Assembly (NCBI GenBank): GCA_963748625.1 | Contig: CAVVJT010000007.1 | Coordinates: 928,001-992,000 of the forward strand | DNA: 64,000 nt | Direction of reading: 5' to 3' | Source of the DNA: an uncultured Chloroflexia bacterium | Lineage (GTDB): Bacteria; Chloroflexota; Limnocylindria; Limnocylindrales; CSP1-4 | Shown: positions 1-64,000 of the stretch, piece after piece | Layout: each line of letters begins with the position of its first letter | How positions within the stretch are numbered: the stretch's first letter is position 1 | Position numbers and translations under genes: made by a program | The notes under the pieces: model-generated | Told to the model about the DNA's origin: nothing | Database searches by the model: none | The model's input: the letters and a program-made list of their open reading frames with translations, nothing else

Positions 1-1811
1 GTCCAGTCCACTGTCGCGGGCGAGGCGAGCGTGAAGCCCAGCGACACGGTGGCGCCGAGCCTGTCGCCGTCCTGCGGGAAGAAGACCTGGGCCGACGAGC
101 GGACATAGCCGAGGGCGCCGTAGACCGTGACCGGGCGGGTCACGGGTGCGCTGCGGTTGCCGGCGTCGTCCACCGCGCGCAGCTCGATCGTGTACGCACC
201 GTCGGGTGCCCACGAGCCGTCGGTCCGGCCGCTCCAGCGGACGGTCGCTCCGTCCGATCCGATGGCGGCCGACGCGCTTGCGACCTCCTCGTCACCAGCG
301 AGGACGGTGGCGACCAGGCGCCCACGCTCGCTGGCATCGGCCGTGAAGGAGATCCCGTCCGTGACGCCGTCGCCGTCAGGCGTGATCACGGGAACCGTCC
401 CGGAGGCAGCGGGGAGGTGGAGCTCCGGCGCCTCCGTGTCCACGGTGAGCTCCCCGCTGTCCTCCAGCGGTCCGTTGCCCCAGGCGTCGGAGGCCTCCAG
501 CACCCAGCGGTACGTGCCGTTCGCGGCGTGTGCGGGCGCCCACGTGAGTTCGGGGCGGTCGCCCGTGCCCGACGCCTCCGCTCGCTCGCTCCCGTTGCGA
601 TCCAGGATGCGCAGCGTCCAGTCCACGTCTTCCGACACCTGCAGGCGGACGGTGTAGCTGTCGCCGGAGTCGTCACCGTTGGGCGAGAAGATGCCCGCTC
701 CGTCCTCGATCTCCCAGAGGCGCGGCGCCGTGCCATCGCGCGGCGTGAGCGAGGAGCCGGCCATGACGCCCTCGACGCCCGTGTCGGTATGGATGCCGTA
801 GATGGGGCTGCCGTCGGGCGCCGGCTGCGGGTCCCGCCAGTCGACGCGGATCCTGTCGGTCGTGGCCAGGGTCGCAACCGGGCCGGCGCCGGCGACCAGG
901 CTGGCGGCCGAGTCATAGACGGGGGTGCCGTCCGCGCTGGGGCTGGCGTTGCCGGGGACGGTGATCGAGGCCGGGGCGCGCGAGGTGTCTGCGTAGGCGG
1001 CGCCGGTCACGTCGGTGGTGGTGAGGCTCATCCGGCCGGTGAGCGACCGGTAGTAGGAGCCGGGTCGCTCGGGGTCCATCGCGAACTGGAAGCCCGGATT
1101 GCGCTCCGAGGCGTAGATGGACACGTTGTCGTGGGCGTCGGGCGCGTTCTGCCAGTAGTCGGAGATGGACTGGCGCGTGGTGAACAGCGCGTCGATGTAG
1201 TAGTCGTCGTGGCTGTGGCCGTTGGCGATGACTGCGCGGGCGCCAGCCTTGAGGAACGCGGCGGCGTAGTTGTCCACGCGCTGCTTCGCGGTCGACAGGC
1301 TCGGCTCGGCCCGGCCGGGCTCGGAATTGCCCGAGGCGTAGCAGAGATGGAACAGCAGCACGACCGCATTGGGCGCCGGATCGAGATCCCGGATGGAGGG
1401 CTCGCCGTAGTACTTGACCTCGTCATCGGAGAGCTTGCCGTTCCCGTTGACGTCGTAGTTGAGCCCGAAGCCGTCCTTGGTCGTGTAGTTGGGGTCGAAG
1501 GTGTAGGGGCTCGGCCATCCGTTGCCGTGGCCCAGGTAGACGATGACCGAGGCGCCGGCGACCGCGCTCTTCACCTTCGACCATGTCGCGTTGGGGCTGT
1601 AGACCTTCACGACGTTGGTGGTGTAGCGGCGGGCTGCGGCGTAGAGCTGGTCAGCGTTGGAGCGATAGCGATCGGTCGTCGAGTGGGTGGCGCCAACGAT
1701 GATCGCAACCTTGGGGTTCGCTGCGGCAAACGCGGTCGGGGCGGACGCGGGAGCCACGGAGCCGAGGCCGGCGACGAGGATGGCGACGAGCGCGACGAGG
1801 ACCTTGCGCAA
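1..1811 (-). CDS. Secreted/surface protein: signal peptide, caspase/gingipain-like (clan CD-type) His-Cys domain, FlgD/Ig-like repeats; 3' end runs off the window
   Basis: Translated by hand (absent from the ORF track because it is open at the edge). TTG at 1811 with GGAG upstream; MRKVLVALVAILVAGLGSVAPASA signal; VIVYLGHGNG and VVLLFHLCYASG motifs; repeated FSPNGD/ITPDGD/FFPQDGD and WSGR..DG.Y FlgD-type motifs. Confidence 0.8.
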   Translation of the reverse strand, partial: MRKVLVALVAILVAGLGSVAPASAPTAFAAANPKVAIIVGATHSTTDRYRSNADQLYAAARRYTTNVVKVYSPNATWSKVKSAVAGASVIVYLGHGNGWPSPYTFDPNYTTKDGFGLNYDVNGNGKLSDDEVKYYGEPSIRDLDPAPNAVVLLFHLCYASGNSEPGRAEPSLSTAKQRVDNYAAAFLKAGARAVIANGHSHDDYYIDALFTTRQSISDYWQNAPDAHDNVSIYASERNPGFQFAMDPERPGSYYRSLTGRMSLTTTDVTGAAYADTSRAPASITVPGNASPSADGTPVYDSAASLVAGAGPVATLATTDRIRVDWRDPQPAPDGSPIYGIHTDTGVEGVMAGSSLTPRDGTAPRLWEIEDGAGIFSPNGDDSGDSYTVRLQVSEDVDWTLRILDRNGSERAEASGTGDRPELTWAPAHAANGTYRWVLEASDAWGNGPLEDSGELTVDTEAPELHLPAASGTVPVITPDGDGVTDGISFTADASERGRLVATVLAGDEEVASASAAIGSDGATVRWSGRTDGSWAPDGAYTIELRAVDDAGNRSAPVTRPVTVYGALGYVRSSAQVFFPQDGDRLGATVSLGFTLASPATVDW

Positions 1812-2012
1812 TGGGGGTTGGCTCCACGACAGGTGTGTGGTTCCACTGTCGGCGCGCGTGTGACGCGGTGCCATCGCGGGATGGTCCGGGTGGGCGACGG
1901 ACAGAGGGACCACCCCGATGGCGGAGGAGGTGGGTCAGGTATGGTGCCGCGTGGTTCGGGCCCGGGCCGGGTGGCGCGCGGGTGGTGCACGGGCGGTGCG
2001 CCCGGCGGTTCG

Positions 2013-2942
2013 TCAGCGGGCCTGAAGCGACCGCAGGAGGGCGGGTGCTGCGTCGGCGAACGCCTCCTGCCACGGGCGCATCGGCTCGCCCGACGGCAGC
2101 GGGGTGGGCTCCAGCACGGCCCACGCCGGTGGCGTGGACGCGCGCTGCCAGGTGCTGCCCGGGACGTCCACGACCTCCACGCCGATGCCCGTGGCTCGCA
2201 GGACCTCCCGTGCCCAGTCGGCCCTGGTCGCCCGGCCCCCGTTCACGAGATGGTGGATCCGCCAGCGCTCGCCGTCCCCGGCGACCGCGTCCGATCCGAC
2301 CAGCTCCACGATCGCCTCAGCAAGATCGGGGGTGTACGTGGGCACGCCGGTCTCGTCCGCGACGGCGCGCAGCGACTCACGGGCCTCGCGGGCACGGAGC
2401 GCGGCGCGGGCGATCTTCTCGGGGAAGTCGTTGCCGGGCGGGCCGTACAGCCACGACGTGCGCACGATGCCCAGCCTGCCGCGGGCCCCGTCCGCCTCGT
2501 AGGCCGCGATCGCGAGACGCTCGGCCTCCGCCTTGGCGGCGCCATAGGCGTTGATCGGGCGGCGCTCATCGTCCGGGGCATAGCCCAGGCCGTCGGTCCG
2601 GGTCCCATCGAAGACCTCGTTGGTGGAGATGACGACGAGGTCGATGCCCCGGGAGGCGGTGGCGCGGGCCACCTCCCCCACCGCGGTGCCGTTGCGCCGC
2701 ATGGCCAACGCCGGATCCTTCGCGCAGCCGTCCACGTCGGTCCAGGCCGCCGTCAGGATCACGACCTCGGGCCGCTCGCGGTCGAACAGCGCACCGGCGG
2801 ATGCCGCGGTGACCGCGTCGAGCTCGAACTCCGGCTGGTCCCAGCCGATGGGGCCGCGCGTGCCCGTGAACGGGGCGTCCTCCAGCGCTTCGACGAGCGC
2901 GCGGCCAAGGCGGCCGATGACGCCGATGACCGCGACCCGCAC
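2013..2942 (-). CDS. rfbD: dTDP-4-dehydrorhamnose reductase (RmlD)
   Basis: GTG start MRVAVIGVIGRLG; AAWTDVDGCA, ISTNEVFDG, YGAAK (YxxxK), RTSWLYG; downstream of rfbB. Confidence 0.9.
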   Translation of the reverse strand: MRVAVIGVIGRLGRALVEALEDAPFTGTRGPIGWDQPEFELDAVTAASAGALFDRERPEVVILTAAWTDVDGCAKDPALAMRRNGTAVGEVARATASRGIDLVVISTNEVFDGTRTDGLGYAPDDERRPINAYGAAKAEAERLAIAAYEADGARGRLGIVRTSWLYGPPGNDFPEKIARAALRAREARESLRAVADETGVPTYTPDLAEAIVELVGSDAVAGDGERWRIHHLVNGGRATRADWAREVLRATGIGVEVVDVPGSTWQRASTPPAWAVLEPTPLPSGEPMRPWQEAFADAAPALLRSLQAR

Positions 2943-2946
2943 CCGG

Positions 2947-4116
2947 TCAGGCCCCGGCGCCGGGCGTGTCGTCCGCCCTGTCGATCGCGGTGACCGCGGT
3001 GACCGCCTGCCCGCGGGCGAGCCGGTCCGCGTACTGCCGTGCGTAGTAGCTGTCCCAGTCGCCCCGCTTGGCGCCCTCGACCCAGTCCGCGTGTGCCCGG
3101 TACCACGCGACCGTCGCGGGCAGGCCCTCCTCGAAGTCCACCTGCGGGGTCCAGCCCAGCGCCGCAAGCTTCGCGCCGTCCATCGCATAACGGCGATCGT
3201 GGCCAGGCCGGTCCGGCACGGAGCGCACGAGCGACCAGTCGCGTCCGGTGGCGGCCAGCAGGCGGTCGATCACCTCCCGGTTCGGCAGCAGCCGCGCACC
3301 GGCCACGTTGTACGCCTCACCGGCCTCACCGTGGCGCAGCACGAACTCGATGCCGGCGGCATGGTCGGTCACGTGGAGCCAGTCGCGGACCTGCATGCCG
3401 TCGCCGTACATGGGCAGGTGCTCGCCCGCGAGCGCGTTGGTCGTGAACAGCGGGATGAGCTTCTCGGGATGCTGGTACGGGCCATACGTGTTGGAGCCGC
3501 GCGTGGTGACGACGTCGAGGCCGTAGGTGACGTGGTACGCGCGCACCAGCAGCTCCGAGCTGGCCTTGGCGGCGGCGTACGGGCTGCGCGGTGCGAAGGG
3601 GTCGGTCTCGACGGAGTGCCCGGCGGGGATGTCGCCGTAGACCTCGTCCGTGGAGACCTGCAGGAAGCGAGGGGCGGGCCTTGCCTGGCGCTCGCCGCGA
3701 GCGGCCCGGTCGGCCTCCGCGCGGATGGCCTCGAGCAGCACGTGGACGCCGATGACGCCGGTGCGCAAGAAGGCCTCCGGGTCGAGGATCGAGCGGTCCA
3801 CGTGGGTCTCGGCGGCCACGTTGACGACGGCATCGGCCTCGGCGACCAGCGGCCCCACGATCTCCGGGTCCGCGATGTCGCCGTGCACGAAGGTGAAGCG
3901 GGCGGCCTGTTCCGCGTCCTGCTCGACCTCCGCGAGGTTCGCGCGGTTGCCCGCGTACGTGAGCTTGTCGAGGACCGTGATCCGGGTCCCGTCGCGGCGG
4001 GCCAGGATCCGGCGGACCAGCTCCGAGCCGATGAACCCGGCGCCGCCGGTGACCAGAAGGTTGGCGCCGCCGCCGATGTGGTCGGCCAGGCCCGCGGTGT
4101 GGTCGGCCAGGCTCAC
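2947..4116 (-). CDS. rfbB: dTDP-glucose 4,6-dehydratase (RmlB)
   Basis: LVTGGAGFIG, DKLTYAGN, AAETHVDRSI, STDEVYG, YAAAK, PEKLIP, DRPGHDRRY. Confidence 0.95.
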   Translation of the reverse strand: MSLADHTAGLADHIGGGANLLVTGGAGFIGSELVRRILARRDGTRITVLDKLTYAGNRANLAEVEQDAEQAARFTFVHGDIADPEIVGPLVAEADAVVNVAAETHVDRSILDPEAFLRTGVIGVHVLLEAIRAEADRAARGERQARPAPRFLQVSTDEVYGDIPAGHSVETDPFAPRSPYAAAKASSELLVRAYHVTYGLDVVTTRGSNTYGPYQHPEKLIPLFTTNALAGEHLPMYGDGMQVRDWLHVTDHAAGIEFVLRHGEAGEAYNVAGARLLPNREVIDRLLAATGRDWSLVRSVPDRPGHDRRYAMDGAKLAALGWTPQVDFEEGLPATVAWYRAHADWVEGAKRGDWDSYYARQYADRLARGQAVTAVTAIDRADDTPGAGA

Positions 4117-4880
4117 GCGGGATCCCGCGGGCGCTCGACCGGCCTCGGCAGGCGGCCAGCCGCGTCGTCGATCTCGGCCATCTCTGCGGCGCGCAGGAGG
4201 CTGGGGACAGTGCCGGCGTCGGCCCAGTGCCCTTCGTAGACGGGCGCGAACAGGCGGCCGCCGGGGATGTAGTGGTTGAGGACGTCCGTGATCTCGAACT
4301 CCCCACGTCCCGACGGCGCCAGGCCCTCGATCACGTCGAATGCGTCCGGGCGGAGGAAGTAGACACCGATGGGGATCAGGTCGCTCTTGGGCACCTTGGG
4401 CTTCTCCTCGAAGCCGGCCACACGACCTGCCGCATCGAACTCCGCGACCCCGAAGCGTTCCGGATCGGGAACGCGGTAGAGCAGGGTGCCGGCACCGTGC
4501 TGGCCGTCCTCGAACTGGCGCGCGAGTGAGGCGAGCGGATCGCCGCGGAGGATGTTGTCGCCCAGGACCACGCAGAAGCTGTCGTCGCCGATGAAGTCCC
4601 GCGCGAGACCGATCGCGTGCGCGATGCCCAGCGCGCCACGCTGGTACCGGTAGGTGAGATCGAGACCGAAGTGCCGTCCGTCGCCGAGCAGCTCGACGAT
4701 GTCGCCGACGCTCTTGCCGCCGACGATGACCATGACCTCGCGGATCCCCATGCCCGCCAGGGTGTCCAGCGGGTAGTAGATCATCGGCCGGTCGTAGATC
4801 GGCAGGAGGTGCTTGTTGGTGACGATGGTCAGCGGGTAGAGGCGCGTTGCCGTACCGCCTGCCAGCACGAGGCCCTTCAT
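4113..4880 (-). CDS. rfbA: Glucose-1-phosphate thymidylyltransferase (RmlA)
   Basis: True start MKGLVLAGGTATRLYPLT at 4880; KHLLPIYDRPMIYYPL, FEEKP, RGEFEITD; GTGA overlap with rfbB. Confidence 0.93.
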   Translation of the reverse strand: MKGLVLAGGTATRLYPLTIVTNKHLLPIYDRPMIYYPLDTLAGMGIREVMVIVGGKSVGDIVELLGDGRHFGLDLTYRYQRGALGIAHAIGLARDFIGDDSFCVVLGDNILRGDPLASLARQFEDGQHGAGTLLYRVPDPERFGVAEFDAAGRVAGFEEKPKVPKSDLIPIGVYFLRPDAFDVIEGLAPSGRGEFEITDVLNHYIPGGRLFAPVYEGHWADAGTVPSLLRAAEMAEIDDAAGRLPRPVERPRDPA

Positions 4881-4907
4881 GGCGCGGAAGGGTAGCAGGG
4901 GTGCGGA

Positions 4908-5071
4908 GCCACGGATGCGGCGTCGGCCACGGATGCGGCGTCGGCCACGGATGCGGCGTCGGCCACGGATGCGGCGTCGGCCACGGATGCGGCGTCGGCC
5001 ACGGATGCGGCGTCGGCCACGGATGCGGCGTCGGCCACGGATGCGGCGTCGGCCACGGATGCGGCGTCGGC
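4908..5071. repeat. Perfect tandem array, 9 x 18 bp (GCCACGGATGCGGCGTCG)
   Basis: Counted directly; identical units with no spacers; just upstream of rfbA. Confidence 0.97.
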
Positions 5072-5110
5072 TGCTGGCACCCAGGCGCCCTCCCGCTCGG
5101 CGGGCCTTGC

Positions 5111-5218
5111 GTGCAGGATCCCGCTCAACCCGCCCGCTGGCAGGCACGGACGACCGTTCCGCGCCGAAATTCGAGGGATTTGTGCCGCTGGGCGGGCCAG
5201 GCGTGCAGCATCCTGCGC
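5111..5218. repeat. Dispersed palindromic (REP/REPIN-like) element, family 1, copy A
   Basis: Nested inverted arms GCAGGAT/ATCCTGC, GCCCGC/GCGGGC, GGCAC/GTGCC; 5111-5210 matches 6891-6990 ungapped at 74 of 100 positions (hand count). Confidence 0.85.
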
Positions 5219-5482
5219 ACAGTGCCCGGCCGGCGGCAGGCGGGCTGCCGGGCGGCGGGGTCCTCGGGCGGACCACAGGCCACAGGGCGGCGGCTCATGG
5301 CCTGGCTCCGCGCCGCCACACCATCGCTACCGCCGTCCCAGCGTCCCTATCACGAATGCGCGGGATACAAGGGCGGGCACTCGGCGACGTCCTTGCCGAG
5401 GCCCTGCCGCCCTTGAACCCGAGGAGATCATCCCGCTCGCGCCACTGCGACCCCGAGATCTCTTCTGATCCTCACAACGCGC

Positions 5483-6085
5483 TCAGCCGGCGAGATAGGA
5501 CTCGCACTCCGGCACGACCTTCGCGGCCGGACCGCACAGGACCCACGTGTCATGGACCACCAGCGTGTAGTGCCGGTCCTCCTGCGAATACGACACGGCG
5601 ACGGAGTCCCAACCCCCACCCTGGCTCGACGGCGAGGTACGGAAGCCGAGGAGAACCTCCGCACGGTCCGCGTACTCAGGGAAATCGCACCGCGTCGTCA
5701 TCCTCGCTCCGGTGACCGGAACGATGTCGCCGGCGATGCCGACAGGAGGGAAGCCCTCCCTCCCGAGGAATGCCTGGTCGTCGCCCTCCGGGACATACCG
5801 GACGCTCGCGCCGAGGAACTCCCAGTCGTCGTGCGTCCCGATCGTGTGATCGGGCCGCACGTCATCGATGACCACCTCGTCGCCCGCGGCAAGGCACAGG
5901 CGGACCGCCACCGTGTAGGTCTTGCCGGCGTTGACGGGATCGAGCGCGAGCGTCTGGTCGCCCCGCCCCTGTGCATTCGTGGAGAGCGGGCCCCCGCCGG
6001 CATCGTGTCGCGTGGGGCCATTCGCACAGGCCGCGAGCCCCGCTGCAATGACTACTGCCAGCGCAATACGAGTGAGCCGGGACAC
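5483..6085 (-). CDS. Hypothetical lipoprotein
   Basis: MSRLTRIALAVVIAAGLAAC lipobox; normal composition; 4 further Cys. Confidence 0.75.
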   Translation of the reverse strand: MSRLTRIALAVVIAAGLAACANGPTRHDAGGGPLSTNAQGRGDQTLALDPVNAGKTYTVAVRLCLAAGDEVVIDDVRPDHTIGTHDDWEFLGASVRYVPEGDDQAFLGREGFPPVGIAGDIVPVTGARMTTRCDFPEYADRAEVLLGFRTSPSSQGGGWDSVAVSYSQEDRHYTLVVHDTWVLCGPAAKVVPECESYLAG

Positions 6086-6163
6086 AGACGCGCTCCCCCT
6101 TCGTGATGACGACCAATCCTATGCCGTCCTGAACGTATCCCGCACATTCGTGACGGGCCAGCG

Positions 6164-6820
6164 TCAGAGCACGATCAGGCCGCTCACCGGTGGCAACCTT
6201 CCGGATCGCAGCGCCTTCGCAATTGCCGGACCGTCCAGCGGCAGGAGCAGGCGCAGGGCCTCGCGCTCGTGACTGAGCACCTCCTCGTTGTGGCGGGAGC
6301 GGGCTACGGCAAGGATGACGATCTTCCCGCGGCGGTCGTCCCGCAGCTTGAGCTGCAACCGGCGCTCGAGGGCCTGGACGTCGCCGAGGCGACTCTCTGC
6401 GTCAACGAACGCCAGCTCTGCGAGGTCGGAGATGGTGGCATCCCACGCTCGAAGGTCACCGGGCATGGGCAGCCCGACCTCGCGTGCCACCTGCAGCGGC
6501 GCGGCGGGAAGGATCCCGAGCCGCTCGATGAGCCGCTGCTGGCCGGCGTCGCGAATGGGACTCCCCTCCGGGAACAGCCGCACGGACAGTGACAGCCCGA
6601 GCGCCCGAGCAGATCTGGCCACCGCGCACAACGAGGGGTCAGCGTTCTCCCCGCGTTCGAGGCGACTCAGCTGCGACGACGAAATCCCAGCGGCACGAGC
6701 GACAGCCGGCTGACTGATGCCAAGCGCGATCCGGGTGTTGTGCAGCTCGTCGGCCATGCCCGATATGACGCGACGAGCGTCCTCGTCACCGAGCTCGACC
6801 GGACCTCTGCGCACAGACAC
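6164..6820 (-). CDS. XRE-type helix-turn-helix protein fused to a putative PD-(D/E)XK/DUF559-like C-terminal domain
   Basis: HTH: RIALGISQPAVARAAGISSSQLSRLERG; C-terminus REVGLP..GDLRAWD...VDAESRLGDVQALERRLQLK. Start uncertain: GTG 6820 has a CATCAT -10-like hexamer 6 nt upstream; the ORF extends to 6847. Confidence 0.8.
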   Translation of the reverse strand: MSVRRGPVELGDEDARRVISGMADELHNTRIALGISQPAVARAAGISSSQLSRLERGENADPSLCAVARSARALGLSLSVRLFPEGSPIRDAGQQRLIERLGILPAAPLQVAREVGLPMPGDLRAWDATISDLAELAFVDAESRLGDVQALERRLQLKLRDDRRGKIVILAVARSRHNEEVLSHEREALRLLLPLDGPAIAKALRSGRLPPVSGLIVL

Positions 6821-6890
6821 GACACGATGATGGCCGCCGTCGCTCACCGCCCGCTTACACGCCTGTCGACAACCGCTGGGCGGGCGTTGT

Positions 6891-6998
6891 GGGCAGGATT
6901 GCGCGCAGGCTGCCCGCTGGCAGGCACGAACGACCCTGCGGCCACTGGATCCGAGGGGTTTGTGCCGCTGTGCGGGCAGATTGCGCAGGATCCCTCAC
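6891..6998. repeat. Dispersed palindromic element, family 1, copy B
   Basis: Direct repeat of 5111-5218 at an exact offset of 1780 nt; shares GCCCGCTGGCAGGCACG and TTTGTGCCGCTG blocks. Confidence 0.85.
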
Positions 6999-7049
6999 GT
7001 GAGGCCCGCCGGGCGGGCCGCCGCAGGAGCCACGGGCCACCGACAGGGC

Positions 7050-7293
7050 CCGCGGGCGCGAGGTGGGCCGCGGGCGCGAGGTGGGCCGCGGGCGCGAGGT
7101 GGGCCGCGGGCGCGAGGCGCGGGCGCGAGGTGGGCCGCGGGCGCGAGGTGGGCCGCGGGCGCGAGGTGGGCCGCGGGCGCGAGGTGGGGCCGCGGGCGCG
7201 AGGGGGCCGCGGGCGCGAGGTGGGCCGCGGGCGCGAGGTGGGCCGCGGGCGCGAGGTGGGCCGCGGGCGCGAGGGGGCCGCGGGCGCGGGGGG
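7050..7293. repeat. Imperfect tandem array, about 13-14 x 18 bp (CCGCGGGCGCGAGGTGGG), G-rich
   Basis: Counted directly; a few units carry small indels; ends just past the mreC stop. Confidence 0.95.
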
Positions 7294-7308
7294 CCGGGCG
7301 CGGGCCCC

Positions 7309-8274
7309 TTACGGCTTCGCGGTCGGCTTCACCTTGGGCGTGGGCTCGGGCGTGTAGCAGGGCACCTCGCCCTCGGGCACTGTTCCCTCCGTGCCGCACG
7401 GGACGGCCTGTTCCTCGATGGGCGGCAGCCCGCCCACGTAGTCGGTGATCACCAGCGCAAGCTCGAACGAGTCGAGGTTCGCGGCCGGTGCGAGGAATGC
7501 TGTCTGGACAACAGCGTTCGCATCCCGCTCGACGTCCACCACGGAGCCCACGATGAGCCCCTTCGGGTACGGCGAACGGATGCCGCCATCGACCGAGATG
7601 CCCGCGGTGAACACCTCCTCGTCGATCGCGATCTCCACGGCCGAGTCGATGTTGCGCATCACGAGCACGCCGCCCGCCTGGCCCACGATCTCGCCCTGGG
7701 CCCGGGAGTCCACGAGCTGCCCCACGACGGTGGAGGAGGCATCGCTGACCAGCGTCACCTTGGCGAACGTGGGACCGACGTCGGTGACCCGGCCGGCCAG
7801 CGCGCCGCCCTTGACCACCACGGTGTCGTTGAGCTCGATACCGTCCTCGGTGCCCTTGTCCACGGTCACGATCCGCCGGTTCTCCAGCAGCTCGCGACCG
7901 ATGACGCGGACCGCCACCGTCTCGTGGTCGAAGCCGGACTGGAGCTGGAGGAGCGCCGACATCTCGTCGTTCTCCGACCGCAGCCCCTCCAGCCGGGCGT
8001 TCTCGTTCCCGAGGCGCTCGTTCTCATCCCGCAGGGCGGCGTTCTCCGAGCGCAGCTGGTCGATCTCGCCGATGGCGGCGAAGACGCCGTCCACCCCGTA
8101 GGCCACCGACGCCAGCGCACCCTGGAACGGACGCAGCGCATACGACAGGCCCCGCTGCAGGTCCTGGACGTAGGGGTTGGCGGAGAACGCCATGAGCAGC
8201 AGCGTGATCGCGATGAGGATCGCGAACGTGATTCCCCGCCGACGGCCCTGCTTGCTGCTGACGATCGCGTTCAC
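7309..8274 (-). CDS. mreC: Rod shape-determining protein MreC
   Basis: N-terminal TM helix, coiled coil (LRSENAALRDENERL), VDKGTEDGI, YPKGLIVG; follows mreB. Confidence 0.93.
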   Translation of the reverse strand: MNAIVSSKQGRRRGITFAILIAITLLLMAFSANPYVQDLQRGLSYALRPFQGALASVAYGVDGVFAAIGEIDQLRSENAALRDENERLGNENARLEGLRSENDEMSALLQLQSGFDHETVAVRVIGRELLENRRIVTVDKGTEDGIELNDTVVVKGGALAGRVTDVGPTFAKVTLVSDASSTVVGQLVDSRAQGEIVGQAGGVLVMRNIDSAVEIAIDEEVFTAGISVDGGIRSPYPKGLIVGSVVDVERDANAVVQTAFLAPAANLDSFELALVITDYVGGLPPIEEQAVPCGTEGTVPEGEVPCYTPEPTPKVKPTAKP

Positions 8275-8328
8275 GGCGCTGGCTCCGGGTGCCGGCGGCG
8301 GGCGGGGCCCGGCCGCGGGGGCAGGCCC

Positions 8329-9387
8329 CTAGCGGAGGGGACGGCTGTAGGTGTCGGTCACGAGGACGCGCTCCATCGACGGGTTCGTCAACTGCTGGAG
8401 CACGACGCCCGTCCCGCGCGCCACGCAGGTCAGCGGGTCGTCGGCGACGTGGACTGGCATCTGGGTCGCCTCGGCAACGCGGCGGTCGAGGCCTGCGAGC
8501 AGGGCGCCGCCACCGGCGATGACGATGCCCTGGTCCATGATGTCCGCCACCAGCTCCGGGGGCGTCTCCTCGATCGTGTCCTTGATGGTGTCCACGATCA
8601 TGGCCACCGAGACCTCGATCGCCTCGCGGATCTGGTCGGCACCGACCTCGACAGAGCGGGGCAGGCCGGTGAGCAGATCCCGTCCGCGGAGGGTGACCCG
8701 CTGGGCGTCCCATTCGCCGGGGTACGCGGACCCGATGGCGATCTTGATGTCCTCGGCCGTGCGCTCGCCGAGGAACAGGTTGTACTCGCGGCGGGCGTAG
8801 TTGACGATGTCCTGGTCCATCTCGTCGCCGCCGATCCGGATGGACCGGGACACGACGATGCCGCCCAGCGAGATGACCGCCACCTCGGTGGTGCCGCCGC
8901 CGATGTCCACGATCAGCGAGCCGGAAGGCTCCGACACGGGCAGCCCGGCGCCGATCGCTGCGGCCATCGGTTCCTCGATGAGGCGGGCCCAGCGGGCGCC
9001 CGCGTTGAGGGCGGCGTCACGGACTGCGCGCTTCTCGACCTCGGTGACGCCCGACGGGATGCCCAGCAGCATCCGGGGCCGCGGGATCAGGCCCACCCGG
9101 TCGTGCACCTTGTTCACGAAGTACTTGATCATCTGTTCCGTGACGTCGAAGTCGCTGATGACGCCGTCGCGGAGCGGACGGACCGCGATGATCGATGCGG
9201 GCGTGCGGCCGACCATGCGCTTCGCTTCGGCCCCGATGGCGAGGACGCGCTTGGTCTTTGCGTCGATCGCGACCACCGACGGCTCGCTGATCACGATGCC
9301 GCGATCGCGCACGTGCACGAGCGTGTTCGCGGTGCCGAGATCGATCCCGATGTCGCGGGAGAAGAGGCCGAGGAGTCGGTCGAACAT
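8329..9387 (-). CDS. mreB: Rod shape-determining protein MreB
   Basis: DIGIDLGTANT, EPSVVA, RPLRDGVI, EEPMAAAIG, DIGGGTTE, GGGALL. Confidence 0.98.
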   Translation of the reverse strand: MFDRLLGLFSRDIGIDLGTANTLVHVRDRGIVISEPSVVAIDAKTKRVLAIGAEAKRMVGRTPASIIAVRPLRDGVISDFDVTEQMIKYFVNKVHDRVGLIPRPRMLLGIPSGVTEVEKRAVRDAALNAGARWARLIEEPMAAAIGAGLPVSEPSGSLIVDIGGGTTEVAVISLGGIVVSRSIRIGGDEMDQDIVNYARREYNLFLGERTAEDIKIAIGSAYPGEWDAQRVTLRGRDLLTGLPRSVEVGADQIREAIEVSVAMIVDTIKDTIEETPPELVADIMDQGIVIAGGGALLAGLDRRVAEATQMPVHVADDPLTCVARGTGVVLQQLTNPSMERVLVTDTYSRPLR

Positions 9388-9563
9388 GAGGGCGGACGGT
9401 TCCTTGTTGCGACGCCGGGAGCCGACGGAGCGACCGGCGCTCGGCTGGCCCGGCGGGCCGAGATCGAATTGGTGTCGGGGAGGCAGACCCGTGAAGAGGA
9501 CGGGTGCGCCTGTGCAGTATACCGGCCGTCCAGCGGGGCACCCTTGAGGCGCCCCTGCACTCT

Positions 9564-9731
9564 CGGGGTTGTCCCTCCAGGTGGCCGGCGGCGGACAACC
9601 CCGTACCGATGGGCTACGTCAGGAGTACTCCTGATGGAGTACGGGCCGCCCGACGTCGGGAGGACTATGGTCCCGGTCCCGAACCGCGGCCAGTCCCCTG
9701 CGGAGACGGACCTGGGAGGGACGACAGCCCC
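9564..9731. promoter_or_regulatory. Cluster of palindromic sites in the divergent mreB/GGDEF intergenic region
   Basis: 11-bp inverted repeat 9564-9574/9593-9603; perfect 16-bp palindrome TCAGGAGTACTCCTGA 9619-9634; AGGACTATGGTCCC 9661-9674 and GGGACGACAGCCCC 9718-9731. Confidence 0.45.
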
Positions 9732-9896
9732 GCGGGCCGTGCGGGCACGGCAGACGGGCCCACGCAGCTGTCGCGAACGCCCGGGCCTCGCGCGCAACCG
9801 ACCCCACACCGGCTGTGACCTAGGGGGAGCGCGGGAGGTCCGGCCGAAGGCGACAACCCGGACCGGTCCCCCGTCCGGACGAATGGTCGTGCACAG

Positions 9897-11342
9897 GTGA
9901 GTGCCCTGATGGACGTCCTGGTCCTGTCTTCGTCGCATCCATCGCGTGGTCGCGGCATACCCGGCGAGCTCCCCGTGGGGAGCCCGCTGTCAGCCCAACG
10001 GCGCTGGTGGGCGGCGCTCGTGCGCCTCGGCGGCCACGGTGGCTCCGTCCCGGGTCCCGTGTCCGGCGCCGTCGCCACGCGCCGCAACCCCCTGCTCGCC
10101 TACACAGGGGCCTCGATCATCCTGGGTCTGGGCATGCTCACCGTGAGCACCGCGATGGTCCCTCTGGGCACGGCGATCGATCCCGGCCTGCCTGGCACCA
10201 CGCTCGCCGGCCCCACGGGCGGGCTGCTGCTGTGGCTGATGTTCGGCCTGCTCGGATCGGTGCGCGTGCTGCGCACGCCTGACGGCGGCCACATCACCTT
10301 CCACATGCCGTTCATCGGCGCGGCCATGATCCTGGGCGGCCCCACCGCCGGAGCGTGGGTCGCATTCCTGTCCACCATCGAGCGCCGGGAGCTGGAGTCG
10401 CAGCCCTGGTACGGCATCCTCGCGAACCACGCCGTGCTCGCCATCGCCGCGGTCCTCGGGGGAATCGTGACCGGTGTCGTGGCGGAGGCGCTGGGCATCG
10501 GCGGTGAGGCGGTTGCCGCCGGCCCCTGGGATGCCGCCACGTTCGTCGCGGCGGGCGCGGGCGCGCTTGTGCTGGCGATCGTGGCCACGGCGATGGGCGC
10601 GGTCACCGTGCTCCTGCGCGACGGGCTCACCAGGCACGCCTTCCTCGAGGCGCTCCTGGGCATGCTGGGCCGGGTCACCGCCCTGGAGATCGGCCTCACC
10701 CTCGTGCTCGCCCTCGCCTTCGTGCAGGTGGGCTGGTGGACACCCGCGCTGATCGGCGCATTCGTGCTCGCGATCTGGGACAACCACCCGATGCCCACGC
10801 CCGACGCGCTGACCGGACTCCAGATCGCCGAGGGGTTCGACCGTCGCCTCGAGACGGGCCTGGGGCGGATGCGCCGCGGCATGACTCCGGGCGCGACGAT
10901 GCTCATGCTGGACCTCGACCTGTTCAAGCGGGTGAACGACAGCTACGGCCACGCCGTGGGCGACGAGGTCTTGCGCGAGATCGGGGTCCGCCTCAAGGGC
11001 CAGGCCCGCCGGACCAACGACATCGCGGGCCGGCTGGGCGGTGACGAGTTCGCGCTCTTCCTGCCGGGCCTGCTGGATCCGGTGACCGCCGTGCGGCGCG
11101 CCCAGGAGGTGCACGACGCCGTCTGCGAGCCGATCGCCACCAGCGTCGGGCCGATCACGGTGGGCGTGTCGGTGGGGGTGCTAGTCATGGAGTCGTGGGG
11201 AGGCGTCCCGTCCGTGGCGGCCGTGCGGAAGCGCGCGGACCAGGCGATGTTCCACGCCAAGCGCGCGGGCACCGGCGTCCACCGCTACAACCCCGATGAG
11301 CCCGCACCGTTCGACGACGAGCGGATCGAGGGTCTGCGCTAG
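9897..11342 (+). CDS. Membrane-anchored diguanylate cyclase (GGDEF)
   Basis: Multiple TM helices, then DALTGL, DLDLFKRVNDSYGHAVGD, RLGGDEF; the true start may lie about 160 nt downstream. Confidence 0.9.
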   Translation: MSALMDVLVLSSSHPSRGRGIPGELPVGSPLSAQRRWWAALVRLGGHGGSVPGPVSGAVATRRNPLLAYTGASIILGLGMLTVSTAMVPLGTAIDPGLPGTTLAGPTGGLLLWLMFGLLGSVRVLRTPDGGHITFHMPFIGAAMILGGPTAGAWVAFLSTIERRELESQPWYGILANHAVLAIAAVLGGIVTGVVAEALGIGGEAVAAGPWDAATFVAAGAGALVLAIVATAMGAVTVLLRDGLTRHAFLEALLGMLGRVTALEIGLTLVLALAFVQVGWWTPALIGAFVLAIWDNHPMPTPDALTGLQIAEGFDRRLETGLGRMRRGMTPGATMLMLDLDLFKRVNDSYGHAVGDEVLREIGVRLKGQARRTNDIAGRLGGDEFALFLPGLLDPVTAVRRAQEVHDAVCEPIATSVGPITVGVSVGVLVMESWGGVPSVAAVRKRADQAMFHAKRAGTGVHRYNPDEPAPFDDERIEGLR

Positions 11343-11376
11343 GCGATGGCTCCCGGCCCACGGGCCGGTCGCACCA

Positions 11377-12552
11377 TCAGCGCCAGTGGACCTGCTCGCC
11401 GTGCTCCCCCATGAGCGGGGCGCCCTCGGCGAACCGCTCGAAACGGAACGGGGAGATGTCCACGCTCGTCGCCGCACCGTCGAGGATCAGCTCGCTCATG
11501 CCCAGGCCGATCGCTGGCGCCGTCTTGAAGCCCGTCCCACTGTGGCCGCAATCGAGGTAGAAGCCGTCCGGTCCCGCCGCGCCGGCCGGCCCGAGGATCG
11601 CGCGCTGGTCGGGCGTGAGGCCATCCTGACCGCTGTGGTCGAAGCGCCAATCACCGTCGATGAGCCCGGGCACGCGGCGGATGATCCGCTCGGTGGCGCG
11701 CTCCGGGAACGTGGGTGCGGCGGCGGCCGTGTCGGCATCGGGTGAGCCGCCCATCTGGTCGTCGTCCTCGAGGCCCACGAGGACCATATCGTCGCCCTCG
11801 GGTCGGAAGTACATCCCGTTGGCGATGTCGATCACGACCGGGACCACGCCCGGCACGGACGCCGGCACGCCCAGCACGCCGGTGTCGTGGCGCCAGACCG
11901 TGATCGGGAGGTCCATGCCCGCGAGGGCACCGACGCGGCCCGCCCAGCCGCCCGCGGCATTGACGATGACGGGGGCGTCGATGTCGCCCTTGGTCGTCTT
12001 CACGCCTGTGACCCGCCCGCCAGCGGTCGTGATCGCGGTGACCTCGGCGTTCTGCCACAGGCGCGCACCCTTGTCCTTGGCCGCGCTGACGAACGCGCTG
12101 CAGGTGAGGTACGGGTCGGCATAGCCCGAATCCGGCTCGTAGGCAGCCACCTCGTCGCCGATCTCCAGGCCGGGGTAGAGGTGCCGGATCTCGTCGGCGG
12201 CGAGCACGCGGGAGTCCACGCCAATGGCGCGGTGCGAGGCGCTGTTGGCGGTCACGCGGTCGAGGCGGTCACCGGCCTCGATCCAGACGAAGCCGGTCCG
12301 GCGGAAGCCGCACTCGTAGCCGACGCGATCGGACCAGTTGAAGAACCACTGCTGGGAGGCCCAGGCGAGCCTCGCTTCAGCGAGGAGGTCGTAGTAGACG
12401 CGGACCAGGCCGGAGCTGCGGCCAGTGGCGCCGGCAGCGAACGATGATCGCTCCACCAGCGCGACCTTGACGCCACGCGAGGCGAGGTGGAAGGCCAGGC
12501 TGGAGCCCTGGACCCCCGCGCCGATGACGATGACGTCCGCCGTGTCCGCCAT
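11377..12552 (-). CDS. FAD-dependent oxidoreductase (DAO/sarcosine oxidase beta-like)
   Basis: VIVIGAGVQG, GATGRSSG, VNAAGGW, TPDQRAILG, GHSGTGFK. Confidence 0.92.
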   Translation of the reverse strand: MADTADVIVIGAGVQGSSLAFHLASRGVKVALVERSSFAAGATGRSSGLVRVYYDLLAEARLAWASQQWFFNWSDRVGYECGFRRTGFVWIEAGDRLDRVTANSASHRAIGVDSRVLAADEIRHLYPGLEIGDEVAAYEPDSGYADPYLTCSAFVSAAKDKGARLWQNAEVTAITTAGGRVTGVKTTKGDIDAPVIVNAAGGWAGRVGALAGMDLPITVWRHDTGVLGVPASVPGVVPVVIDIANGMYFRPEGDDMVLVGLEDDDQMGGSPDADTAAAAPTFPERATERIIRRVPGLIDGDWRFDHSGQDGLTPDQRAILGPAGAAGPDGFYLDCGHSGTGFKTAPAIGLGMSELILDGAATSVDISPFRFERFAEGAPLMGEHGEQVHWR

Positions 12553-12648
12553 GGGTTGCCCTCTCGTGTCGATGCCTGGCCGGTGCCTGTCGCGCTCCGT
12601 CGTGGGCCAGTATCCGCCAGTAGCGTCTCCGCGCGCCCGGAGTTGCGC

Positions 12649-12878
12649 CAGCGGCGTTCTCCGCGGCCATCCTCCCGCCAGGCGGGCCCTGCGTCAGCGG
12701 CGTTCTCCGCGGCCATCCTCCCGCCAGGCGGGCCCTGCGTCAGCGGCGTTCTCCGCGGCCATCCTCCCGCCAGGCGGGCCCTGCGTCAGCGGCGTTCTCC
12801 GCGGCCATCCTCCCGCCAGGCGGGCCCTGCGTCAGCGGCGTTCTCCGCGGCCATCCTCCCGCCAGGCGGGCCCTGCGT
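12649..12878. repeat. Perfect tandem array, 5 x 46 bp (CAGCGGCGTTCTCCGCGGCCATCCTCCCGCCAGGCGGGCCCTGCGT)
   Basis: Units start at 12649, 12695, 12741, 12787 and 12833; each has a CCCGCC-A-GGCGGG inverted repeat; no spacers. Confidence 0.97.
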
Positions 12879-13006
12879 GCACAACTTCGCGCAGTCCTCC
12901 CGCCCAGCGGGCAGCCAAGGCCGGATTCGGCGCAATCCGGGTGCCTCCGCCCGCGTGGCGGCAGATCTGCACAGGATTCTGCAGACAGCGCCCGCTGGGC
13001 GGGAGG
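12877..13006. repeat. Dispersed palindromic element, family 1, copy C (opposite orientation), plus a 17-bp perfect inverted repeat
   Basis: Aligns to the reverse complement of copy A (GTGC..., CCCGCCCAGCGG, TTCGGCGC, GGAT.CTGC); CCTCCCGCCCAGCGGGC 12896-12912 is inverted at 12990-13006. Confidence 0.7.
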
Positions 13007-13072
13007 CCGAGCGCCACACCAGTCGAAGCGAGCGCCAGGCCAGACGATTGGAGCGCCGCGTACCCTTCACCC

Positions 13073-13579
13073 ATGAGCGACCCGACCATCCGCGCCGCCT
13101 ACCCGTCCTGGCCCCTCTACAACCGCCGCCTGCGCGACGCCGTCGCCGGCCTCACCGCGGACCAGCTCGCCTTCCAGCCGTCGGAGGACCGCTGGCCGAC
13201 CTGGGCGACGATCGGCCACCTCGCCTGCCAGCGCGTCTTCTGGCTGTGCGACTTCGCGGACGCGCCGGGCGCCGCGACCTCTCCCTTCCCGGATGCGGGC
13301 AACAACTGCCCGGGTGACGACGACCTCGAGCACGTCCTCTCCGCCGCCGACCTGGCGACCGCGCTCGACGCCACCTTCGCCATCGTCGAGTGGTGCCTGG
13401 ACCACTGGACGGTCGAGGACCTCGCGGCCGAGATCGCGCACCCCGAGTGGGGCGAGGACCGCGTCCACACCCGCGGCTTCTGCCTGGAGCGGGTGTTCGC
13501 CCACGATGTCTCGCACATCGCTGAGCTCAACGAGCTGCTGCGCCTGGCCGGCGCCGGGCAGATCGACCCCTGGGGCTGA
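13073..13579 (+). CDS. DinB family protein
   Basis: MSDPTIRAAY...WATIGHL...VFAHDVSHIAEL His triad; TACCCT -10 hexamer 6 nt before ATG. Confidence 0.85.
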   Translation: MSDPTIRAAYPSWPLYNRRLRDAVAGLTADQLAFQPSEDRWPTWATIGHLACQRVFWLCDFADAPGAATSPFPDAGNNCPGDDDLEHVLSAADLATALDATFAIVEWCLDHWTVEDLAAEIAHPEWGEDRVHTRGFCLERVFAHDVSHIAELNELLRLAGAGQIDPWG

Positions 13580-13782
13580 CGGGGCGGCCGGCCGTCAGTC
13601 GTCCGCAACGATTGTGGTGGCCCGGCGTCTCATGCTGGGGTGGGGCACCCGGTCCCGCGCAGATCACTGGCGAAGGACATGACGCACAGCTCTGGCGACA
13701 GGCCGGCCCGAGCGGGACCATCGGGATCGGCGACGGAGTTGCGGGTCGACAGGCGCGTCCCATTGGGAAAGGCGGCGACCAG

Positions 13783-14274
13783 GTGGTCACTCGATGGCGG
13801 CGGCTCCTCGCCTGCGTCGGAGGCGGCCTGCTGATCGCCGCAGGCATCGTCGGCTGCGAGCGCGCACTCGTCATCCCGTCGGGCGCGCAGACCGTCCACG
13901 CGACGGTCACCCGTGACTCGGTGCGGATCGAACCTGCGACCGTCCATGCGGGCATGGTCTACATCACCGTGGACACGGACGGCTCCGAGCTGGTGTTCAT
14001 CAGCGGGAGCGACGCCGAGAGCGGCGAGGGCGGCCAACCTCGGCTGGGCGGGCTCACGGACGTGCGCCTCGACGCCGTCCTCCACGGCGACCTGGCCGAC
14101 GTCTCCATCGCGTCCGGCTTCCGCAGCGGCGGCGAGCTGGGGAACGCGAGCGAGCTTGGCGAGCTCTCAGTCGGGAAGTACCTCTTCCTGGCTGACGGCA
14201 TCGTGAACCTGGAGCCAAGGGCAAACGACTCCATCCCCCTCGACGCCGTGGCCGTGCTCGAGGTCGTGCCCTGA
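13783..14274 (+). CDS. Hypothetical lipoprotein (possible cupredoxin-like beta fold)
   Basis: GTG start, RWRRLLACVGGGLLIAAGIVGC lipobox; EPATVHAG..GKYLF beta pattern. Confidence 0.65.
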   Translation: MVTRWRRLLACVGGGLLIAAGIVGCERALVIPSGAQTVHATVTRDSVRIEPATVHAGMVYITVDTDGSELVFISGSDAESGEGGQPRLGGLTDVRLDAVLHGDLADVSIASGFRSGGELGNASELGELSVGKYLFLADGIVNLEPRANDSIPLDAVAVLEVVP

Positions 14275-14313
14275 AGACGGCGCCATGCGGATGGCCGGTG
14301 AGCTCCGGAGGGA

Positions 14314-15378
14314 ATGATGTCAGACACAGCGAGAACCACTCCCCAAAGTTCCCCGCATCGGCGCTCGCGCCGTCGATGGATCCTTGTGCTGGTGGTCGGT
14401 GTCGTGGTCGTTGCCGGCGTTGCCTGGGCATCGGCGATCGGCTACATCGCCTCGACCACGCTCATGTACGGCGACGCGGAGAAGCACGGCTGCCCGACAC
14501 CGGCCGAGCAGGGCTGGGCGTACGAGGCCGTCAACTACGACATCGCGCTCGACCAGCGCCTCCCCCTGGACAACCCGGACTGGCTCACGGACTGCCCGAA
14601 CCACGGCGCCGGAACCGCCCGCGACGACGTCGTCTCGTCGGACGGGGTGCGCCTCGCGGGCTGGTACATCCCCTCGGGCGATGGCGATGACGCAACAGCG
14701 CCGACCATCGTCATCGTGCATGGCTGGGGTGTCTCCAAGTCCGACGCATTGCGCTATGCCGTCCCGCTCCACGACGACTGGAACCTGCTCCTCGTCGACA
14801 CCCGGTCCCAGGGCCGGAGCGGCGGCGACTGGATGTCCTTCGGCGTTCGCGAGGTCGAGGACGTCCGCGCGATGGTGGACTGGCTCGAACGCACCAAGGC
14901 CCCGTCGAAGATCGCGATCGTCGGGGACTCCGGGGGCGCTGCGGCTGCCGCCAAGCTGGCTCGGACCGATCCCCGCATCGCCGGTCTCGTGCTCGAGTCG
15001 GCGCATGCGCGCCTGCGCAACGCGCTGGAGCAGAAGTTCGGCGCCGATCCGCTTGGCCAACCGGTCGCGGTCACCGTGCCGATCGGGATGGCGGCCTTCT
15101 GGGTCCGGACGGGCGTCTGGCTCGGGGATGCGGACCCGCTCGACGCGATCGGCGACCTTGGCGACCGGCCACTGGCGATCAGCTACGGGACGCAGGACAC
15201 CACGGACGTCCCGGCGCTGAACGCCCAGGTGCTGAACGACGCGGCCCTCGCTGCCGGGGTGCCGGTCGAGATGCACGCCTGCGAGGGAGCGGGGCACGGG
15301 AAGGTCATCAACACGTGTCCGGACGCCTACCGGGACTGGGTGAACGCGTTCATGGAGCAGGTCTTGGGCGAAGGCTGA
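14314..15378 (+). CDS. Membrane-anchored alpha/beta hydrolase
   Basis: N-terminal TM; DGVRLAGWYIP, VHGWG, GDSGG nucleophile elbow, GTQD, GAGH. Confidence 0.88.
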   Translation: MMSDTARTTPQSSPHRRSRRRWILVLVVGVVVVAGVAWASAIGYIASTTLMYGDAEKHGCPTPAEQGWAYEAVNYDIALDQRLPLDNPDWLTDCPNHGAGTARDDVVSSDGVRLAGWYIPSGDGDDATAPTIVIVHGWGVSKSDALRYAVPLHDDWNLLLVDTRSQGRSGGDWMSFGVREVEDVRAMVDWLERTKAPSKIAIVGDSGGAAAAAKLARTDPRIAGLVLESAHARLRNALEQKFGADPLGQPVAVTVPIGMAAFWVRTGVWLGDADPLDAIGDLGDRPLAISYGTQDTTDVPALNAQVLNDAALAAGVPVEMHACEGAGHGKVINTCPDAYRDWVNAFMEQVLGEG

Positions 15379-15477
15379 TACGGCGGACCATGGCGAAGCA
15401 GGGTGCCGACGCTCGCGGTGGCCTGTCCAGGAGTGGGACGTCGGCCGGAGCACCGCAGGGCCACCGGTCCCGGCTGC

Positions 15478-16236
15478 CTACGCCGCCCGTCGCCGGTCGC
15501 CCGGCCGGTCGAAGCTGACGCCGCGATCCCGCAGCGACACCCACGCGTCGTGGCCGATGACCACGTGATCGAGCACGTCGATGTCGAGCAGGCGGCCGGC
15601 AGCGATCGCCTCCGCGGTGAGGTGGAGGTCGTCCGGCGATGGCGTCGGGTCGCCCGACGGGTGGTTGTGGACGAGGACGACTCCGCTCGCGTCCAGGCGG
15701 ACGGCGTCCCGGAACAGCTCCCCGACGCGCACGAGCGACGCGGAGACATTGCCGGCGTAGCAGGTGGACACGCGTCGCACGACGTTCTTGGCATTGAGCG
15801 CCAGCACGCGCAGCTCCTCGCGCTCGAGACGGCCCATCTCCACCATGAGGCGGTCCGCGACGTCGCGCGGGGAACGGATGACCCACTGGCCGGACGGCCA
15901 GTCCGCGACGGAGCGGCGACCCAGCTCGAACGCGGCGGCAAGCCTGGCCGCCTTCGCCTCGCCGACACCAGGGATCGCGGTCAGCTCCACGTCGGACGCC
16001 CGCGCGAGCGCCGCCACGGACGCATGGCGGGTGAGCGCCTCCTCGGCCAGGTCCATCGCGCTGCGCCCATTGGCGCCGGTGCCCCAGACGACGGCGATCA
16101 GCTCGGCTGCCGACAGGCCGGAGGGACCGCGCAAGGCCAGACGCTCCCGGGGGCGCTCCGCGGCCGGGAGGTCCCGCACGGAGCGCGAGGCCCGAGGGTG
16201 CGAGGGCCGCTCGGGAAACAGGTCGTCGGTTGTCAT
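15478..16236 (-). CDS. radC: RadC/JAB-domain protein
   Basis: ERPRERL, PGVGEAKA (HhH), HNHPSGDPTPSPDD, LDHVVIG. Confidence 0.95.
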   Translation of the reverse strand: MTTDDLFPERPSHPRASRSVRDLPAAERPRERLALRGPSGLSAAELIAVVWGTGANGRSAMDLAEEALTRHASVAALARASDVELTAIPGVGEAKAARLAAAFELGRRSVADWPSGQWVIRSPRDVADRLMVEMGRLEREELRVLALNAKNVVRRVSTCYAGNVSASLVRVGELFRDAVRLDASGVVLVHNHPSGDPTPSPDDLHLTAEAIAAGRLLDIDVLDHVVIGHDAWVSLRDRGVSFDRPGDRRRAA

Positions 16237-16415
16237 AGCCGCGCCTCGGGTGGGCGGCGGAATGGTCTGGTGTCCCCGGGCCCGGACGACGGAAGCCCGC
16301 CGATTCCCCCCGCCGTCCGGACCCTGAGGACACGACGAAGACTACGGATGCCCGCTTATGGCCGGCTCACACCGGACTTCGCGCCAACTTTGGCCGCGTC
16401 CACGGCGAGCCGGCC

Positions 16416-17510
16416 CTACTGCAGCGAGGACGCGGCCGCGTAGGCCAGCAGCACCTGGAGCCCGTTGAACGCGGCGTGCAGGCCGATCGGCGCCCACAGC
16501 GACCGGCGCGCCAGGAAGACCCAGCCCAGCACCACCGCCACCGGCAGGAGCGCCACGAACGAGAAGAGCGCGCGCTGGATCCCCTCTGCGAAGGACGCAT
16601 CGAACAGCGTCACCACGTGGGCGAACGCGAAGAACACGGCACCCCGGATGATCGCGGGTCGGGCGCCGTACGCCCGCGCCCATGCCGTCGTGGTGAAGCC
16701 GCGGAAGAACAGCTCCTCGCCCAGGGGCGCCAGGATCGCCGCGGCGGCAAGGTTCAGCAGCAGGCCGCCGGCGTCCACCGACGGCGGCAGCGGTGACGGC
16801 GGCGGGGTGAGGAACACGCTCAGCACGAGGCTCAGCGCGATCGTCATCACGAGCACCGGGACCGCGAGGACCGCGCCCACCGCGAGCTCGCGCAGGGCGG
16901 CGGCCGCCGGCTGGCCGAGGCCCATGTCACGCCAGGTCAGCGCCCCCTGGGACACCACGAAGGTGCGGATGACGAAGACGTAGACCAGGGCGGTGATCGC
17001 GAGCGACAGCGTGGTGGCCGCCGGCGCCGACGCATCCAGGCCGATCGCCGAGAGGGGGGCCAGCACCACGACCGTCAGCAGCAGCGTGATCACCACGATC
17101 GTGACGAATGCCAGGACCGGCGACGGTCCCCTGTAGGCGAGATCGGTCCGGCTCGACCGCTCCACCGCCTGGGACCCGGTGGCGGCCATGAGGCCCAGCG
17201 AGAGCGCGACGATGCCGAGCAGGAACAGCCAGCGCGCGGCACCCGATCCCGAGCCGGCCGCACCGATGGAGACGAAGACCGCGCCACCGCCGATCAGCGT
17301 GAGCAGCCAGGCGACGAGGTAGAGGCCGGGGACGCGTCGGCCCTCGAGCGAGAAGATGCCCGGCGTGGCAGGCGAGGCCGGGGGCGCGTCGGGCTTGTCG
17401 CGCGTATCGGGCGCGTCGCGCGTGTCGGGCGCATCCCGCGTGTCGAGCGCGGCGGGCGCCGGGTCGTCGGCAGGCGAGGCCGGGGGCGCGTCGGGCTGGA
17501 GGTCGTCCAC
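16416..17510 (-). CDS. CPBP (Abi/CAAX type II) intramembrane metalloprotease
   Basis: APLGEELFFRG, FAFAH, PIGLHAAFN; low-complexity DTRDAP-repeat N-terminus; start approximate. Confidence 0.88.
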   Translation of the reverse strand: MDDLQPDAPPASPADDPAPAALDTRDAPDTRDAPDTRDKPDAPPASPATPGIFSLEGRRVPGLYLVAWLLTLIGGGAVFVSIGAAGSGSGAARWLFLLGIVALSLGLMAATGSQAVERSSRTDLAYRGPSPVLAFVTIVVITLLLTVVVLAPLSAIGLDASAPAATTLSLAITALVYVFVIRTFVVSQGALTWRDMGLGQPAAAALRELAVGAVLAVPVLVMTIALSLVLSVFLTPPPSPLPPSVDAGGLLLNLAAAAILAPLGEELFFRGFTTTAWARAYGARPAIIRGAVFFAFAHVVTLFDASFAEGIQRALFSFVALLPVAVVLGWVFLARRSLWAPIGLHAAFNGLQVLLAYAAASSLQ

Positions 17511-17556
17511 CGGACGCCCGGTCAGCGAGTCCTCGGATGCTCCCCGGGTCGGTCGG

Positions 17557-18171
17557 TCAAGGCTCCGGGGTCTGGCCCGAGCCACTCGAGGCCGAGCGCG
17601 GGCCCGATGTCCCGCGAGCCCGTGCGGCGATCCGCGACTGGACGGACGGCTGCTCGCGCCCGCCGGGGATCGCCTCGTAGGCGGCGAGGTCAACGCGCTC
17701 GAAGTCCTTGCCGCACCATGCGCAGAGCGACCAGTCGAGGCCCACGAGACGCCCGCAGTTGGCGCACACACGGTTGAGGCGGGTCCGGCAGGAGGGGCAG
17801 ATGATCCACTCGTCGTGGATCCGCCTGTGGCATGCCGGGCACGTCCTGATCTGCTCGACCTCGGCGAGGAGCGCCTCCTCCGCGAGGTTGCGCTCGTAGA
17901 CCTCGCCGATCTTCTCGTGCGGGCGCACGATCCGATACACGATGATCCCGAACACGAACAGGACCGGCGTGAACAGCACGATGAGCGCCGCCGCCAGGTA
18001 CGGGAGGATCGGGTTCTCGGACCGGAGCTGCATGTCGCGGAAGGCCCAGTAGGCGGCCGCGAGCCACAGGATCACGAAGTAGACGGCAATCGACTGGATT
18101 GCGAACTGGACGATCGGGCTGGCGAAGAAGCCGCCGATCGTCTCGCCGATCGTATTGAGGATCTCGTCCAT
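17557..18171 (-). CDS. Membrane protein with double zinc ribbon (DZR)
   Basis: Two TM helices, then CPAC-ICPSC-CANC-CAWCG. Confidence 0.85.
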   Translation of the reverse strand: MDEILNTIGETIGGFFASPIVQFAIQSIAVYFVILWLAAAYWAFRDMQLRSENPILPYLAAALIVLFTPVLFVFGIIVYRIVRPHEKIGEVYERNLAEEALLAEVEQIRTCPACHRRIHDEWIICPSCRTRLNRVCANCGRLVGLDWSLCAWCGKDFERVDLAAYEAIPGGREQPSVQSRIAARARGTSGPRSASSGSGQTPEP

Positions 18172-18312
18172 GCGGGAGTGTGCGGCCTCCGGGAAGGGGC
18201 GGAAGGCGCCGTCGGCGCGTCCGGGAGTGTAACAGGAGGGCACGTCGCGCCCCTGCCGTCGTGCTCACGTCAGCGGGTGACGACCGGGAGGGCGCCGACG
18301 TGACGTCCCTGT

Positions 18313-19287
18313 TCAAGGGCCGGTACGGGGGCCGTCGCCGGATCCCTGCACCTCACGCGGCACCGCGATCATCGTCCAGGCGGACGCCCTCACGCCCGTG
18401 GCCACGGATGCAAGCACGAGACTGCCCAGCCAGATGGCCACCCAGACCAGCACAGCAGCAATCGCGATGAGCGGCCCACGCTCCTCGACCAGGATGTCGC
18501 GTACCCGGGTCCAGCCGATCGCCGCCGCCACCAGCGACGGCCCAAGCAGGAACGCCACCAGCAACTGGCCGCCGATCGCCGTCCCGAGCACCCTGAGCGG
18601 CCGGCGGACGACCTCGTACCAGCCAAGGACCCACGCCGCACCCACGCTCCGGCGCTCCAGCACGAGGCGCCGCACGCCCATCGCCGCCGCGGCATCCGCG
18701 AGCAGCCACACGAGCAGCAGTGCGGCCAGGTGGAATGGCATCGCCCCGACGATCCGGACCGGCAGCGGCGTCAGCAGGTCGTCGGGGAGGACGAGCTCGC
18801 GATAGACCACGTCGTACACGTGCTGTGCCGAGAGGGCCATCACCACGACCACCGGACCCAGGGCAAGCAGTCGGATCACCGTCACGCGGAGGGTTCCGGG
18901 CGCCCCCTCGAGCGAGATCGCCTCGAGCGCGCCCTCGTCGGCAGCGGCCTCGAGCGTCACGCCGATCCCGTACCGCTCCGCCCATGCGCCCAGGATCACG
19001 GCACCGGTCACCAGCGCGAACCCGCCGAGCGTCCCGATGGCCGCCAGCAGGACCAGGCCCATCGTTGGCACGCCGAACACGAGGGTCGTCAACGGCGCTC
19101 CGAGCATGGTCTGGATGCCCGTGGGCGTGGGCAGCACGAGGATCGGCCAGCCGACCACCACGAGGCCGCCGCCGGCGAGGAAGCCGAGCAGGCCCAGGGC
19201 CCACGCGAGCGGACGCACGAGCGTGGCGACGATCGCCGTCGCCCATGCCTCGCCGATGGGGAGCCGCCGCGCGGCGGCCCCGGTCAC
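18313..19287 (-). CDS. Hypothetical integral membrane protein
   Basis: Multiple hydrophobic helices; in an operon downstream of UPF0182. Confidence 0.75.
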   Translation of the reverse strand: MTGAAARRLPIGEAWATAIVATLVRPLAWALGLLGFLAGGGLVVVGWPILVLPTPTGIQTMLGAPLTTLVFGVPTMGLVLLAAIGTLGGFALVTGAVILGAWAERYGIGVTLEAAADEGALEAISLEGAPGTLRVTVIRLLALGPVVVVMALSAQHVYDVVYRELVLPDDLLTPLPVRIVGAMPFHLAALLLVWLLADAAAAMGVRRLVLERRSVGAAWVLGWYEVVRRPLRVLGTAIGGQLLVAFLLGPSLVAAAIGWTRVRDILVEERGPLIAIAAVLVWVAIWLGSLVLASVATGVRASAWTMIAVPREVQGSGDGPRTGP

Positions 19288-19329
19288 GGTGTCGCCGAAG
19301 CCCCGGTCACGGTGTCGCCGAAGCCCCGG
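19277..19329. repeat. 23-bp tandem duplication spanning the UPF0182 stop and the next start (GCCCCGGTCACGGTGTCGCCGAA x2)
   Basis: Copies at 19277-19299 and 19300-19322, plus 7 nt of a third. Confidence 0.9.
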
Positions 19330-22300
19330 GGGAGGCCGTCAGCTCGGTCAGGCGGGTGAGCGCCGCACCCACAAGGTCCAGCTCCGCCTCGTAGCGGGCA
19401 AGGTCGCCCGCGCGGAGGGCCTGCTGCGCCAGCTCGTAGTGCTCGTTCGCGTATGCGATGAGGCCGTCAACATCGGTGGGCAGGCCACCGGGCGGGGCCG
19501 TGGTGGGCTGCGCGGTGGGTCCGGGTGTCGCGGTGGGGCCGGGTGTCGGCGTCGGAGTGGGCGTGCCGTTGCCCTCCCCCTGGAGCGCGAGGAGCTTGGT
19601 GAGCGACTCGCCCAGGGTGTCGCCCCAGACGATTGTGGTGGGGCTGGCCACCACGATCTTCTGGAACTCCGGGAACGCCGCCGACGTGGACTGCAGGTAC
19701 ACCGGTTGCAGGTAGAGCAGCGAGTCACCCACCGGGACCACGATCAGGTTGCCGCGGATGACCTGCGATCCGGACTGGTTCCAGAGTGAGATCTGGGCGG
19801 AGATCGACGGGTCCTGGTCGATGCGGGCCTCGATCTGGGCCGGTCCGAAGATGGTGGTGTCGGTCGGGAAGCGGTATGCCACGACCTGGCCGAGATTCGG
19901 GCCATCATTGCGGGCGGCAACCCACGCGATCATGTTCGGGCGGGCCTTGGCGATCATCGGCTGGAGCAGCAGGAACTCCGCCTTCGGCTCCTCCGGCATG
20001 CGCATCACCACGTAGTACGCCTCGGAGGGGAGGCTCTGCTCGTTGGTCTGCGCTTCGGGGACCGTCCACAGGTCGGTGTTGTTGAAGAACGTCAGCGGCT
20101 GCGTGACGTGGTAGGAGCCGAACATCCGGGTCTGGACGTTGAACTGCTCCTCGGGCGTGCGCAGGTGGGCCGCCAAGCCATCGGGCAGGTCTTCGATCGG
20201 CTCGAACACGCCCGGGAAGACACCGCTCCAGGCGCGGATCAGCGGGTCGGACGGATCCGCAATGAACAGCCGCATGCTGCCGTCGTAGGCGTTCATCGTG
20301 ATCTTGACGCTGTTGCGGATGTAGTTGAACGTCTCGCCGGCCAGCCCGGAGCCCTCTCCGAGGTCCCAGCCACTGAACCAGTTGGCGTTGGGGAAGTCAC
20401 TGCTGATCGTGTAGGCGTCCTGGACGTAGACGAGACTGCCCTCGGCGTCGATGACGAGGTACGGATCCTTGTCGTAGCGCAGGAACGGCGCAATCCGGTC
20501 GAGCCGCTCGTGGAGCGTGCGGTGGAACAGCAGCTGGCTCTCGGCCGTGATCTGGTCCGAGATGAGCATGTCCAGGTCTTTGAACCGCGCGGCGAAGAGG
20601 AGCCGCGACAGGGTGGTGTCAAGCGGGACGCCGTTGGTGCCGGACCAGCGGGTGGTCTCGTCCACCGTGGTGGTGCCCTGCGTGCGCGGGTAGTCGAACT
20701 CGGCCTGGCGGGCGCGGACCACGACGTAGCGGTCGTCCACCTCGCCGAAGTAGATGCGCGGCTGCTTGATCTCGGGCGCGCCATTGGTGGACAGCGGCGG
20801 CAGGTCCTTGATCCAGAGGTTGGGCTGGCCCTCCTGGGTGACCTCGTTGACCGGGACCATCGCCATGCCAATGCCGTGCGTGTAGATGATCCGCTGGTTG
20901 ACCCAGCCCGTGGCCTGCTGGTTCTTCTCGATCGCCATCTCGCGACCCGAGAGCATCACCTGGCGCAGATCACCGTTCACGTAGTAGCGGTCGGTGTCCA
21001 CGTCATTGAAGTCGTAGTACTGGCGGACCGTCTGGAGCTGGTCGAGCGTGACCTGCAGCGGACGGTAGTCCCACAGGCGGGCGTTGGTGAACGTGTCTGC
21101 CTCGGACCGCAACGCCTCCTCGGTGAGGGGCGCGGTCCCGCCGTAGTCCCGCGACACCCAGTCGTCCAATCCAAAACCGAGTTGGGTCATCGCGATGTTG
21201 TTGGCGATGTACGTCTGTTCCTGGGCGTAGGTGTTGGGGTCCACGGTGAGGCGCTGGATGGCTTCCGGGTACACCCGGCCCAGCACGATCGACGCCGAGA
21301 ACCAGATGATCATCACGGCGCCCAGCGGCCACATCCAGCGGGTGAACGCGCCGCCCACGAGCAGGGCCGCGGCCAGGGCCGAGAGCACCATGAGCACGTC
21401 GTAGGCCATGAAGCGGGCGTTGGCGTCGGTGTAGGACACGCCGACCGCAACACCCTGGGTGCTGTAGACCAGCTCCCACTTGTCGAGCTGGTAGCCCACC
21501 GCGACCGTGAGCAGGTACAGGCCCGCGAGGATGGCGAGGTGCACGCGGACGCGGGTGACGAAGACCTCGCCTCCGCGGCTGGTCTGGAGGAAGTAGCGCG
21601 CACCTGCCACGGCGAGGGCCGCGAGCAGGAGGCCGTTCGCCGTCGCCTGGGCGAAGCGCAGGAAGGGCAGGTCGAACAGGAAGAAGCTGATGTCCTGGCC
21701 GAAGACGGGATCGGTGACGGCCTCCGTGGGCGAGAAGGGCACACGGTTGACCCACAGCAGGAGCGTCTCCCACGTGCCCGACACGGTGCCGGCGACGCCG
21801 AGCGCGATGACCACGGCCATCCCGGCGATCAGCCACTTGCCCACCGGGACGAGGTCGGGGATGTCGTCAGGGTTGACCGAGATCGACTCCATGGACGGGC
21901 CGCGGCCCGAGGGGCCGCCCGGGAAGCCGCCCGCCGTGCGCGCCTGGCGCTCGGCCTGGCGCTGCGTCTCGGTCCAGCGCGCGGCCCACTCCTTGAGGCG
22001 GCCGGGCTTGTCGGGATCGGCCGGCGGGACGAGTCGTCCGGCCAGCCAGAGGTTGAGCCAGAGGAACAGCAGGGCGACCAGGAGCGTGGCTGCGAACAGG
22101 CCCACCTGGACGCCGATCCGTGTCCAGAAGACCGAATCGAAGCCGATGGTGCCGTACCAGATGGCATCGGTCCAGATGTCCACGATGGTGCCGGCGAGCA
22201 GGAAGAACAGCACGATGGCGGCAACCACGGCCACGATGGCGCCCTGCCGGACCATGGTCTTGCGCGAGGGCGGCGTCATGCCACCTCCGCTGCCCCGACC

Positions 22301-22534
22301 GGGACGGCGCGACCCGCCGCCACCTGCGTCACCGCCATCGCCGCTTCCGCCGTCGCCCGCCCGGCGGCCCCGCGGCCGGATCGGCGTGGGCTCGTCGTCA
22401 CGCTCCTCGCCAGCGTCCTCGCTGTCCGCATCATCGTCGGAAGAGGGGGAATCATCATCGCGCGGCGCTCGCCCCTCGGCCTGCGCACGGCGGCGGTCGA
22501 GCTCGCGTAGGAACTCGTCGAACAGGTCGCCCAT
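19307..22534 (-). CDS. UPF0182 family membrane protein
   Basis: DPVFGQDISFFLFDLPF, NARLWDYRPL, LQTVRQYYDF, YTHGIG, PRIYFGE, NYIRNSVK, GPAQIEARIDQDP, VIRGNL. Confidence 0.95.
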   Translation of the reverse strand: MGDLFDEFLRELDRRRAQAEGRAPRDDDSPSSDDDADSEDAGEERDDEPTPIRPRGRRAGDGGSGDGGDAGGGGSRRPGRGSGGGMTPPSRKTMVRQGAIVAVVAAIVLFFLLAGTIVDIWTDAIWYGTIGFDSVFWTRIGVQVGLFAATLLVALLFLWLNLWLAGRLVPPADPDKPGRLKEWAARWTETQRQAERQARTAGGFPGGPSGRGPSMESISVNPDDIPDLVPVGKWLIAGMAVVIALGVAGTVSGTWETLLLWVNRVPFSPTEAVTDPVFGQDISFFLFDLPFLRFAQATANGLLLAALAVAGARYFLQTSRGGEVFVTRVRVHLAILAGLYLLTVAVGYQLDKWELVYSTQGVAVGVSYTDANARFMAYDVLMVLSALAAALLVGGAFTRWMWPLGAVMIIWFSASIVLGRVYPEAIQRLTVDPNTYAQEQTYIANNIAMTQLGFGLDDWVSRDYGGTAPLTEEALRSEADTFTNARLWDYRPLQVTLDQLQTVRQYYDFNDVDTDRYYVNGDLRQVMLSGREMAIEKNQQATGWVNQRIIYTHGIGMAMVPVNEVTQEGQPNLWIKDLPPLSTNGAPEIKQPRIYFGEVDDRYVVVRARQAEFDYPRTQGTTTVDETTRWSGTNGVPLDTTLSRLLFAARFKDLDMLISDQITAESQLLFHRTLHERLDRIAPFLRYDKDPYLVIDAEGSLVYVQDAYTISSDFPNANWFSGWDLGEGSGLAGETFNYIRNSVKITMNAYDGSMRLFIADPSDPLIRAWSGVFPGVFEPIEDLPDGLAAHLRTPEEQFNVQTRMFGSYHVTQPLTFFNNTDLWTVPEAQTNEQSLPSEAYYVVMRMPEEPKAEFLLLQPMIAKARPNMIAWVAARNDGPNLGQVVAYRFPTDTTIFGPAQIEARIDQDPSISAQISLWNQSGSQVIRGNLIVVPVGDSLLYLQPVYLQSTSAAFPEFQKIVVASPTTIVWGDTLGESLTKLLALQGEGNGTPTPTPTPGPTATPGPTAQPTTAPPGGLPTDVDGLIAYANEHYELAQQALRAGDLARYEAELDLVGAALTRLTELTASPGASATP

Positions 22535-22561
22535 CCCCGCAAGTCTAGGCGAGAACCGGAC

Positions 22562-23020
22562 TCAGGGCCGATGGAGGCTTGCGACCGCGCTGGCGAACCC
22601 CGCAAGCACCTGCTCAGCGAGCTTGTTCGAGGTCATCGTCGCGGCCAGGGCCGGCTCCCACTTGAAGGCCGCCCGGATCACGAGCGGGCACCGCCAGGGG
22701 CGTGCCTGGTCCTCCGGCGGGTAGAGCGGGGTGAGCCGCACGCAGAGGCGGCCGTCCTCCTCCCGGACCAGCCCCGAGAGCGCACCCGCGAAGGCGGGGC
22801 CAAGCCGCATCAGTGGTGGCTCCGGCGGCGGGCCGGCAGCCGGGCCGACCTCGCGGAAGGAGATGACGCCCTCGTCGTCGGTGATCCACAGGACGCCCAG
22901 CCACCAGTCGTCCGGGCCATCCTGGGGGCGGGCCATGCCGGCCCCGAGGCGGCGCCCCCCGACGGTAAGCTCGTACGGCTTGAGGTAGCCGGGACCGGGA
23001 TGCGGCAGTCGTTCAGGCAC
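22562..23020 (-). CDS. Hypothetical protein
   Basis: GTG start MPERLPHPGPGYLKPYE with TATCCT -10 hexamer 7 nt upstream; globular composition. Confidence 0.7.
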   Translation of the reverse strand: MPERLPHPGPGYLKPYELTVGGRRLGAGMARPQDGPDDWWLGVLWITDDEGVISFREVGPAAGPPPEPPLMRLGPAFAGALSGLVREEDGRLCVRLTPLYPPEDQARPWRCPLVIRAAFKWEPALAATMTSNKLAEQVLAGFASAVASLHRP

Positions 23021-23096
23021 GCGAGCGAGGATACCGGCTGCCGCTCGGCCGCCCTCGTCCCCCCTCGGCCTGAGGTCCATCCTGGTCGGCCGGAAA

Positions 23097-23271
23097 TCCA
23101 TCCCTGCAAGGATGGAATCGCCCTGCCGATCCGCGTGGGGATGGAATCGGCCGACGGCGTGCGGCGGTCGCGCCCGAAGTCCGACCTTCAGTGCGCCAGC
23201 CCTGCACGCTCGGCCCCGAGATCATCTCCACGGGGATTGATCGTCCTTCCTATCCCCGTGGGGATGGAATC
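23097..23271. repeat. Paired palindromic boxes (ATCY-N6-GGAT x4), two diverged copies of about 50 bp; dispersed repeat family 3
   Basis: Boxes at 23100, 23129, 23224 and 23252; ATCC(G/C)CGTGGGGATGGAATC at 23129-23148 and 23252-23271. Confidence 0.75.
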
Positions 23272-23876
23272 TCCCCGGTGGGCGGCGCATCGGCCGGATG
23301 GAGCTCGGCAGGCCACTGTCCCTCGACCGGGACTCCGTCGTCCCCGATCGCGTGGTCGCGACTGGCAGCCTCGGGCGCCTCGGCGGCATCAAGTGCTTCG
23401 TCGGCCGCCTCGGGCGCCTCGGACCCAACCACGGGATCGTGACCGGCAAGTCGCGCCGCCTCCGCAGCCGGCAGGTCGTCCACGTGGATCCCGAGCTGGG
23501 ACATCGCGTCCGCCCGCAGGGCAGCCCGCTCCGCCTCCTCCGCCGCGAGCCGCGCCTCCGTCTCCAGGCGCAGCATCTCCCGCTTGACCTCGTTGGACGG
23601 CTGGGCAAGCGACGCCTGATGCTCGCGAGCCGACGCCGCATCCGCCTCGTCGCCGGTGATCAGGGACAGGAACCGGCTGCGGGGCCGGGCGACCGCGGAG
23701 CGGGCGCGCAGAATCGCCTCGGCATCGAGCGTGGTCACACCCTTGATGTCCGCATCGGTCCCAGGTGTGCTCACCAGTTGAGCGTCGCAGGACGGGCATC
23801 GTTCGGCGCCGGGCACCGGCAGGGCAGCCGAGCACCACGGGCAACGCGGCGCAGGGCCGCTCATCGGGTCGGTCAT
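23250..23876 (-). CDS. Hypothetical zinc-ribbon protein
   Basis: CPWC...CPSC at the N-terminus, coiled coil, acidic tail; CACAAT hexamer 6 nt before ATG. Confidence 0.75.
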   Translation of the reverse strand: MTDPMSGPAPRCPWCSAALPVPGAERCPSCDAQLVSTPGTDADIKGVTTLDAEAILRARSAVARPRSRFLSLITGDEADAASAREHQASLAQPSNEVKREMLRLETEARLAAEEAERAALRADAMSQLGIHVDDLPAAEAARLAGHDPVVGSEAPEAADEALDAAEAPEAASRDHAIGDDGVPVEGQWPAELHPADAPPTGEIPSPRG

Positions 23877-23932
23877 ATCTGGATTGTGAACCCCCGGTGC
23901 AACGTGGCTACTCCCCCGAATGGCCTAGTCGC

Positions 23933-25699
23933 TCACTCCCATTCGATAGTGGCGGGCGGCTTGCTGCTGATGTCGTACACGACCCGGTTGACCCCGGGGA
24001 CCTCGTTGACGATCCGTGACGAGATCTTGCCCAGCACGTCGTACGGGAGCTTCGCCCAGTCTGCCGTCATCCCGTCCTCGGACGTCACGGCGCGGATCGC
24101 AACCACGTTGGCGTAGGTGCGCCCGTCACCCATGACCCCCACCGAGCGGACCGGCGTGAGGATCGCGAACGACTGCCACACGCTGCGGTACAGGCCTGCG
24201 GCCTTGATCTCGTCGATCACGATCCAGTCCGCGTCGCGCAGGGTGTCCAGGCGCTCGGCGGTGACCTCGCCCAGGATCCGGATCGCGAGACCCGGCCCGG
24301 GGAACGGCTGGCGCTGGACCATCGCCTCGGGCAGGCCCATCGCCATGCCGACGTTGCGCACCTCGTCCTTGAACAGGTAGCGCAGCGGCTCGATCAGCTG
24401 GAAGCGCAGGTCCGCCGGCAGCCCGCCAACGTTGTGGTGCGTCTTGATCTTCTGGGCAGTCTTGGTCTCGGGCGTCGTGCTCTCGATGACGTCCGGGTAG
24501 AGCGTGCCCTGGGTGAGGAAGTCGATCTGGCCGATCCTGGCCGCCTCCTCCTCGAAGACCCGGATGAACTCGTCGCCGATGATCCGGCGCTTCTGCTCCG
24601 GGTCCGTGACACCGGCGAGCCGGGCCAGGAACCGCTCGCGGGCGTCCACCATCACGAGCCGCATGCCGAGATTGGCCTCGAAGGTGACGCGCAGGAGCTC
24701 CGACTCCTTCTTGCGCATCAGCCCGTGGTCCACGTAGATGCAGGTGAGGCGGTCACCGACCGCGCGATGGACGAGGGCCGCAGCGACCGCGGAGTCCACG
24801 CCGCCCGAGAGCGCGCAGATCACCTGGCCGGTCGAGCCGGTCGCGGCCGCATGGCGATCCACGCGCTCGCGGATCTCGGCAACGGTGGTGTCGATGAAGT
24901 TGGCAGGTGTCCAGGCGGGTGCGATGTGCGCAATGCCGGTGACGAAGTTGCGCAACACATCCCGACCGCGCGGCGTGTGGACGACCTCGGGGTGGAACTG
25001 GATCCCGTAGAGGTTGCGCTCCGGCGCGGCCAGACCGGCGTATGGCGTGGAGTCCGTCTGCGCCGTCGCCCGGAAGCCCTCCGGCAGCCGCGTGATCGAG
25101 TCGCCATGGCTCATCCAGACGGGCTGCTCGCGGTCGATGCCGGCGAACAGGCCGTCCTCCTGGGTGATCAGGACGGTCGCCGGGCCGTACTCGCGCTTGC
25201 TCGACGGCTGGACGTCGCCGCCCAGCTCGAGGGCCATGAGCTGCGCGCCGTAGCAGATGCCCAGGACAGGCAGGCGCCCGCTCCAGATCGACCCGTCCGG
25301 CTTGGGGGCGCCCTCGTCGTAGACGGACTTGGGGCCGCCCGACAGGATCACGGCCCGCACGCCGCGGCGCTCCAGCTCTGCCAGAGGCGTGTCGTGGGGC
25401 AGCAGCTCGGAGTAGACGTTGAGCTCGCGCACGCGGCGGGCGATCAGCTGGGCGAACTGGGAGCCGAAGTCCAGGACGGCGACGACGCCGGGCTCGGGCA
25501 CGACGGCCGCAGCTGGCGGGTCGGTGGGCGAGCGATCCGGCGGCGGCGCATCGAGGGCGACCTCGAGGTAGGCCTCGACCTCCGCGTCATCGGGCGCCAG
25601 CACGCGGTGGCCCGCGTTCGCGGCCTCTCCGTGGACCGTCTTGCCGCGGTCGCGTGCCGGGTCCGGCACCGCCTGCTGCTGCTCGTCCGACTCGGTCAA
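23933..25699 (-). CDS. guaA: GMP synthase (glutamine-hydrolysing) with N-terminal extension
   Basis: [54 protein letters not shown]; TTG start with GGGAGAGG SD. Confidence 0.97.
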
Positions 25700-25770
25700 C
25701 GACCTCTCCCGTGCTGTCGTGCGATCGTGTGCGCAGAGTCTACCGGCAGGCGACCCCAGGGAGGTTCCCG

Positions 25771-26076
25771 TTGACGTACTCGATCGGTGCACTCGACCGT
25801 GCGACCGGCGACCTCGGCGTCGCGGTCCAGACCCGCTGGTTCGGCGTGGACGCGTGGGTGCCGTGGGTTGAGGCCGGCGTCGGTGCGGTCGCCACCCAGT
25901 CCTTCACCGAACCTGGGCACGGGTTCCACGGGCTGCCTCGCGACGCGGAGGCGCGCGACGCGTTTGCACGGGCCACCTCGGTCGAGTCCCGGTCAGGCGA
26001 GCACCTCCGCCGCTTCGCCGAGGCCGGGCACCTGCCGGGCGGAGACGACACGCTGCGCCGGCTCGGGCTGGCCTGA
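25771..26076 (+). pseudogene. Internally deleted DUF1028 (Ntn-hydrolase-like) gene remnant
   Basis: [23 protein letters not shown]...[14 protein letters not shown] is the DUF1028 N-terminus; after about 55 aa it jumps to a helical C-terminal segment; only 101 aa; GGGAGG SD before TTG. Confidence 0.7.
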
Positions 26077-26206
26077 CCGCGGCAGCCCTCAACCGCAAGG
26101 TCACGGTCAGCGGCGAACGGCGTCTTCAGGCCGAATCGGCCTTGCTGCCCTCAAGTCGCGCGCCTAGCGTCCAGCGAACAGGGCCGTACCAAGGAGGGAC
26201 GTCTGC

Positions 26207-27646
26207 ATGCGAGGTACCCGTTTCCCGAGTGCGCCCCGTGCGCTGGTGCTGGCGGTGGCGTTCGCCGTGGCTATCGGAGGGACCGTGGGGGTCGCGCCAG
26301 CTCAGGCAACCGCGCTGACCCCGACCACCACCTCGATTTCGCAACCGGACCTCAACCCCAAGCCCGTCGGCCGGACGACGATCATCCCGGTCAGCATCAC
26401 GCCCACCGTCACCGGCGGCACGGTCGAGTTCTTCGACGGGCTCGTGTCCCTGGGCACGATGCCGGTGCAGACTGACGGCACGGGCTCCCACTCGGGCCTG
26501 CCGATCCCTACCGACTTCGCCGAGGGCACCTACAGCATCGTCGCGCGGTACAGCGGCGACGCCAGCTTCGAGGCGTCTCAGAGCACCACGCTCGTGTTCG
26601 TCGTCGGGCCGCGGCCCACGATCGCGACGATCATGTCGGTCACCGGCCCGCGTGACAGCTCCGGCCTCACCGCCCAGGCACACGACACGATCCAGGTCAG
26701 CGCGAGCGTGACCGACAGCGGCGTCAGCGGCACGCTGGGAACCGCGCCGACCGGGACGTTCGACATCAAGGTCGATGGTGTGACGAAGGCCTCGTACAAC
26801 CCCGCCTTCGAGTCCTCGACATCGCTCGACACCGGGACATGGAGCCTGGGCGAGCACGACATCACCGCGGTCTTCAACGCCACGGGCACCGACTACGCAT
26901 CGTCCGCGCCGTCGTCAGCCTGGATCATCAACATCGTCGCCAATGTCGTGGAGGCCACCGGCCTCGCCGCCAGCAACCCCACCTTCTATCCGTACAAGGA
27001 CGGCTACAAGGACACGACCAGTCTGCGCGGCACGCGCGCCGAGCCGGCGAGCGTTGCCGTCAAGGTGGTGAACAGCTCCAGCAAGACCGTCAAGAGCGCC
27101 TCCGTCCCGCTCGGCACCGGCGCCTGGTCGGTGCCCTGGAATGGCCGGACCAGCACCGGCGCCATGCTCCCAGCGGGCACCTACACCGTCCGCCAGACGG
27201 TGACCGACGCCCACGGTGCCACGAAGACGTTCACAACTTCGGTGAAGCTATCGGCCAAGCGGCTGTACTCGTACACGAAGACGTACAAGAAGACCGTGTC
27301 GGACCGCTCCGCCGGCAGCCCGTCAAAGGGCTGGATCGGCTGGAAGTTCTCGCTGCCGTCGGCGACCGTCTACAAGAAAGTCGTCTTCGCCGTGTACGGG
27401 AAGTCGGGTTCGCCACGCGGCGTGTTCGGGCCGCACGACTACTCGGTCTGCCCGAGTGCCACGGCGTGGAACTGGCAGTGCACAAACCCCTACGCGACCT
27501 TCCCTTCGAGCTGGTCGTGGAAGTCGGTGACCGGCTCAGTCACCCGGAACCGCCATGGAACGACCGTTCGGATGTATGCCATCGCCGGCAACCGGACGGC
27601 AGTGCAGTACGGGCGCGTGACCGTCACGTACGGCGTTCTCAAGTAG
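26207..27646 (+). CDS. Secreted Ig-like (Big_3-type) repeat and FlgD-like domain protein
   Basis: Signal peptide; GTVEFFDG...YSIVARYSGDASF; TFYPYKDGYKD, WNGRTSTG..LPAGTY; AAGGAGG SD. Confidence 0.85.
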   Translation: MRGTRFPSAPRALVLAVAFAVAIGGTVGVAPAQATALTPTTTSISQPDLNPKPVGRTTIIPVSITPTVTGGTVEFFDGLVSLGTMPVQTDGTGSHSGLPIPTDFAEGTYSIVARYSGDASFEASQSTTLVFVVGPRPTIATIMSVTGPRDSSGLTAQAHDTIQVSASVTDSGVSGTLGTAPTGTFDIKVDGVTKASYNPAFESSTSLDTGTWSLGEHDITAVFNATGTDYASSAPSSAWIINIVANVVEATGLAASNPTFYPYKDGYKDTTSLRGTRAEPASVAVKVVNSSSKTVKSASVPLGTGAWSVPWNGRTSTGAMLPAGTYTVRQTVTDAHGATKTFTTSVKLSAKRLYSYTKTYKKTVSDRSAGSPSKGWIGWKFSLPSATVYKKVVFAVYGKSGSPRGVFGPHDYSVCPSATAWNWQCTNPYATFPSSWSWKSVTGSVTRNRHGTTVRMYAIAGNRTAVQYGRVTVTYGVLK

Positions 27647-27678
27647 GCACCGCGCCCGCGCCGACGGGCAGCGCACGC

Positions 27679-27711
27679 ACTTCGGCCCCCGCCCTCGGCG
27701 GGGGCCGAAGT
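27679..27711. terminator. Strong hairpin between convergent genes (probable bidirectional terminator)
   Basis: ACTTCGGCCCCCGCC-CTC-GGCGGGGGCCGAAGT, perfect 15-bp stem; no clear U-tract. Confidence 0.7.
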
Positions 27712-27751
27712 CGTCGCACGCGTCCGCAGAGGCCCGCCTGCACGGCCGGTC

Positions 27752-28774
27752 CTAGCCGGCGAATGCGTCGCAGGAGTGCTGGTCGGGCAGGAGCTGCTGC
27801 AGGGCGATCGTCGCGGTCCCCTGCCTGCCGGCCGCCCAACGGAGGGTCGGCGCCTGGCTCAGTGCCGTCAGGTCGTGGGGGAACTCGACGCCCGCGGCCT
27901 GCTCCGCTGCCACCATCGCCTCGGCCGTGGCGCGTGTGATTACGGCGCACCGCTTGGTCTGGCCCTTCTCCTCGTCCGGTACCACGGTCCCGACGCCCTC
28001 TAGGCCGCCCGCGAACGGCCATGCGACGTCCGCGATGTCAGCATCCTGGCTGCGTGGGCCGTCCGGGCCGCGACGGAGCGTGACGTGGAGCAGGTACTCC
28101 GCCGGGCTGTACGGCTGCGCCGACTCCACGACGAGTTCGGGCGGGATCCAGGTGCCGGCGTCGCGGATTCTCGCTGCGAGGGTGCCGAGGAGGTCCATCT
28201 CCGGCGGCACGATCCAGAAGGCGGGGTCGTAGTCGCCCGGGCTGCCCGTGCCCACCCGGACGATGCCGCCGGCGCGCGGGATGGTGAAGGCGTAGCCGGT
28301 GACGCCGCGACCGGGCGGCTCGGCGCCGGGACGGACCGTCGCCCAGTACTCAGCGGGAGCCTCGAGGAGTCCCGTCGCATCGAGCTGCTCGCGCATCCAG
28401 GCGATTCCATCGGCCCCGACACGCAGCTGCTGCACTCCTGCGCCGTCGTTCCACACGACCAGGCCGTCGTCCCGCACCACGGTCGCGGTCCCCACGGCCA
28501 GCACGTCGTCCGTCCAGTGCAGCGTGAACACCAGTGCCCCCGTCCGGGTGGCCGCCGTCGAGGCGGGCGAGGTCGCGATCGGGGTCGGGTCCACGGGAAC
28601 GACGGGTGCCAGGGTCGGCGTCGATGGGGCGGCTCCGGACGCCTCGGATGGGGCGGCCGACGGGACGGTCGGACCAGCGCTGCCCGGAGGAGCCGGTGAT
28701 GCGCAGGCAGCCAGCACGACCGCCAGGATTGCCGGAACTCCCACCGAAACCAGGGATGCCATCGACGTCCACAT
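27752..28774 (-). CDS. Hypothetical lipoprotein
   Basis: AILAVVLAAC lipobox, Pro/Ser/Thr linker, globular C-terminal domain. Confidence 0.75.
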   Translation of the reverse strand: MWTSMASLVSVGVPAILAVVLAACASPAPPGSAGPTVPSAAPSEASGAAPSTPTLAPVVPVDPTPIATSPASTAATRTGALVFTLHWTDDVLAVGTATVVRDDGLVVWNDGAGVQQLRVGADGIAWMREQLDATGLLEAPAEYWATVRPGAEPPGRGVTGYAFTIPRAGGIVRVGTGSPGDYDPAFWIVPPEMDLLGTLAARIRDAGTWIPPELVVESAQPYSPAEYLLHVTLRRGPDGPRSQDADIADVAWPFAGGLEGVGTVVPDEEKGQTKRCAVITRATAEAMVAAEQAAGVEFPHDLTALSQAPTLRWAAGRQGTATIALQQLLPDQHSCDAFAG

Positions 28775-28850
28775 CACCGCACCTCGGGGATGGGACGCGA
28801 GGGGTGCGGAGCGCGTTTCTGCTCGGCGCGGCCGACGCTGTCCGCGCGGC

Positions 28851-30017
28851 CTACTTCCCGCGCAGCTGCCAGCTCTTGCCCTCGGTGACCACGGACGGGG
28901 CGTAGACGATCTCGACGTCGTGCATCTCGACGATCGTCCTCGCGCCCAAGGCGGCCATCGACTGGCGCAGCGCACCCATCAGGTTCTGGGTGCCGTCCGT
29001 GACGTGGGAGGGGCCGTTGAGGATCTGGTCGAGCGTGCCAGCGGTGCCCACCTTGATCCGCGTGCCGCGCGGGAGCACGGGCGACGGGGCGGCCATGCCC
29101 CAGTTGGTGCCCTTGCCCGGGGCTTCGACCGCACGGGCGAGGGGCGAGCCGAGCATGACGGTGTCGGCGCCGGCGGCGATCGCCTTCGCGATGTCACCGC
29201 CCCGCTTCATGCCTCCGTCGGCGACCACGGGGACGTAGTGGCCGGTCTCGGCGAGGTAGGCGTCGCGGGCAGCGGTGACGTCGGCGATGGCGGTGACCTG
29301 CGGGATGCCGATGCCCAGCACCTCGCGCGTGGTGCATGCGGCACCCGGACCCACACCCACGAAGATCGCCGCCGCACCCTGCTCCATCAGCGCGAAGGCA
29401 GCTTCGGCGTTGGTGGTGTTGCCCACCGCGACAGGGATGGGCATGCGGCGGGTGAACTCCGCGAGGGAGAGTGGCTCGTAGCCGGACGCGATATGACGGG
29501 CCGAGCTGACCTGGCTCTGGACGAGGAACAGGTCCGCGCCGGCCTCGGCGCACAGCTGGCCGAAACGCTGGGCGACGCCGGGCGTCGCCGAGAACGCGGC
29601 CCTGGAGCCCGCGGCATGGAGCTCGGCGATGCGACGGGCGATCAGCTCCTCACGGATCGGCGCCTTGTAGGCGTCGGCGAGGATGTCCTGCACCTCGCCG
29701 TCGGGCGCGGCGATGATCCGGTCCAGGATCTCCGACGGATCGTCGTAGCGGAACTGGACGCCCTCGAGGTTGAGGACGGACAGGCCGCCGAGGCGGGCCA
29801 GCTCGCCGGACAGGCGCACATCGGCGACGGCGTCCATGGCCGCGGCGAGGACCGGAACGGCCAGCGCGATACCGCAGAAGTCCTGGGCGAGCACCACATC
29901 GGCGGGATCGACAGTGTCGGTGCCGGGGGCGAGGCTGACGTCCTCGAAGCCGTACGTGGGCCGGATGGCGTCCACCTTGGAGCGGAAGACCCGCCGGTTC
30001 GCCAGGGTCTCGGTCAT
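28851..30017 (-). CDS. guaB: GuaB3-type IMP dehydrogenase family protein
   Basis: YGFEDVSLAPG, AAAMDAV, GVGPGAACTTREVLGIGIPQ, ADGG, NWGMA; no CBS domains. Confidence 0.9.
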   Translation of the reverse strand: MTETLANRRVFRSKVDAIRPTYGFEDVSLAPGTDTVDPADVVLAQDFCGIALAVPVLAAAMDAVADVRLSGELARLGGLSVLNLEGVQFRYDDPSEILDRIIAAPDGEVQDILADAYKAPIREELIARRIAELHAAGSRAAFSATPGVAQRFGQLCAEAGADLFLVQSQVSSARHIASGYEPLSLAEFTRRMPIPVAVGNTTNAEAAFALMEQGAAAIFVGVGPGAACTTREVLGIGIPQVTAIADVTAARDAYLAETGHYVPVVADGGMKRGGDIAKAIAAGADTVMLGSPLARAVEAPGKGTNWGMAAPSPVLPRGTRIKVGTAGTLDQILNGPSHVTDGTQNLMGALRQSMAALGARTIVEMHDVEIVYAPSVVTEGKSWQLRGK

Positions 30018-30146
30018 CGTGTCGCCCTCACCCGCAATTCCACTCCTCCGTCGCAGGATCACAGTCTACCCGCCTCACCGCCGACCCCCATACTGGAGGG
30101 AAGTCGCGCCCAGCCCATGGGCACCAGACGTCACGAGGGGGCCACG

Positions 30147-30992
30147 ATGGCCAAGGACAGGGCAAAGGCGGGCAAGGCAGCCGAGCTGGATCTTGCAGAA
30201 CCGCCCGAGCGGGCGGTGAAGATCAAGGCCAAGACCTACCTGGAGGAGCTCTCGAAGCTGCAGTTGGAGCTCTCGAAGCTGCAGGAGTGGGTCAAGGCCA
30301 AGGGCCTCAAGGTGGTCGTGCTCTTCGAGGGGCGCGATGCCGCCGGCAAGGGCGGCTCCATCAAGACGATCACCATGGGCCTCAACCCGCGTGTCGCGCG
30401 CGTGGTCGCCCTCCCCGCCCCCACCGAGCGCGAGCGCACGCAGTGGTACTTCCAGCGCTACGCGGCGCACCTCCCGGCCGCCGGCGAGATCGTGCTGCTG
30501 GACCGCAGCTGGTACAACCGCGCCGGCGTCGAGCGGGTGATGGGCTTCGCGTCGCATGACGAGGTCGAGGAGTTCTACCGCTCCTGTCCAGAGTTCGAGC
30601 GGATGCTCGTGCGGTCCGGGATCATCCTGATCAAGTACTGGTTCAGCGTGTCCGACCAGGAGCAGGAGCGCCGGTTCCAGGCCCGCATCGAGGATCCGAC
30701 CAAGCGCTGGAAGCTCAGCCCCATGGACCTGATGTCCCGGACGAAGTGGGTCGAGTACTCGATCGCCAAGGACGAGATGTTCCGCCACACGGACATCAAG
30801 CAGGCCCCGTGGTACGTGGTCCAGGGCGATGACAAGAAGCGGGCGCGGCTGAACGTGATCAGCCACCTGCTCTCGCTCATCCCGTACGGGGACCTCACGC
30901 CCGATCCGATCGTGCTGCCGCCGAGGGAGCCGGATCGCGGCTATGTCCGCCCGCCGATGGAAGAGCAGACGTTCGTGCCGCAGAAGTACTGA
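30147..30992 (+). CDS. ppk2: Polyphosphate kinase 2
   Basis: FEGRDAAGKGG, QWYFQRY, DRSWYNRAGVERVMGF, WKLSPMD, DDKKRARLN. Confidence 0.96.
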   Translation: MAKDRAKAGKAAELDLAEPPERAVKIKAKTYLEELSKLQLELSKLQEWVKAKGLKVVVLFEGRDAAGKGGSIKTITMGLNPRVARVVALPAPTERERTQWYFQRYAAHLPAAGEIVLLDRSWYNRAGVERVMGFASHDEVEEFYRSCPEFERMLVRSGIILIKYWFSVSDQEQERRFQARIEDPTKRWKLSPMDLMSRTKWVEYSIAKDEMFRHTDIKQAPWYVVQGDDKKRARLNVISHLLSLIPYGDLTPDPIVLPPREPDRGYVRPPMEEQTFVPQKY

Positions 30993-31003
30993 GGGCTCCG
31001 CGA

Positions 31004-31537
31004 TCAGGCGGTGGGGCGGCGTGCGACGCGTGACCCGTCCGCGTCCAAGAGGAACCAGCGGGCCAGCTCCGGGTCCAGGAGCTGCTCGCGCAGGCGCCGC
31101 ATGGACTCCGCATATGACGGCCAGATGGCCAGGCGCGGGGCGTCGGCGGCCGGGACCCAGCGCAGGCCGTCGTGCTCCCACGAGGGGCGCGGCTCGGCGT
31201 CGGGGCGCACCCGGGCGGCGAAGATCGCTGACACCACCACCGCGTCCGTGCCCTCGTCGTAGAACGGGGCCACCTGGTCCAGGTCGTACCAGGCCTCGAT
31301 CTCGGCCGGGCCCAGGCCGGTCTCCTCCGCCACCTCGCGCATCGCGGCGGCGGGCACACGCTCACCGGGCTCGATCCCGCCCGTGACGCACTGCCAGAGC
31401 CCCGGGAAGATCCGGTGCGGCGCCCTCCGGATCAGCAGGATCTCCAGGCGGTCGGTGTCGGGGCGGATGTCGGCGTCGGAGGCGGGCGCGGCCACCCGGA
31501 AGATCCAGCATTCAATCAGATCGGGCCGCAGGCTCAT
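31004..31537 (-). CDS. NUDIX hydrolase (NudB-like)
   Basis: WQCVTGGIEPGERVPAAAMREVAEETGL Nudix box; SWEH. Confidence 0.9.
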   Translation of the reverse strand: MSLRPDLIECWIFRVAAPASDADIRPDTDRLEILLIRRAPHRIFPGLWQCVTGGIEPGERVPAAAMREVAEETGLGPAEIEAWYDLDQVAPFYDEGTDAVVVSAIFAARVRPDAEPRPSWEHDGLRWVPAADAPRLAIWPSYAESMRRLREQLLDPELARWFLLDADGSRVARRPTA

Positions 31538-32124
31538 CGGCTGTCGTCCTCCAGCGCCTGTTCGAGGCGTTCGAGCTGCTCCAGGTGCATCAGGTCATGG
31601 ACGCCAGCGAACAGCAGCCACTCCCCGCAGCGCATCCTCCCGACCAGCGGGTGCTCCAGCGGACAGGGATCCGACTCATGGCCGACGATGGACCGGGCGG
31701 CTCTCGCCACGATCCGGGAGCTCACGGCAATCCGGCGGAGTAGCTGCTCCGGCCCGGCGTCGGCCGCGCCGGGCACACCCGGTACAACCGCGGGGGCTTC
31801 GGCCGGCCAGCGTCCCGTCGCGGCCAGCGCGCCGGCCATCGCGAGGCCGGCACGGGCGTCGCACGCATGGCCGATCGCCTGGGCGACATTCCACTCCGCC
31901 TCACCGCCCGGCATCGCGAAGGCGCGGCCCGGCAGGACAGCGACCGCGGAGGCAATGGCGTCCGCAACCGCACCGAGTTGCCGCGCCACCCGCTCCGCGC
32001 TCCCGTCCCCGGCGCGCCGTCGAACCTCGCGCCGGACGGCCAGGAACGCCCCCTCGTCGACGCCGCGCCAGGCATGCACGATGTCCGGGGCGGCAGTCTC
32101 GAGCGCGTCGATGCGGGGATGCAT
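31534..32124 (-). CDS. DinB-like protein
   Basis: EWNVAQAIGH...HPLVG...HDLMHLEQL; TACCCT hexamer 6 nt before ATG 32124; ATGA overlap with the NUDIX gene. Confidence 0.8.
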   Translation of the reverse strand: MHPRIDALETAAPDIVHAWRGVDEGAFLAVRREVRRRAGDGSAERVARQLGAVADAIASAVAVLPGRAFAMPGGEAEWNVAQAIGHACDARAGLAMAGALAATGRWPAEAPAVVPGVPGAADAGPEQLLRRIAVSSRIVARAARSIVGHESDPCPLEHPLVGRMRCGEWLLFAGVHDLMHLEQLERLEQALEDDSR

Positions 32125-32463
32125 GGCTGCAGGGTAGCCGCGCGCGGCGGTCCGCGTTCCGCTGGGGCGACGTGTTCCGCGGATGGACGCCGCGTCCATG
32201 AAACGACGGCAGCGGGGGCTGTCCTGACCACCTGAGGTGCTGGTTCGTGGACGCCACGTCCACGATGTGTGCCGTTCGGCGTCGAATCCGCGCCATGCCG
32301 GTCAACCACCGGGTCACCAACGAGGATTCACAGACTCCGCGTCCAGCCCCGGTTGGCCGCGCGGACCGGGCGCATCGGGCGGGCAGCCCGGCGGCGGGCT
32401 GGCGGATCGGGCCCGGTCGGCGGACCTGACGGCGGCCTCGATCGGGCGGGCGGATCGGGCCCT

Positions 32464-32539
32464 GTCGGACGGGACCCCACGTTTGGATCGTGGCCAGAGC
32501 AGGTCGGACGGGACCCCACGTCCGGATCGTGGTCAGAGC
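32464..32539. repeat. 37-bp direct duplication (period 39) overlapping the darA stop
   Basis: GTCGGACGGGACCCCACGTYYGGATCGTGGYCAGAGC at 32464 and 32503. Confidence 0.85.
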
Positions 32540-32862
32540 CGCTCGAACCGCTCCACCGGCACCACGAAGACCGTGGCACCGCCCACCTCCACCTCGAGCG
32601 GGTAGGGCATGAAGAACTCGCCCGGCTCCATGATCGGCGGCATGGGGTTCACGATCTGCGTCCGCGAGTGGCAGTTCTCGCGCACGATCCCCAGGACCTC
32701 GTCGACCTCATCGTCCTCGACGCCCAGCATGACCGTGGCGTTGGACTGCTTGAGGAAGCCCCCGGACGAGTGGAGACGTGTCGCTCGGAAGTCCCGCGCG
32801 AGGAGCGCGTCCACGAGCGTCTGCGCGTCTTCGTTGTGCACGATGGCGACGACGAGCTTCAC
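32533..32862 (-). CDS. darA: Cyclic di-AMP receptor, PII-like (DarA/PstA/YaaQ, DUF970)
   Basis: MKLVVAIVHNED, ATRLHSSGGFLKQSNATVMLGVED, EVEVGGATVFV; near tmk as in Bacillota. Confidence 0.93.
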   Translation of the reverse strand: MKLVVAIVHNEDAQTLVDALLARDFRATRLHSSGGFLKQSNATVMLGVEDDEVDEVLGIVRENCHSRTQIVNPMPPIMEPGEFFMPYPLEVEVGGATVFVVPVERFERL

Positions 32863-33022
32863 GGACCGCAGCATAGACCACCCCCCGACCCGGTGATCGC
32901 CATCCCCACACGGCAGGCGTACCACTCGGGTCGCGGGTGTAGCATGCGGACTCGACGGTCGGGTGGGGCCACCGCAGCCCACGGAGGGGTTCCAGCACCC
33001 TGACCTTCACGCGGAGGAACTC

Positions 33023-34042
33023 GTGACGGACTCCCTGGGTGCCGGAGCCGGCTCCCTGAGCGTGCTCTCGGCAGGCGCGGCCGCTCTCGCCCGCGCCACC
33101 GATCTCGATACCGCGCTGGCCGTCATCGTGGAGGCTGGTGTCGCCGCGACCGGCGCGACCACGGCCGCTGTCTTCGCCCAGGACCCGGATCGCAACAGCC
33201 TGGAGCTGCTGCTCACCCTGGGCATCGCCGATGACGCCGTCGCAGGTTTCGAGGTCGAGGTCACCGGCAATCCCGACCATCCCGTCCATCACGCGGCCCT
33301 GGACCGTTCGGGATCGCTCGGACGGCGTGGCACAACGTCCGACGGCACCACGATGACCGGGGCAGACCTGCCGCTGGTCGTGGCGGCCGGCGGTTCCGTC
33401 GAGGCCTGCGTCGGCGTGCTGACGCTGGGCTGGACCGGCGAGCACGTGGTCGACACGGCCGAGGAGACGCTCCTCGTCGCGCTCGCCGACCTCGTCGCGG
33501 CGGCGATCGCCATGTTCCGGACCTCGTCCATGGCCACCGAGCGCGCGGAGTGGCTGGAGCGGGTTGCCCTGACCGATCCGCTCACCGGCCTGGCCAACGG
33601 CCGCACCGTGGCCCGCGTGCTGGACCTCGAGGTCGCCCGGGCCGAGCGCCAAGGCGGCGAGGTCTCGGTGGCGGTGTTCGACGTGGACAACTTCCGCGAG
33701 CTCAACGCGGCGTCCGGCGCCAGGGCAGGCGACCACGTGCTGCGCCAGGTGGCAGCGACGCTCGCCGTGAGCGTCCGGCTCGTGGACACGATCGGCCGGA
33801 CGGGCGGCGATGAGTTCGTCGTGATCGCGCCCGGGCCCGCAGGCGTGACGGTTGCGCGGCGCGTGCTCGAGGGTGTTGCCAAGCTCGATCCCGTCGAAGG
33901 CACCAGCGTCAGCGTCAGTGCCGGCGTGGCGCGCTACCCCGCCGATGGTCTGGACGCGGAGGCCCTGATCGCCGCGGCCCGCGCCGCGGTTTCGACGATC
34001 AATGGCCAGGCCGCGATCGCGGAGGCCTCCACGGCCGACTGA
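33023..34042 (+). CDS. GAF-GGDEF diguanylate cyclase
   Basis: GAF-like N-terminus; TDPLTGLAN, FDVDNF, RTGGDEF, SAGVARYP; GGAGG SD. Confidence 0.88.
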   Translation: MTDSLGAGAGSLSVLSAGAAALARATDLDTALAVIVEAGVAATGATTAAVFAQDPDRNSLELLLTLGIADDAVAGFEVEVTGNPDHPVHHAALDRSGSLGRRGTTSDGTTMTGADLPLVVAAGGSVEACVGVLTLGWTGEHVVDTAEETLLVALADLVAAAIAMFRTSSMATERAEWLERVALTDPLTGLANGRTVARVLDLEVARAERQGGEVSVAVFDVDNFRELNAASGARAGDHVLRQVAATLAVSVRLVDTIGRTGGDEFVVIAPGPAGVTVARRVLEGVAKLDPVEGTSVSVSAGVARYPADGLDAEALIAAARAAVSTINGQAAIAEASTAD

Positions 34043-34132
34043 GTCGCGGGGCCCGTCAGCCGTGAGGCGGTGGGGCCCGACGGCCGACTGAGTCGCGGGG
34101 CCCGTCAGCCGTGAGGCGGTGCCCGTCAGCCG
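34031..34132. repeat. 42-bp direct duplication (period 49) between the convergent GGDEF and tmk stops
   Basis: ACGGCCGACTGAGTCGCGGGGCCCGTCAGCCGTGAGGCGGTG at 34031 and 34080; GCCCGTCAGCCG occurs three times. Confidence 0.9.
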
Positions 34133-34773
34133 CGGGGCAAGCGCCCGTCGAGCCGTCCGAGCGTCGCGACCGCAGCCTCGAGGACCTCGTCGGGCGGCAG
34201 CGTCGCGTCCACGATGGCGTACCGCTCCGGCTCCGCTGCGGCGAACGCCAGGAAGGCCTGCCGCACCCGCTCGTGGTACGCGGTGTCCTGGTAGGCCTCG
34301 AAGCGGGTGATCTCGTCGGACTTGCGGCGCAGGCCCACCTCGACGGGGAGGTCGAGCAGGATCGTCAGGTCCGGAACGAGGCCTCCGGTCGCAAAGTGCT
34401 GGACCGCGCGCAGCTCATCCATCGGCACGCCTGAGCCCACCCCCTGGTACGCCAGCGACGAATCCGCGTAGCGATCGCACACCACGACGGCCCCACGCGC
34501 GAGGGCGGGCTCGATGAGCTCCTCCACATGCTGGGCACGGGCGGCAGCGAACAGCAGCGCATCGGCGCGGCCCGTCCGGTCGATCCTGGGCTCCGTGTCC
34601 AGCACCAGGCTGCGGATCCGCTCGCCGAGCGGCGTGCTGCCTGGCTCGCGCGTCATCACCACGTCAAACCCGCGATCCGCCAGGACGGCAGCGACGCGCG
34701 GCAGCAGGCTGGACTTGCCGGACCCGTCAGGACCCTCGAGGGTGATGAAGACGCCGCGCGCAGGGGTGGTCAC
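34126..34773 (-). CDS. tmk: Thymidylate kinase
   Basis: FITLEGPDGSGKS, TREPG, LLFAAARAQH, CDRYADSSLAYQG. Confidence 0.96.
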   Translation of the reverse strand: MTTPARGVFITLEGPDGSGKSSLLPRVAAVLADRGFDVVMTREPGSTPLGERIRSLVLDTEPRIDRTGRADALLFAAARAQHVEELIEPALARGAVVVCDRYADSSLAYQGVGSGVPMDELRAVQHFATGGLVPDLTILLDLPVEVGLRRKSDEITRFEAYQDTAYHERVRQAFLAFAAAEPERYAIVDATLPPDEVLEAAVATLGRLDGRLPRG

Positions 34774-34800
34774 CCGCCGAGTGTATCGGCCGGGACGCGA

Positions 34801-35322
34801 TCAGCCCGCCGTCGTCGCGACGCTCGCCGCCGCGTCCTCGCGCTGCCACGCGTCGAGGTGGGCGACCACCGCATCGATGAGCCCGGGCATCCCGGCCGCC
34901 ACCTCGGGCGTGAGCTCCAGGCCCAACTTGATCGTCTTGGGCTCCAGGCCGATCACGCGCACGCGGCGCGGCCAGGCATCCATCAGGTAGAGGGCCCCAA
35001 GCAGCTCGCCCGCCCCCAGGTCGTGGACGGACATCACCTGCTGCTCCTTGCGCATGAGCGCCGAGCCGTCCAGGTCGATCAGCGTGCCCGGCTCGGCGCC
35101 GGCGTTGATCACGTCCACCACCACGAGCCCCTCGAGATCGGTCAGGTGGGGGATCAATGCGAGCCCCACCGTCCCCCCGTCGATCAGGTCCACGGCCGCC
35201 GGGTCCGGCAGACCGGCGAGGAGGGCGGGCTCGGCGGTGAACCGTTCCACCACGAGCGCGCCAAGCGCCTCGTCGGATTCGATCCGGTTGCCCAGACCCA
35301 GGATCGCGTAGGCGCCGCTCAT
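34801..35322 (-). CDS. Hydrogenase maturation endopeptidase (HyaD/HupD family)
   Basis: ILGLGN...DEALG, LIDGGT, VVVD, SVHD. Confidence 0.9.
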   Translation of the reverse strand: MSGAYAILGLGNRIESDEALGALVVERFTAEPALLAGLPDPAAVDLIDGGTVGLALIPHLTDLEGLVVVDVINAGAEPGTLIDLDGSALMRKEQQVMSVHDLGAGELLGALYLMDAWPRRVRVIGLEPKTIKLGLELTPEVAAGMPGLIDAVVAHLDAWQREDAAASVATTAG

Positions 35323-35756
35323 ACGGCGCTCTCCGCGGCGGAGGGACGCGACTCCACCCTGGCCGGTCCGCTGCCCACGGTGGCCGGCCCCCAGTCCACG
35401 GTGACCTCGACGGCATGGCCGGCCCGGTCGGGCAGGGGGAAGCCGCACTCGGTGCAGAACGGATGGTCGGCGCGGACGTCGTTGGAAGCGTCGCACATCG
35501 CGCAGACGACGGGATCCGCGACGACGGTGATCGGCACACCGGCAAGGCCCCGTTCGCGCAGGGAGACCTCCGCGTAGAGGTACGCCGACTCTGGAGCGAC
35601 GTGCATCGGGTCGTGGACCCGGACGGTCACCCCTACAGGGATGGCGGGGCCTTCGAGGTCCTGGACCCCGGGGTCACCGGGGCCCTGTGGCTCCGAGGGC
35701 GGACCGGCCGCCAGCGCCTCGGCGACGGCGGCGGCCAGCAGCCCTGCCTCATGCAA
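35319..35756 (-). CDS. hypA: HypA-like nickel metallochaperone
   Basis: TTG start giving MHE; CAMC and CTEC zinc pair; Pro/Gly-rich insertion. Confidence 0.75.
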   Translation of the reverse strand: MHEAGLLAAAVAEALAAGPPSEPQGPGDPGVQDLEGPAIPVGVTVRVHDPMHVAPESAYLYAEVSLRERGLAGVPITVVADPVVCAMCDASNDVRADHPFCTECGFPLPDRAGHAVEVTVDWGPATVGSGPARVESRPSAAESAV

Positions 35757-36612
35757 TCTCGTCAGCCTCCACGCCCTCGCGGGTCGCCTCGAGGATCTTG
35801 GCCTCGGCCTTGCGGTCGGCGGCAGTCCCGGAATCGAGGTAGCGCTGGGTCCGGGCCTCCTCTTCCGGGCTGTCGCCGAGGAAGCCAAGGGCTTCGAGGG
35901 ATGCCGCAGGCCGGATGTTCTTGTAGCCCGAGAAGATGGAGCTCATGACGCCAGTCCGCTCCTCGATGTCCACCAGGATCGCCGAGTAGACGTGGTGGAT
36001 CGCGAAGGCCAGGAACAGGAACGTGACGATGTAGTGGACGATGCGGACGCCCTGGATGCCCCCGGGCAGGGAGTTGCCCCAGCCGAAGATGGCGTGGACG
36101 ATCCCGTCCTGCATGATCCAGCCGAAGAGCAGCAGGCCGGTCAGGATCTGGGCGAAGAGCCCCACCGAGACCACGCTGTAGGCGAGGCCCGCGAGATGGT
36201 TGTGGCCGGCGTACGGGGCGGGATGGCGACGGCGGAAGGTGTAGTACTTCCCCATCTCCTTCATCCAGCGGAACTGGTCACGCCGGTGGGGGATGATCTG
36301 CCGCCAGCTCGCGAAGCTGTTGCCCACGAAGCCCCAGTAGAACCGGAACCCCACCGAGAGCGTGAACAGGATCGCGAAGATCTCGTGCCAGAAGCGCACC
36401 GTGGCCATCTGGGAGGATGCCTCGATGGGCTTGCTGGGCACGAGGAACGGGGCGTGGATGTAGAACCCGGTGATGGCGAGGGCGACGATCGAGGTGACGA
36501 TCGCCCAGTGCGTGAGGCGGACGGGCAGCTCCCAGACGTAGATCGGGCTGCAGCCCAGGACCGCCTCGTCATCCACGACGATGGGCGGAGCGGAGACCTG
36601 CTGGACCGCCAT
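35749..36612 (-). CDS. [NiFe]-hydrogenase b-type cytochrome subunit (HyaC/HupC family)
   Basis: YVWELPVRLTHW, RFWHE, GHNHLA, RIVHY, HHVY, MSSIFSGYK. Confidence 0.93.
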   Translation of the reverse strand: MAVQQVSAPPIVVDDEAVLGCSPIYVWELPVRLTHWAIVTSIVALAITGFYIHAPFLVPSKPIEASSQMATVRFWHEIFAILFTLSVGFRFYWGFVGNSFASWRQIIPHRRDQFRWMKEMGKYYTFRRRHPAPYAGHNHLAGLAYSVVSVGLFAQILTGLLLFGWIMQDGIVHAIFGWGNSLPGGIQGVRIVHYIVTFLFLAFAIHHVYSAILVDIEERTGVMSSIFSGYKNIRPAASLEALGFLGDSPEEEARTQRYLDSGTAADRKAEAKILEATREGVEADEIA

Positions 36613-38324
36613 CACCGCACCTCCACGCGCACCCGCTCCTTGCCCGAGGCATCCACCACGTGGACCGCGCACGCGAGGCACGGGTCGAACGAGTGGATCG
36701 TCCGGAGGAGCTCGAGCGGCTTCTCCGGGTCCGCGACCGGCGTGCCTTCCAGCGACGCCTCGTACGGGCCCGTCTGGCCCTGCGCGTCGCGCGGGCCGGC
36801 ATTCCAGGTGGACGGCACCACCGCCTGGTAGTTGACGATCTTCTGGTCCTTGATCCGCACCCAGTGGCCCAGGGCGCCACGCGGTGCCTCGTGGAAGCCC
36901 CAGCCCTCGGCCTCAGCCGGCCACGTGGACGGCTCCCACTTCGACGTGTCGGCGATGCGCAGGTCCCCGCTCTCCATGTTCGAGGTGAGGGCCGCGAGCC
37001 ACGTGTCCATCCAGTTGAGGAGGTACGCGCTCTCCAGCGCCCGGGCCGCGACACGGCCGAGCGTCGAGAACAGGGCTGACGGCTGGAGCTTGAGCTCGGT
37101 CAGGGCGCCGTTGACCAGCGCCTGGACGTCCTGGTTGCCGGCCGCGTAGGCGACGAGCAGCCGGGCCAGCGGGCCCACCTCCATCACCTTGCCGTCGTAG
37201 CGCGGCGCCTTGAGCCAGGAGTACGAATCCTCGATGTCGAGCATGTCGTACGGCGGCTGCGGTCCCGTGTAGTTCGGCTTCGTCTCGCCGTCGTACGGGT
37301 GCAGTGCGGCGTCCTTGCCGGCGCCGTAGTCGTAGTAGGAGTGCGCGATCTGCTCGGTGATCTTGGTCTGGTCGAGCGGGTGCAGCGTCCCGATGTCGCC
37401 GTCGAGCACGATGCCCCGCGGGAAGGTGAACTGGCGCTCGTCGTCGCGGAGGCCGTTCTGCATGCCGCCGTAGGCGAGGTAGTTCTTGTGGCCGGCGCCG
37501 TAGCCCCACCACTCGGGGTAGAAGGACGCGACCGCCTTGACATCGGGGATGTAGACCTGCTCCACGAATGTGCGCATCTCGGCGATGCGGGCCTGGAGGA
37601 AGGTCAGCCGCTCCCAGTTGATGACGTTGGGCGAGTTGCCGTCCACCGCGGCAGCCATGCCGCCCACGAGATAGGTCTGCAGATGCGGGTTCTTGCCGCC
37701 CAGCACGGCGTGGACCTTGATGACCTCCCGCTGCCAGGTGAGGGCCTCGAGGTAGTGGGCGACCGCCATGAGATCTGCCTCGGGCGGCAGCTTGTACGCC
37801 GGATGACCCCAGTAGCCGTTGGTGAACAGCGAGAGCTGCCCGGAGGCGACCAGCTTCTCGACGCGCGCCTTGACGCCCCGGAAGTACGTCTCCGATGAGA
37901 GCGGCCAGTCCGAGAGGGATTGCGCGAGCTTGGACGTGGCGGCGGGATCGGCCTTGAGCGCACCGGTCACGTCCACCCAGTCGAGCGCGTGCAGGTGGTA
38001 GAAGTGGATGACGTGGTCCTGGATGTACTGCGCGCCGGAGATCAGGTTCCGGATCAGCTGTGCGTTGGGCGGAACCTCGATGCCCAGCGCGGCCTCGACC
38101 GCGGTGACGGACGTGTTCGCGTGCACCGTGGTGCAGACGCCGCAGATCCGCTGGGCCCAGATCCACGCCTCGCGCGGGTCGCGGCCCTGGAGGATGAGCT
38201 CGAGCCCGCGGAACATGGTCCCCGACGAGTAGGCGGTCTTGACCGCGCCGTTCTCGACCTGGGCCTCGATGCGCAGGTGCCCCTCGATCCGTGTGACGGG
38301 ATCGATGACGATCCGATCGGCCAT
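36612..38324 (-). CDS. Group 1 [NiFe]-hydrogenase large subunit
   Basis: DPVTRIEGH, L1 QRICGVC, HFYHLHALDW, L2 SFDPCLACAVH plus a cleavable tail. Confidence 0.97.
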   Translation of the reverse strand: MADRIVIDPVTRIEGHLRIEAQVENGAVKTAYSSGTMFRGLELILQGRDPREAWIWAQRICGVCTTVHANTSVTAVEAALGIEVPPNAQLIRNLISGAQYIQDHVIHFYHLHALDWVDVTGALKADPAATSKLAQSLSDWPLSSETYFRGVKARVEKLVASGQLSLFTNGYWGHPAYKLPPEADLMAVAHYLEALTWQREVIKVHAVLGGKNPHLQTYLVGGMAAAVDGNSPNVINWERLTFLQARIAEMRTFVEQVYIPDVKAVASFYPEWWGYGAGHKNYLAYGGMQNGLRDDERQFTFPRGIVLDGDIGTLHPLDQTKITEQIAHSYYDYGAGKDAALHPYDGETKPNYTGPQPPYDMLDIEDSYSWLKAPRYDGKVMEVGPLARLLVAYAAGNQDVQALVNGALTELKLQPSALFSTLGRVAARALESAYLLNWMDTWLAALTSNMESGDLRIADTSKWEPSTWPAEAEGWGFHEAPRGALGHWVRIKDQKIVNYQAVVPSTWNAGPRDAQGQTGPYEASLEGTPVADPEKPLELLRTIHSFDPCLACAVHVVDASGKERVRVEVR

Positions 38325-38333
38325 CGTCCGCTC

Positions 38334-39563
38334 CTAGTTCTGGTCCGCGCCGTCGGACGGCGCAGCGGGATCGGACGTGGTCTCGGGGACGACGGTGCCG
38401 TCCGGGGCCACCATCGCTCGGGCTGCGGCCCCGGCCTTCTTCTCGCGATTGCGCCGGATCGCCACGCCGCCCGCATGGACCGCGGTCGCGGCCGCGACGA
38501 AGCCGATCGCGGCGACGCCGATGGTTTGCGCGTCGATGTCCACGCCGAACATCTTCACGTCCGGCAGCCGCCCGTAGAACGGGCTCATCCGCTCCCAGAA
38601 CCGCGGGCCGGCGCAGCCGATACAGCCGTGACCCGCGCCGATCGGCCAGTTGGTGCCGTCGTTCCAGCGGACGATCGGGCAGTTGAACTGGGTCTGCGGT
38701 CCCTTGCAGCCCATCTTGTAGAGACACCAGCCGTTGAGGTGCCCGCTGTCGCCCCACTGCTCCACGTAGCGCCCGGCGTCGAAGTGGGAGCGCCGCTCGC
38801 ACTGGTCATGGATGAGGTGGCCGTACGCGAAGAGGGGCCGGTTGAAGGAGTCGAGCGCAGGGGCCGTGCCGAAGGTGAGGTAGTGGACCAGGACTGCAGC
38901 GGTGTTGGCCACGTTGTGGGGACAGCCGCCGAGGTTGACCAGGGGCTTGTTGCCGATGATGTCGCCGACACCCACGGCGCCCGTGGGACCGAGACGCGGG
39001 AAGCCGCCATCCCAGGCGCATGCGCCCACCGCGATCACGAGTGCCGCGTTGGCCGCCATCTCCTGGAGGATCTGGACGGCGCTCCTGCCGCCGATCGTGC
39101 AGTAGACGCCGTTGTCGGCGGTGGGGATGGAGCCCTCGACGATCAGGACGTACGGGATCTGGCCGTCACGGATCGCGACGAGGTTCTCCTCGGCCTGGTG
39201 GCCGGCGGCCGCCATGATCGTCTCGTGGTACTCCCACGACACGACGTCGAGGACCACGTCGGCGACCGTGGGATGCGAGCTGCGGAGCATCGACTCGCTG
39301 TTGCCCGCGCAGTCCTGGAACTCCAGCCAGCAGACGATCGGCTTCGGCTTGGTCTCCAGCGCATGAACGATCTTGGGCGTCATCGCCTGCGGCAGGGCGA
39401 GCAGCGCGGTCATCGCAGACGCGAAGCCGAGGAACCGGCGGCGGCTGATGCCACGCTCCACGAGCGCGTCCATCAGCCAGTTGTCCGACCGTTCGGGGAC
39501 CGGCGGTGGCGTCGCGCCAAGTCCAGGCAGCGGGCTCATGCCGAGCCCACCGGGATCGCCCAT
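38334..39563 (-). CDS. Group 1 [NiFe]-hydrogenase small subunit (Tat signal, C-terminal TM anchor)
   Basis: SRRRFLG Tat motif; WLEFQDCAGNSES, GACAWDGG, GGCP, HDQC, WCLYKMGCKGP, WPIGAGHGCIGC; strong SD. Confidence 0.96.
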   Translation of the reverse strand: MGDPGGLGMSPLPGLGATPPPVPERSDNWLMDALVERGISRRRFLGFASAMTALLALPQAMTPKIVHALETKPKPIVCWLEFQDCAGNSESMLRSSHPTVADVVLDVVSWEYHETIMAAAGHQAEENLVAIRDGQIPYVLIVEGSIPTADNGVYCTIGGRSAVQILQEMAANAALVIAVGACAWDGGFPRLGPTGAVGVGDIIGNKPLVNLGGCPHNVANTAAVLVHYLTFGTAPALDSFNRPLFAYGHLIHDQCERRSHFDAGRYVEQWGDSGHLNGWCLYKMGCKGPQTQFNCPIVRWNDGTNWPIGAGHGCIGCAGPRFWERMSPFYGRLPDVKMFGVDIDAQTIGVAAIGFVAAATAVHAGGVAIRRNREKKAGAAARAMVAPDGTVVPETTSDPAAPSDGADQN

Positions 39564-39739
39564 GGTTCCTCTCCTCCAGGCCCTGAGCTGGGAACACCGG
39601 TCCCTGGCCGGTGTCCGAACCGCCCGGCGGCGCTGCTCGGCTGTGCGACCCATCGTGGACGCAGGAGCCGATGGTCGTCGGATTGGCGTACTCTCCGCGC
39701 GCGCCACGGGTCTCTACAGGGCCGATCGGAGGTGCCCAA

Positions 39740-39757
39740 GGGGGCCGTTGGGCCCCC
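39740..39757. promoter_or_regulatory. Palindromic site in the divergent hydrogenase/tldD region (DosR/NarL-like shape)
   Basis: GGGGGCC-GTTG-GGCCCCC 7-4-7 palindrome fitting GGGnC-N4-GnCCC; could be chance in GC-rich DNA. Confidence 0.3.
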
Positions 39758-39860
39758 AGCAGCGTCACGGCCATGGCCACCGCCCCGGAGCCGGCATGAG
39801 CCCGATAGGGCACCCGCCCCATATCAGCGCAACCGGGCACCCGGTGTACCCTCGGCCTCG

Positions 39861-41303
39861 ATGCGCGATCTCACCAGCCGTGCCCTCGACACGGCAACCG
39901 CGCTGGGCGCGACCTACGCGGATGTGCGGGTCGTCCGGCGCCTCGAGGAGTCGATCACCATCAAGTCCGCCCGCGTCGAAGGCGTCGCCGGCGGCGAGAC
40001 CGAGGGCTTCGGCGTCCGCGTGATCGTGGACGGCGCGTGGGGCTTCGCCTCGAGCCACCACCTCTCGCCCGCGGAGGCCGACCGCATCGCCGGCGAGGCC
40101 GTCCGCATCGCGAAGGCGAGCGCCACGGCGATCCGGCGACCGGTCATCCTTGACGACCGCCCGCCCGCGCACGGCCGCTTCGAAGGGCCGGTCGGGATCG
40201 ATCCGTTCACCGTCCCCCTGGACCGCAAGATCGCGCATCTGCTCGCCGCCGACCGCGCCATGAACGCCGTCAGTGGCATCGCCTGGACCGAGACCGTCTA
40301 CAGCGCCCAGCGCGAGGAGAAGACCTTCGCGGCCAGCGACGGCTCGTACACGGAGCAGGTCATCACGCACATCGGCGCGGGCCTGGAGGCCAACGCGGTC
40401 GAAGGCGACGAGCACCAGCGCCGCTCCTACCCGGACAACGGCGGCCTGTGGGCCAGCGCAGGCTGGGAGTTCATCGAGGGCCTGCACCTCGAGGACAACG
40501 CGGAGCGCGTCGCGTCGGAGGCGGTCGAGCTGCTGAGCGCCCCGCCCCTCCCCGCCGGCACCCGGACCATCGTGCTCCACCCGTCGCAGCTGTACATGCA
40601 GGTCCACGAGAGCTGCGGCCACCCCACCGAGCTCGATCGCGCGTTCGGCACCGAGGCCAGCTACGCCGGCACCAGCTTCCTGCTGCCGGACATGCTCGAC
40701 ACCTTCCGCTACGGCTCGGACCTGGTGGACATCGTCGCCGACGCCACCGTCCCGGGCGGCCTGGGCACCTTCGGCTGGGACGACGAGGGCGTGGTCGCCC
40801 AGCAGGTCCCCCTGGTCAAGGAGGGCATGTTCACCGGCTACCTGTCGTCGCGCGAGACCGCGCCCAGGATCGGCCGCCGGTCCGGCGGGGCCATGCGCGC
40901 CGACGGCTGGAACCGCATCCCGCTGATCCGCATGACCAACGTCAACCTGCTGCCCAAGCCCGGCATGACCTTCGACCAGATCATCGCCGACACGGACGAC
41001 GGCCTCCTGTTCGAGACCAACCGCTCCTGGTCCATCGACGACCGCCGCCTCAACTTCCAGTTCTCCACCGAGATCTGCCGTGAGATCAAGGGCGGCAAAC
41101 CCGGCCGCCTGTTCCGCAACGGCACCTACACCGGGATCACCTACGAGCTGTGGCGCTCGATGGATGCCGTGGGCGACGCCTCCTCCTGGTCGATGTGGGC
41201 GACACCCAACTGCGGCAAGGGCGAGCCGTCACAGGGAGGACATGTCGGGCACGGCGTGTCCGGCGCCCGGTTCCGCAACGTGCGCGTGGGGGTGGTCGCA
41301 TGA
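39861..41303 (+). CDS. tldD: TldD family metalloprotease
   Basis: YADVR, GFGVRVIVDGAWGFAS, HESCGHPTE (HExxxH), DDEG, RMTN, CGKGEP. Confidence 0.93.
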   Translation: MRDLTSRALDTATALGATYADVRVVRRLEESITIKSARVEGVAGGETEGFGVRVIVDGAWGFASSHHLSPAEADRIAGEAVRIAKASATAIRRPVILDDRPPAHGRFEGPVGIDPFTVPLDRKIAHLLAADRAMNAVSGIAWTETVYSAQREEKTFAASDGSYTEQVITHIGAGLEANAVEGDEHQRRSYPDNGGLWASAGWEFIEGLHLEDNAERVASEAVELLSAPPLPAGTRTIVLHPSQLYMQVHESCGHPTELDRAFGTEASYAGTSFLLPDMLDTFRYGSDLVDIVADATVPGGLGTFGWDDEGVVAQQVPLVKEGMFTGYLSSRETAPRIGRRSGGAMRADGWNRIPLIRMTNVNLLPKPGMTFDQIIADTDDGLLFETNRSWSIDDRRLNFQFSTEICREIKGGKPGRLFRNGTYTGITYELWRSMDAVGDASSWSMWATPNCGKGEPSQGGHVGHGVSGARFRNVRVGVVA

Positions 41304-42670
41304 GCAGCAGGCACGGGATCGGCGGCGATCCGCAAGAGGCCCTCCGGCTGGCGGAGGACGTGGTGCGGCAGGCGCAGGCCGCGGGCGCCACCGAGGCCGA
41401 GGCGCTCGTAGTCGCCGGCGAGTCGGCGCTGACAAGGTTCGCCAACAGCGAGATCCACCAGAACGTCGCCTCGGCCGAGGTCTTCGTCAACCTGCGCTAT
41501 GTCATCGGCAAGCGCGTGGGCGTCGCCAGCAGCGGCCGCATGGATGCGGATGGCCTGCGGGCCCTCGTCGAGCGTGCCGGGCTCATCGCGCGCAACGTCG
41601 AGGAGCTGCCCGACTGGGGAGGCCTGCCGTCGGCCGATGCTCCGGCGCCCCTACCCGCCGCCTGGGCGGAGGGCACCGCAACCGTCACGCCTGAGCTCCG
41701 CGCCGAGGGTGCCCGGGCCGTCATCGCCGCTGCCGATGCCGCGGGCGTCACGGCCTTCGGCTCCTTCTCGACCGACACCGAGGCCATGGCCGTCGCCAAC
41801 TCCCGGGGCATCCGCGCCGCCGAGCGCCGGACCGCCTCCCAGCTGCTGACCGTGGCCATGGGCCCGGACAACGGGACCGGGTATGCGGAAGCCTGCCACG
41901 TCGACGCCACCCGCATTGACGCCGCCGCCATCGGGCGGGAGGCCGCCGAGCTCGCGCGCACCTCGGCTAACCCGGTGGACCTGCCGCCGGGCGACTACCC
42001 GGTCGTGCTGGACCACTACGCCATGGTCGACCTGACCGACATGCTCGCCTACCTGGGCTTCTCCGCCCTCGCCGTGCAGGAGGACCGCTCCTTCTGGGAG
42101 GCAGGCAAGCGCGTGGCCTCGTCGCTGGTCAGCCTCACCGACGACGGGCGCGATCCCGATGGCCTGCCGGCGGCCTTCGATGCCGAGGGCGTGCCGAAGC
42201 AGCGTCTCACCCTGCTCGACGCGGGCGTCTGCCGCGACCTTGCCTACGACGCGGCCACCGCTGCCCGCGAGGGGCGGCGCTCCACCGGTCACGGGCTTCC
42301 CGCACCGAACACGTACGGCCCCTTCCCCACCAACATGTCGATGGCGGCGGGCGATGCAACACGCGAGGAGCTGATCGGCGGGCTGGACCGGGGCCTGCTT
42401 GTGACGCGCTTCCACTACACGAACCCTGTCCACTCCAAGCGCGTGATCATCACGGGCATGACCCGTGACGGCACGTTCCTCGTGGAGGACGGGCGGATCG
42501 TGGGGCCGGTGCGGAACCTGCGGTTCACGATGTCCTACCTCGACGCCCTCGCGAACGTGGAGGCGATCAGCCGGGAACGGCGCTGCCTGCGCGGCTTCAT
42601 GGGCGGGACGCTGGTGCCGGCCGTCCGGCTCTCGTCGTTCTCGTTCACCGGCGCGACGGCCGCCGAGTAG
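41300..42670 (+). CDS. pmbA: TldE/PmbA family protein
   Basis: TRFANSEIHQN, FDAEGVP, STGHG, TGMTRDG, PVRNLRF; ATGA-coupled to tldD. Confidence 0.9.
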   Translation: MSSRHGIGGDPQEALRLAEDVVRQAQAAGATEAEALVVAGESALTRFANSEIHQNVASAEVFVNLRYVIGKRVGVASSGRMDADGLRALVERAGLIARNVEELPDWGGLPSADAPAPLPAAWAEGTATVTPELRAEGARAVIAAADAAGVTAFGSFSTDTEAMAVANSRGIRAAERRTASQLLTVAMGPDNGTGYAEACHVDATRIDAAAIGREAAELARTSANPVDLPPGDYPVVLDHYAMVDLTDMLAYLGFSALAVQEDRSFWEAGKRVASSLVSLTDDGRDPDGLPAAFDAEGVPKQRLTLLDAGVCRDLAYDAATAAREGRRSTGHGLPAPNTYGPFPTNMSMAAGDATREELIGGLDRGLLVTRFHYTNPVHSKRVIITGMTRDGTFLVEDGRIVGPVRNLRFTMSYLDALANVEAISRERRCLRGFMGGTLVPAVRLSSFSFTGATAAE

Positions 42671-42693
42671 GCGGGCGGAGACTGGAGGCGGCG

Positions 42694-42984
42694 ATGGGCA
42701 TCAGCGACCGCACGACCGCGGATCTCACGCTGTACGCGGAGCCGGACGGCTCGGTCTCGGTGGATACCGGGTCACGGTTCGTGGCGGTGGGCGGCGAGGA
42801 TCTCGAGCGCATCCTGGACCGCCTTGCGGCCGACGGCGGGACGCTGCGCCTGCTGGGCGGGACCGGTCGGGCCGATGACGGGGACGAGGCACCCGAACTC
42901 GAGAGCGACCCGGCGATGGGGGCCGCGGGGTGGGTGCTCCAGCTGGCCCACGAGCGCGGCCTCGAGGTCATCCGCGGGGAGTGA
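42694..42984 (+). CDS. Small hypothetical protein
   Basis: GGAGG SD; GTGA overlap with the next gene. Confidence 0.65.
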   Translation: MGISDRTTADLTLYAEPDGSVSVDTGSRFVAVGGEDLERILDRLAADGGTLRLLGGTGRADDGDEAPELESDPAMGAAGWVLQLAHERGLEVIRGE

Positions 42985-44420
42985 TCCGCTCGACGGTCCG
43001 GCCGGCTGTCGACGCCGTCATCGTCGGCGCGGGCCCGAACGGGATCGCCGCCGCCATCGAGCTGGCGCGGGCAGGGTGGTCCGTCCGCGTCTACGAGGCG
43101 GCCGACACGATCGGCGGGGGGACGCGGTCAGCAGAGCTCACGCTGCCCGGGTTCGTCCACGATGTCTGCGCGTCCGTCCACCCGCTGGGCCTCGCGTCAC
43201 CGTTCCTGCGATCCCTTGACCTGGCTCGCCACGGGCTGGCGTGGGTCCAGCCGGACGCGCCGGTCGCCCATGCGCTGGCACCCGGTCGGAGCGTCGTGCT
43301 GGAGCGGGATCTCGGCGCCGTCGACGACGCGTTGGGCAACGACGCCGATGCCTGGCGCCGGCTGTTCGGCCCGTACGTCCGCGAGTGGGAGCGGCTTGTC
43401 CCGGCCATCCTCGCCCCGGTCGTCCGCCCGCCACGGCACCCGCTGCTCCTCGCCCGGTTCGGCGTGCCAGCGCTGCTGCCCGCCACGTCGCTTGCGCGGA
43501 TGGCGTTTCGCGAGCCCGCGGCGCGGGCGCTGTTCGCCGGACTGGGGGCCCACTCGATGCTCAGGCTCGGACAGCCGCTGAGCGCCTCCTTCGGCCTGGT
43601 GCTGGGCATGCTCGCCCATGCCGTGGGGTGGCCAGTAGCGAAGGGCGGGAGCGGTGCGATCGCGGCCGCGCTCGAGGCGGAGGCACGGGGGCTCGGCGTG
43701 GAATTCGTCGCCGGCCACCGCGTGGACACGCTCTCGGCAGTCCCCCCGGCGCGGGCGTACCTGCTCGACGTCACGCCGCGCCAGGTCCTCGCGATGGCCG
43801 GTGACCTGCTTCCACACGGGTACCGCCGCCAGCTGGAGAGGTTCCGCTACGGCCCCGGCGTGTTCAAGGTCGACTGGGCGCTGGACGGCCCTATCCCGTG
43901 GCGTGACCCCTCCACGCTGCGCGCCGCGACCGTCCACCTCGGTGGCTCCTACCGCGAGATCGCAGCATCCGAGGACGCTGTCGGGCGCGGCCGCCACGCG
44001 ACCAGGCCGTACGTCCTCCTCGTTCAACCGACGATCGCCGACCCGTCCCGCGCCCCCGAGGGGAAGCACGTCGCGTGGGCCTACTGCCACGTGCCCAACG
44101 GCTCGACCCGGGACATGACCGCCGCGATCGAGGCGCAGGTGGAGCGGTTCGCGCCCGGCTTCGGGGACCTCGTGCTCGCCCGCGCCACGAAGAACACGAC
44201 GGCGATGGAGGCATGGGACGCGAACTACGTCGGCGGCGACATCAACGGCGGCATTGGCGACTGGCGCCAGCTCCTGTTCCGGCCCGTCGTGCGCTGGAAC
44301 CCCTACACGACGCCGAACCCGTCGGTGTTCCTGTGCTCCTCGTCCACGCCTCCCGGTGGCGGCGTCCACGGCATGGGCGGGTTCCACGCGGCCCGCACGG
44401 TGATCGCCCGCCGGGGTTGA
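42981..44420 (+). CDS. Phytoene dehydrogenase-like FAD-dependent oxidoreductase
   Basis: IVGAGPNG, GGGTRSAELTLPGFVHDVCASVHP, GGDINGG, STPPGGGVHGMGG. Confidence 0.9.
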   Translation: MIRSTVRPAVDAVIVGAGPNGIAAAIELARAGWSVRVYEAADTIGGGTRSAELTLPGFVHDVCASVHPLGLASPFLRSLDLARHGLAWVQPDAPVAHALAPGRSVVLERDLGAVDDALGNDADAWRRLFGPYVREWERLVPAILAPVVRPPRHPLLLARFGVPALLPATSLARMAFREPAARALFAGLGAHSMLRLGQPLSASFGLVLGMLAHAVGWPVAKGGSGAIAAALEAEARGLGVEFVAGHRVDTLSAVPPARAYLLDVTPRQVLAMAGDLLPHGYRRQLERFRYGPGVFKVDWALDGPIPWRDPSTLRAATVHLGGSYREIAASEDAVGRGRHATRPYVLLVQPTIADPSRAPEGKHVAWAYCHVPNGSTRDMTAAIEAQVERFAPGFGDLVLARATKNTTAMEAWDANYVGGDINGGIGDWRQLLFRPVVRWNPYTTPNPSVFLCSSSTPPGGGVHGMGGFHAARTVIARRG

Positions 44421-44559
44421 CTTCTACCATTCCTCGGGCAGCGGACGCTGATCTCCGCGCCCCGAGGTCGGGTGGGAGCCCGGGTCAGGCGCTCCGGCCG
44501 TTGACGCGCGTGAAACGGTCACGCAGGATCGGCGCACCGGTGGAGTCGAGGAGCGGGCG

Positions 44560-45165
44560 ATGAACCTGTACGCGACCAAGGGCGCGATCAACGCACGGCT
44601 GATCCCGCTGGTGGACCGCCTCGCCCGTGCGGGGGTCACGCCCGACCAGGTGACGCTCGCTGCGGTCCCGGTCGCGATCCTCGCCGGGGCCTGCCTGCTC
44701 GCCTCGCCCGCGGTGCCGGCGCTGCTGCTCGTCGTGCCACTCCTCGCAGGTGTGCGCATCCTGCTCAACCTCGTGGACGGCAACATGGCCCGCCGGACAG
44801 GCCGGATCCACGCCCGCGGCGAGCTCTACAACGAGGTGGGCGACCGCTTGGCCGACATCGCCTTCCTCGCGCCCGTCGCGTGGCTGCCGGGTGCCATGCC
44901 ACACGTCGTCCTGCTGGGCGTCATGACCGGTGTCATGGCGTCGTACGTGGGGATCACTGCCAAGGCCGCGGGCGGCGAGCGGATCTACCGGGGGATCCTC
45001 TCCAAGCCCGGGCGCATGGCCCTCCTGTGCGCCTGCTGCGTGATCGCGTTCTTCCTGGGCCCGGACGACACTCGGACATGGGCCGTCTTCGGGCCGCTGC
45101 TGCTCGTCGGCACGGCGCTGACCCTGCTCGAGCGGATCGTCGTCGCGATCCGCCGCCTGCCGTAG
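44560..45165 (+). CDS. CDP-alcohol phosphatidyltransferase (YnbA-like)
   Basis: TPDQVT; NLVDGNMARRTG...GELYNEVGDRLAD signature. Confidence 0.88.
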   Translation: MNLYATKGAINARLIPLVDRLARAGVTPDQVTLAAVPVAILAGACLLASPAVPALLLVVPLLAGVRILLNLVDGNMARRTGRIHARGELYNEVGDRLADIAFLAPVAWLPGAMPHVVLLGVMTGVMASYVGITAKAAGGERIYRGILSKPGRMALLCACCVIAFFLGPDDTRTWAVFGPLLLVGTALTLLERIVVAIRRLP

Positions 45166-45179
45166 CCGGGGCACCCGGG

Positions 45180-46103
45180 ATGCCGCAGATCGCGCCGCTC
45201 GACTGGGCGACGCTGGTCCTCCTGGTCGGTCCGGCCCTCGGCCTGGCGGGGGCAGCGGTCTACGCCCTCCTGCGGCGGGGACGGACCACCGGCCTGACGC
45301 CGCGCACCGCGCTCGCGCGGGCGGGCTCGTACGCCGCGCTCGCGGTGGTGCTGGTCGTCGCAGCGCGGGTCGGCGTGGTCGGGATCGCGGTCCTGTTCGG
45401 AATCTTCGGGGCCATCGGCGTGGTGGAATGGGGTCGCCTGTTCGAGCTGCCGCTCCACCATCGCGTCGCCACGGTGCTGGCCAACATCCTGATCATGGCT
45501 GCAGTCGCAGGGCGGGGGGCCGCCGCGGCGGACTGGCTCGTGGGCGGCCTGGTGCTGGTGGGCGTCGTGTGGCCGGTCATCCGGGCCGACACCGGCCGCG
45601 CGATCCGGGACCTGGGGATGGCGTGCGTCGGCGTGGTCATCGTGAGCGTGCTGCTGGTCCACGGCGTCGCCCTGGGCGTGGAGCATGGAGACGCGGGGAT
45701 CGCGCTGGTGCTCGCGCTTGCGGTGGCGTGCGCCCTCTCCGACGTCGGCGCGTTCGTGGTCGGGCGGACGTTCGGCCGTCATCCGCTCGCGCCGCGCCTG
45801 TCGCCCAACAAGACCCGCGAAGGCGTCGTGGGCAACGTGCTCGGCGCCGCACTGGGCCTCGCGCTGTTCATCCCGTCCATCGTGCCCGTCTTCGGCTGGC
45901 CGTTCTTCCTCGCGCTCATCCCCCTCGTGGCCGGCGGCGCGCTCTGGGGCGACCTCCTCGAGAGTGCCGCCAAGCGCGAGGCCGGCGTGAAGGATGCGGG
46001 CCGCTGGCTGCCGGGGTTCGGTGGCATTCTCGACCGGATGGATTCCCTGCTCGTGACGGTCGCACTCGGCTACTGGATCGCGCGGCTCTGGGGCGCCGGC
46101 TGA
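45180..46103 (+). CDS. Phosphatidate cytidylyltransferase family (CdsA/YnbB-like)
   Basis: SDVGAFVVGRTFG, SPNKTREG, GDLLESAAKREAGVKD, PGFGGILDRMDS. Confidence 0.92.
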   Translation: MPQIAPLDWATLVLLVGPALGLAGAAVYALLRRGRTTGLTPRTALARAGSYAALAVVLVVAARVGVVGIAVLFGIFGAIGVVEWGRLFELPLHHRVATVLANILIMAAVAGRGAAAADWLVGGLVLVGVVWPVIRADTGRAIRDLGMACVGVVIVSVLLVHGVALGVEHGDAGIALVLALAVACALSDVGAFVVGRTFGRHPLAPRLSPNKTREGVVGNVLGAALGLALFIPSIVPVFGWPFFLALIPLVAGGALWGDLLESAAKREAGVKDAGRWLPGFGGILDRMDSLLVTVALGYWIARLWGAG

Positions 46104-46753
46104 TGGCCGCGCAGATGCCCGAGGGCTGGCAGTTCTCGCGTGGCGGCATCCTCCTGCGGGAGGTGACCGCACGGCTCGTGGGCCCGTTCCTGCGCATCCT
46201 CATGCGCGGCCCCAAGGTCACCGGTCGCGAGCACCTGGCCGCACTCGACGGCGCCGTGCTGATCTGCCCCAACCACGCCAGCCACTTCGACTTCTCGGCC
46301 ATCCGCCTCGCCCTTGGCACGCACCATCGGCGCAAGCTCGCCGCAGCCGCAGCCGCCGACTACTTCAAGGCGAGCCCCGTCCGCTGGTTCCTGGCCGCCT
46401 GGCTGGGGGCGTTCGCGTTCAACCGGACCGGGAAGGGCGGGGCGGAGTCCATCGGGGCGGCAGAGGCCCTGCTGGATGCGGGGTGGCATGTCCTCGTCTT
46501 CCCCGAGGGGACGCGCACGAAGACCGGCGATATCAACGCCTTCATGCCCGGTACCGGGCTCCTGGCCCGGCGCACAGGTCGACCGGTGCTGCCGATCCGG
46601 ATCGTCGGCATCCGCGATGTGCTGCCCAAGGGTGCCCGCATTCCGCACCGCGCCCAGGTGGAGGTCCGCATCGGGGAGCCGCTTCACGTCCGGCCCGGCG
46701 AGGGGGCGCGGGAGTTCACCGCGCGCCTGGAGGCGACAGTCCGCGAGCTGTAG
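46103..46753 (+). CDS. Lysophospholipid acyltransferase (PlsC-like)
   Basis: NHASHFD (HxxxxD), FPEGTR; TGATG overlap. Confidence 0.9.
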   Translation: MAAQMPEGWQFSRGGILLREVTARLVGPFLRILMRGPKVTGREHLAALDGAVLICPNHASHFDFSAIRLALGTHHRRKLAAAAAADYFKASPVRWFLAAWLGAFAFNRTGKGGAESIGAAEALLDAGWHVLVFPEGTRTKTGDINAFMPGTGLLARRTGRPVLPIRIVGIRDVLPKGARIPHRAQVEVRIGEPLHVRPGEGAREFTARLEATVREL

Positions 46754-46754
46754 G

Positions 46755-47342
46755 TCAGCTCCAGTAGACCGCGTAGGCAACCATGTAGAAGGCCGCGTAG
46801 GCGGCGAGCACCAGCCGGTTGTGGCGACGCAGGAAGCCGGGCGCGACATGTCCCAGGACGGCCAGGCCGATTGCCCCGGGCAGGATTCGCGCGATCCGGT
46901 TCACGACGATGGCGCCCGCCAGCCCGACAGGCCCGTTGGCATCGACCGCCCACGCCCACGTGTAGACCTTGAGCGGGGTGCCCGGCGGCTGGAGCGTCAT
47001 CGACAGGAGTCCTCCGTCGGCGACCGCCGCCTGGGCGTTCGTCAGCATCGACTGGGGGATGGCGGGCAGGGCGAGGAGTGCGGCCGCGACCGCGTCCGGG
47101 GCGGCCAGGCTCAGCGAGTACATGACGGCCGATCCCGCCAGCGCCCCCACGACGACCGCGCCGAACAGAGCGGGCAGGCGCCGCGGCACCACGAGCGCCA
47201 GCAGGCCGAGCGCCACGTCGGGGACGATCGGCAGGAACACCGCCTCCGCGAACCCCCACCCCCCGACGAGCAGCAGGCCTCCGCGTCCCCGCGCGAGCGC
47301 CTCGAGCCGCGCGAACGGGCGCCGGAAGGGCGGCGCCGTCAT
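46755..47342 (-). CDS. YqaA/DedA-like membrane protein
   Basis: WGFAEAVFLPIVPD, PGTPLKVY, hydrophobic helices. Confidence 0.75.
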   Translation of the reverse strand: MTAPPFRRPFARLEALARGRGGLLLVGGWGFAEAVFLPIVPDVALGLLALVVPRRLPALFGAVVVGALAGSAVMYSLSLAAPDAVAAALLALPAIPQSMLTNAQAAVADGGLLSMTLQPPGTPLKVYTWAWAVDANGPVGLAGAIVVNRIARILPGAIGLAVLGHVAPGFLRRHNRLVLAAYAAFYMVAYAVYWS

Positions 47343-47343
47343 G

Positions 47344-47703
47344 TCAGCCGCCCGAGACGCAGAACTCGTTGCCCTCGGGATCCTGCATCACGGTCCACTG
47401 CAGGTCTTCACCGAGGCTCCGCTCCGCGACAAAGATGGCGCCGAGGGCCGTGAGCCGCTCCACCTCGGCCGCCATGGACTCGCCCCGCAGGTCAAGGTGC
47501 ACGCGGTTCTTCACCACCTTGGACTCGGGGACCTTCTGGAACAGGATCACCGGCCGGCCGATCGCCTTCTCGTTGGGCACGATGGCCACGTACTGCTCGT
47601 TCTCGTCGTGCCGCGTGTATTCGCCAAGGGCCTCCACCCAGAAGTCCACCACCGCGCCGTGTTCTGCACAGTCGATGACGATCTCGCCAATCCTGAGGGT
47701 CAT
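47344..47703 (-). CDS. VOC/glyoxalase family protein
   Basis: IVIDC, FW, KNRVHLDL, VMQDPEGNEFCV. Confidence 0.92.
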   Translation of the reverse strand: MTLRIGEIVIDCAEHGAVVDFWVEALGEYTRHDENEQYVAIVPNEKAIGRPVILFQKVPESKVVKNRVHLDLRGESMAAEVERLTALGAIFVAERSLGEDLQWTVMQDPEGNEFCVSGG

Positions 47704-47752
47704 GCCAACCTCCGGTGAGACTCCATGCCGGGATCGGCTCCAAGCCGAATGC

Positions 47753-47901
47753 CAGCACCACCCATGCTATTCCGGCGCAACGGCCCTCGACGTGCCCCGC
47801 ACTCCCGGCTCCAATGCCGCCCGCAGCACTCGCGGTGCTGGCAGCAGACTCGAGACCCCTCCGGGGTGCGGTTCCGGCGGCCGACAGCATCGCCCGTGCT
47901 G
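47753..47901. repeat. Triple palindromic-box element (YAGCA-N7-TGCTR), family 2, copy 1
   Basis: Boxes at 47753, 47824 and 47885 (spacing 71, 61). Confidence 0.7.
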
Positions 47902-47939
47902 TGGCGCTCGGGCTGGCCGACCCGTCCGACCAGGCGCTC

Positions 47940-50165
47940 CTACCGCCAGGCTGTCCGGGCGGCATCCGGGTAGAGCCGAACGCGCCGGTAGGGTTCCCGT
48001 CCGCGGGACCGCGACAGCAGGTTCGCGCGCTCGGCCATCTGGTGCTGCAGGCGACGGATGTAGGCGTTCTGCGGCGCCAGCTCCACCGCCTCCTGCTGCT
48101 TGAGCACCAGCGCGATCGCCTCCTCGGTCTCCCGGAACGCCGCCTCGCGCGGGTCCACCTCGAGGGCGAACACGGACGTGAGCGACGCCTGCATCTGCGC
48201 GATGGTGTTCGCCTTGAGCACGTAGATCGGGATACCGCGGTCCTCGACATCCCGCAGCGCCGGCGGCTTCTGGCGGTACTCGGAGCGGAGGGTCATCGCC
48301 ACGTCCGCCTCGTCGGGCTCGCGGGCGATGATCACCGGCAGTTGCAGGTCCTTGATCGCCTGCTCCAGGCGGCGCCGGCTGATGCCGTGGGGGAACACGC
48401 GGAGCGTCGGCAGCAGGCCTGTCTCCACCATCCGTGCCGCCGCACCGAAGCCACCGTCCGCGTCGGCGCCGTCCTCGTCTTCATCCCCGTCCTCGTCGTC
48501 CCAGGACGGGACGGTCTCGCCGGGCACCATGCGCGCGATCCGCTCCTCCTCGGCCGCAAGCAGCTGGTCGGCGTTGACGGGCCGGGTCCCCTCATCCTCC
48601 TGCAGCGAGTTCAACGCACGCGTGGCCTCGGCGCGCCAGGCCTGCTGGCGGGCGAGCTCCCGAGCATCGCGGGCCCGGACATCGGGCACTGGAGCACCCG
48701 CCACCGACCCCTCGGCCCGCTCCAGCGGCCCCCGGTCGGCGATGTCGCCGGCGATGAAGGCCCCGCCCGGCGGGGTGGAAGGCCGCCCGCCCGGGGCCGC
48801 GAGCCGCGCGCCCGGCGCAGCAGCGAACCGCTCGCCCGGCATCACGCTCAGCGGTGCCGGTCGGTCACCCTCCGGGCTGCGCGAGCCGCGGTCACCGCGC
48901 TCGTGGCCCCGCTCGGGACGGCCGGCCCGCCATCCGCCCGTCTGGCCCGGACGATAGCCGGGTCGGGCTGCGGGTCCGCGATCCTCGCCCGCGTAGCCGC
49001 CGGTCCGATAGGTCGACGCACCGCGCCAGCCGGGGTCGCGTCCCCAGGCGCCGACACCCGCGCCGGTCAAGCCGCTGAACCGGTCGCCGCCCGGCCCGAC
49101 ACCGTCGCGCGCGGTGGGCCTGGGCCGGGACTGGGAGCGGTGCACACCCTCCTCGTCGCGCCAGCGCAGCTCCGGCGTCACGGGATCGCCCAGGAGCATC
49201 GCGTCAACGGTGGCCGACACGTCGGCGTGGACGAGGACCTTCTCGCGGTCCTGGATCTCCACGATCACGTCGAACGTGGGCGGCTGCTTGCGCTCCAGGA
49301 CGCTCTTCTGGCTGCGCCGGCGGCGCGCCTCGTCGTCACCGAGCGTCACGCTCTGGATCCCGCCGATGAGATCGGACAGCGTGGGGTTGAGCATCAGGTT
49401 GTCGAGGTTGTTGCCGTGCGCCGTGCCGATCAGCTGCACCCCGCGCTCGGCGATCGTGCGGGCGGCCTGCGCCTCGAGCTCCGTCCCGATCTCGTCGATG
49501 ACGATGACCTCGGGCATGTGGTTCTCGACCGCCTCGATCATCACCTCGTGCTGCAGCGACGGCGTGCGGACCTGCATCCGGCGCGCCTTGCCGATCGCCG
49601 GGTGCGGAATGTCGCCATCGCCTGCGATCTCATTGGAGGTGTCGACCACGACCACGCGCTTGCGCTGCTCGTCGGCGAGCACGCGGGCGGCCTCGCGCAG
49701 CATCGTGGTCTTGCCGATGCCGGGCCGGCCCATGATGAGGATCGACTTCCCGCTCTCCACGAAGTCCGCGATGATCTCGATCGTCCCGAACACGGAGCGT
49801 CCGATGCGCAGCGTGAGGCCCACGATCTTCCCGGTCCGGTTGCGGATCGCGGAGATGCGGTGCAGCGTGCGCTCGATGCCCGCCCGGTTGTCATCGCCGA
49901 ACGCGCCGATGTGATCGACCACGTGGGCGATGTCCCGTTCGGTGATCTCCCGCTCAAGGAGCATGACCTCCGAGCCCGGGTAGCGCGCCTCGGGCGGCCG
50001 TCCGAGGTCCATGACCACCTCGATCAGCGACTCCCGGTCAGGCAAGGCGTCGATCGCCTGCACCAGCTCCGGCGGCAGGGCCGCCAGGAGCACGCCGAGA
50101 TCGTCCGTTGCCGCCCGCTGCCGGTCCTGCGAACCCACCGTGGCTGGCCTCCGTGCGCTCGTCAT
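47940..50165 (-). CDS. SpoIIIAA/Ycf45-like AAA ATPase with C-terminal R3H domain
   Basis: [31 protein letters not shown]; [12 protein letters not shown]3H motif. Confidence 0.92.
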
Positions 50166-51208
50166 CGGACGCCTGCCGGCACGAGGCTCGGCTCGGCGAC
50201 CCGGACGAGGGTTTCCTTCATCAGGAGCGTGACCGTGGCAATCGAGTCGAAGCCCTCCTCCTCCAGCCGGCGGTCCACCGGCGACTCATAGGTTCGCACG
50301 GGGGCAAGGACACCCTGGCGATGCGCCGTCGAAGCGTCCGCGCGTGCGGCGATCTCGCCTAGGGCGAACCGGATCAGCGGCACGATGTCCGCCTCCGGCC
50401 GGGCGAGGATCTTGAGGTAGTGCGGCTGGTCCTCCTTCGACACGCCCACCTGGACGAACGCGTCGAGCTGGGTGCCGTCCGGACCGCCGCCCGGCGCCGC
50501 GAGGACATATGCGAAGACGTCCGCGAAGCGCAGGATCGGCGCGAGGGATGACCGCGGCACGCGCTGGTCACGGCCCTGGCGCTCCCAGTCCGGCAGCCGG
50601 ACGGCCTCAAGGCGCTGGACCGGGCGCGGCGTGACCGAGGCGTACAGGCGGGACACCGCGAGCGCATCGCGGGGCTCGGCCTCGCGGATGCCGGCAGCGG
50701 CAGCGTCCTGCTCGGACAGGGGCGCCGGCAGCGGGACCGATCCCGGTCGGGCGAGCACGTGCTCATCGCCGTAGCGGACGAAGCCCGACTGCATGAAGAG
50801 CTCCACGTTGTCGTCCGCGTCGGCGCAGGCCACGTGGAACCGGGCCGCGCCCCGCTTCGCGCCGTCGCGCTGGAGGTGCTGGACGAGGCGGTAGCGGACG
50901 TCGCCCGCGTCCATGTCGCCCACGGCGTCGAGCTCCACCACGGTCCACTCATCACGCGAGGTGTCGCGCTCCACGCGCAGGAGGCCAGCGATGTGGCCGT
51001 CGCGCTCATACACGTACATCACGTCGTGCGGGGTGAACGCGCCCAGGGGCAGGCGGAACAGCGAGAAGACGCCGATCGGCCGGCCGCTCACCGGCAGCCC
51101 GAGGCTCCGGGTCCCCTCCCCGGCACCCTGGGCGAGCCGCGACAGCTCGCCGAGCGCGGACAGGTCTGTCAGCCGCGCTGCCCGGACCTTGCCCGTGCTC
51201 CTCGCCAC
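50162..51208 (-). CDS. Hypothetical protein, probable tandem GNAT-like fold
   Basis: VRAARLTDL and [12 protein letters not shown]-start motifs; ELFMQSGF and LEEEGF motif B-like; in an operon with pdxST. Confidence 0.7.
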
Positions 51209-51214
51209 GGCGCC

Positions 51215-51853
51215 CTACCCGTCCATCCGGTCGCGGCGCACCGGGTGCCGCCGCCGCCCGACGCCCTCACCGGGGTCGACGTGCTCGGCGGCCAGCATGG
51301 CCACGAGGCGGTGGAAGCGCGTCTCACCCGCGAGCTCCGGGTGGAACGAGATCGCGATCACGTTGCGCTCCCGGACGGCGACAATGCGCCCGTCGTCAAG
51401 CCTGGCCAGCACATCCACCCCGGGTCCCACGCGCTCGATGATAGGGGCGCGGATGAACACCGCGTGCACGGGCGTGTCGCCCAGCAGGGGCACGATCAGG
51501 TCCGTCTCGAACGAGTCGAGCTGGCGCCCGAAGGCGTTGCGCTCCACGGTGACGTCCAGCAGGGGCAGGATGGGCTCCTCGCCCCCCGCGATCTCCCTGG
51601 CCAGGACGATCATCCCGGCGCAGGTACCGAAGAGCGGGGCGCCGGTCGCGGCCAGGTCCAGGATGGGCTGGCGCATGCCCCAGCGGTCGATGAGCCGACG
51701 CATGGCCGTGCTCTCGCCACCGGGCAGGATCAGGCCATCGACGTCCTCGAGGTCCTTGGGCAGACGCACCTCGACCGCCTCCACGCCGATGGCGCGCAGG
51801 GTGGTCACATGCTCTGCGAAGGCCCCCTGGAGGGCCAGGACACCGATCCTCAT
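51215..51853 (-). CDS. pdxT: PLP synthase glutaminase subunit
   Basis: GVLALQGAFAEH, PGGEST, GTCAG, RNAFGRQ, FIRAP, FHPEL. Confidence 0.97.
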   Translation of the reverse strand: MRIGVLALQGAFAEHVTTLRAIGVEAVEVRLPKDLEDVDGLILPGGESTAMRRLIDRWGMRQPILDLAATGAPLFGTCAGMIVLAREIAGGEEPILPLLDVTVERNAFGRQLDSFETDLIVPLLGDTPVHAVFIRAPIIERVGPGVDVLARLDDGRIVAVRERNVIAISFHPELAGETRFHRLVAMLAAEHVDPGEGVGRRRHPVRRDRMDG

Positions 51854-51890
51854 CGTGCTGCCAGACCCGTCACGGGGCCGGCCGCTCCGA

Positions 51891-52775
51891 CTACCAGCCG
51901 CGGCTCGCGAGCCGCTCGGCCTCCGGGATCGCCGCCATCTCGATGCCGCGCATCGGCGCGCCGAGGCCCTTGGAGACCTCCGCGATGATCTTGGCGTCCG
52001 CGAAGTGCGTCGTGGCCTGGACGATGGCGTTCGCCATGCGGGCGGGATCCTCGGCCTTGAAGATGCCGGAGCCCACGAAGACGCCCTCGGCGCCCAGCTG
52101 CATCACCAGCGCGGCGTCCGCGGGGGTGCTGATGCCGCCCGCGACGAAGTTCACGACCGGGAGCTTCCCCTCGGCGGCGACCTGCTTGACCAGCTCGTAG
52201 GGGGCCTGCAGCTCCTTGGCCGCGACGAAGAGCTCGTCCTCGCGCAAGTGCTGGAGCCGGCGGATCTCGGCCAGGACGTCGCGCAGCTGGTGGACCGCCT
52301 CGACGACGTTGCCGGTGCCGGCCTCGCCCTTCGTGCGCATCATCGCCGCGCCCTCGTTGATCCGGCGCAGGGCCTCGCCGAGGTTCCGGCAGCCGCACAC
52401 GAACGGGACCTTGAAGGCGTGCTTGTCGATGTGGTTGCGCTCGTCCGCGGGGGTGAGGACCTCGGACTCGTCGATGTAGTCGACTCCCAGGGCCTCGAGC
52501 ACCTGCGCCTCGACGAAGTGGCCGATGCGCGCCTTGGCCATGACCGGGATGCTGACCGCCGCCATGATCCCCTCGATCATCGAGGGGTCGGACATGCGCG
52601 CCACGCCGCCGGAGGCGCGGATGTCGGACGGGACGCGCTCGAGCGCCATGACGGCGACGGCGCCCGCCTCTTCGGCGATGACGGCCTGCTCGGGGGTGAC
52701 GACGTCCATGATGACGCCGCCCTTGAGCATCTGGGCGAGGCCCTTCTTGGTGGCCCAGGTGGATGTTTCGGTCAT
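51891..52775 (-). CDS. pdxS: PLP synthase lyase subunit
   Basis: [39 protein letters not shown]; ATG 52775 with GGAGAG SD. Confidence 0.98.
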
Positions 52776-52925
52776 GGTCGTGGGGCTCTCCGGAGACGCG
52801 TGAGTGGTCGGCCGTCCAGGCTGGCCGCGGGGCGCTGGCCCGTTCGAACCGGTTCGGTCCGACGTCACGGCCGGATTATCGCACGGGCGCGCGCGCACCC
52901 GGTCCGTGGGACCATCGCGCGAGTG

Positions 52926-53315
52926 CTACAGGATGCGCGAGCGGCCCTCGATCCACGCGGTGAGCGCACCCTCGTCGAGGTCGCCCGCCGCGAGCGCAAG
53001 CACCGTTATGAGCGCCTCCTGGTTGCTGGCCGTGAGCTCTACGCCGTTTCGGGCGAGGAAGGCGACCATGACCACGAGAGCGACGCGCTTGTTGCCGTCC
53101 ACGTACGGATGGTCGCGAACGACGCCGTGGGCGTACGAGGCGGCAAGTCGGGCAAGTGACGAGTCCGGCTCGTAATGCCACCGCTGGCGCGGCCGTGCGA
53201 GGGCTGCCTCGAGCGCGTTCTCATCACGAAGGCCATGGGCCCCGCCGTGCTCCCGGACCTGGCGGAAGTGGATCTCATCCACGACGAGACGCCCGAGCCA
53301 CCTCGGCTCAGCCAT
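52926..53315 (-). CDS. doc: Doc/Fic family toxin (type II TA)
   Basis: HGGAHGLRD, HPYVDGNKR Doc-type Fic motif. Confidence 0.93.
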   Translation of the reverse strand: MAEPRWLGRLVVDEIHFRQVREHGGAHGLRDENALEAALARPRQRWHYEPDSSLARLAASYAHGVVRDHPYVDGNKRVALVVMVAFLARNGVELTASNQEALITVLALAAGDLDEGALTAWIEGRSRIL

Positions 53316-53317
53316 CG

Positions 53318-53545
53318 TCAACGGGCGAGCTCACGCAGCGCGGGGCGATAGCGCTTGGCGGCGTCCCGCGCGGCCGCGAGGTCCGCGTCAAGATCCTCCG
53401 TGTAGGGCGTCAGCAGGATGCCCTGCTCGGTCTCGATCGCCAGCACCCGGTCCCCGGGCGCAAGGTCGAGCCGGTCCACCATCTCCTTGGGAAGTGTCGT
53501 GCCGACGGACCCGCCGACGCGGCGAAGGGTGATCGCGCGTGCCAT
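53318..53545 (-). CDS. AbrB/MazE-family antitoxin
   Basis: LRRVGGSVGTTLPKEMVDRLDLAPGD, ILLTPY, YRPALRELA; directly upstream of doc. Confidence 0.92.
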   Translation of the reverse strand: MARAITLRRVGGSVGTTLPKEMVDRLDLAPGDRVLAIETEQGILLTPYTEDLDADLAAARDAAKRYRPALRELAR

Positions 53546-53553
53546 GTGGCGGA

Positions 53554-53575
53554 CAGTAGCACAGACGTGCTACTG
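53554..53575. promoter_or_regulatory. TA operator palindrome overlapping a leaderless -10 element
   Basis: CAGTAGCAC-AGAC-GTGCTACTG perfect 9-4-9; TACTGT (minus strand) lies 7 nt before the antitoxin ATG. Confidence 0.75.
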
Positions 53576-54038
53576 ACTCTTGACAGGGCCCGGGACGGAG
53601 AGATCGGCGCACCCGGCTGCCGGTCCGGTCTCCATGAGCGCCGCCTGTGCCTGCGCCAGTTGCGCTCGCACGTCGGTCCCGTCGTTCGCCCCAGCGCCGA
53701 GTGTCACCTGCACGCCGCGGCTCAGCGCGATCGCCTCCTCGAACTGCGCGAGGTACGCGCCGTAGTCCCCGGGGTTGCGTTTCACCTCAGCGAGGCGGGA
53801 CTCGGCAGCGGCCAGGTTGACATCCGCAGCCTTCAGGAGGTCCGCGACCGCGGCGGCGTCACCTCCACTCAGGGCGTCGATCGCATCGCCCGAGCTGCGA
53901 GTTGCCGATCCGCCCGTAGGCAGCCGCCTCACACATCGGGAGCATCGGCGGCCGCGCGCAGGCTCCGACCGCGAGAGCCATTGTCACCAGCATGGGCAGA
54001 GATACAGCCAGGCCTTTGGTCCAGTCACGCCGCGTCAT
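53570..54038 (-). pseudogene. Lipoprotein gene split by a +1 frameshift near 53890
   Basis: MTRRDWTKG...ALAVGAC lipobox in one frame; GDAIDALSGG helical domain in another; removing one G joins them. Confidence 0.6.
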
Positions 54039-54118
54039 GCGTCGTCGCCACGTTGCCATTCGTCGAGCCTTTGCGGGACCCACGCCCGCATCGTGAACCT
54101 GCGTTCCGGCCGGGTGTC

Positions 54119-54868
54119 TCAGCGGACCAGCGTCTTCACGACCCCCGACATCAGCTGCGTCGCGCGGCGCGCCGTCGTCGGGGAAAGCCGGCTCAATGCC
54201 TCGACCAGGCCCAGCACGTCCTCGTCGGGGAGGCCGTCGAGCAGCGTGACCAGGCGCAGGATCGTGTCGTCGGGGACGTCGCCCAAGAGGCGCACGGCCC
54301 GCTCCAGCTCGGTCGGCTCCAGGCGCGAGACGAGGCCCACGGCGCGGTCGAACAACTGGACGAAGATCAGGAACGTCGAGAGCCAGTCGCGCAGCCGGAG
54401 CAGGTCCGCGTCGCCCGGGCTCCGGGCCAGCGCGACGGATGTGTCGGCCAGCGTGCGCTCGAGGACTTCGACGATGGGGTCGCCCTCGCGCATCTTCCGC
54501 TCGGCGACGACGCGCCCGAACCAGCGCCAGTGATCGCCAACCGCGAGATAGGCGGTGCCGGCGGGACCACGACGTCCGACGCGCCGCGGCTCGGCCACGC
54601 GCTCCACGAGGCCCCAGGATTCGGCTTCGGCGAGGGCGAGGCTGGCGGCGCGGTGGGAGAGGTTGAGGGCCTCGCGGACCTCGCGCTCCGTGAGCGGTTC
54701 GGCGCGGGCCATGAGGTAGGCGTGGACGCGGGCGATGGCCGGGGCGACACCCCAGGCGGCCCCGAGCTCGCCCCAGTCGTTCGCCAGCCGGAGGCGGATC
54801 TCCTCCGCGATGGGCGAGGGCACGCGCAGCGGCGCGTCCGGTGCGGGCAGTGGGGCGGCGTCGGTCAC
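54119..54868 (-). CDS. GbsR/MarR-like winged-helix regulator with C-terminal helical extension
   Basis: WGELGAAWGVAPAIARVHAYL, PLTEREVREALNLSHRAASLAL, WGLVERV. Confidence 0.82.
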   Translation of the reverse strand: MTDAAPLPAPDAPLRVPSPIAEEIRLRLANDWGELGAAWGVAPAIARVHAYLMARAEPLTEREVREALNLSHRAASLALAEAESWGLVERVAEPRRVGRRGPAGTAYLAVGDHWRWFGRVVAERKMREGDPIVEVLERTLADTSVALARSPGDADLLRLRDWLSTFLIFVQLFDRAVGLVSRLEPTELERAVRLLGDVPDDTILRLVTLLDGLPDEDVLGLVEALSRLSPTTARRATQLMSGVVKTLVR

Positions 54869-54936
54869 GTGCGGATCGTAACGCCCGGGGATGAAACCTG
54901 TACCCGCCGGTTAGCAGATTTCCCGTCCGCAACCGG

Positions 54937-55449
54937 TCACTGGGGAGCGCCGAAGAGGATGAGCTGGACGGTCAGGAAGGGGTCCGCGGTGGAATCCACC
55001 TCGACCGTGCACGACGCCACGGTCACCGCCTCGCCCTGCACGGTGAACGTGTAGATCTGCTCCTGCCCGTCAACGTTGACGGGACACTCCCCGGTGAATG
55101 GAGTCCCGAGGATCGCCTCCCAGTCGGCCTGCTCGATGGCGTCGACAAGTCGCGCGATCGCCTGGTCGTCGAGCCGCGTCGACATCCCGTCCGAGGTCTC
55201 CACCGTGCCATCCCGGCTGATCACGGCCTTCATCCCGCAGGGGCCACCGGGACACTCCCCGCCGCGCGTCTCGTACGTGACGAGGACACCGGCCTGCGCT
55301 TCGGTGCTGGAGCCCGGGACGGCTGTGGGCTCGGGTGCGACGGGTGTCGGCGCTGGGCCGCCTGTCGCCGAGGGCGTCGGTGCCGGGCCGCCACATGCGG
55401 CAAGCACGAGCATGGCGACGAGCAGGAGGAGCGGCTTCGCGTTCGGCAT
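54937..55449 (-). CDS. Hypothetical lipoprotein
   Basis: MPNAKPLLLLVAMLVLAAC lipobox; GGECPGGPC and GECP Cys motifs. Confidence 0.75.
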   Translation of the reverse strand: MPNAKPLLLLVAMLVLAACGGPAPTPSATGGPAPTPVAPEPTAVPGSSTEAQAGVLVTYETRGGECPGGPCGMKAVISRDGTVETSDGMSTRLDDQAIARLVDAIEQADWEAILGTPFTGECPVNVDGQEQIYTFTVQGEAVTVASCTVEVDSTADPFLTVQLILFGAPQ

Positions 55450-55486
55450 GGCGTCCCGACGGTACCGCGCCCGGTAGAGTTCCCGC

Positions 55487-56561
55487 ATGGCACCCCGCTT
55501 CGAGCATGGCGCGCTGGACGCGCCCTTCGACATCGCGCGCCGCCAGGTGGAGCACGGCGACGTCCCTTTCGTGGTCCTCGGCATCGCCTGCGCGGACGGC
55601 CTGGTCCGGCTCGAAGCTGTGTCGGCGGCAGAGGGCCTGCGCATCGGCACCAGCGCGGTCTGCCTGCTGGCGTCGATCACGAAGCCCATCACCGCGTCGC
55701 TGGTCATGAGGCTGGCCTCCACGGGGCGGTTCCCGCTCACCGTCCCGCTGGACCGCTGGCTCCCCGAGCTGCCCGCGGCGGGCCTCGCGCCGTTCACGGC
55801 CTGGCACGTGCTGACGCCACACGACCGGCCTGTCCGACATCGACCTGGTCGACCTGGTGATGCGGGGCGGCGGCCGCACGGAGGTCGTCACGGAGACCAT
55901 CGCCAAGGGCCAGGGCTGGGCGCCGGGGAGCCGCTTCCTCTACACGACCTTCTCCTTCGACCTGCTCGCGCTCGCCATCGAGCGGGCGTTGGACCGGCCG
56001 TTCGACACGCTCCTGCGCGAGGAGATCCTCGACCCGCTCGGCATGGTGGACACGTCCTTCGACATGGCGGCATCGGGGGAGCGTCGGGCCCCGGTCGAGT
56101 TCGGCGGCTGGGATGGGACGGTCCGGGCGCTGCCGCCGGGCGTCACCGCCGAGCAGGCGGTCGCGGGGTACGCGGCCCCACGGCTGGCAGGCGGCGGGCT
56201 GTTCTCGACGGCGTCGGACCTGCTGCGCTTCGGGCGGGCGATGCTGCGTGGCGGCGAGCTCGACGGGATGCGGGTGCTGGGGCGGTCGGTGGTGGACCTG
56301 ATGACCCGCGAGGTCACGGTGGGCGGCCTGGGCCGCATGGAGGACCGGCTGACCGACGAGCACTACGCGCTGGGCTGGGGGAAGCGAGGGGTTGTGTCAC
56401 CGGCGTCGGCATCGGCGTTCGGGCACGGCGGGGTGTCTGGGACGCGGCTCTGGATCGATCCCGCGCACGACCTGGTGTTCGTCTACCTCACGGGGAAGTG
56501 GGGCGGCGGGCGCGAGGCGATCGACGAGGTCCTGCTGGCGGTCTACGCAGCGCTCGGCTGA
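55487..56561 (+). pseudogene. Serine hydrolase (beta-lactamase class C-like) split by a +1 frameshift at about 55817
   Basis: LASITK (SxxK); HVLT|HTTGL broken by an extra C; PGSRFLY, AGGGLFST, FGHGG in the next frame. Confidence 0.85.
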
Positions 56562-56581
56562 CGGGTCGAACTGACGACGGA

Positions 56582-56818
56582 CTAGCGGTCGTCGTGGATG
56601 GGGTCGTCCACGGGCCTCGCGCAGCCCAGGACGCGACAGCGGGGCGGGTGGCCCTGGCGCGGTTGCGCGACGCGGACGTGGTAGACGCCCGTCCCGGCAT
56701 CGGTGCCGGTGGTCGCGATCAGCGCCCACTCGTCGGGTGGCGCCTTGAAGGCGTGCGGGCTGGCCGGATCGATGGAGAGGGCGTGGCCCGGTTTCCCGGT
56801 GGTCGGAGGGAAGTGCAT
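56582..56818 (-). CDS. Small hypothetical protein, possible His/Cys metal binder
   Basis: GAGGAG SD; PHAF...CRVLGCARPVDDPIH. Confidence 0.55.
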   Translation of the reverse strand: MHFPPTTGKPGHALSIDPASPHAFKAPPDEWALIATTGTDAGTGVYHVRVAQPRQGHPPRCRVLGCARPVDDPIHDDR

Positions 56819-56923
56819 CGCGGCTCCTCGAGGCGGTGTCCGCGCATGTGACGTTCGGGCGTTGCGGATGTAACGCGCGAGGCGCAGCCTGCGTCACAGC
56901 GATCGGCCGTATCCGCAGGGGTC

Positions 56924-57340
56924 ATGGACGTGTCGAGAGCGCAGCCGGACTGGGAAGCCACACGGGCGATCGTCCAGGCGACGATCGTGGCTGCGTTGCG
57001 GGACTTCGTGGCGGCGTTGCCCGAGGGCCGCTCCATCCGTGTCGAGGCCGACGGGCACGTGGTCCTGGTGCACGACGGGCGCACGTGGCGCTGGTGGGTG
57101 GATCCGGAGGCCACCGGGAACATCGGCACGTTCGTGGACTCGCCGTCCTATGTGCCATGGCAGATCGAGATCTGGGTCCGAGACGATCCACCCCATGCGC
57201 CGGGCATGGCCGAACGCCTGCGGAACGCGGTGTCACCGCACTCGCACGCGACGGGGATCATCCGTGCCGGCGAGGACGACCCGGCCGGCCGCGCGCTCGC
57301 GATCGTGCGCAAGGAGCTCGCGCGCCAGGCATCCCTCTGA
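56924..57340 (+). CDS. Hypothetical protein
   Basis: 138-aa ORF with globular composition that fills the gap. Confidence 0.55.
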   Translation: MDVSRAQPDWEATRAIVQATIVAALRDFVAALPEGRSIRVEADGHVVLVHDGRTWRWWVDPEATGNIGTFVDSPSYVPWQIEIWVRDDPPHAPGMAERLRNAVSPHSHATGIIRAGEDDPAGRALAIVRKELARQASL

Positions 57341-57387
57341 GGGTAAGAGACAGGACAGCAGCGCAGGGCAGAGCGGAGAGAGCAGTC

Positions 57388-58923
57388 ATGCTGACCATCC
57401 ATCGGTTCGCGTTCGCGACTGGCGCGCTCGCCCTGGTCCTGGTGGCATGCGGTACGCCCACGCCAACAAGCCCCGTGACGGCGACGGTGACGACGACAAC
57501 GGCGGAGCCGGCCGGCTCCACGCCCGCCACGACGCCGGACGTGTCGACCCCGGCACCGACGGCCCGGCCGACGTCCGCCGCCGATGCGGGGATCCGCTGG
57601 GTGCGCAGCGGCCTCGGGCTCGAGCTTGGCGTCCTCGAGGTCCCGCTCGACTACGCGGATCCCAGCGGACGACAAATCGTCATCCCGCTCGCGAGGCGCG
57701 TAGCCTCCGACCCGGCGAACCGGATCGGCACGCTGCTGTTCATCGCGGGCGGTCCCGGCGGGGCGGGCACGGACTACGTCCAGCGAGCGCTCAACCTGGG
57801 CCTTCCAGCGGGAATCCTCGAGCGGTTCGACCTCGTCTCCTTCGACCCTCGGGGAACCCCGGCCGGCACGGGCAGCCCCCGGGTGGACTGCGCGATCGGC
57901 GCCGAGGCGCAGACACAGCTCGCGTCACTCACGCCTGCTGATCCGGCGGACCTGGATGTCGCCGACGTCCAGGCATGGACGCCGATCGTCCGGGACGCCT
58001 GTGAGCAGGGCAGCCAGGGCATCCTCCCCTACCTGGACACTGGCAGCACGATCCAGGACATCGAGCGGATCCGGCTGGCGCTGGGAGAGCAGCAGCTGTC
58101 GATCACGGGCCAGTCATGGGGAACGCTCGCTGGCGCGCTATATGCCGACGCACATCCAGACCGGGTGCGGGCGCTGGTGCTCGACGCGCCCTTGGATCCC
58201 GCCCTCGGCCAGCTGGCGTTCACGCGGGACAAGGCCAAGGCGGCGCAGGCCGGCCTCGACGGGTTCCTCGCGTGGTGCGCCGATACGCCGTCATGCGCGT
58301 TCCATTCGGACGGCGACCCACGCGCGGCACTCGACACGCTGCTGGAGTCGCTGATCCGGACACCGGGCGCGCTCACCGCCTACGACGTCGCCGATGGGCT
58401 GTTCCTGGCTCTCCAGGACCACCCGGCCGAGGAGGTGGCCGATGCACTCGCTGCGGCACGGGACGGGGACACGGCGACGATCGCCGGTTGGGCAAGTCCT
58501 GAGAGCAGCCCCCACCTCGGCGAGTACGGTCTCTCCGTCCTCTGCCCTGACCTGGCGGCACCGTCCGAGCCGGCCGAGTACGCCCGCCTGGCCGATGAGC
58601 TCCGATCGAGCGCCCCGGACTACGCCGTGTGGGCGGTGCTTGAGGCCGGGTGCGTGGACTGGCCCCAGGCCGCCGCGCGCGATGTCCAGCCGGTGCGCGC
58701 TGCAGGAGCGCCGCCCATCCTCATCCTGTCCGGGACCGAGGACATGCTCACGCCGCATGCCTGGGCCGAGGCGCTCGAACGGGAGTTGGCCGACGCCACC
58801 CTCCTGACGAGGGCGAGCAAGGATCACGGCAGCCTCTTCCGCGGCGACGCGTGCATCGACGCAGCGGTGGCCGACTACCTGGTCAACCTCGCGATGCCGG
58901 CGAAGGGCACGACCTGCGACTGA
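57388..58923 (+). CDS. TAP-like alpha/beta-hydrolase (peptidase S33) lipoprotein
   Basis: LVAC lipobox; VPLDY, GGPGGAG, FDPRG, GQSWG, HGS. Confidence 0.9.
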   Translation: MLTIHRFAFATGALALVLVACGTPTPTSPVTATVTTTTAEPAGSTPATTPDVSTPAPTARPTSAADAGIRWVRSGLGLELGVLEVPLDYADPSGRQIVIPLARRVASDPANRIGTLLFIAGGPGGAGTDYVQRALNLGLPAGILERFDLVSFDPRGTPAGTGSPRVDCAIGAEAQTQLASLTPADPADLDVADVQAWTPIVRDACEQGSQGILPYLDTGSTIQDIERIRLALGEQQLSITGQSWGTLAGALYADAHPDRVRALVLDAPLDPALGQLAFTRDKAKAAQAGLDGFLAWCADTPSCAFHSDGDPRAALDTLLESLIRTPGALTAYDVADGLFLALQDHPAEEVADALAAARDGDTATIAGWASPESSPHLGEYGLSVLCPDLAAPSEPAEYARLADELRSSAPDYAVWAVLEAGCVDWPQAAARDVQPVRAAGAPPILILSGTEDMLTPHAWAEALERELADATLLTRASKDHGSLFRGDACIDAAVADYLVNLAMPAKGTTCD

Positions 58924-58936
58924 CCGGTGGGCCCGG

Positions 58937-59311
58937 TCAGGCCTCCGGTTCGAGCACGAAGAGATCGCCCCAGTCGGAGCGTTCTGCGATGGAGCCCATC
59001 TTCGCCTTGAGCTCCGCGAGCGCTGCTGGCCGGTCGGCCTCCGCGATCAGGCGCGCGCGGTAGCGCCGCTCGTCGCTCTTGATCCGGAACGCGCAGGCCG
59101 GGTTGGCCTTGAGGTTCGCGGTCCAGCCGCGGTTCTCCTTCGACCCCGACCCGATCAGCACGGTCCCGTCCGCCCGCAGCACGTAACCAAGCGGTGCGGT
59201 GCGGCGCAGCCCGGTCTTCGCGCCCGTGGACGTGAGCATGCCCACCCGGCCGCTCCGGACCATGAGGGAGCCACCGATGGAGTTGAACGCACGGGTGAGG
59301 CGGTTGGGCAC
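58937..59311 (-). CDS. Deazaflavin (F420)-dependent nitroreductase family (DDN-like)
   Basis: LTSTGAKTGLRRTAPL, WTANLKANP; GGAG SD before GTG. Confidence 0.82.
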   Translation of the reverse strand: MPNRLTRAFNSIGGSLMVRSGRVGMLTSTGAKTGLRRTAPLGYVLRADGTVLIGSGSKENRGWTANLKANPACAFRIKSDERRYRARLIAEADRPAALAELKAKMGSIAERSDWGDLFVLEPEA

Positions 59312-59358
59312 GTGAGTCTCCGGGCATGGCATGACAGAGCAGGGCTCCAGTGTGCCAG

Positions 59359-59508
59359 CAGCACGGGTGGTGCTATCGGCACGCAGTCCGGGCGGAATCC
59401 GGCGCCGAAGGGCGGTCCTGGGCCTCATTCCAGCACGGGTCGTGCTGGGCGCGCGGATAGCGACGGGAATCGAGCGCGTTCCGCCCATCGATAGCACCGT
59501 GGAGTCTG
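59359..59508. repeat. Triple palindromic-box element, family 2, copy 2
   Basis: CAGCA-N7-TGCTA 59359, CAGCA-N7-TGCTG 59431, degenerate TAGCA box 59492 (spacing 72, 61). Confidence 0.65.
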
Positions 59509-59539
59509 CACGGCCGTTGACACGGCTCCGTGAGGCACC

Positions 59540-59567
59540 TTGACACGGCGAGTCCCGGTGGTACGCT
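59540..59567 (+). promoter_or_regulatory. Sigma70-type promoter of the BMC operon
   Basis: TTGACA-16 nt-TACGCT with extended -10 TG; a second TTGACACGGC copy at 59517. Confidence 0.7.
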
Positions 59568-59577
59568 CGCAGTGATG

Positions 59578-59612
59578 TGCACAGATGAGCGTTGGTAATG
59601 CTCACTTGAGCA
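59578..59612. promoter_or_regulatory. Tandem SorC-family operator sites
   Basis: TGCTCACTTGAGCA (59599-59612) and TGCACAGATGAGCG (59578-59591), 21 bp apart, just downstream of the promoter. Confidence 0.7.
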
Positions 59613-59628
59613 GTCCACGGGAGAAGCG

Positions 59629-60603
59629 GTGCTCGCAGTACGGCGACGGAGTGCAGGCGATGTCCGGCTCATGGTCCGGATCGCGCAGATGTACTACCGG
59701 CTGCACCTGAGCCAGGAGCAGATCGGGCAGCGGCTCGGCCTGAGCCGGTTCAAGGTGGGCCGTATGCTGGATCGCGCCATCGACGAGCAGATCGTGCGCA
59801 TCGAGATCGTCCATCCGGCCGCCCGCCTCGTGGAGCTGGAGGACCGGTTGACCGAGCGGTTCGGGCTGGTGGCTGCCGTCGTGGCAGATGTGCCCGCGAT
59901 CGCCGCCGGGGCGGCCGCCGATGACCTCGCCCGGGACGCGGTCGCGGATCTCGCTGCGGAGCTCCTTGCCGAGCGTGCGCCGCACGGGACCATCGCCGTC
60001 TCCTGGGGCCGCACGATGCTCGCCGTCGCCCGTGCGCTCACGCCGGCCTGGACCCAGGCAGACGAGATCGTCCAGCTCAACGGCGCCTCCTCGCGTTCCG
60101 CCCAGCCCACCCGTGCAAACGAGATCCTGGAGCGGTTCGCCGCAACGAGTGGCGCGGAGTTCCGTCTCCTCAACGCGCCCGCGATCGTGGGCACGCCGGC
60201 CCTGCGGGACGCGCTGCTGGAGGATCCCGCGATCCGCGAGACCATCGACGCGGCACGCCGGGCCCCGACCGCCGTGTTCGGCCTCGGCATTCCCGCACCG
60301 GACAGCCCCCACCTCGCGTCGGGCTTCGTGTCCGAGGAGGAGCAGGACAAGCTGCGCTCGCGGGGCGCCGTCGGCGACGTGATCGGGCGGTTCCTGCGCG
60401 AGGACGGGGAGATCGCCTGGCCGAAGCTGGACAGGCGCACCGTGGGCCTGTCCCTCGACGACCTGCGCGCCAAGCCGCTCCGCCTGGGCGTGGCGGCCGG
60501 TATGGGACGCGGGCCTATCGCGCTCGCCGCCATCCGCGCTGGTGCGCTCAATGCGCTCGCCTGCGATGACGCGACGGCCGAGTGGGTGCTGGCCAATGGC
60601 TGA
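59629..60603 (+). CDS. SorC/DeoR-type sugar-binding transcriptional regulator
   Basis: IAQMYYRLHLSQEQIGQRLGLSRFKV, VSWGRT, GAVGDVIGRF. Confidence 0.93.
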   Translation: MLAVRRRSAGDVRLMVRIAQMYYRLHLSQEQIGQRLGLSRFKVGRMLDRAIDEQIVRIEIVHPAARLVELEDRLTERFGLVAAVVADVPAIAAGAAADDLARDAVADLAAELLAERAPHGTIAVSWGRTMLAVARALTPAWTQADEIVQLNGASSRSAQPTRANEILERFAATSGAEFRLLNAPAIVGTPALRDALLEDPAIRETIDAARRAPTAVFGLGIPAPDSPHLASGFVSEEEQDKLRSRGAVGDVIGRFLREDGEIAWPKLDRRTVGLSLDDLRAKPLRLGVAAGMGRGPIALAAIRAGALNALACDDATAEWVLANG

Positions 60604-61224
60604 GCCGCGACGACTCCCCGACGAGGCCGTGATCCGCCAGCTGGTGGAGCGGGCACTCGAAGCCGTGGAAGCGAACACATCGACAGCGGCAGCGACGCCT
60701 GTGCCTGCGCCCAGCACCGCTCCCTCGCTGTCGGCCGGCACCAACCCGTCCGCTCCGCGGACCGTTGCCATCGGCGCGGACCACGGCGGCTTCGCCCTCA
60801 AAGCCGTCCTCGCCAAGCACCTGGGCGCCAAGGGCTTCGGCGTGACCGATTGCGGCACGAACAGCGCCGACGCCGTGGACTACCCGGACTTCGCCCACGT
60901 CGTCGCCCGCCTGGTCGCGTCGGGCGCCTGCGACGCCGGCATCGTCATCGACGGGGCCGGGATCGGCAGCGCCATGGCCGCCAACAAGGTGCCCGGCGTG
61001 CGCGCCGCCAACGCCCACGACACGTCGATGGCCCGAAACGCCCGTGAGCACAACTACGCCAACGTGCTGACCCTGGGCGCGCGCATGATCGGCGAGGGCA
61101 TGGCTCTCGAGGTCGCAGACGTCTTTCTCACCACCCCGTGGGGCGCCGAACGCCACGGCAAGCGCGTGGCCAAGATCACCCAGATCGAACAGCAGTATCG
61201 AACCGTCACCGAGGACCCCAAGCG

Positions 61225-61228
<4 letters not shown>
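60596..61228 (+). CDS. rpiB: Ribose-5-phosphate isomerase B with N-terminal encapsulation peptide
   Basis: [43 protein letters not shown]; N-terminal [16 protein letters not shown] amphipathic helix. Confidence 0.93.
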
Positions 61229-62116
<888 letters not shown>

Positions 62117-62130
<14 letters not shown>

Positions 62131-62746
62131 CCTGCGGGCCTACTGCTTCCTGGACAGCCTCCAGGCCCAGTACGCCGCGTTCCTGGGCACCGTGGCGCAG
62201 GGCTTCCTGCCGCTGCCGGGCGACGCCTCGCTGTACATCGAAGTCTCGCCGGGCATCGAGATCAACCGCCTGACCGACATCGCGCTCAAGTCCACCAGCG
62301 TGAAGCCAGGCATGCAGATCATCGAGCGGTTCTTCGGCCTGCTCGAGATCCACAGCCCGTCGCAGGCGGAGGTCCGGGCCGCCGGCTCCGCGATCCTGGC
62401 GGAGCTGGGCTTGACCGAATCCGACCGGATCAAGCCGAAGATCCTGTCAAGCCAGATCATCCGCAACATCGACGACCACCAGGCCCAGCTGATCAACCGC
62501 ACCCGGCACGGGCACATGATCATTGGCGGGCAGTCCCTCTACGTCCTCGAGATGGAACCCGCCGCGTACGCGCCGCTGGCCGCCAACGAGGCCGAGAAGG
62601 CCGCTGCCATCAACATCCTCGAGGTCCGCTCGTTCGGCTCCATGGGCCGCGTGTACCTCGGCGGCGAGGAGGCCGACATCGACGTCGGCTGGCGCGCGGC
62701 CGTGGCCGCGATCGAGGGCCTCGACGGCCGCGACGCGAAGGCATAA
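62117..62746 (+). CDS. BMC trimeric shell protein (CsoS1D/CcmP-like, circularly permuted BMC-T)
   Basis: [55 protein letters not shown]. Confidence 0.9.
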
Positions 62747-62816
62747 CCAACGACGAACCACGCGCTGACCACTCGGCCGGCGCGACAAGCACCAAGGAAC
62801 GGAGAGGGTCCGAACG

Positions 62817-63119
62817 ATGGCAGACGCACTGGGCATGATCGAGGCCCGCGGGTTCGCCGCGGTGGTCGAGGCGGCCGACGCGATGGTCAAGGCCGCCAAG
62901 GTTGACCTGGTCGGCTACGAGAAGACGGGCGGCGGGTACGTGACCGCCGTCGTGCGCGGCGACGTCGCTGCGGTCAAGGCGGCCGTGGAGGCCGGTTCCC
63001 GCTCCGCGGCCAAGGTGGGCGAGGTCGTGGCGACCCACGTGATCGCCCGCCCGCACGCCAACGTGGACCTCGTGCTGCCGCTGGGCCGCATGGACGAGGC
63101 GAAGGCCGAGCTCGGCTAA
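62817..63119 (+). CDS. BMC hexameric shell protein (PduA/EutM/CcmK family)
   Basis: ALGMIE.RG...[29 protein letters not shown]. Confidence 0.96.
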
Positions 63120-63189
63120 GGCCGGAACCGGTCAGGACCCTCATCGGGGGCGGGTGATCCCCGCCCCCGGGACCGGCCAGGAGACACCA

Positions 63190-63477
63190 ATGCTTCTCGG
63201 ACGCGTCGCCGGCACCGTCGTGGCGAGCCGCAAGGAGCCCCTCATGGAGGGGTGGCGGCTGCTCGTCGTGCAGCAGCTGGGCGTGGACAACAAGCCGACC
63301 GGTGGGTACGTCGTGGCCACCGATGCCGTGGGCGCGGGGGTGGGCGAGGTCGTCCTGTATGCCTCGGGCTCGTCCGCCCGCCAGACGGAGACGACGAAGG
63401 ACCGGCCCTGCGATGCCGTGATCATGGCGATCGTGGACACGTGGGAAGTCGGCGGCTCGGAGGTCTACCGCAAGTAG
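63190..63477 (+). CDS. BMC pentameric vertex protein (EutN/CcmL family)
   Basis: [41 protein letters not shown]. Confidence 0.95.
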
Positions 63478-63479
63478 CC

Positions 63480-64000
63480 GTGTACGACGAGCGTGAAGTC
63501 CAGGACGTCATCGAGCGGGTCCGCCGTCGCTACGGCGAGCCGGGTCCGCAGCTCGCACGCCAGGCCGCCGTGCGGGCGGAGCTCGACGCGCCTGCCGGCT
63601 CCGGCCTGGGCGACGGGGTGTTCGCGACCCTCGACCAGGCGGTCGCCGCGGCCGCTTCGGCGTTCCGGTCGCACCGCCTCGATCCGGACCTGCGCAAGGC
63701 GGTGATCGCTGCGGTCCGCGCCGCGGCCCTCGACCAGGCGGAGCAACTCGCCCGCCTCGCCGTGGAGGAGACCGGCCTCGGGCGCGTCGATGACAAGACG
63801 ACGAAGAACCGCCTGGTCGCGGCCAAGACGCCGGGCCCGGAGGATCTCGAAGTGCTCGCGGTCTCCGGCGCCAACGGGATGATGCTCACCGAGTGGGCGC
63901 CGTTCGGCGTGGTCGGGTCCATCTCGCCCGTGACGAACCCCGCGGCCACGGTGATCAACAACGCGATCTCGATCATCTCGGCCGGCAACGCGGTGGTGTT
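63480..64000 (+). CDS. Acylating aldehyde dehydrogenase (EutE/PduP family), 5' part; runs off the window
   Basis: Hand-translated: MYDEREVQDVIERVRRR encapsulation peptide; GVFATLDQAVAAA, EETGLGRVDDK, KTPGPEDL, APFGVVGSISPVTNP, ISAGNAVV. Confidence 0.93.
   Translation, partial: MYDEREVQDVIERVRRRYGEPGPQLARQAAVRAELDAPAGSGLGDGVFATLDQAVAAAASAFRSHRLDPDLRKAVIAAVRAAALDQAEQLARLAVEETGLGRVDDKTTKNRLVAAKTPGPEDLEVLAVSGANGMMLTEWAPFGVVGSISPVTNPAATVINNAISIISAGNAVV

Follow-up and report, generated by a model that had tools for sequence, protein, structure and literature searches.

Related Systems

RAYT genes are described as short, diverse genes that are present in a single copy per paralog, with each paralog having its own repeat type and with palindromic repeats of its own family usually on either side of it (PMC3337134; PMC5581495; bioRxiv 10.1101/2022.05.22.493013). 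According to the same sources, doublets of REP sequences form long hairpins, and the repeats are also found at other intergenic sites. Conserved motifs named for RAYT proteins are HUH and Y (PMC3337134). In a narrow literature search, all papers listed for palindromic sequences of the REPIN/RAYT kind dealt with REP or REPIN repeats and RAYT genes, and no paper naming Limnocylindria was among the matches listed for palindromic repeats of this group.

The second group of related proteins includes the restriction endonucleases BamHI and OkrAI. The catalytic set of BamHI consists of E77, D94, E111, and E113, and OkrAI has the same E...D...E-x-E set; this set is described as rare, with Glu replacing Lys at the last position (PMC3025578).

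The locus analyzed here is located in a 64-kb stretch of DNA, herein referred to as the window. Like the REP/REPIN-RAYT systems, it includes a gene flanked by its own palindromes, the palindromes form long hairpins, and the repeats are also found at other intergenic sites. Unlike these systems, the encoded protein combines an XRE-type HTH with a predicted restriction-fold domain and is not a HUH/Y1 transposase, the repeats often run on into perfect tandem arrays, and the host belongs to Chloroflexota, not to Proteobacteria. REP/REPIN repeats have tens to hundreds of dispersed copies per genome; three remote copies were seen here within the analyzed regions of ±10 kb.

Organization of the Locus

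The order of features is rfbA-like gene, array 1, element A, lipoprotein ORF, XRE-HTH gene, element B, array 2, and mreC. Every item of the architecture described in the first-pass annotation was found, at or near the positions first reported. The left border is formed by the rfbA-like nucleotidyltransferase gene (4113..4880, minus strand; Pfam NTP_transferase, E 6.3e-53) and the right border by mreC (7309..8274, minus strand; Pfam MreC, E 1.3e-27). As in that annotation, no transposase was seen in the window, either in the sequence or by Pfam, and no target-site duplication was visible by eye bordering A, B, or the 19-nt repeat described below.

The lipoprotein-like ORF (5483..6085, minus strand, 200 aa) has the N-terminal lipobox L-A-A-C in its translation and no Pfam family. 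Only 6 homologous proteins, the window's own included, were found at E ≤ 0.001. The ORF is bracketed by the arms of a 19-nt inverted repeat (pair I4, 95% complementary) located at 5350..5368 and 6135..6153; this repeat has 2 matches in the window vs. 0.01 expected. In loci L001, L002, and L032, where the same site holds a homolog of the XRE-HTH gene, no tblastn match to the lipoprotein gene was found. Therefore, this gene is not a shared cargo, the role first proposed for it; judged by sequence comparison, it is a lineage-specific insert outside the conserved unit.

Palindromic Elements and Tandem Arrays

Elements A and B are composite imperfect palindromes located at 5082..5244 (nhmmer E 1.6e-34 and 9.3e-33 for the plus and minus strands, respectively) and 6862..7024 (E 2.1e-36), the latter lying upstream of the HTH gene, about 40 nt from its start. 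A third and best-preserved copy of this family, element C (12847..13010; E 4.8e-35), is intergenic and lies beside unrelated genes, with no HTH-nuclease gene adjoining. A (5093-5236) and B (6873-7016) are 73% identical over 144 nt, ungapped and in the same orientation, which confirms the similarity of 74/100 reported previously. The previously suggested length of about 105 bp corresponds to a core of 105 nt with 79% identity (E 4.9e-20), but the family profile aligns 5082-5244 and 6862-7024, and the elements are therefore about 160 nt long.

All three elements are composed of short CCCGC(N3)GCGGG-type palindromes spaced by about 44 nt. A perfect palindrome with 8-nt arms, GGCCCGCC-G-GGCGGGCC, is located at 7003-7019 in element B. 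Element C contains four short palindromes 41-48 nt apart and has a self-complementary BLAST match of 156 nt. For TTTGTGCCGCTGNGCGGGC, 2 matches were found in the window vs. 0.27 expected by chance. Element C, the 19-nt inverted repeat, and the build from short palindromes had not been seen in the first-pass annotation.

Both A and B fold as long imperfect hairpins. The z-scores of DNA folding are -4.61 for B, -4.75 for C, and only -1.83 for A, for which 11 of 200 shuffled sequences fold equally well. Thus, the palindromic nature initially ascribed to both elements stands for B, whereas A is a weak palindrome. By the Smith-Waterman palindrome score in a 240-nt window, A and B are near the background (14.5-16 vs. 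a median of 12), so the counts of long palindromes given below are conservative.

The elements could also act as RNA, being terminators, insulators, or small RNAs around a monocistronic gene. Long hairpins are predicted on both strands, the strand-dependent z-scores of RNA folding for A and B lie between -2.6 and -6.4, and B folds 18 kcal/mol better on the plus than on the minus strand, a hint of G-U pairs. This explanation appears very improbable, given that the strand preference of A is opposite to that of B and that the short DNA palindromes forming the units vary in their half-sites in a protein-like manner. Against it, too, Rfam gave 0 matches at gathering thresholds in the whole window, and no terminator-like site was found in 4800-7400. 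A promoter consensus scan of 4800-7400 also found nothing.

Three tandem arrays adjoin the elements. Array 1 (4908..5071, repeat family D2) is located on the outer side of A and consists of 9.1 copies of 18 nt with 100% matches (TRF), as expected from the 9 × 18 bp initially described. Array 2 (7050..7296, family D1) is located on the outer side of B and has 93% matches and 6% indels; its period of 18 nt is that noted before, but its copy number is 14.2 rather than about 13 (TRF). Array 3 (12644..12878, 46 nt × 5.1; TRF) lies beside element C and runs straight into it. Each unit of array 3 contains one CCCGCCAGGCGGG site and has a partial nhmmer match to the end of the element. The terminal palindrome of the element was found inside the array units of window element C, L055, and L066. 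The CCCGC...GCGGG site is absent from the units of arrays 1 and 2. Many short tandem repeats were also found by TRF elsewhere in the window.

The HTH-Nuclease-Like Protein

The XRE-HTH gene (6164..6820, minus strand) encodes a protein of 218 aa. The ORF is open to 6847; the GTG at 6820 was taken as the start since it fits the 218-aa homologs. Only HTH families were found by Pfam in the 227-aa protein, namely a Cro/C1-type HTH at residues 32-88 (HTH_31, E 5.1e-11; HTH_3, E 1.7e-07), with no HUH/Y1 transposase. No Pfam or NCBIfam family matched the C-terminal half, and the PADLOC and NCBIfam matches are confined to the HTH part. In a profile search against PDB sequences, the full protein matched only HTH proteins, and the C-terminal domain had no meaningful match, the best one (E 0.57) being a histidine kinase. 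For residues 93-227, the ESM Atlas features were solely unnamed Chloroflexota clusters or clusters bearing HTH families. Foldseek with the full-length model found only HTH proteins, among them HipB, ClgR, C.AhdI, and SinR; the best HTH matches are XRE proteins of the restriction-modification (R-M) controller and antitoxin types. The C-terminal domain was therefore folded alone.

The AlphaFold2 models have a pLDDT of 88.8 for the full protein and 86.2 (pTM 0.82) for the domain alone. In the C-terminal half, DSSP assigns an alpha-beta-beta-beta-alpha-beta order to residues 101-181 (H101-111, E119-125, E134-140, E145-151, H157-170, and E176-181), and the domain-only model has the same order. Most of the top Foldseek matches of the domain are PD-(D/E)XK proteins, including YaeQ, McrC, Bax1, Hjc, BamHI, OkrAI, EndoMS, SfsA, and Mus81, with BamHI and OkrAI at ranks 7 and 27; the best E is 0.058, with probability up to 0.96 and TM-scores of 0.33-0.46, and no match reaches E 0.001. 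Thus, for the nuclease fold proposed previously, a restriction-endonuclease-like topology is predicted, but the Foldseek support is weak.

Conservation was analyzed in 61 representatives with 34-47% identity to the window protein. E123, D136, D156, and Q158 are the same in all of them, and at least 90% of the sequences keep E149, E151, and K167. Strand 2 carries D136, and strand 3 carries (D/E)149-x-E151; these positions are invariant or at least 90% conserved in 35, 36, and 61 sequences. The acidic C-terminal pattern that was noticed at first sight is supported in the form of a conserved E...D...(D/E)xE motif. The distant HTH-nuclease paralog in L008 has VEETK, containing E-T-K. The models suggest a C-terminal domain with PD-(D/E)XK-like topology and a BamHI-type acidic set; its nuclease activity is putative.

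The domain resembles BamHI and OkrAI in the predicted PD-(D/E)XK core and the E...D...E-x-E set. It differs from them by the absence of detectable sequence homology, by weak structural scores, and by the N-terminal HTH; moreover, no methyltransferase gene was found by Pfam beside the HTH gene in the window, where the neighbors are the lipoprotein ORF, the rfbA-like gene, and mreC. GGATCC/GGATTC-like motifs were noticed in the spacers of the elements, but their targeting by the BamHI-like domain was considered and rejected because G[GA]AT[CT]C has nearly equal densities beside the family genes and elsewhere in intergenic regions (0.99 vs. 1.00 per kb).

Archaeal Hjc proteins are the most numerous Foldseek matches, with at least 10 among those listed, and likewise have a small PD-(D/E)XK domain. 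However, they score TM values of only 0.30-0.39, differ in the last catalytic residue, and lack an HTH. Long palindromes can extrude as four-way junctions.

The R-M controller (C) proteins and XRE antitoxins or repressors share with this protein the XRE-type HTH, the predicted dimer, and palindromes upstream of the own gene. In contrast to C proteins and XRE antitoxins, the HTH is fused here to a conserved domain of predicted nuclease fold, and the sites, which come in 2-9 phased copies, are found also at remote loci and on the downstream side of the gene.

A homodimer was predicted with a score of 0.76, as compared to 0.01 for the best of three controls. A score this high was attained by 20 of 30 proteins whose structures are same-chain pairs and by 1 of 23 solved as single chains, counts that are only rough since the alignment was the authors' own. 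At least 68% of the contacts agree between the runs, the partner pLDDT is at least 78, and the interface is formed by residues 15-54 and 69-98. This result may merely reflect likeness to XRE dimers that have already been solved.

Distribution and Inheritance of the Family

The protein belongs to a large unnamed family, for which 1194 clusters at 50% identity were found at E ≤ 0.001. The hosts are Limnocylindria-type Chloroflexota with several paralogs per genome. The paralogs track synteny on a tree of 79 proteins, from which L029 and L064 were omitted as broken or short. The synteny groups form clades, and the two big groups, with 15 and 14 loci, cluster far beyond shuffled labels. The rfbA-mreC site holds a homolog in three related genomes (L001, L002, and L032), with the gene on the opposite strand and with homologs of both rfbA and mreC next to it. 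The HTH proteins of this site are 46-53% identical, whereas RfbA is 84-86% identical. By tblastn, only one family gene was found in the 64-kb window. As far as can be judged from the sequences, the gene is single-copy in the window and vertically inherited.

These data bear on the explanation of the locus as a selfish mobile unit of the transposon or homing-element kind, with the elements as its ends and moving together with the gene. The near-identical copies flanking the gene in L078 and L055, the inverted gene orientation in the window relative to the three other genomes, and the low identity of the same-site HTH proteins as compared to RfbA are in its favor. Additionally, the gene of L078 falls among the g2 orthologs, yet its flanks are not syntenic with theirs, a possible exception to the fixed position. 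However, the three same-site homologs indicate that the unit is not a recent transposon, and the clustering of the synteny groups, the single family gene in the window, the remote element copies without the gene, and the lack of a visible transposase or target-site duplication also argue against movement. Thus, the mobile unit suggested earlier is unlikely in the usual sense of the term.

Association of the Gene with Repeats

The association was analyzed in 80 gene-containing loci (±10 kb around each) and the window, 1.22 Mb in total. Intergenic regions of at least 150 nt were counted, and the intergenic control relied on a crude gene caller based on GC3, whose coverage was 83%. Arrays were found in 16 of 57 gene-adjacent regions vs. 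16 of 329 others (p 7e-7), long palindromes in 7 of 57 vs. 7 of 329 (p 0.0016), and an array or a long palindrome in 22 of 57 vs. 22 of 329 (p 2e-9); since many loci are orthologous, the p-values of these enrichments, as well as that for recurrent short palindromes (10 of 56 vs. 12 of 324 regions, p 3.5e-4), overstate independence. Four of the latter 12 regions are remote element copies or lie beside distant paralogs. Per region, arrays are 6 times commoner in the gene-adjacent intergenic regions than in the others, and the enrichment persists with mean intergenic lengths of 382 and 395 nt, respectively.

Repeat pairs were defined as local rows of at least 80 nt with a gap of 300-3000 nt. The gene is bracketed by 9 of the 34 such rows, in 8 of the 81 loci, and one more row brackets the distant paralog in L008. 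The flanking copies are near-identical in L078 (91.5% over 177 nt) and L055 (92.3% over 169 nt), and full element copies were found downstream of the gene as well in L078, L055, L004, and L029. The repeat pair in L005 was rejected as an element, as it covers tandem pilin-like genes. The pairs in L011 and L021 look like the L005 case.

When A and B were compared with the 80 loci by BLAST, no homologous element was found, and the element sequences differ between genomes. The only match of the window element profile in another locus is located 149 nt downstream of the L003 gene. In the analyzed 1.22 Mb, the profile of the L078/L055 element matches only beside family genes, namely in L055, L078, L076, and L044. 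Copies away from the gene do exist: besides window element C, they were found at 13472-13627 in L056, with an array of 23 nt × 8.5, and at 13638-13771 in L066, also with an array.

In total, a nearby repeat feature (array, long palindrome, or flanking pair at the thresholds of this study) was found in 38 of the 81 loci and in none of the other 43. Thus, the proposed association of homologs with flanking repeats is upheld by the enriched palindromes and arrays and by the bracketing pairs in 8 loci, but for about half of the loci the gene is carried without such elements.

The repeats and the gene could have no functional link, with REP-like palindromes and minisatellites being common in Limnocylindria intergenic DNA and the gene flanks being roomy. 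The arrays or palindromes in 22 of the 329 other regions, the short tandem repeats of the window, and the location of element C beside unrelated genes are consistent with this. It is nevertheless quite improbable in view of the enrichment at equal mean length, the 8 loci with the same repeat on either side of the gene, the restriction of the L078/L055 profile to family genes, the single outside match of the window profile beside the L003 gene, and the covariation of sites with the recognition helix described below.

Palindrome Arms and the Recognition Helix

The palindrome arms vary among paralogs and change with the HTH recognition helix in 20 of the 81 loci, which were chosen by eye, and this covariation is confounded by relatedness. 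L037 and L060 have a common helix, SHARVGRFERG, and common arms, GAACGC; likewise, L044 and L080 share the helix SHSKVGRFERS and the arms GGAACAC. In L078, with the helix SHQQLSRFERG, TGGTCCGGC is found six times with a spacing of 71-74 nt. At the same site, the arms are CCCGCC in the window, CTCGCC in L001, and GTCGCC in L002. The idea that each paralog has its own palindrome family thus gains from arms that differ and follow the helix in these 20 loci, but relatedness limits what can be drawn from it. In L078, L028, and L037, the palindromic sites are located 80-370 nt upstream of the start, with a spacing of 68-74 nt.

Such regularly spaced upstream sites would fit an autoregulated transcription factor, for which the palindromes are operators, the restriction-fold domain is a non-catalytic sensor or oligomerization module, and the arrays arise passively, by replication slippage in permissive DNA between genes. 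The dimer predicted through the HTH half, the R-M controller and antitoxin XRE proteins among the best HTH matches, the stable inheritance of the gene, and the half of the loci without large repeats point in the same direction. However, a scaffold domain is hard to square with the acidic tetrad, K167, R162, and Q158 being kept across 61 divergent representatives. The full element copies downstream of the gene in four loci, the copies kilobases away with arrays of their own (window element C and L056), and the sixfold excess of arrays beside the gene at equal mean region length also argue against simple autoregulation, which we consider a possible explanation with a chance well below even.

Proposed Model

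The best explanation, to which we assign a probability of roughly 45%, is a vertically inherited gene for a dimeric XRE-HTH protein fused to a restriction-endonuclease-like domain with a BamHI-type E...D...(D/E)xE site, located amid its own cognate palindromes in a partnership similar to REP/RAYT. Elements A, B, and C would be old and diverged runs of units, each consisting of a short palindrome and a spacer, and the perfect arrays at their edges would be young outgrowths of the process that built the elements. The dimer would bind the short palindromes via its HTH, a step supported by the covariation of sites and helices and by the predicted dimer; the protein probably recognizes the palindromes that surround its gene. 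Nicking, cutting, or fork blocking at the bound sites might then lead to local repeat expansion, and occasionally a unit might be copied to another intergenic site. The gene would stay in place, and the lipoprotein ORF would be a later unrelated insert within its own 19-nt inverted repeat.

By analogy, a REP/RAYT-like role is plausible. The comparison with RAYT made in the first-pass annotation, with an enzyme other than HUH, holds for the flanking palindromes and for the absence of a HUH/Y1 domain by Pfam, but repeats were found at only about half of the loci. A wider reading, according to which the Limnocylindria palindromes are a second, independently evolved REPIN-like replicator, bound and cut by dedicated and vertically inherited nucleases that combine an HTH with a BamHI-type restriction fold, with several paralogs in each genome coevolving with their respective palindromes and with the units dispersing and growing into minisatellite arrays at their edges, is conceivable, if rather doubtful.

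To date, the textbook example of bacterial repeats kept by a domesticated single-copy enzyme is REP/RAYT. If the model is true, a parallel system built on an unrelated fold in an uncultured phylum of soil and freshwater would mean that such partnerships evolve repeatedly. The large unnamed family of 1194 clusters would gain a function, and minisatellite-like arrays in high-GC bacterial genomes would gain a concrete cause. The paired sites and recognition helices form a natural series of HTH specificity variants.

Organization of the rfbA-mreC Region

The order of features that the first-pass annotation had proposed between rfbA and mreC was borne out by the sequence at 4000-8200, TRF, and a repeat finder. 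An rfbA-like gene (4113-4880, minus strand; Pfam NTP_transferase, E = 6.3e-53) is followed by array 1 (4908-5071; 18 nt x 9.1, 100%; TRF), element A (about 5082-5244), a lipoprotein-like ORF (5483-6085, minus strand) having a lipobox but no Pfam family, the XRE-HTH ORF (6164-6847, minus strand; HTH_31, E = 5.1e-11), element B (about 6862-7024), array 2 (7050-7296; 18 nt x 14.2, 93%; TRF), and mreC (7309-8274, minus strand; Pfam MreC). Both elements were placed by the repeat finder and a profile of all three element copies (A, B, and C, below). Most homologs of the HTH protein are 218 aa long, with a start that corresponds to the GTG at 6820 in the window ORF; therefore, 6164-6820, the extent annotated earlier, is likely the true gene.

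Elements A and B are 73% identical across 144 ungapped bases according to the repeat finder, with a core of 79% identity across 105 nt (E = 4.9e-20). Both had been described as palindromic; in DNA folding, B is a convincing hairpin (z = -4.61) but A is a poor one (z = -1.83). An RNA role for the elements fits less well than the DNA-binding reading developed below. Element C (12847-13010), a third member absent from the earlier annotation, was found as a 156-nt self-complementary match between oxidoreductase-like and DinB-like genes, named by eye from their translations. The profile built from A, B, and C retrieved exactly these three full copies in the 64 kb.

Element C abuts a 46-nt array (12644-12878; 46 nt x 5.1; TRF). 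The short palindrome that terminates the element, CCCGCCAGGCGGG, is present in every unit of this array, and four such palindromes lie 41-48 nt apart within C. Array and element together therefore form one series of nine sites at intervals of about 44-46 nt. Thus, A, B, and C are best seen as old, diverged runs of units consisting of a short palindrome and a spacer, and the perfect arrays as young runs. Arrays 1 and 2, whose units lack the site itself, begin 20-30 nt beyond the outer palindromes of A and B. Further short tandem repeats were found in the window by TRF at 34017-34156 (21-25 nt x 4.9), 17382-17458 (9-27-nt units), 19277-19329 (23 nt x 2.3, 100%), and 32464-32539 (39 nt x 1.9).

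The lipoprotein-like ORF is surrounded by a 19-nt inverted repeat (5350-5368 / 6135-6153) with one mismatch (2 matches in the window vs. 0.01 expected). Relatives of this ORF comprise 6 proteins at E <= 0.001, its own product included, and it is absent from three homologous loci sharing the rfbA-mreC site (L001, L002, and L032). The ORF and its inverted repeat resemble a small, separate insertion into the unit, and inspection by eye showed no target-site duplication at this repeat.

Predicted Structure of the HTH Protein

Pfam, NCBIfam, and PADLOC matches are confined to the N-terminal XRE-HTH domain. In an AlphaFold2 model built with 35 homologs (pLDDT 88.8), residues 101-181 (numbered on the 227-aa ORF) are predicted to form a helix, three strands, a helix, and a strand; the C-terminal domain modelled alone has the same order (pLDDT 86.2, pTM 0.82). 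A Foldseek search with this domain alone gave nothing at E <= 0.001, and its list consists mainly of PD-(D/E)XK proteins (YaeQ, McrC, Bax1, Hjc, BamHI, OkrAI, EndoMS, SfsA, and Mus81; TM 0.33-0.46). The PD-(D/E)XK fold proposed earlier is thus favored by the predicted topology and the composition of this list, but every match lies above E = 0.001.

In the model, strands 1, 2, and 3 carry E123, D136, and (D/E)149-x-E151, respectively. Among 61 cluster representatives with 34-47% identity to the window protein, E123, D136, D100, D156, Q158, R162, and D170 are invariant, and E149, E151, K167, and R169 are conserved at >= 90%. A distant paralog in locus L008 reads VEETK, which includes E-T-K, the usual ExK form. 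According to PMC3025578, BamHI (E77, D94, E111, E113) and OkrAI have an E...D...ExE motif with a rare Glu replacing the usual Lys. The window protein appears to have this motif and the predicted fold in common with them; however, homology to them is not detectable, and its gene has no methyltransferase neighbor in the window. GGATCC was tested as a target of the BamHI-like domain and dropped.

A homodimer was predicted with a score of 0.76, against 0.01 for the best control. Of proteins solved as one-chain pairs, 20 of 30 scored this high, as did 1 of 23 solved as single chains; these counts are rough because our own alignment was used. Contact agreement across the dimer runs was at least 68% and partner pLDDT at least 78. 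The predicted interface lies in the HTH half (residues 15-54 and 69-98). These models support a homodimer, although solved XRE dimers may explain the pass.

Distribution and Inheritance of the Family

A word-indexed search found 401 proteins at E <= 0.001, the few named ones belonging to 'Candidatus Limnocylindrales'. A profile of the C-terminal domain matched 1194 clusters at 50% identity (E <= 0.001); among the matches listed (150 of the 1194), the domain mostly lies at about 84-217 in a protein of about 217 aa. In species-representative genomes, 197 stretches encode a relative, and 80 were kept as loci (L001-L080, gene +-10 kb; 81 with the window), with two or three each from several assemblies. 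The best relative is only 53% identical; therefore, the window's own genome is not among them. The loci are labelled Chloroflexota except for L055, L056, and L073, whose contigs are binned as Vicinamibacterales, Binatia, and Verrucomicrobiia; mis-binning or transfer could explain this. Distant paralogs with the same HTH and nuclease-fold architecture were found in L008 (about 18530-19400, plus strand; hmmsearch E = 3e-08), L073 (about 3899-4600, minus strand; E = 7.7e-16), and L034 (6219-6980, plus strand; E = 3.6e-17).

The family gene is mostly not mobile. Neighboring ORFs define syntenic sets of 13-14 loci, and the two large synteny groups cluster far beyond shuffled labels on a tree of 79 proteins (L029 and L064, broken or short, were left out). 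In L001, L002, and L032, too, a homolog is located between the rfbA-like gene (84-86% identical) and mreC (65-82%). The tree and the occupied site speak against a mobile unit, and a transposon-like cassette fits less well than vertical inheritance. Identity among the HTH proteins at this site is only 46-53%, and they therefore evolve much faster than their neighbors; the window protein groups weakly with those of L002 and L001 (SH-aLRT 84). The HTH gene lies on the strand opposite to its neighbors in these three loci, and on the same strand in the window. L078 is a possible relocated gene: it falls inside the g2 clade, its flanks have nothing in common with g2 loci, and 177-nt copies with 91.5% identity bracket it.

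Repeats beside the Family Gene

Across 1.22 Mb, 34 rows of local repeat pairs (>= 80 nt, gap 300-3000) were found, and 9 rows in 8 loci (L004, L016, L029, L032, L038, L055, L078, and the window) bracket the family gene. A further row in L008 (18301-18419 / 19419-19537; inverted, 119 nt, 94%) brackets the distant paralog, which is also bracketed by a 79-nt direct pair (98.7%). The L073 paralog has a 266-nt palindrome just upstream, and the L034 paralog has recurrent short palindromes downstream. Repeat pairs in L005 (1978-3070) are due to three tandem small ORFs with a common hydrophobic C-terminal half, Flp-pilin-like by eye, and unrelated to the finding; the pairs in L011 (about 2172-3102) and L021 (about 757-1726) are probably of this kind too, inspection having covered L005. 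Self-complementary matches at contig ends in L029 (1-5510; 5683 nt, 88%) and L052 (12-3652; 3740 nt, 86.5%) may be fold-back artefacts of assembly or genuine large inverted duplications, and were excluded from the counts.

Of the tandem arrays (period >= 9, >= 3.5 copies, >= 70 nt), 28 lie at most 700 nt from the gene, spread over 24 of the 81 loci, with a further 32 elsewhere (2.63 vs. 0.30 per 10 kb). Because repeats favor intergenic DNA, intergenic regions >= 150 nt were compared, with genes called by a GC3-based rule (83% coverage). Gene-adjacent regions exceed other regions in arrays (16/57 vs. 16/329, p = 7e-7), long palindromes (7/57 vs. 7/329, p = 0.0016), either of these (22/57 vs. 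22/329, p = 2e-9), and recurrent short palindromes (10/56 vs. 12/324, p = 3.5e-4), p-values to be read with partly orthologous loci and a crude gene caller in mind. Of the 12 other regions in which short palindromes recur, four are remote element copies or neighbor distant paralogs. The flanking association noted in the first-pass annotation thus extends to the family as an enrichment, but 43 of 81 loci have none of these repeat features. Coincidence fits less well than a link between gene and repeats.

At the same site in L001, the whole layout of the window is repeated with unrelated sequences: upstream, a 26-nt x 10.2 array with CTCGCC/GGCGAG-rich DNA; downstream, more such DNA and then a 19-nt x 3.9 array. 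There are 10 copies of the hexamer in 524 nt of flank vs. 62 in the remaining 20,133 nt.

Sites, Recognition Helices, and Arrays

The flanks of 20 hand-picked loci contain short palindromes with 6-9-nt arms and a 3-5-nt center, often 72 or 144 nt apart. Within one tight clade, the recognition helix SHARVGRFERG accompanies arms GAACGC (L037, L060), SHSKVGRFERS accompanies GGAACAC (L044, L080), SHQQLSRFERG accompanies TGGTCCGGC (L078, three sites either side of the gene), and SRSQLCRFEHG accompanies GTCCCG (L076). Homologs at the rfbA-mreC site have arms CCCGCC (window), CTCGCC (L001), and GTCGCC (L002). Co-evolving protein-site pairs would look like this, although some of the pattern could stem from relatedness alone. 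The L078/L055 element profile matches only beside family genes (L055, L078, L076, and L044); outside its own locus, the window profile matches once, 149 nt downstream of the L003 gene (E = 0.0043).

Sites are spaced 68-74 nt apart in L078 (9714-9875, 10614-10780) and upstream of the L037 and L028 genes, and 134-144 nt, about double, in L004, L031, and L080; the window family has about 44-46 nt instead. The spacing of about 72 nt in L078 and L037 is roughly seven helical turns and suggests phased binding on one DNA face.

Remote element copies are C in the window, L056 13472-13627, and L066 13638-13771. Arrays abut C (46 nt x 5.1) and the L056 copy (23 nt x 8.5); arrays go with the elements as well as with the gene. 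The array unit of three unrelated loci includes the terminal palindrome, or half of it, of the adjoining element (window 12644-12878, L055 1087-1200, L066 9613-9790), as if arrays grow out of the element edge.

Comparison with Known Systems and Proposed Mechanism

In REP/REPIN-RAYT systems, according to PMC3337134 and abstracts of related papers, a single-copy gene is typically flanked by its own gene-specific repeat type, and the repeats are also dispersed. The window system appears to behave alike in these features; however, Pfam found no HUH/Y1 enzyme, which defines that family. A thin literature search found no prior description of an HTH and restriction-fold protein paired with palindromes.

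The strongest alternative is a simple autoregulator, with operators that drift and slip. The best reading of the sequence comparisons and models is a vertically inherited, dimeric HTH and restriction-fold protein that would bind short palindromes around its own gene, for which the support is indirect. At the bound sites it might nick, cleave (perhaps extruded hairpins), or merely block replication forks. Such action would drive duplication of the units and, through occasional copying, may spread them elsewhere.
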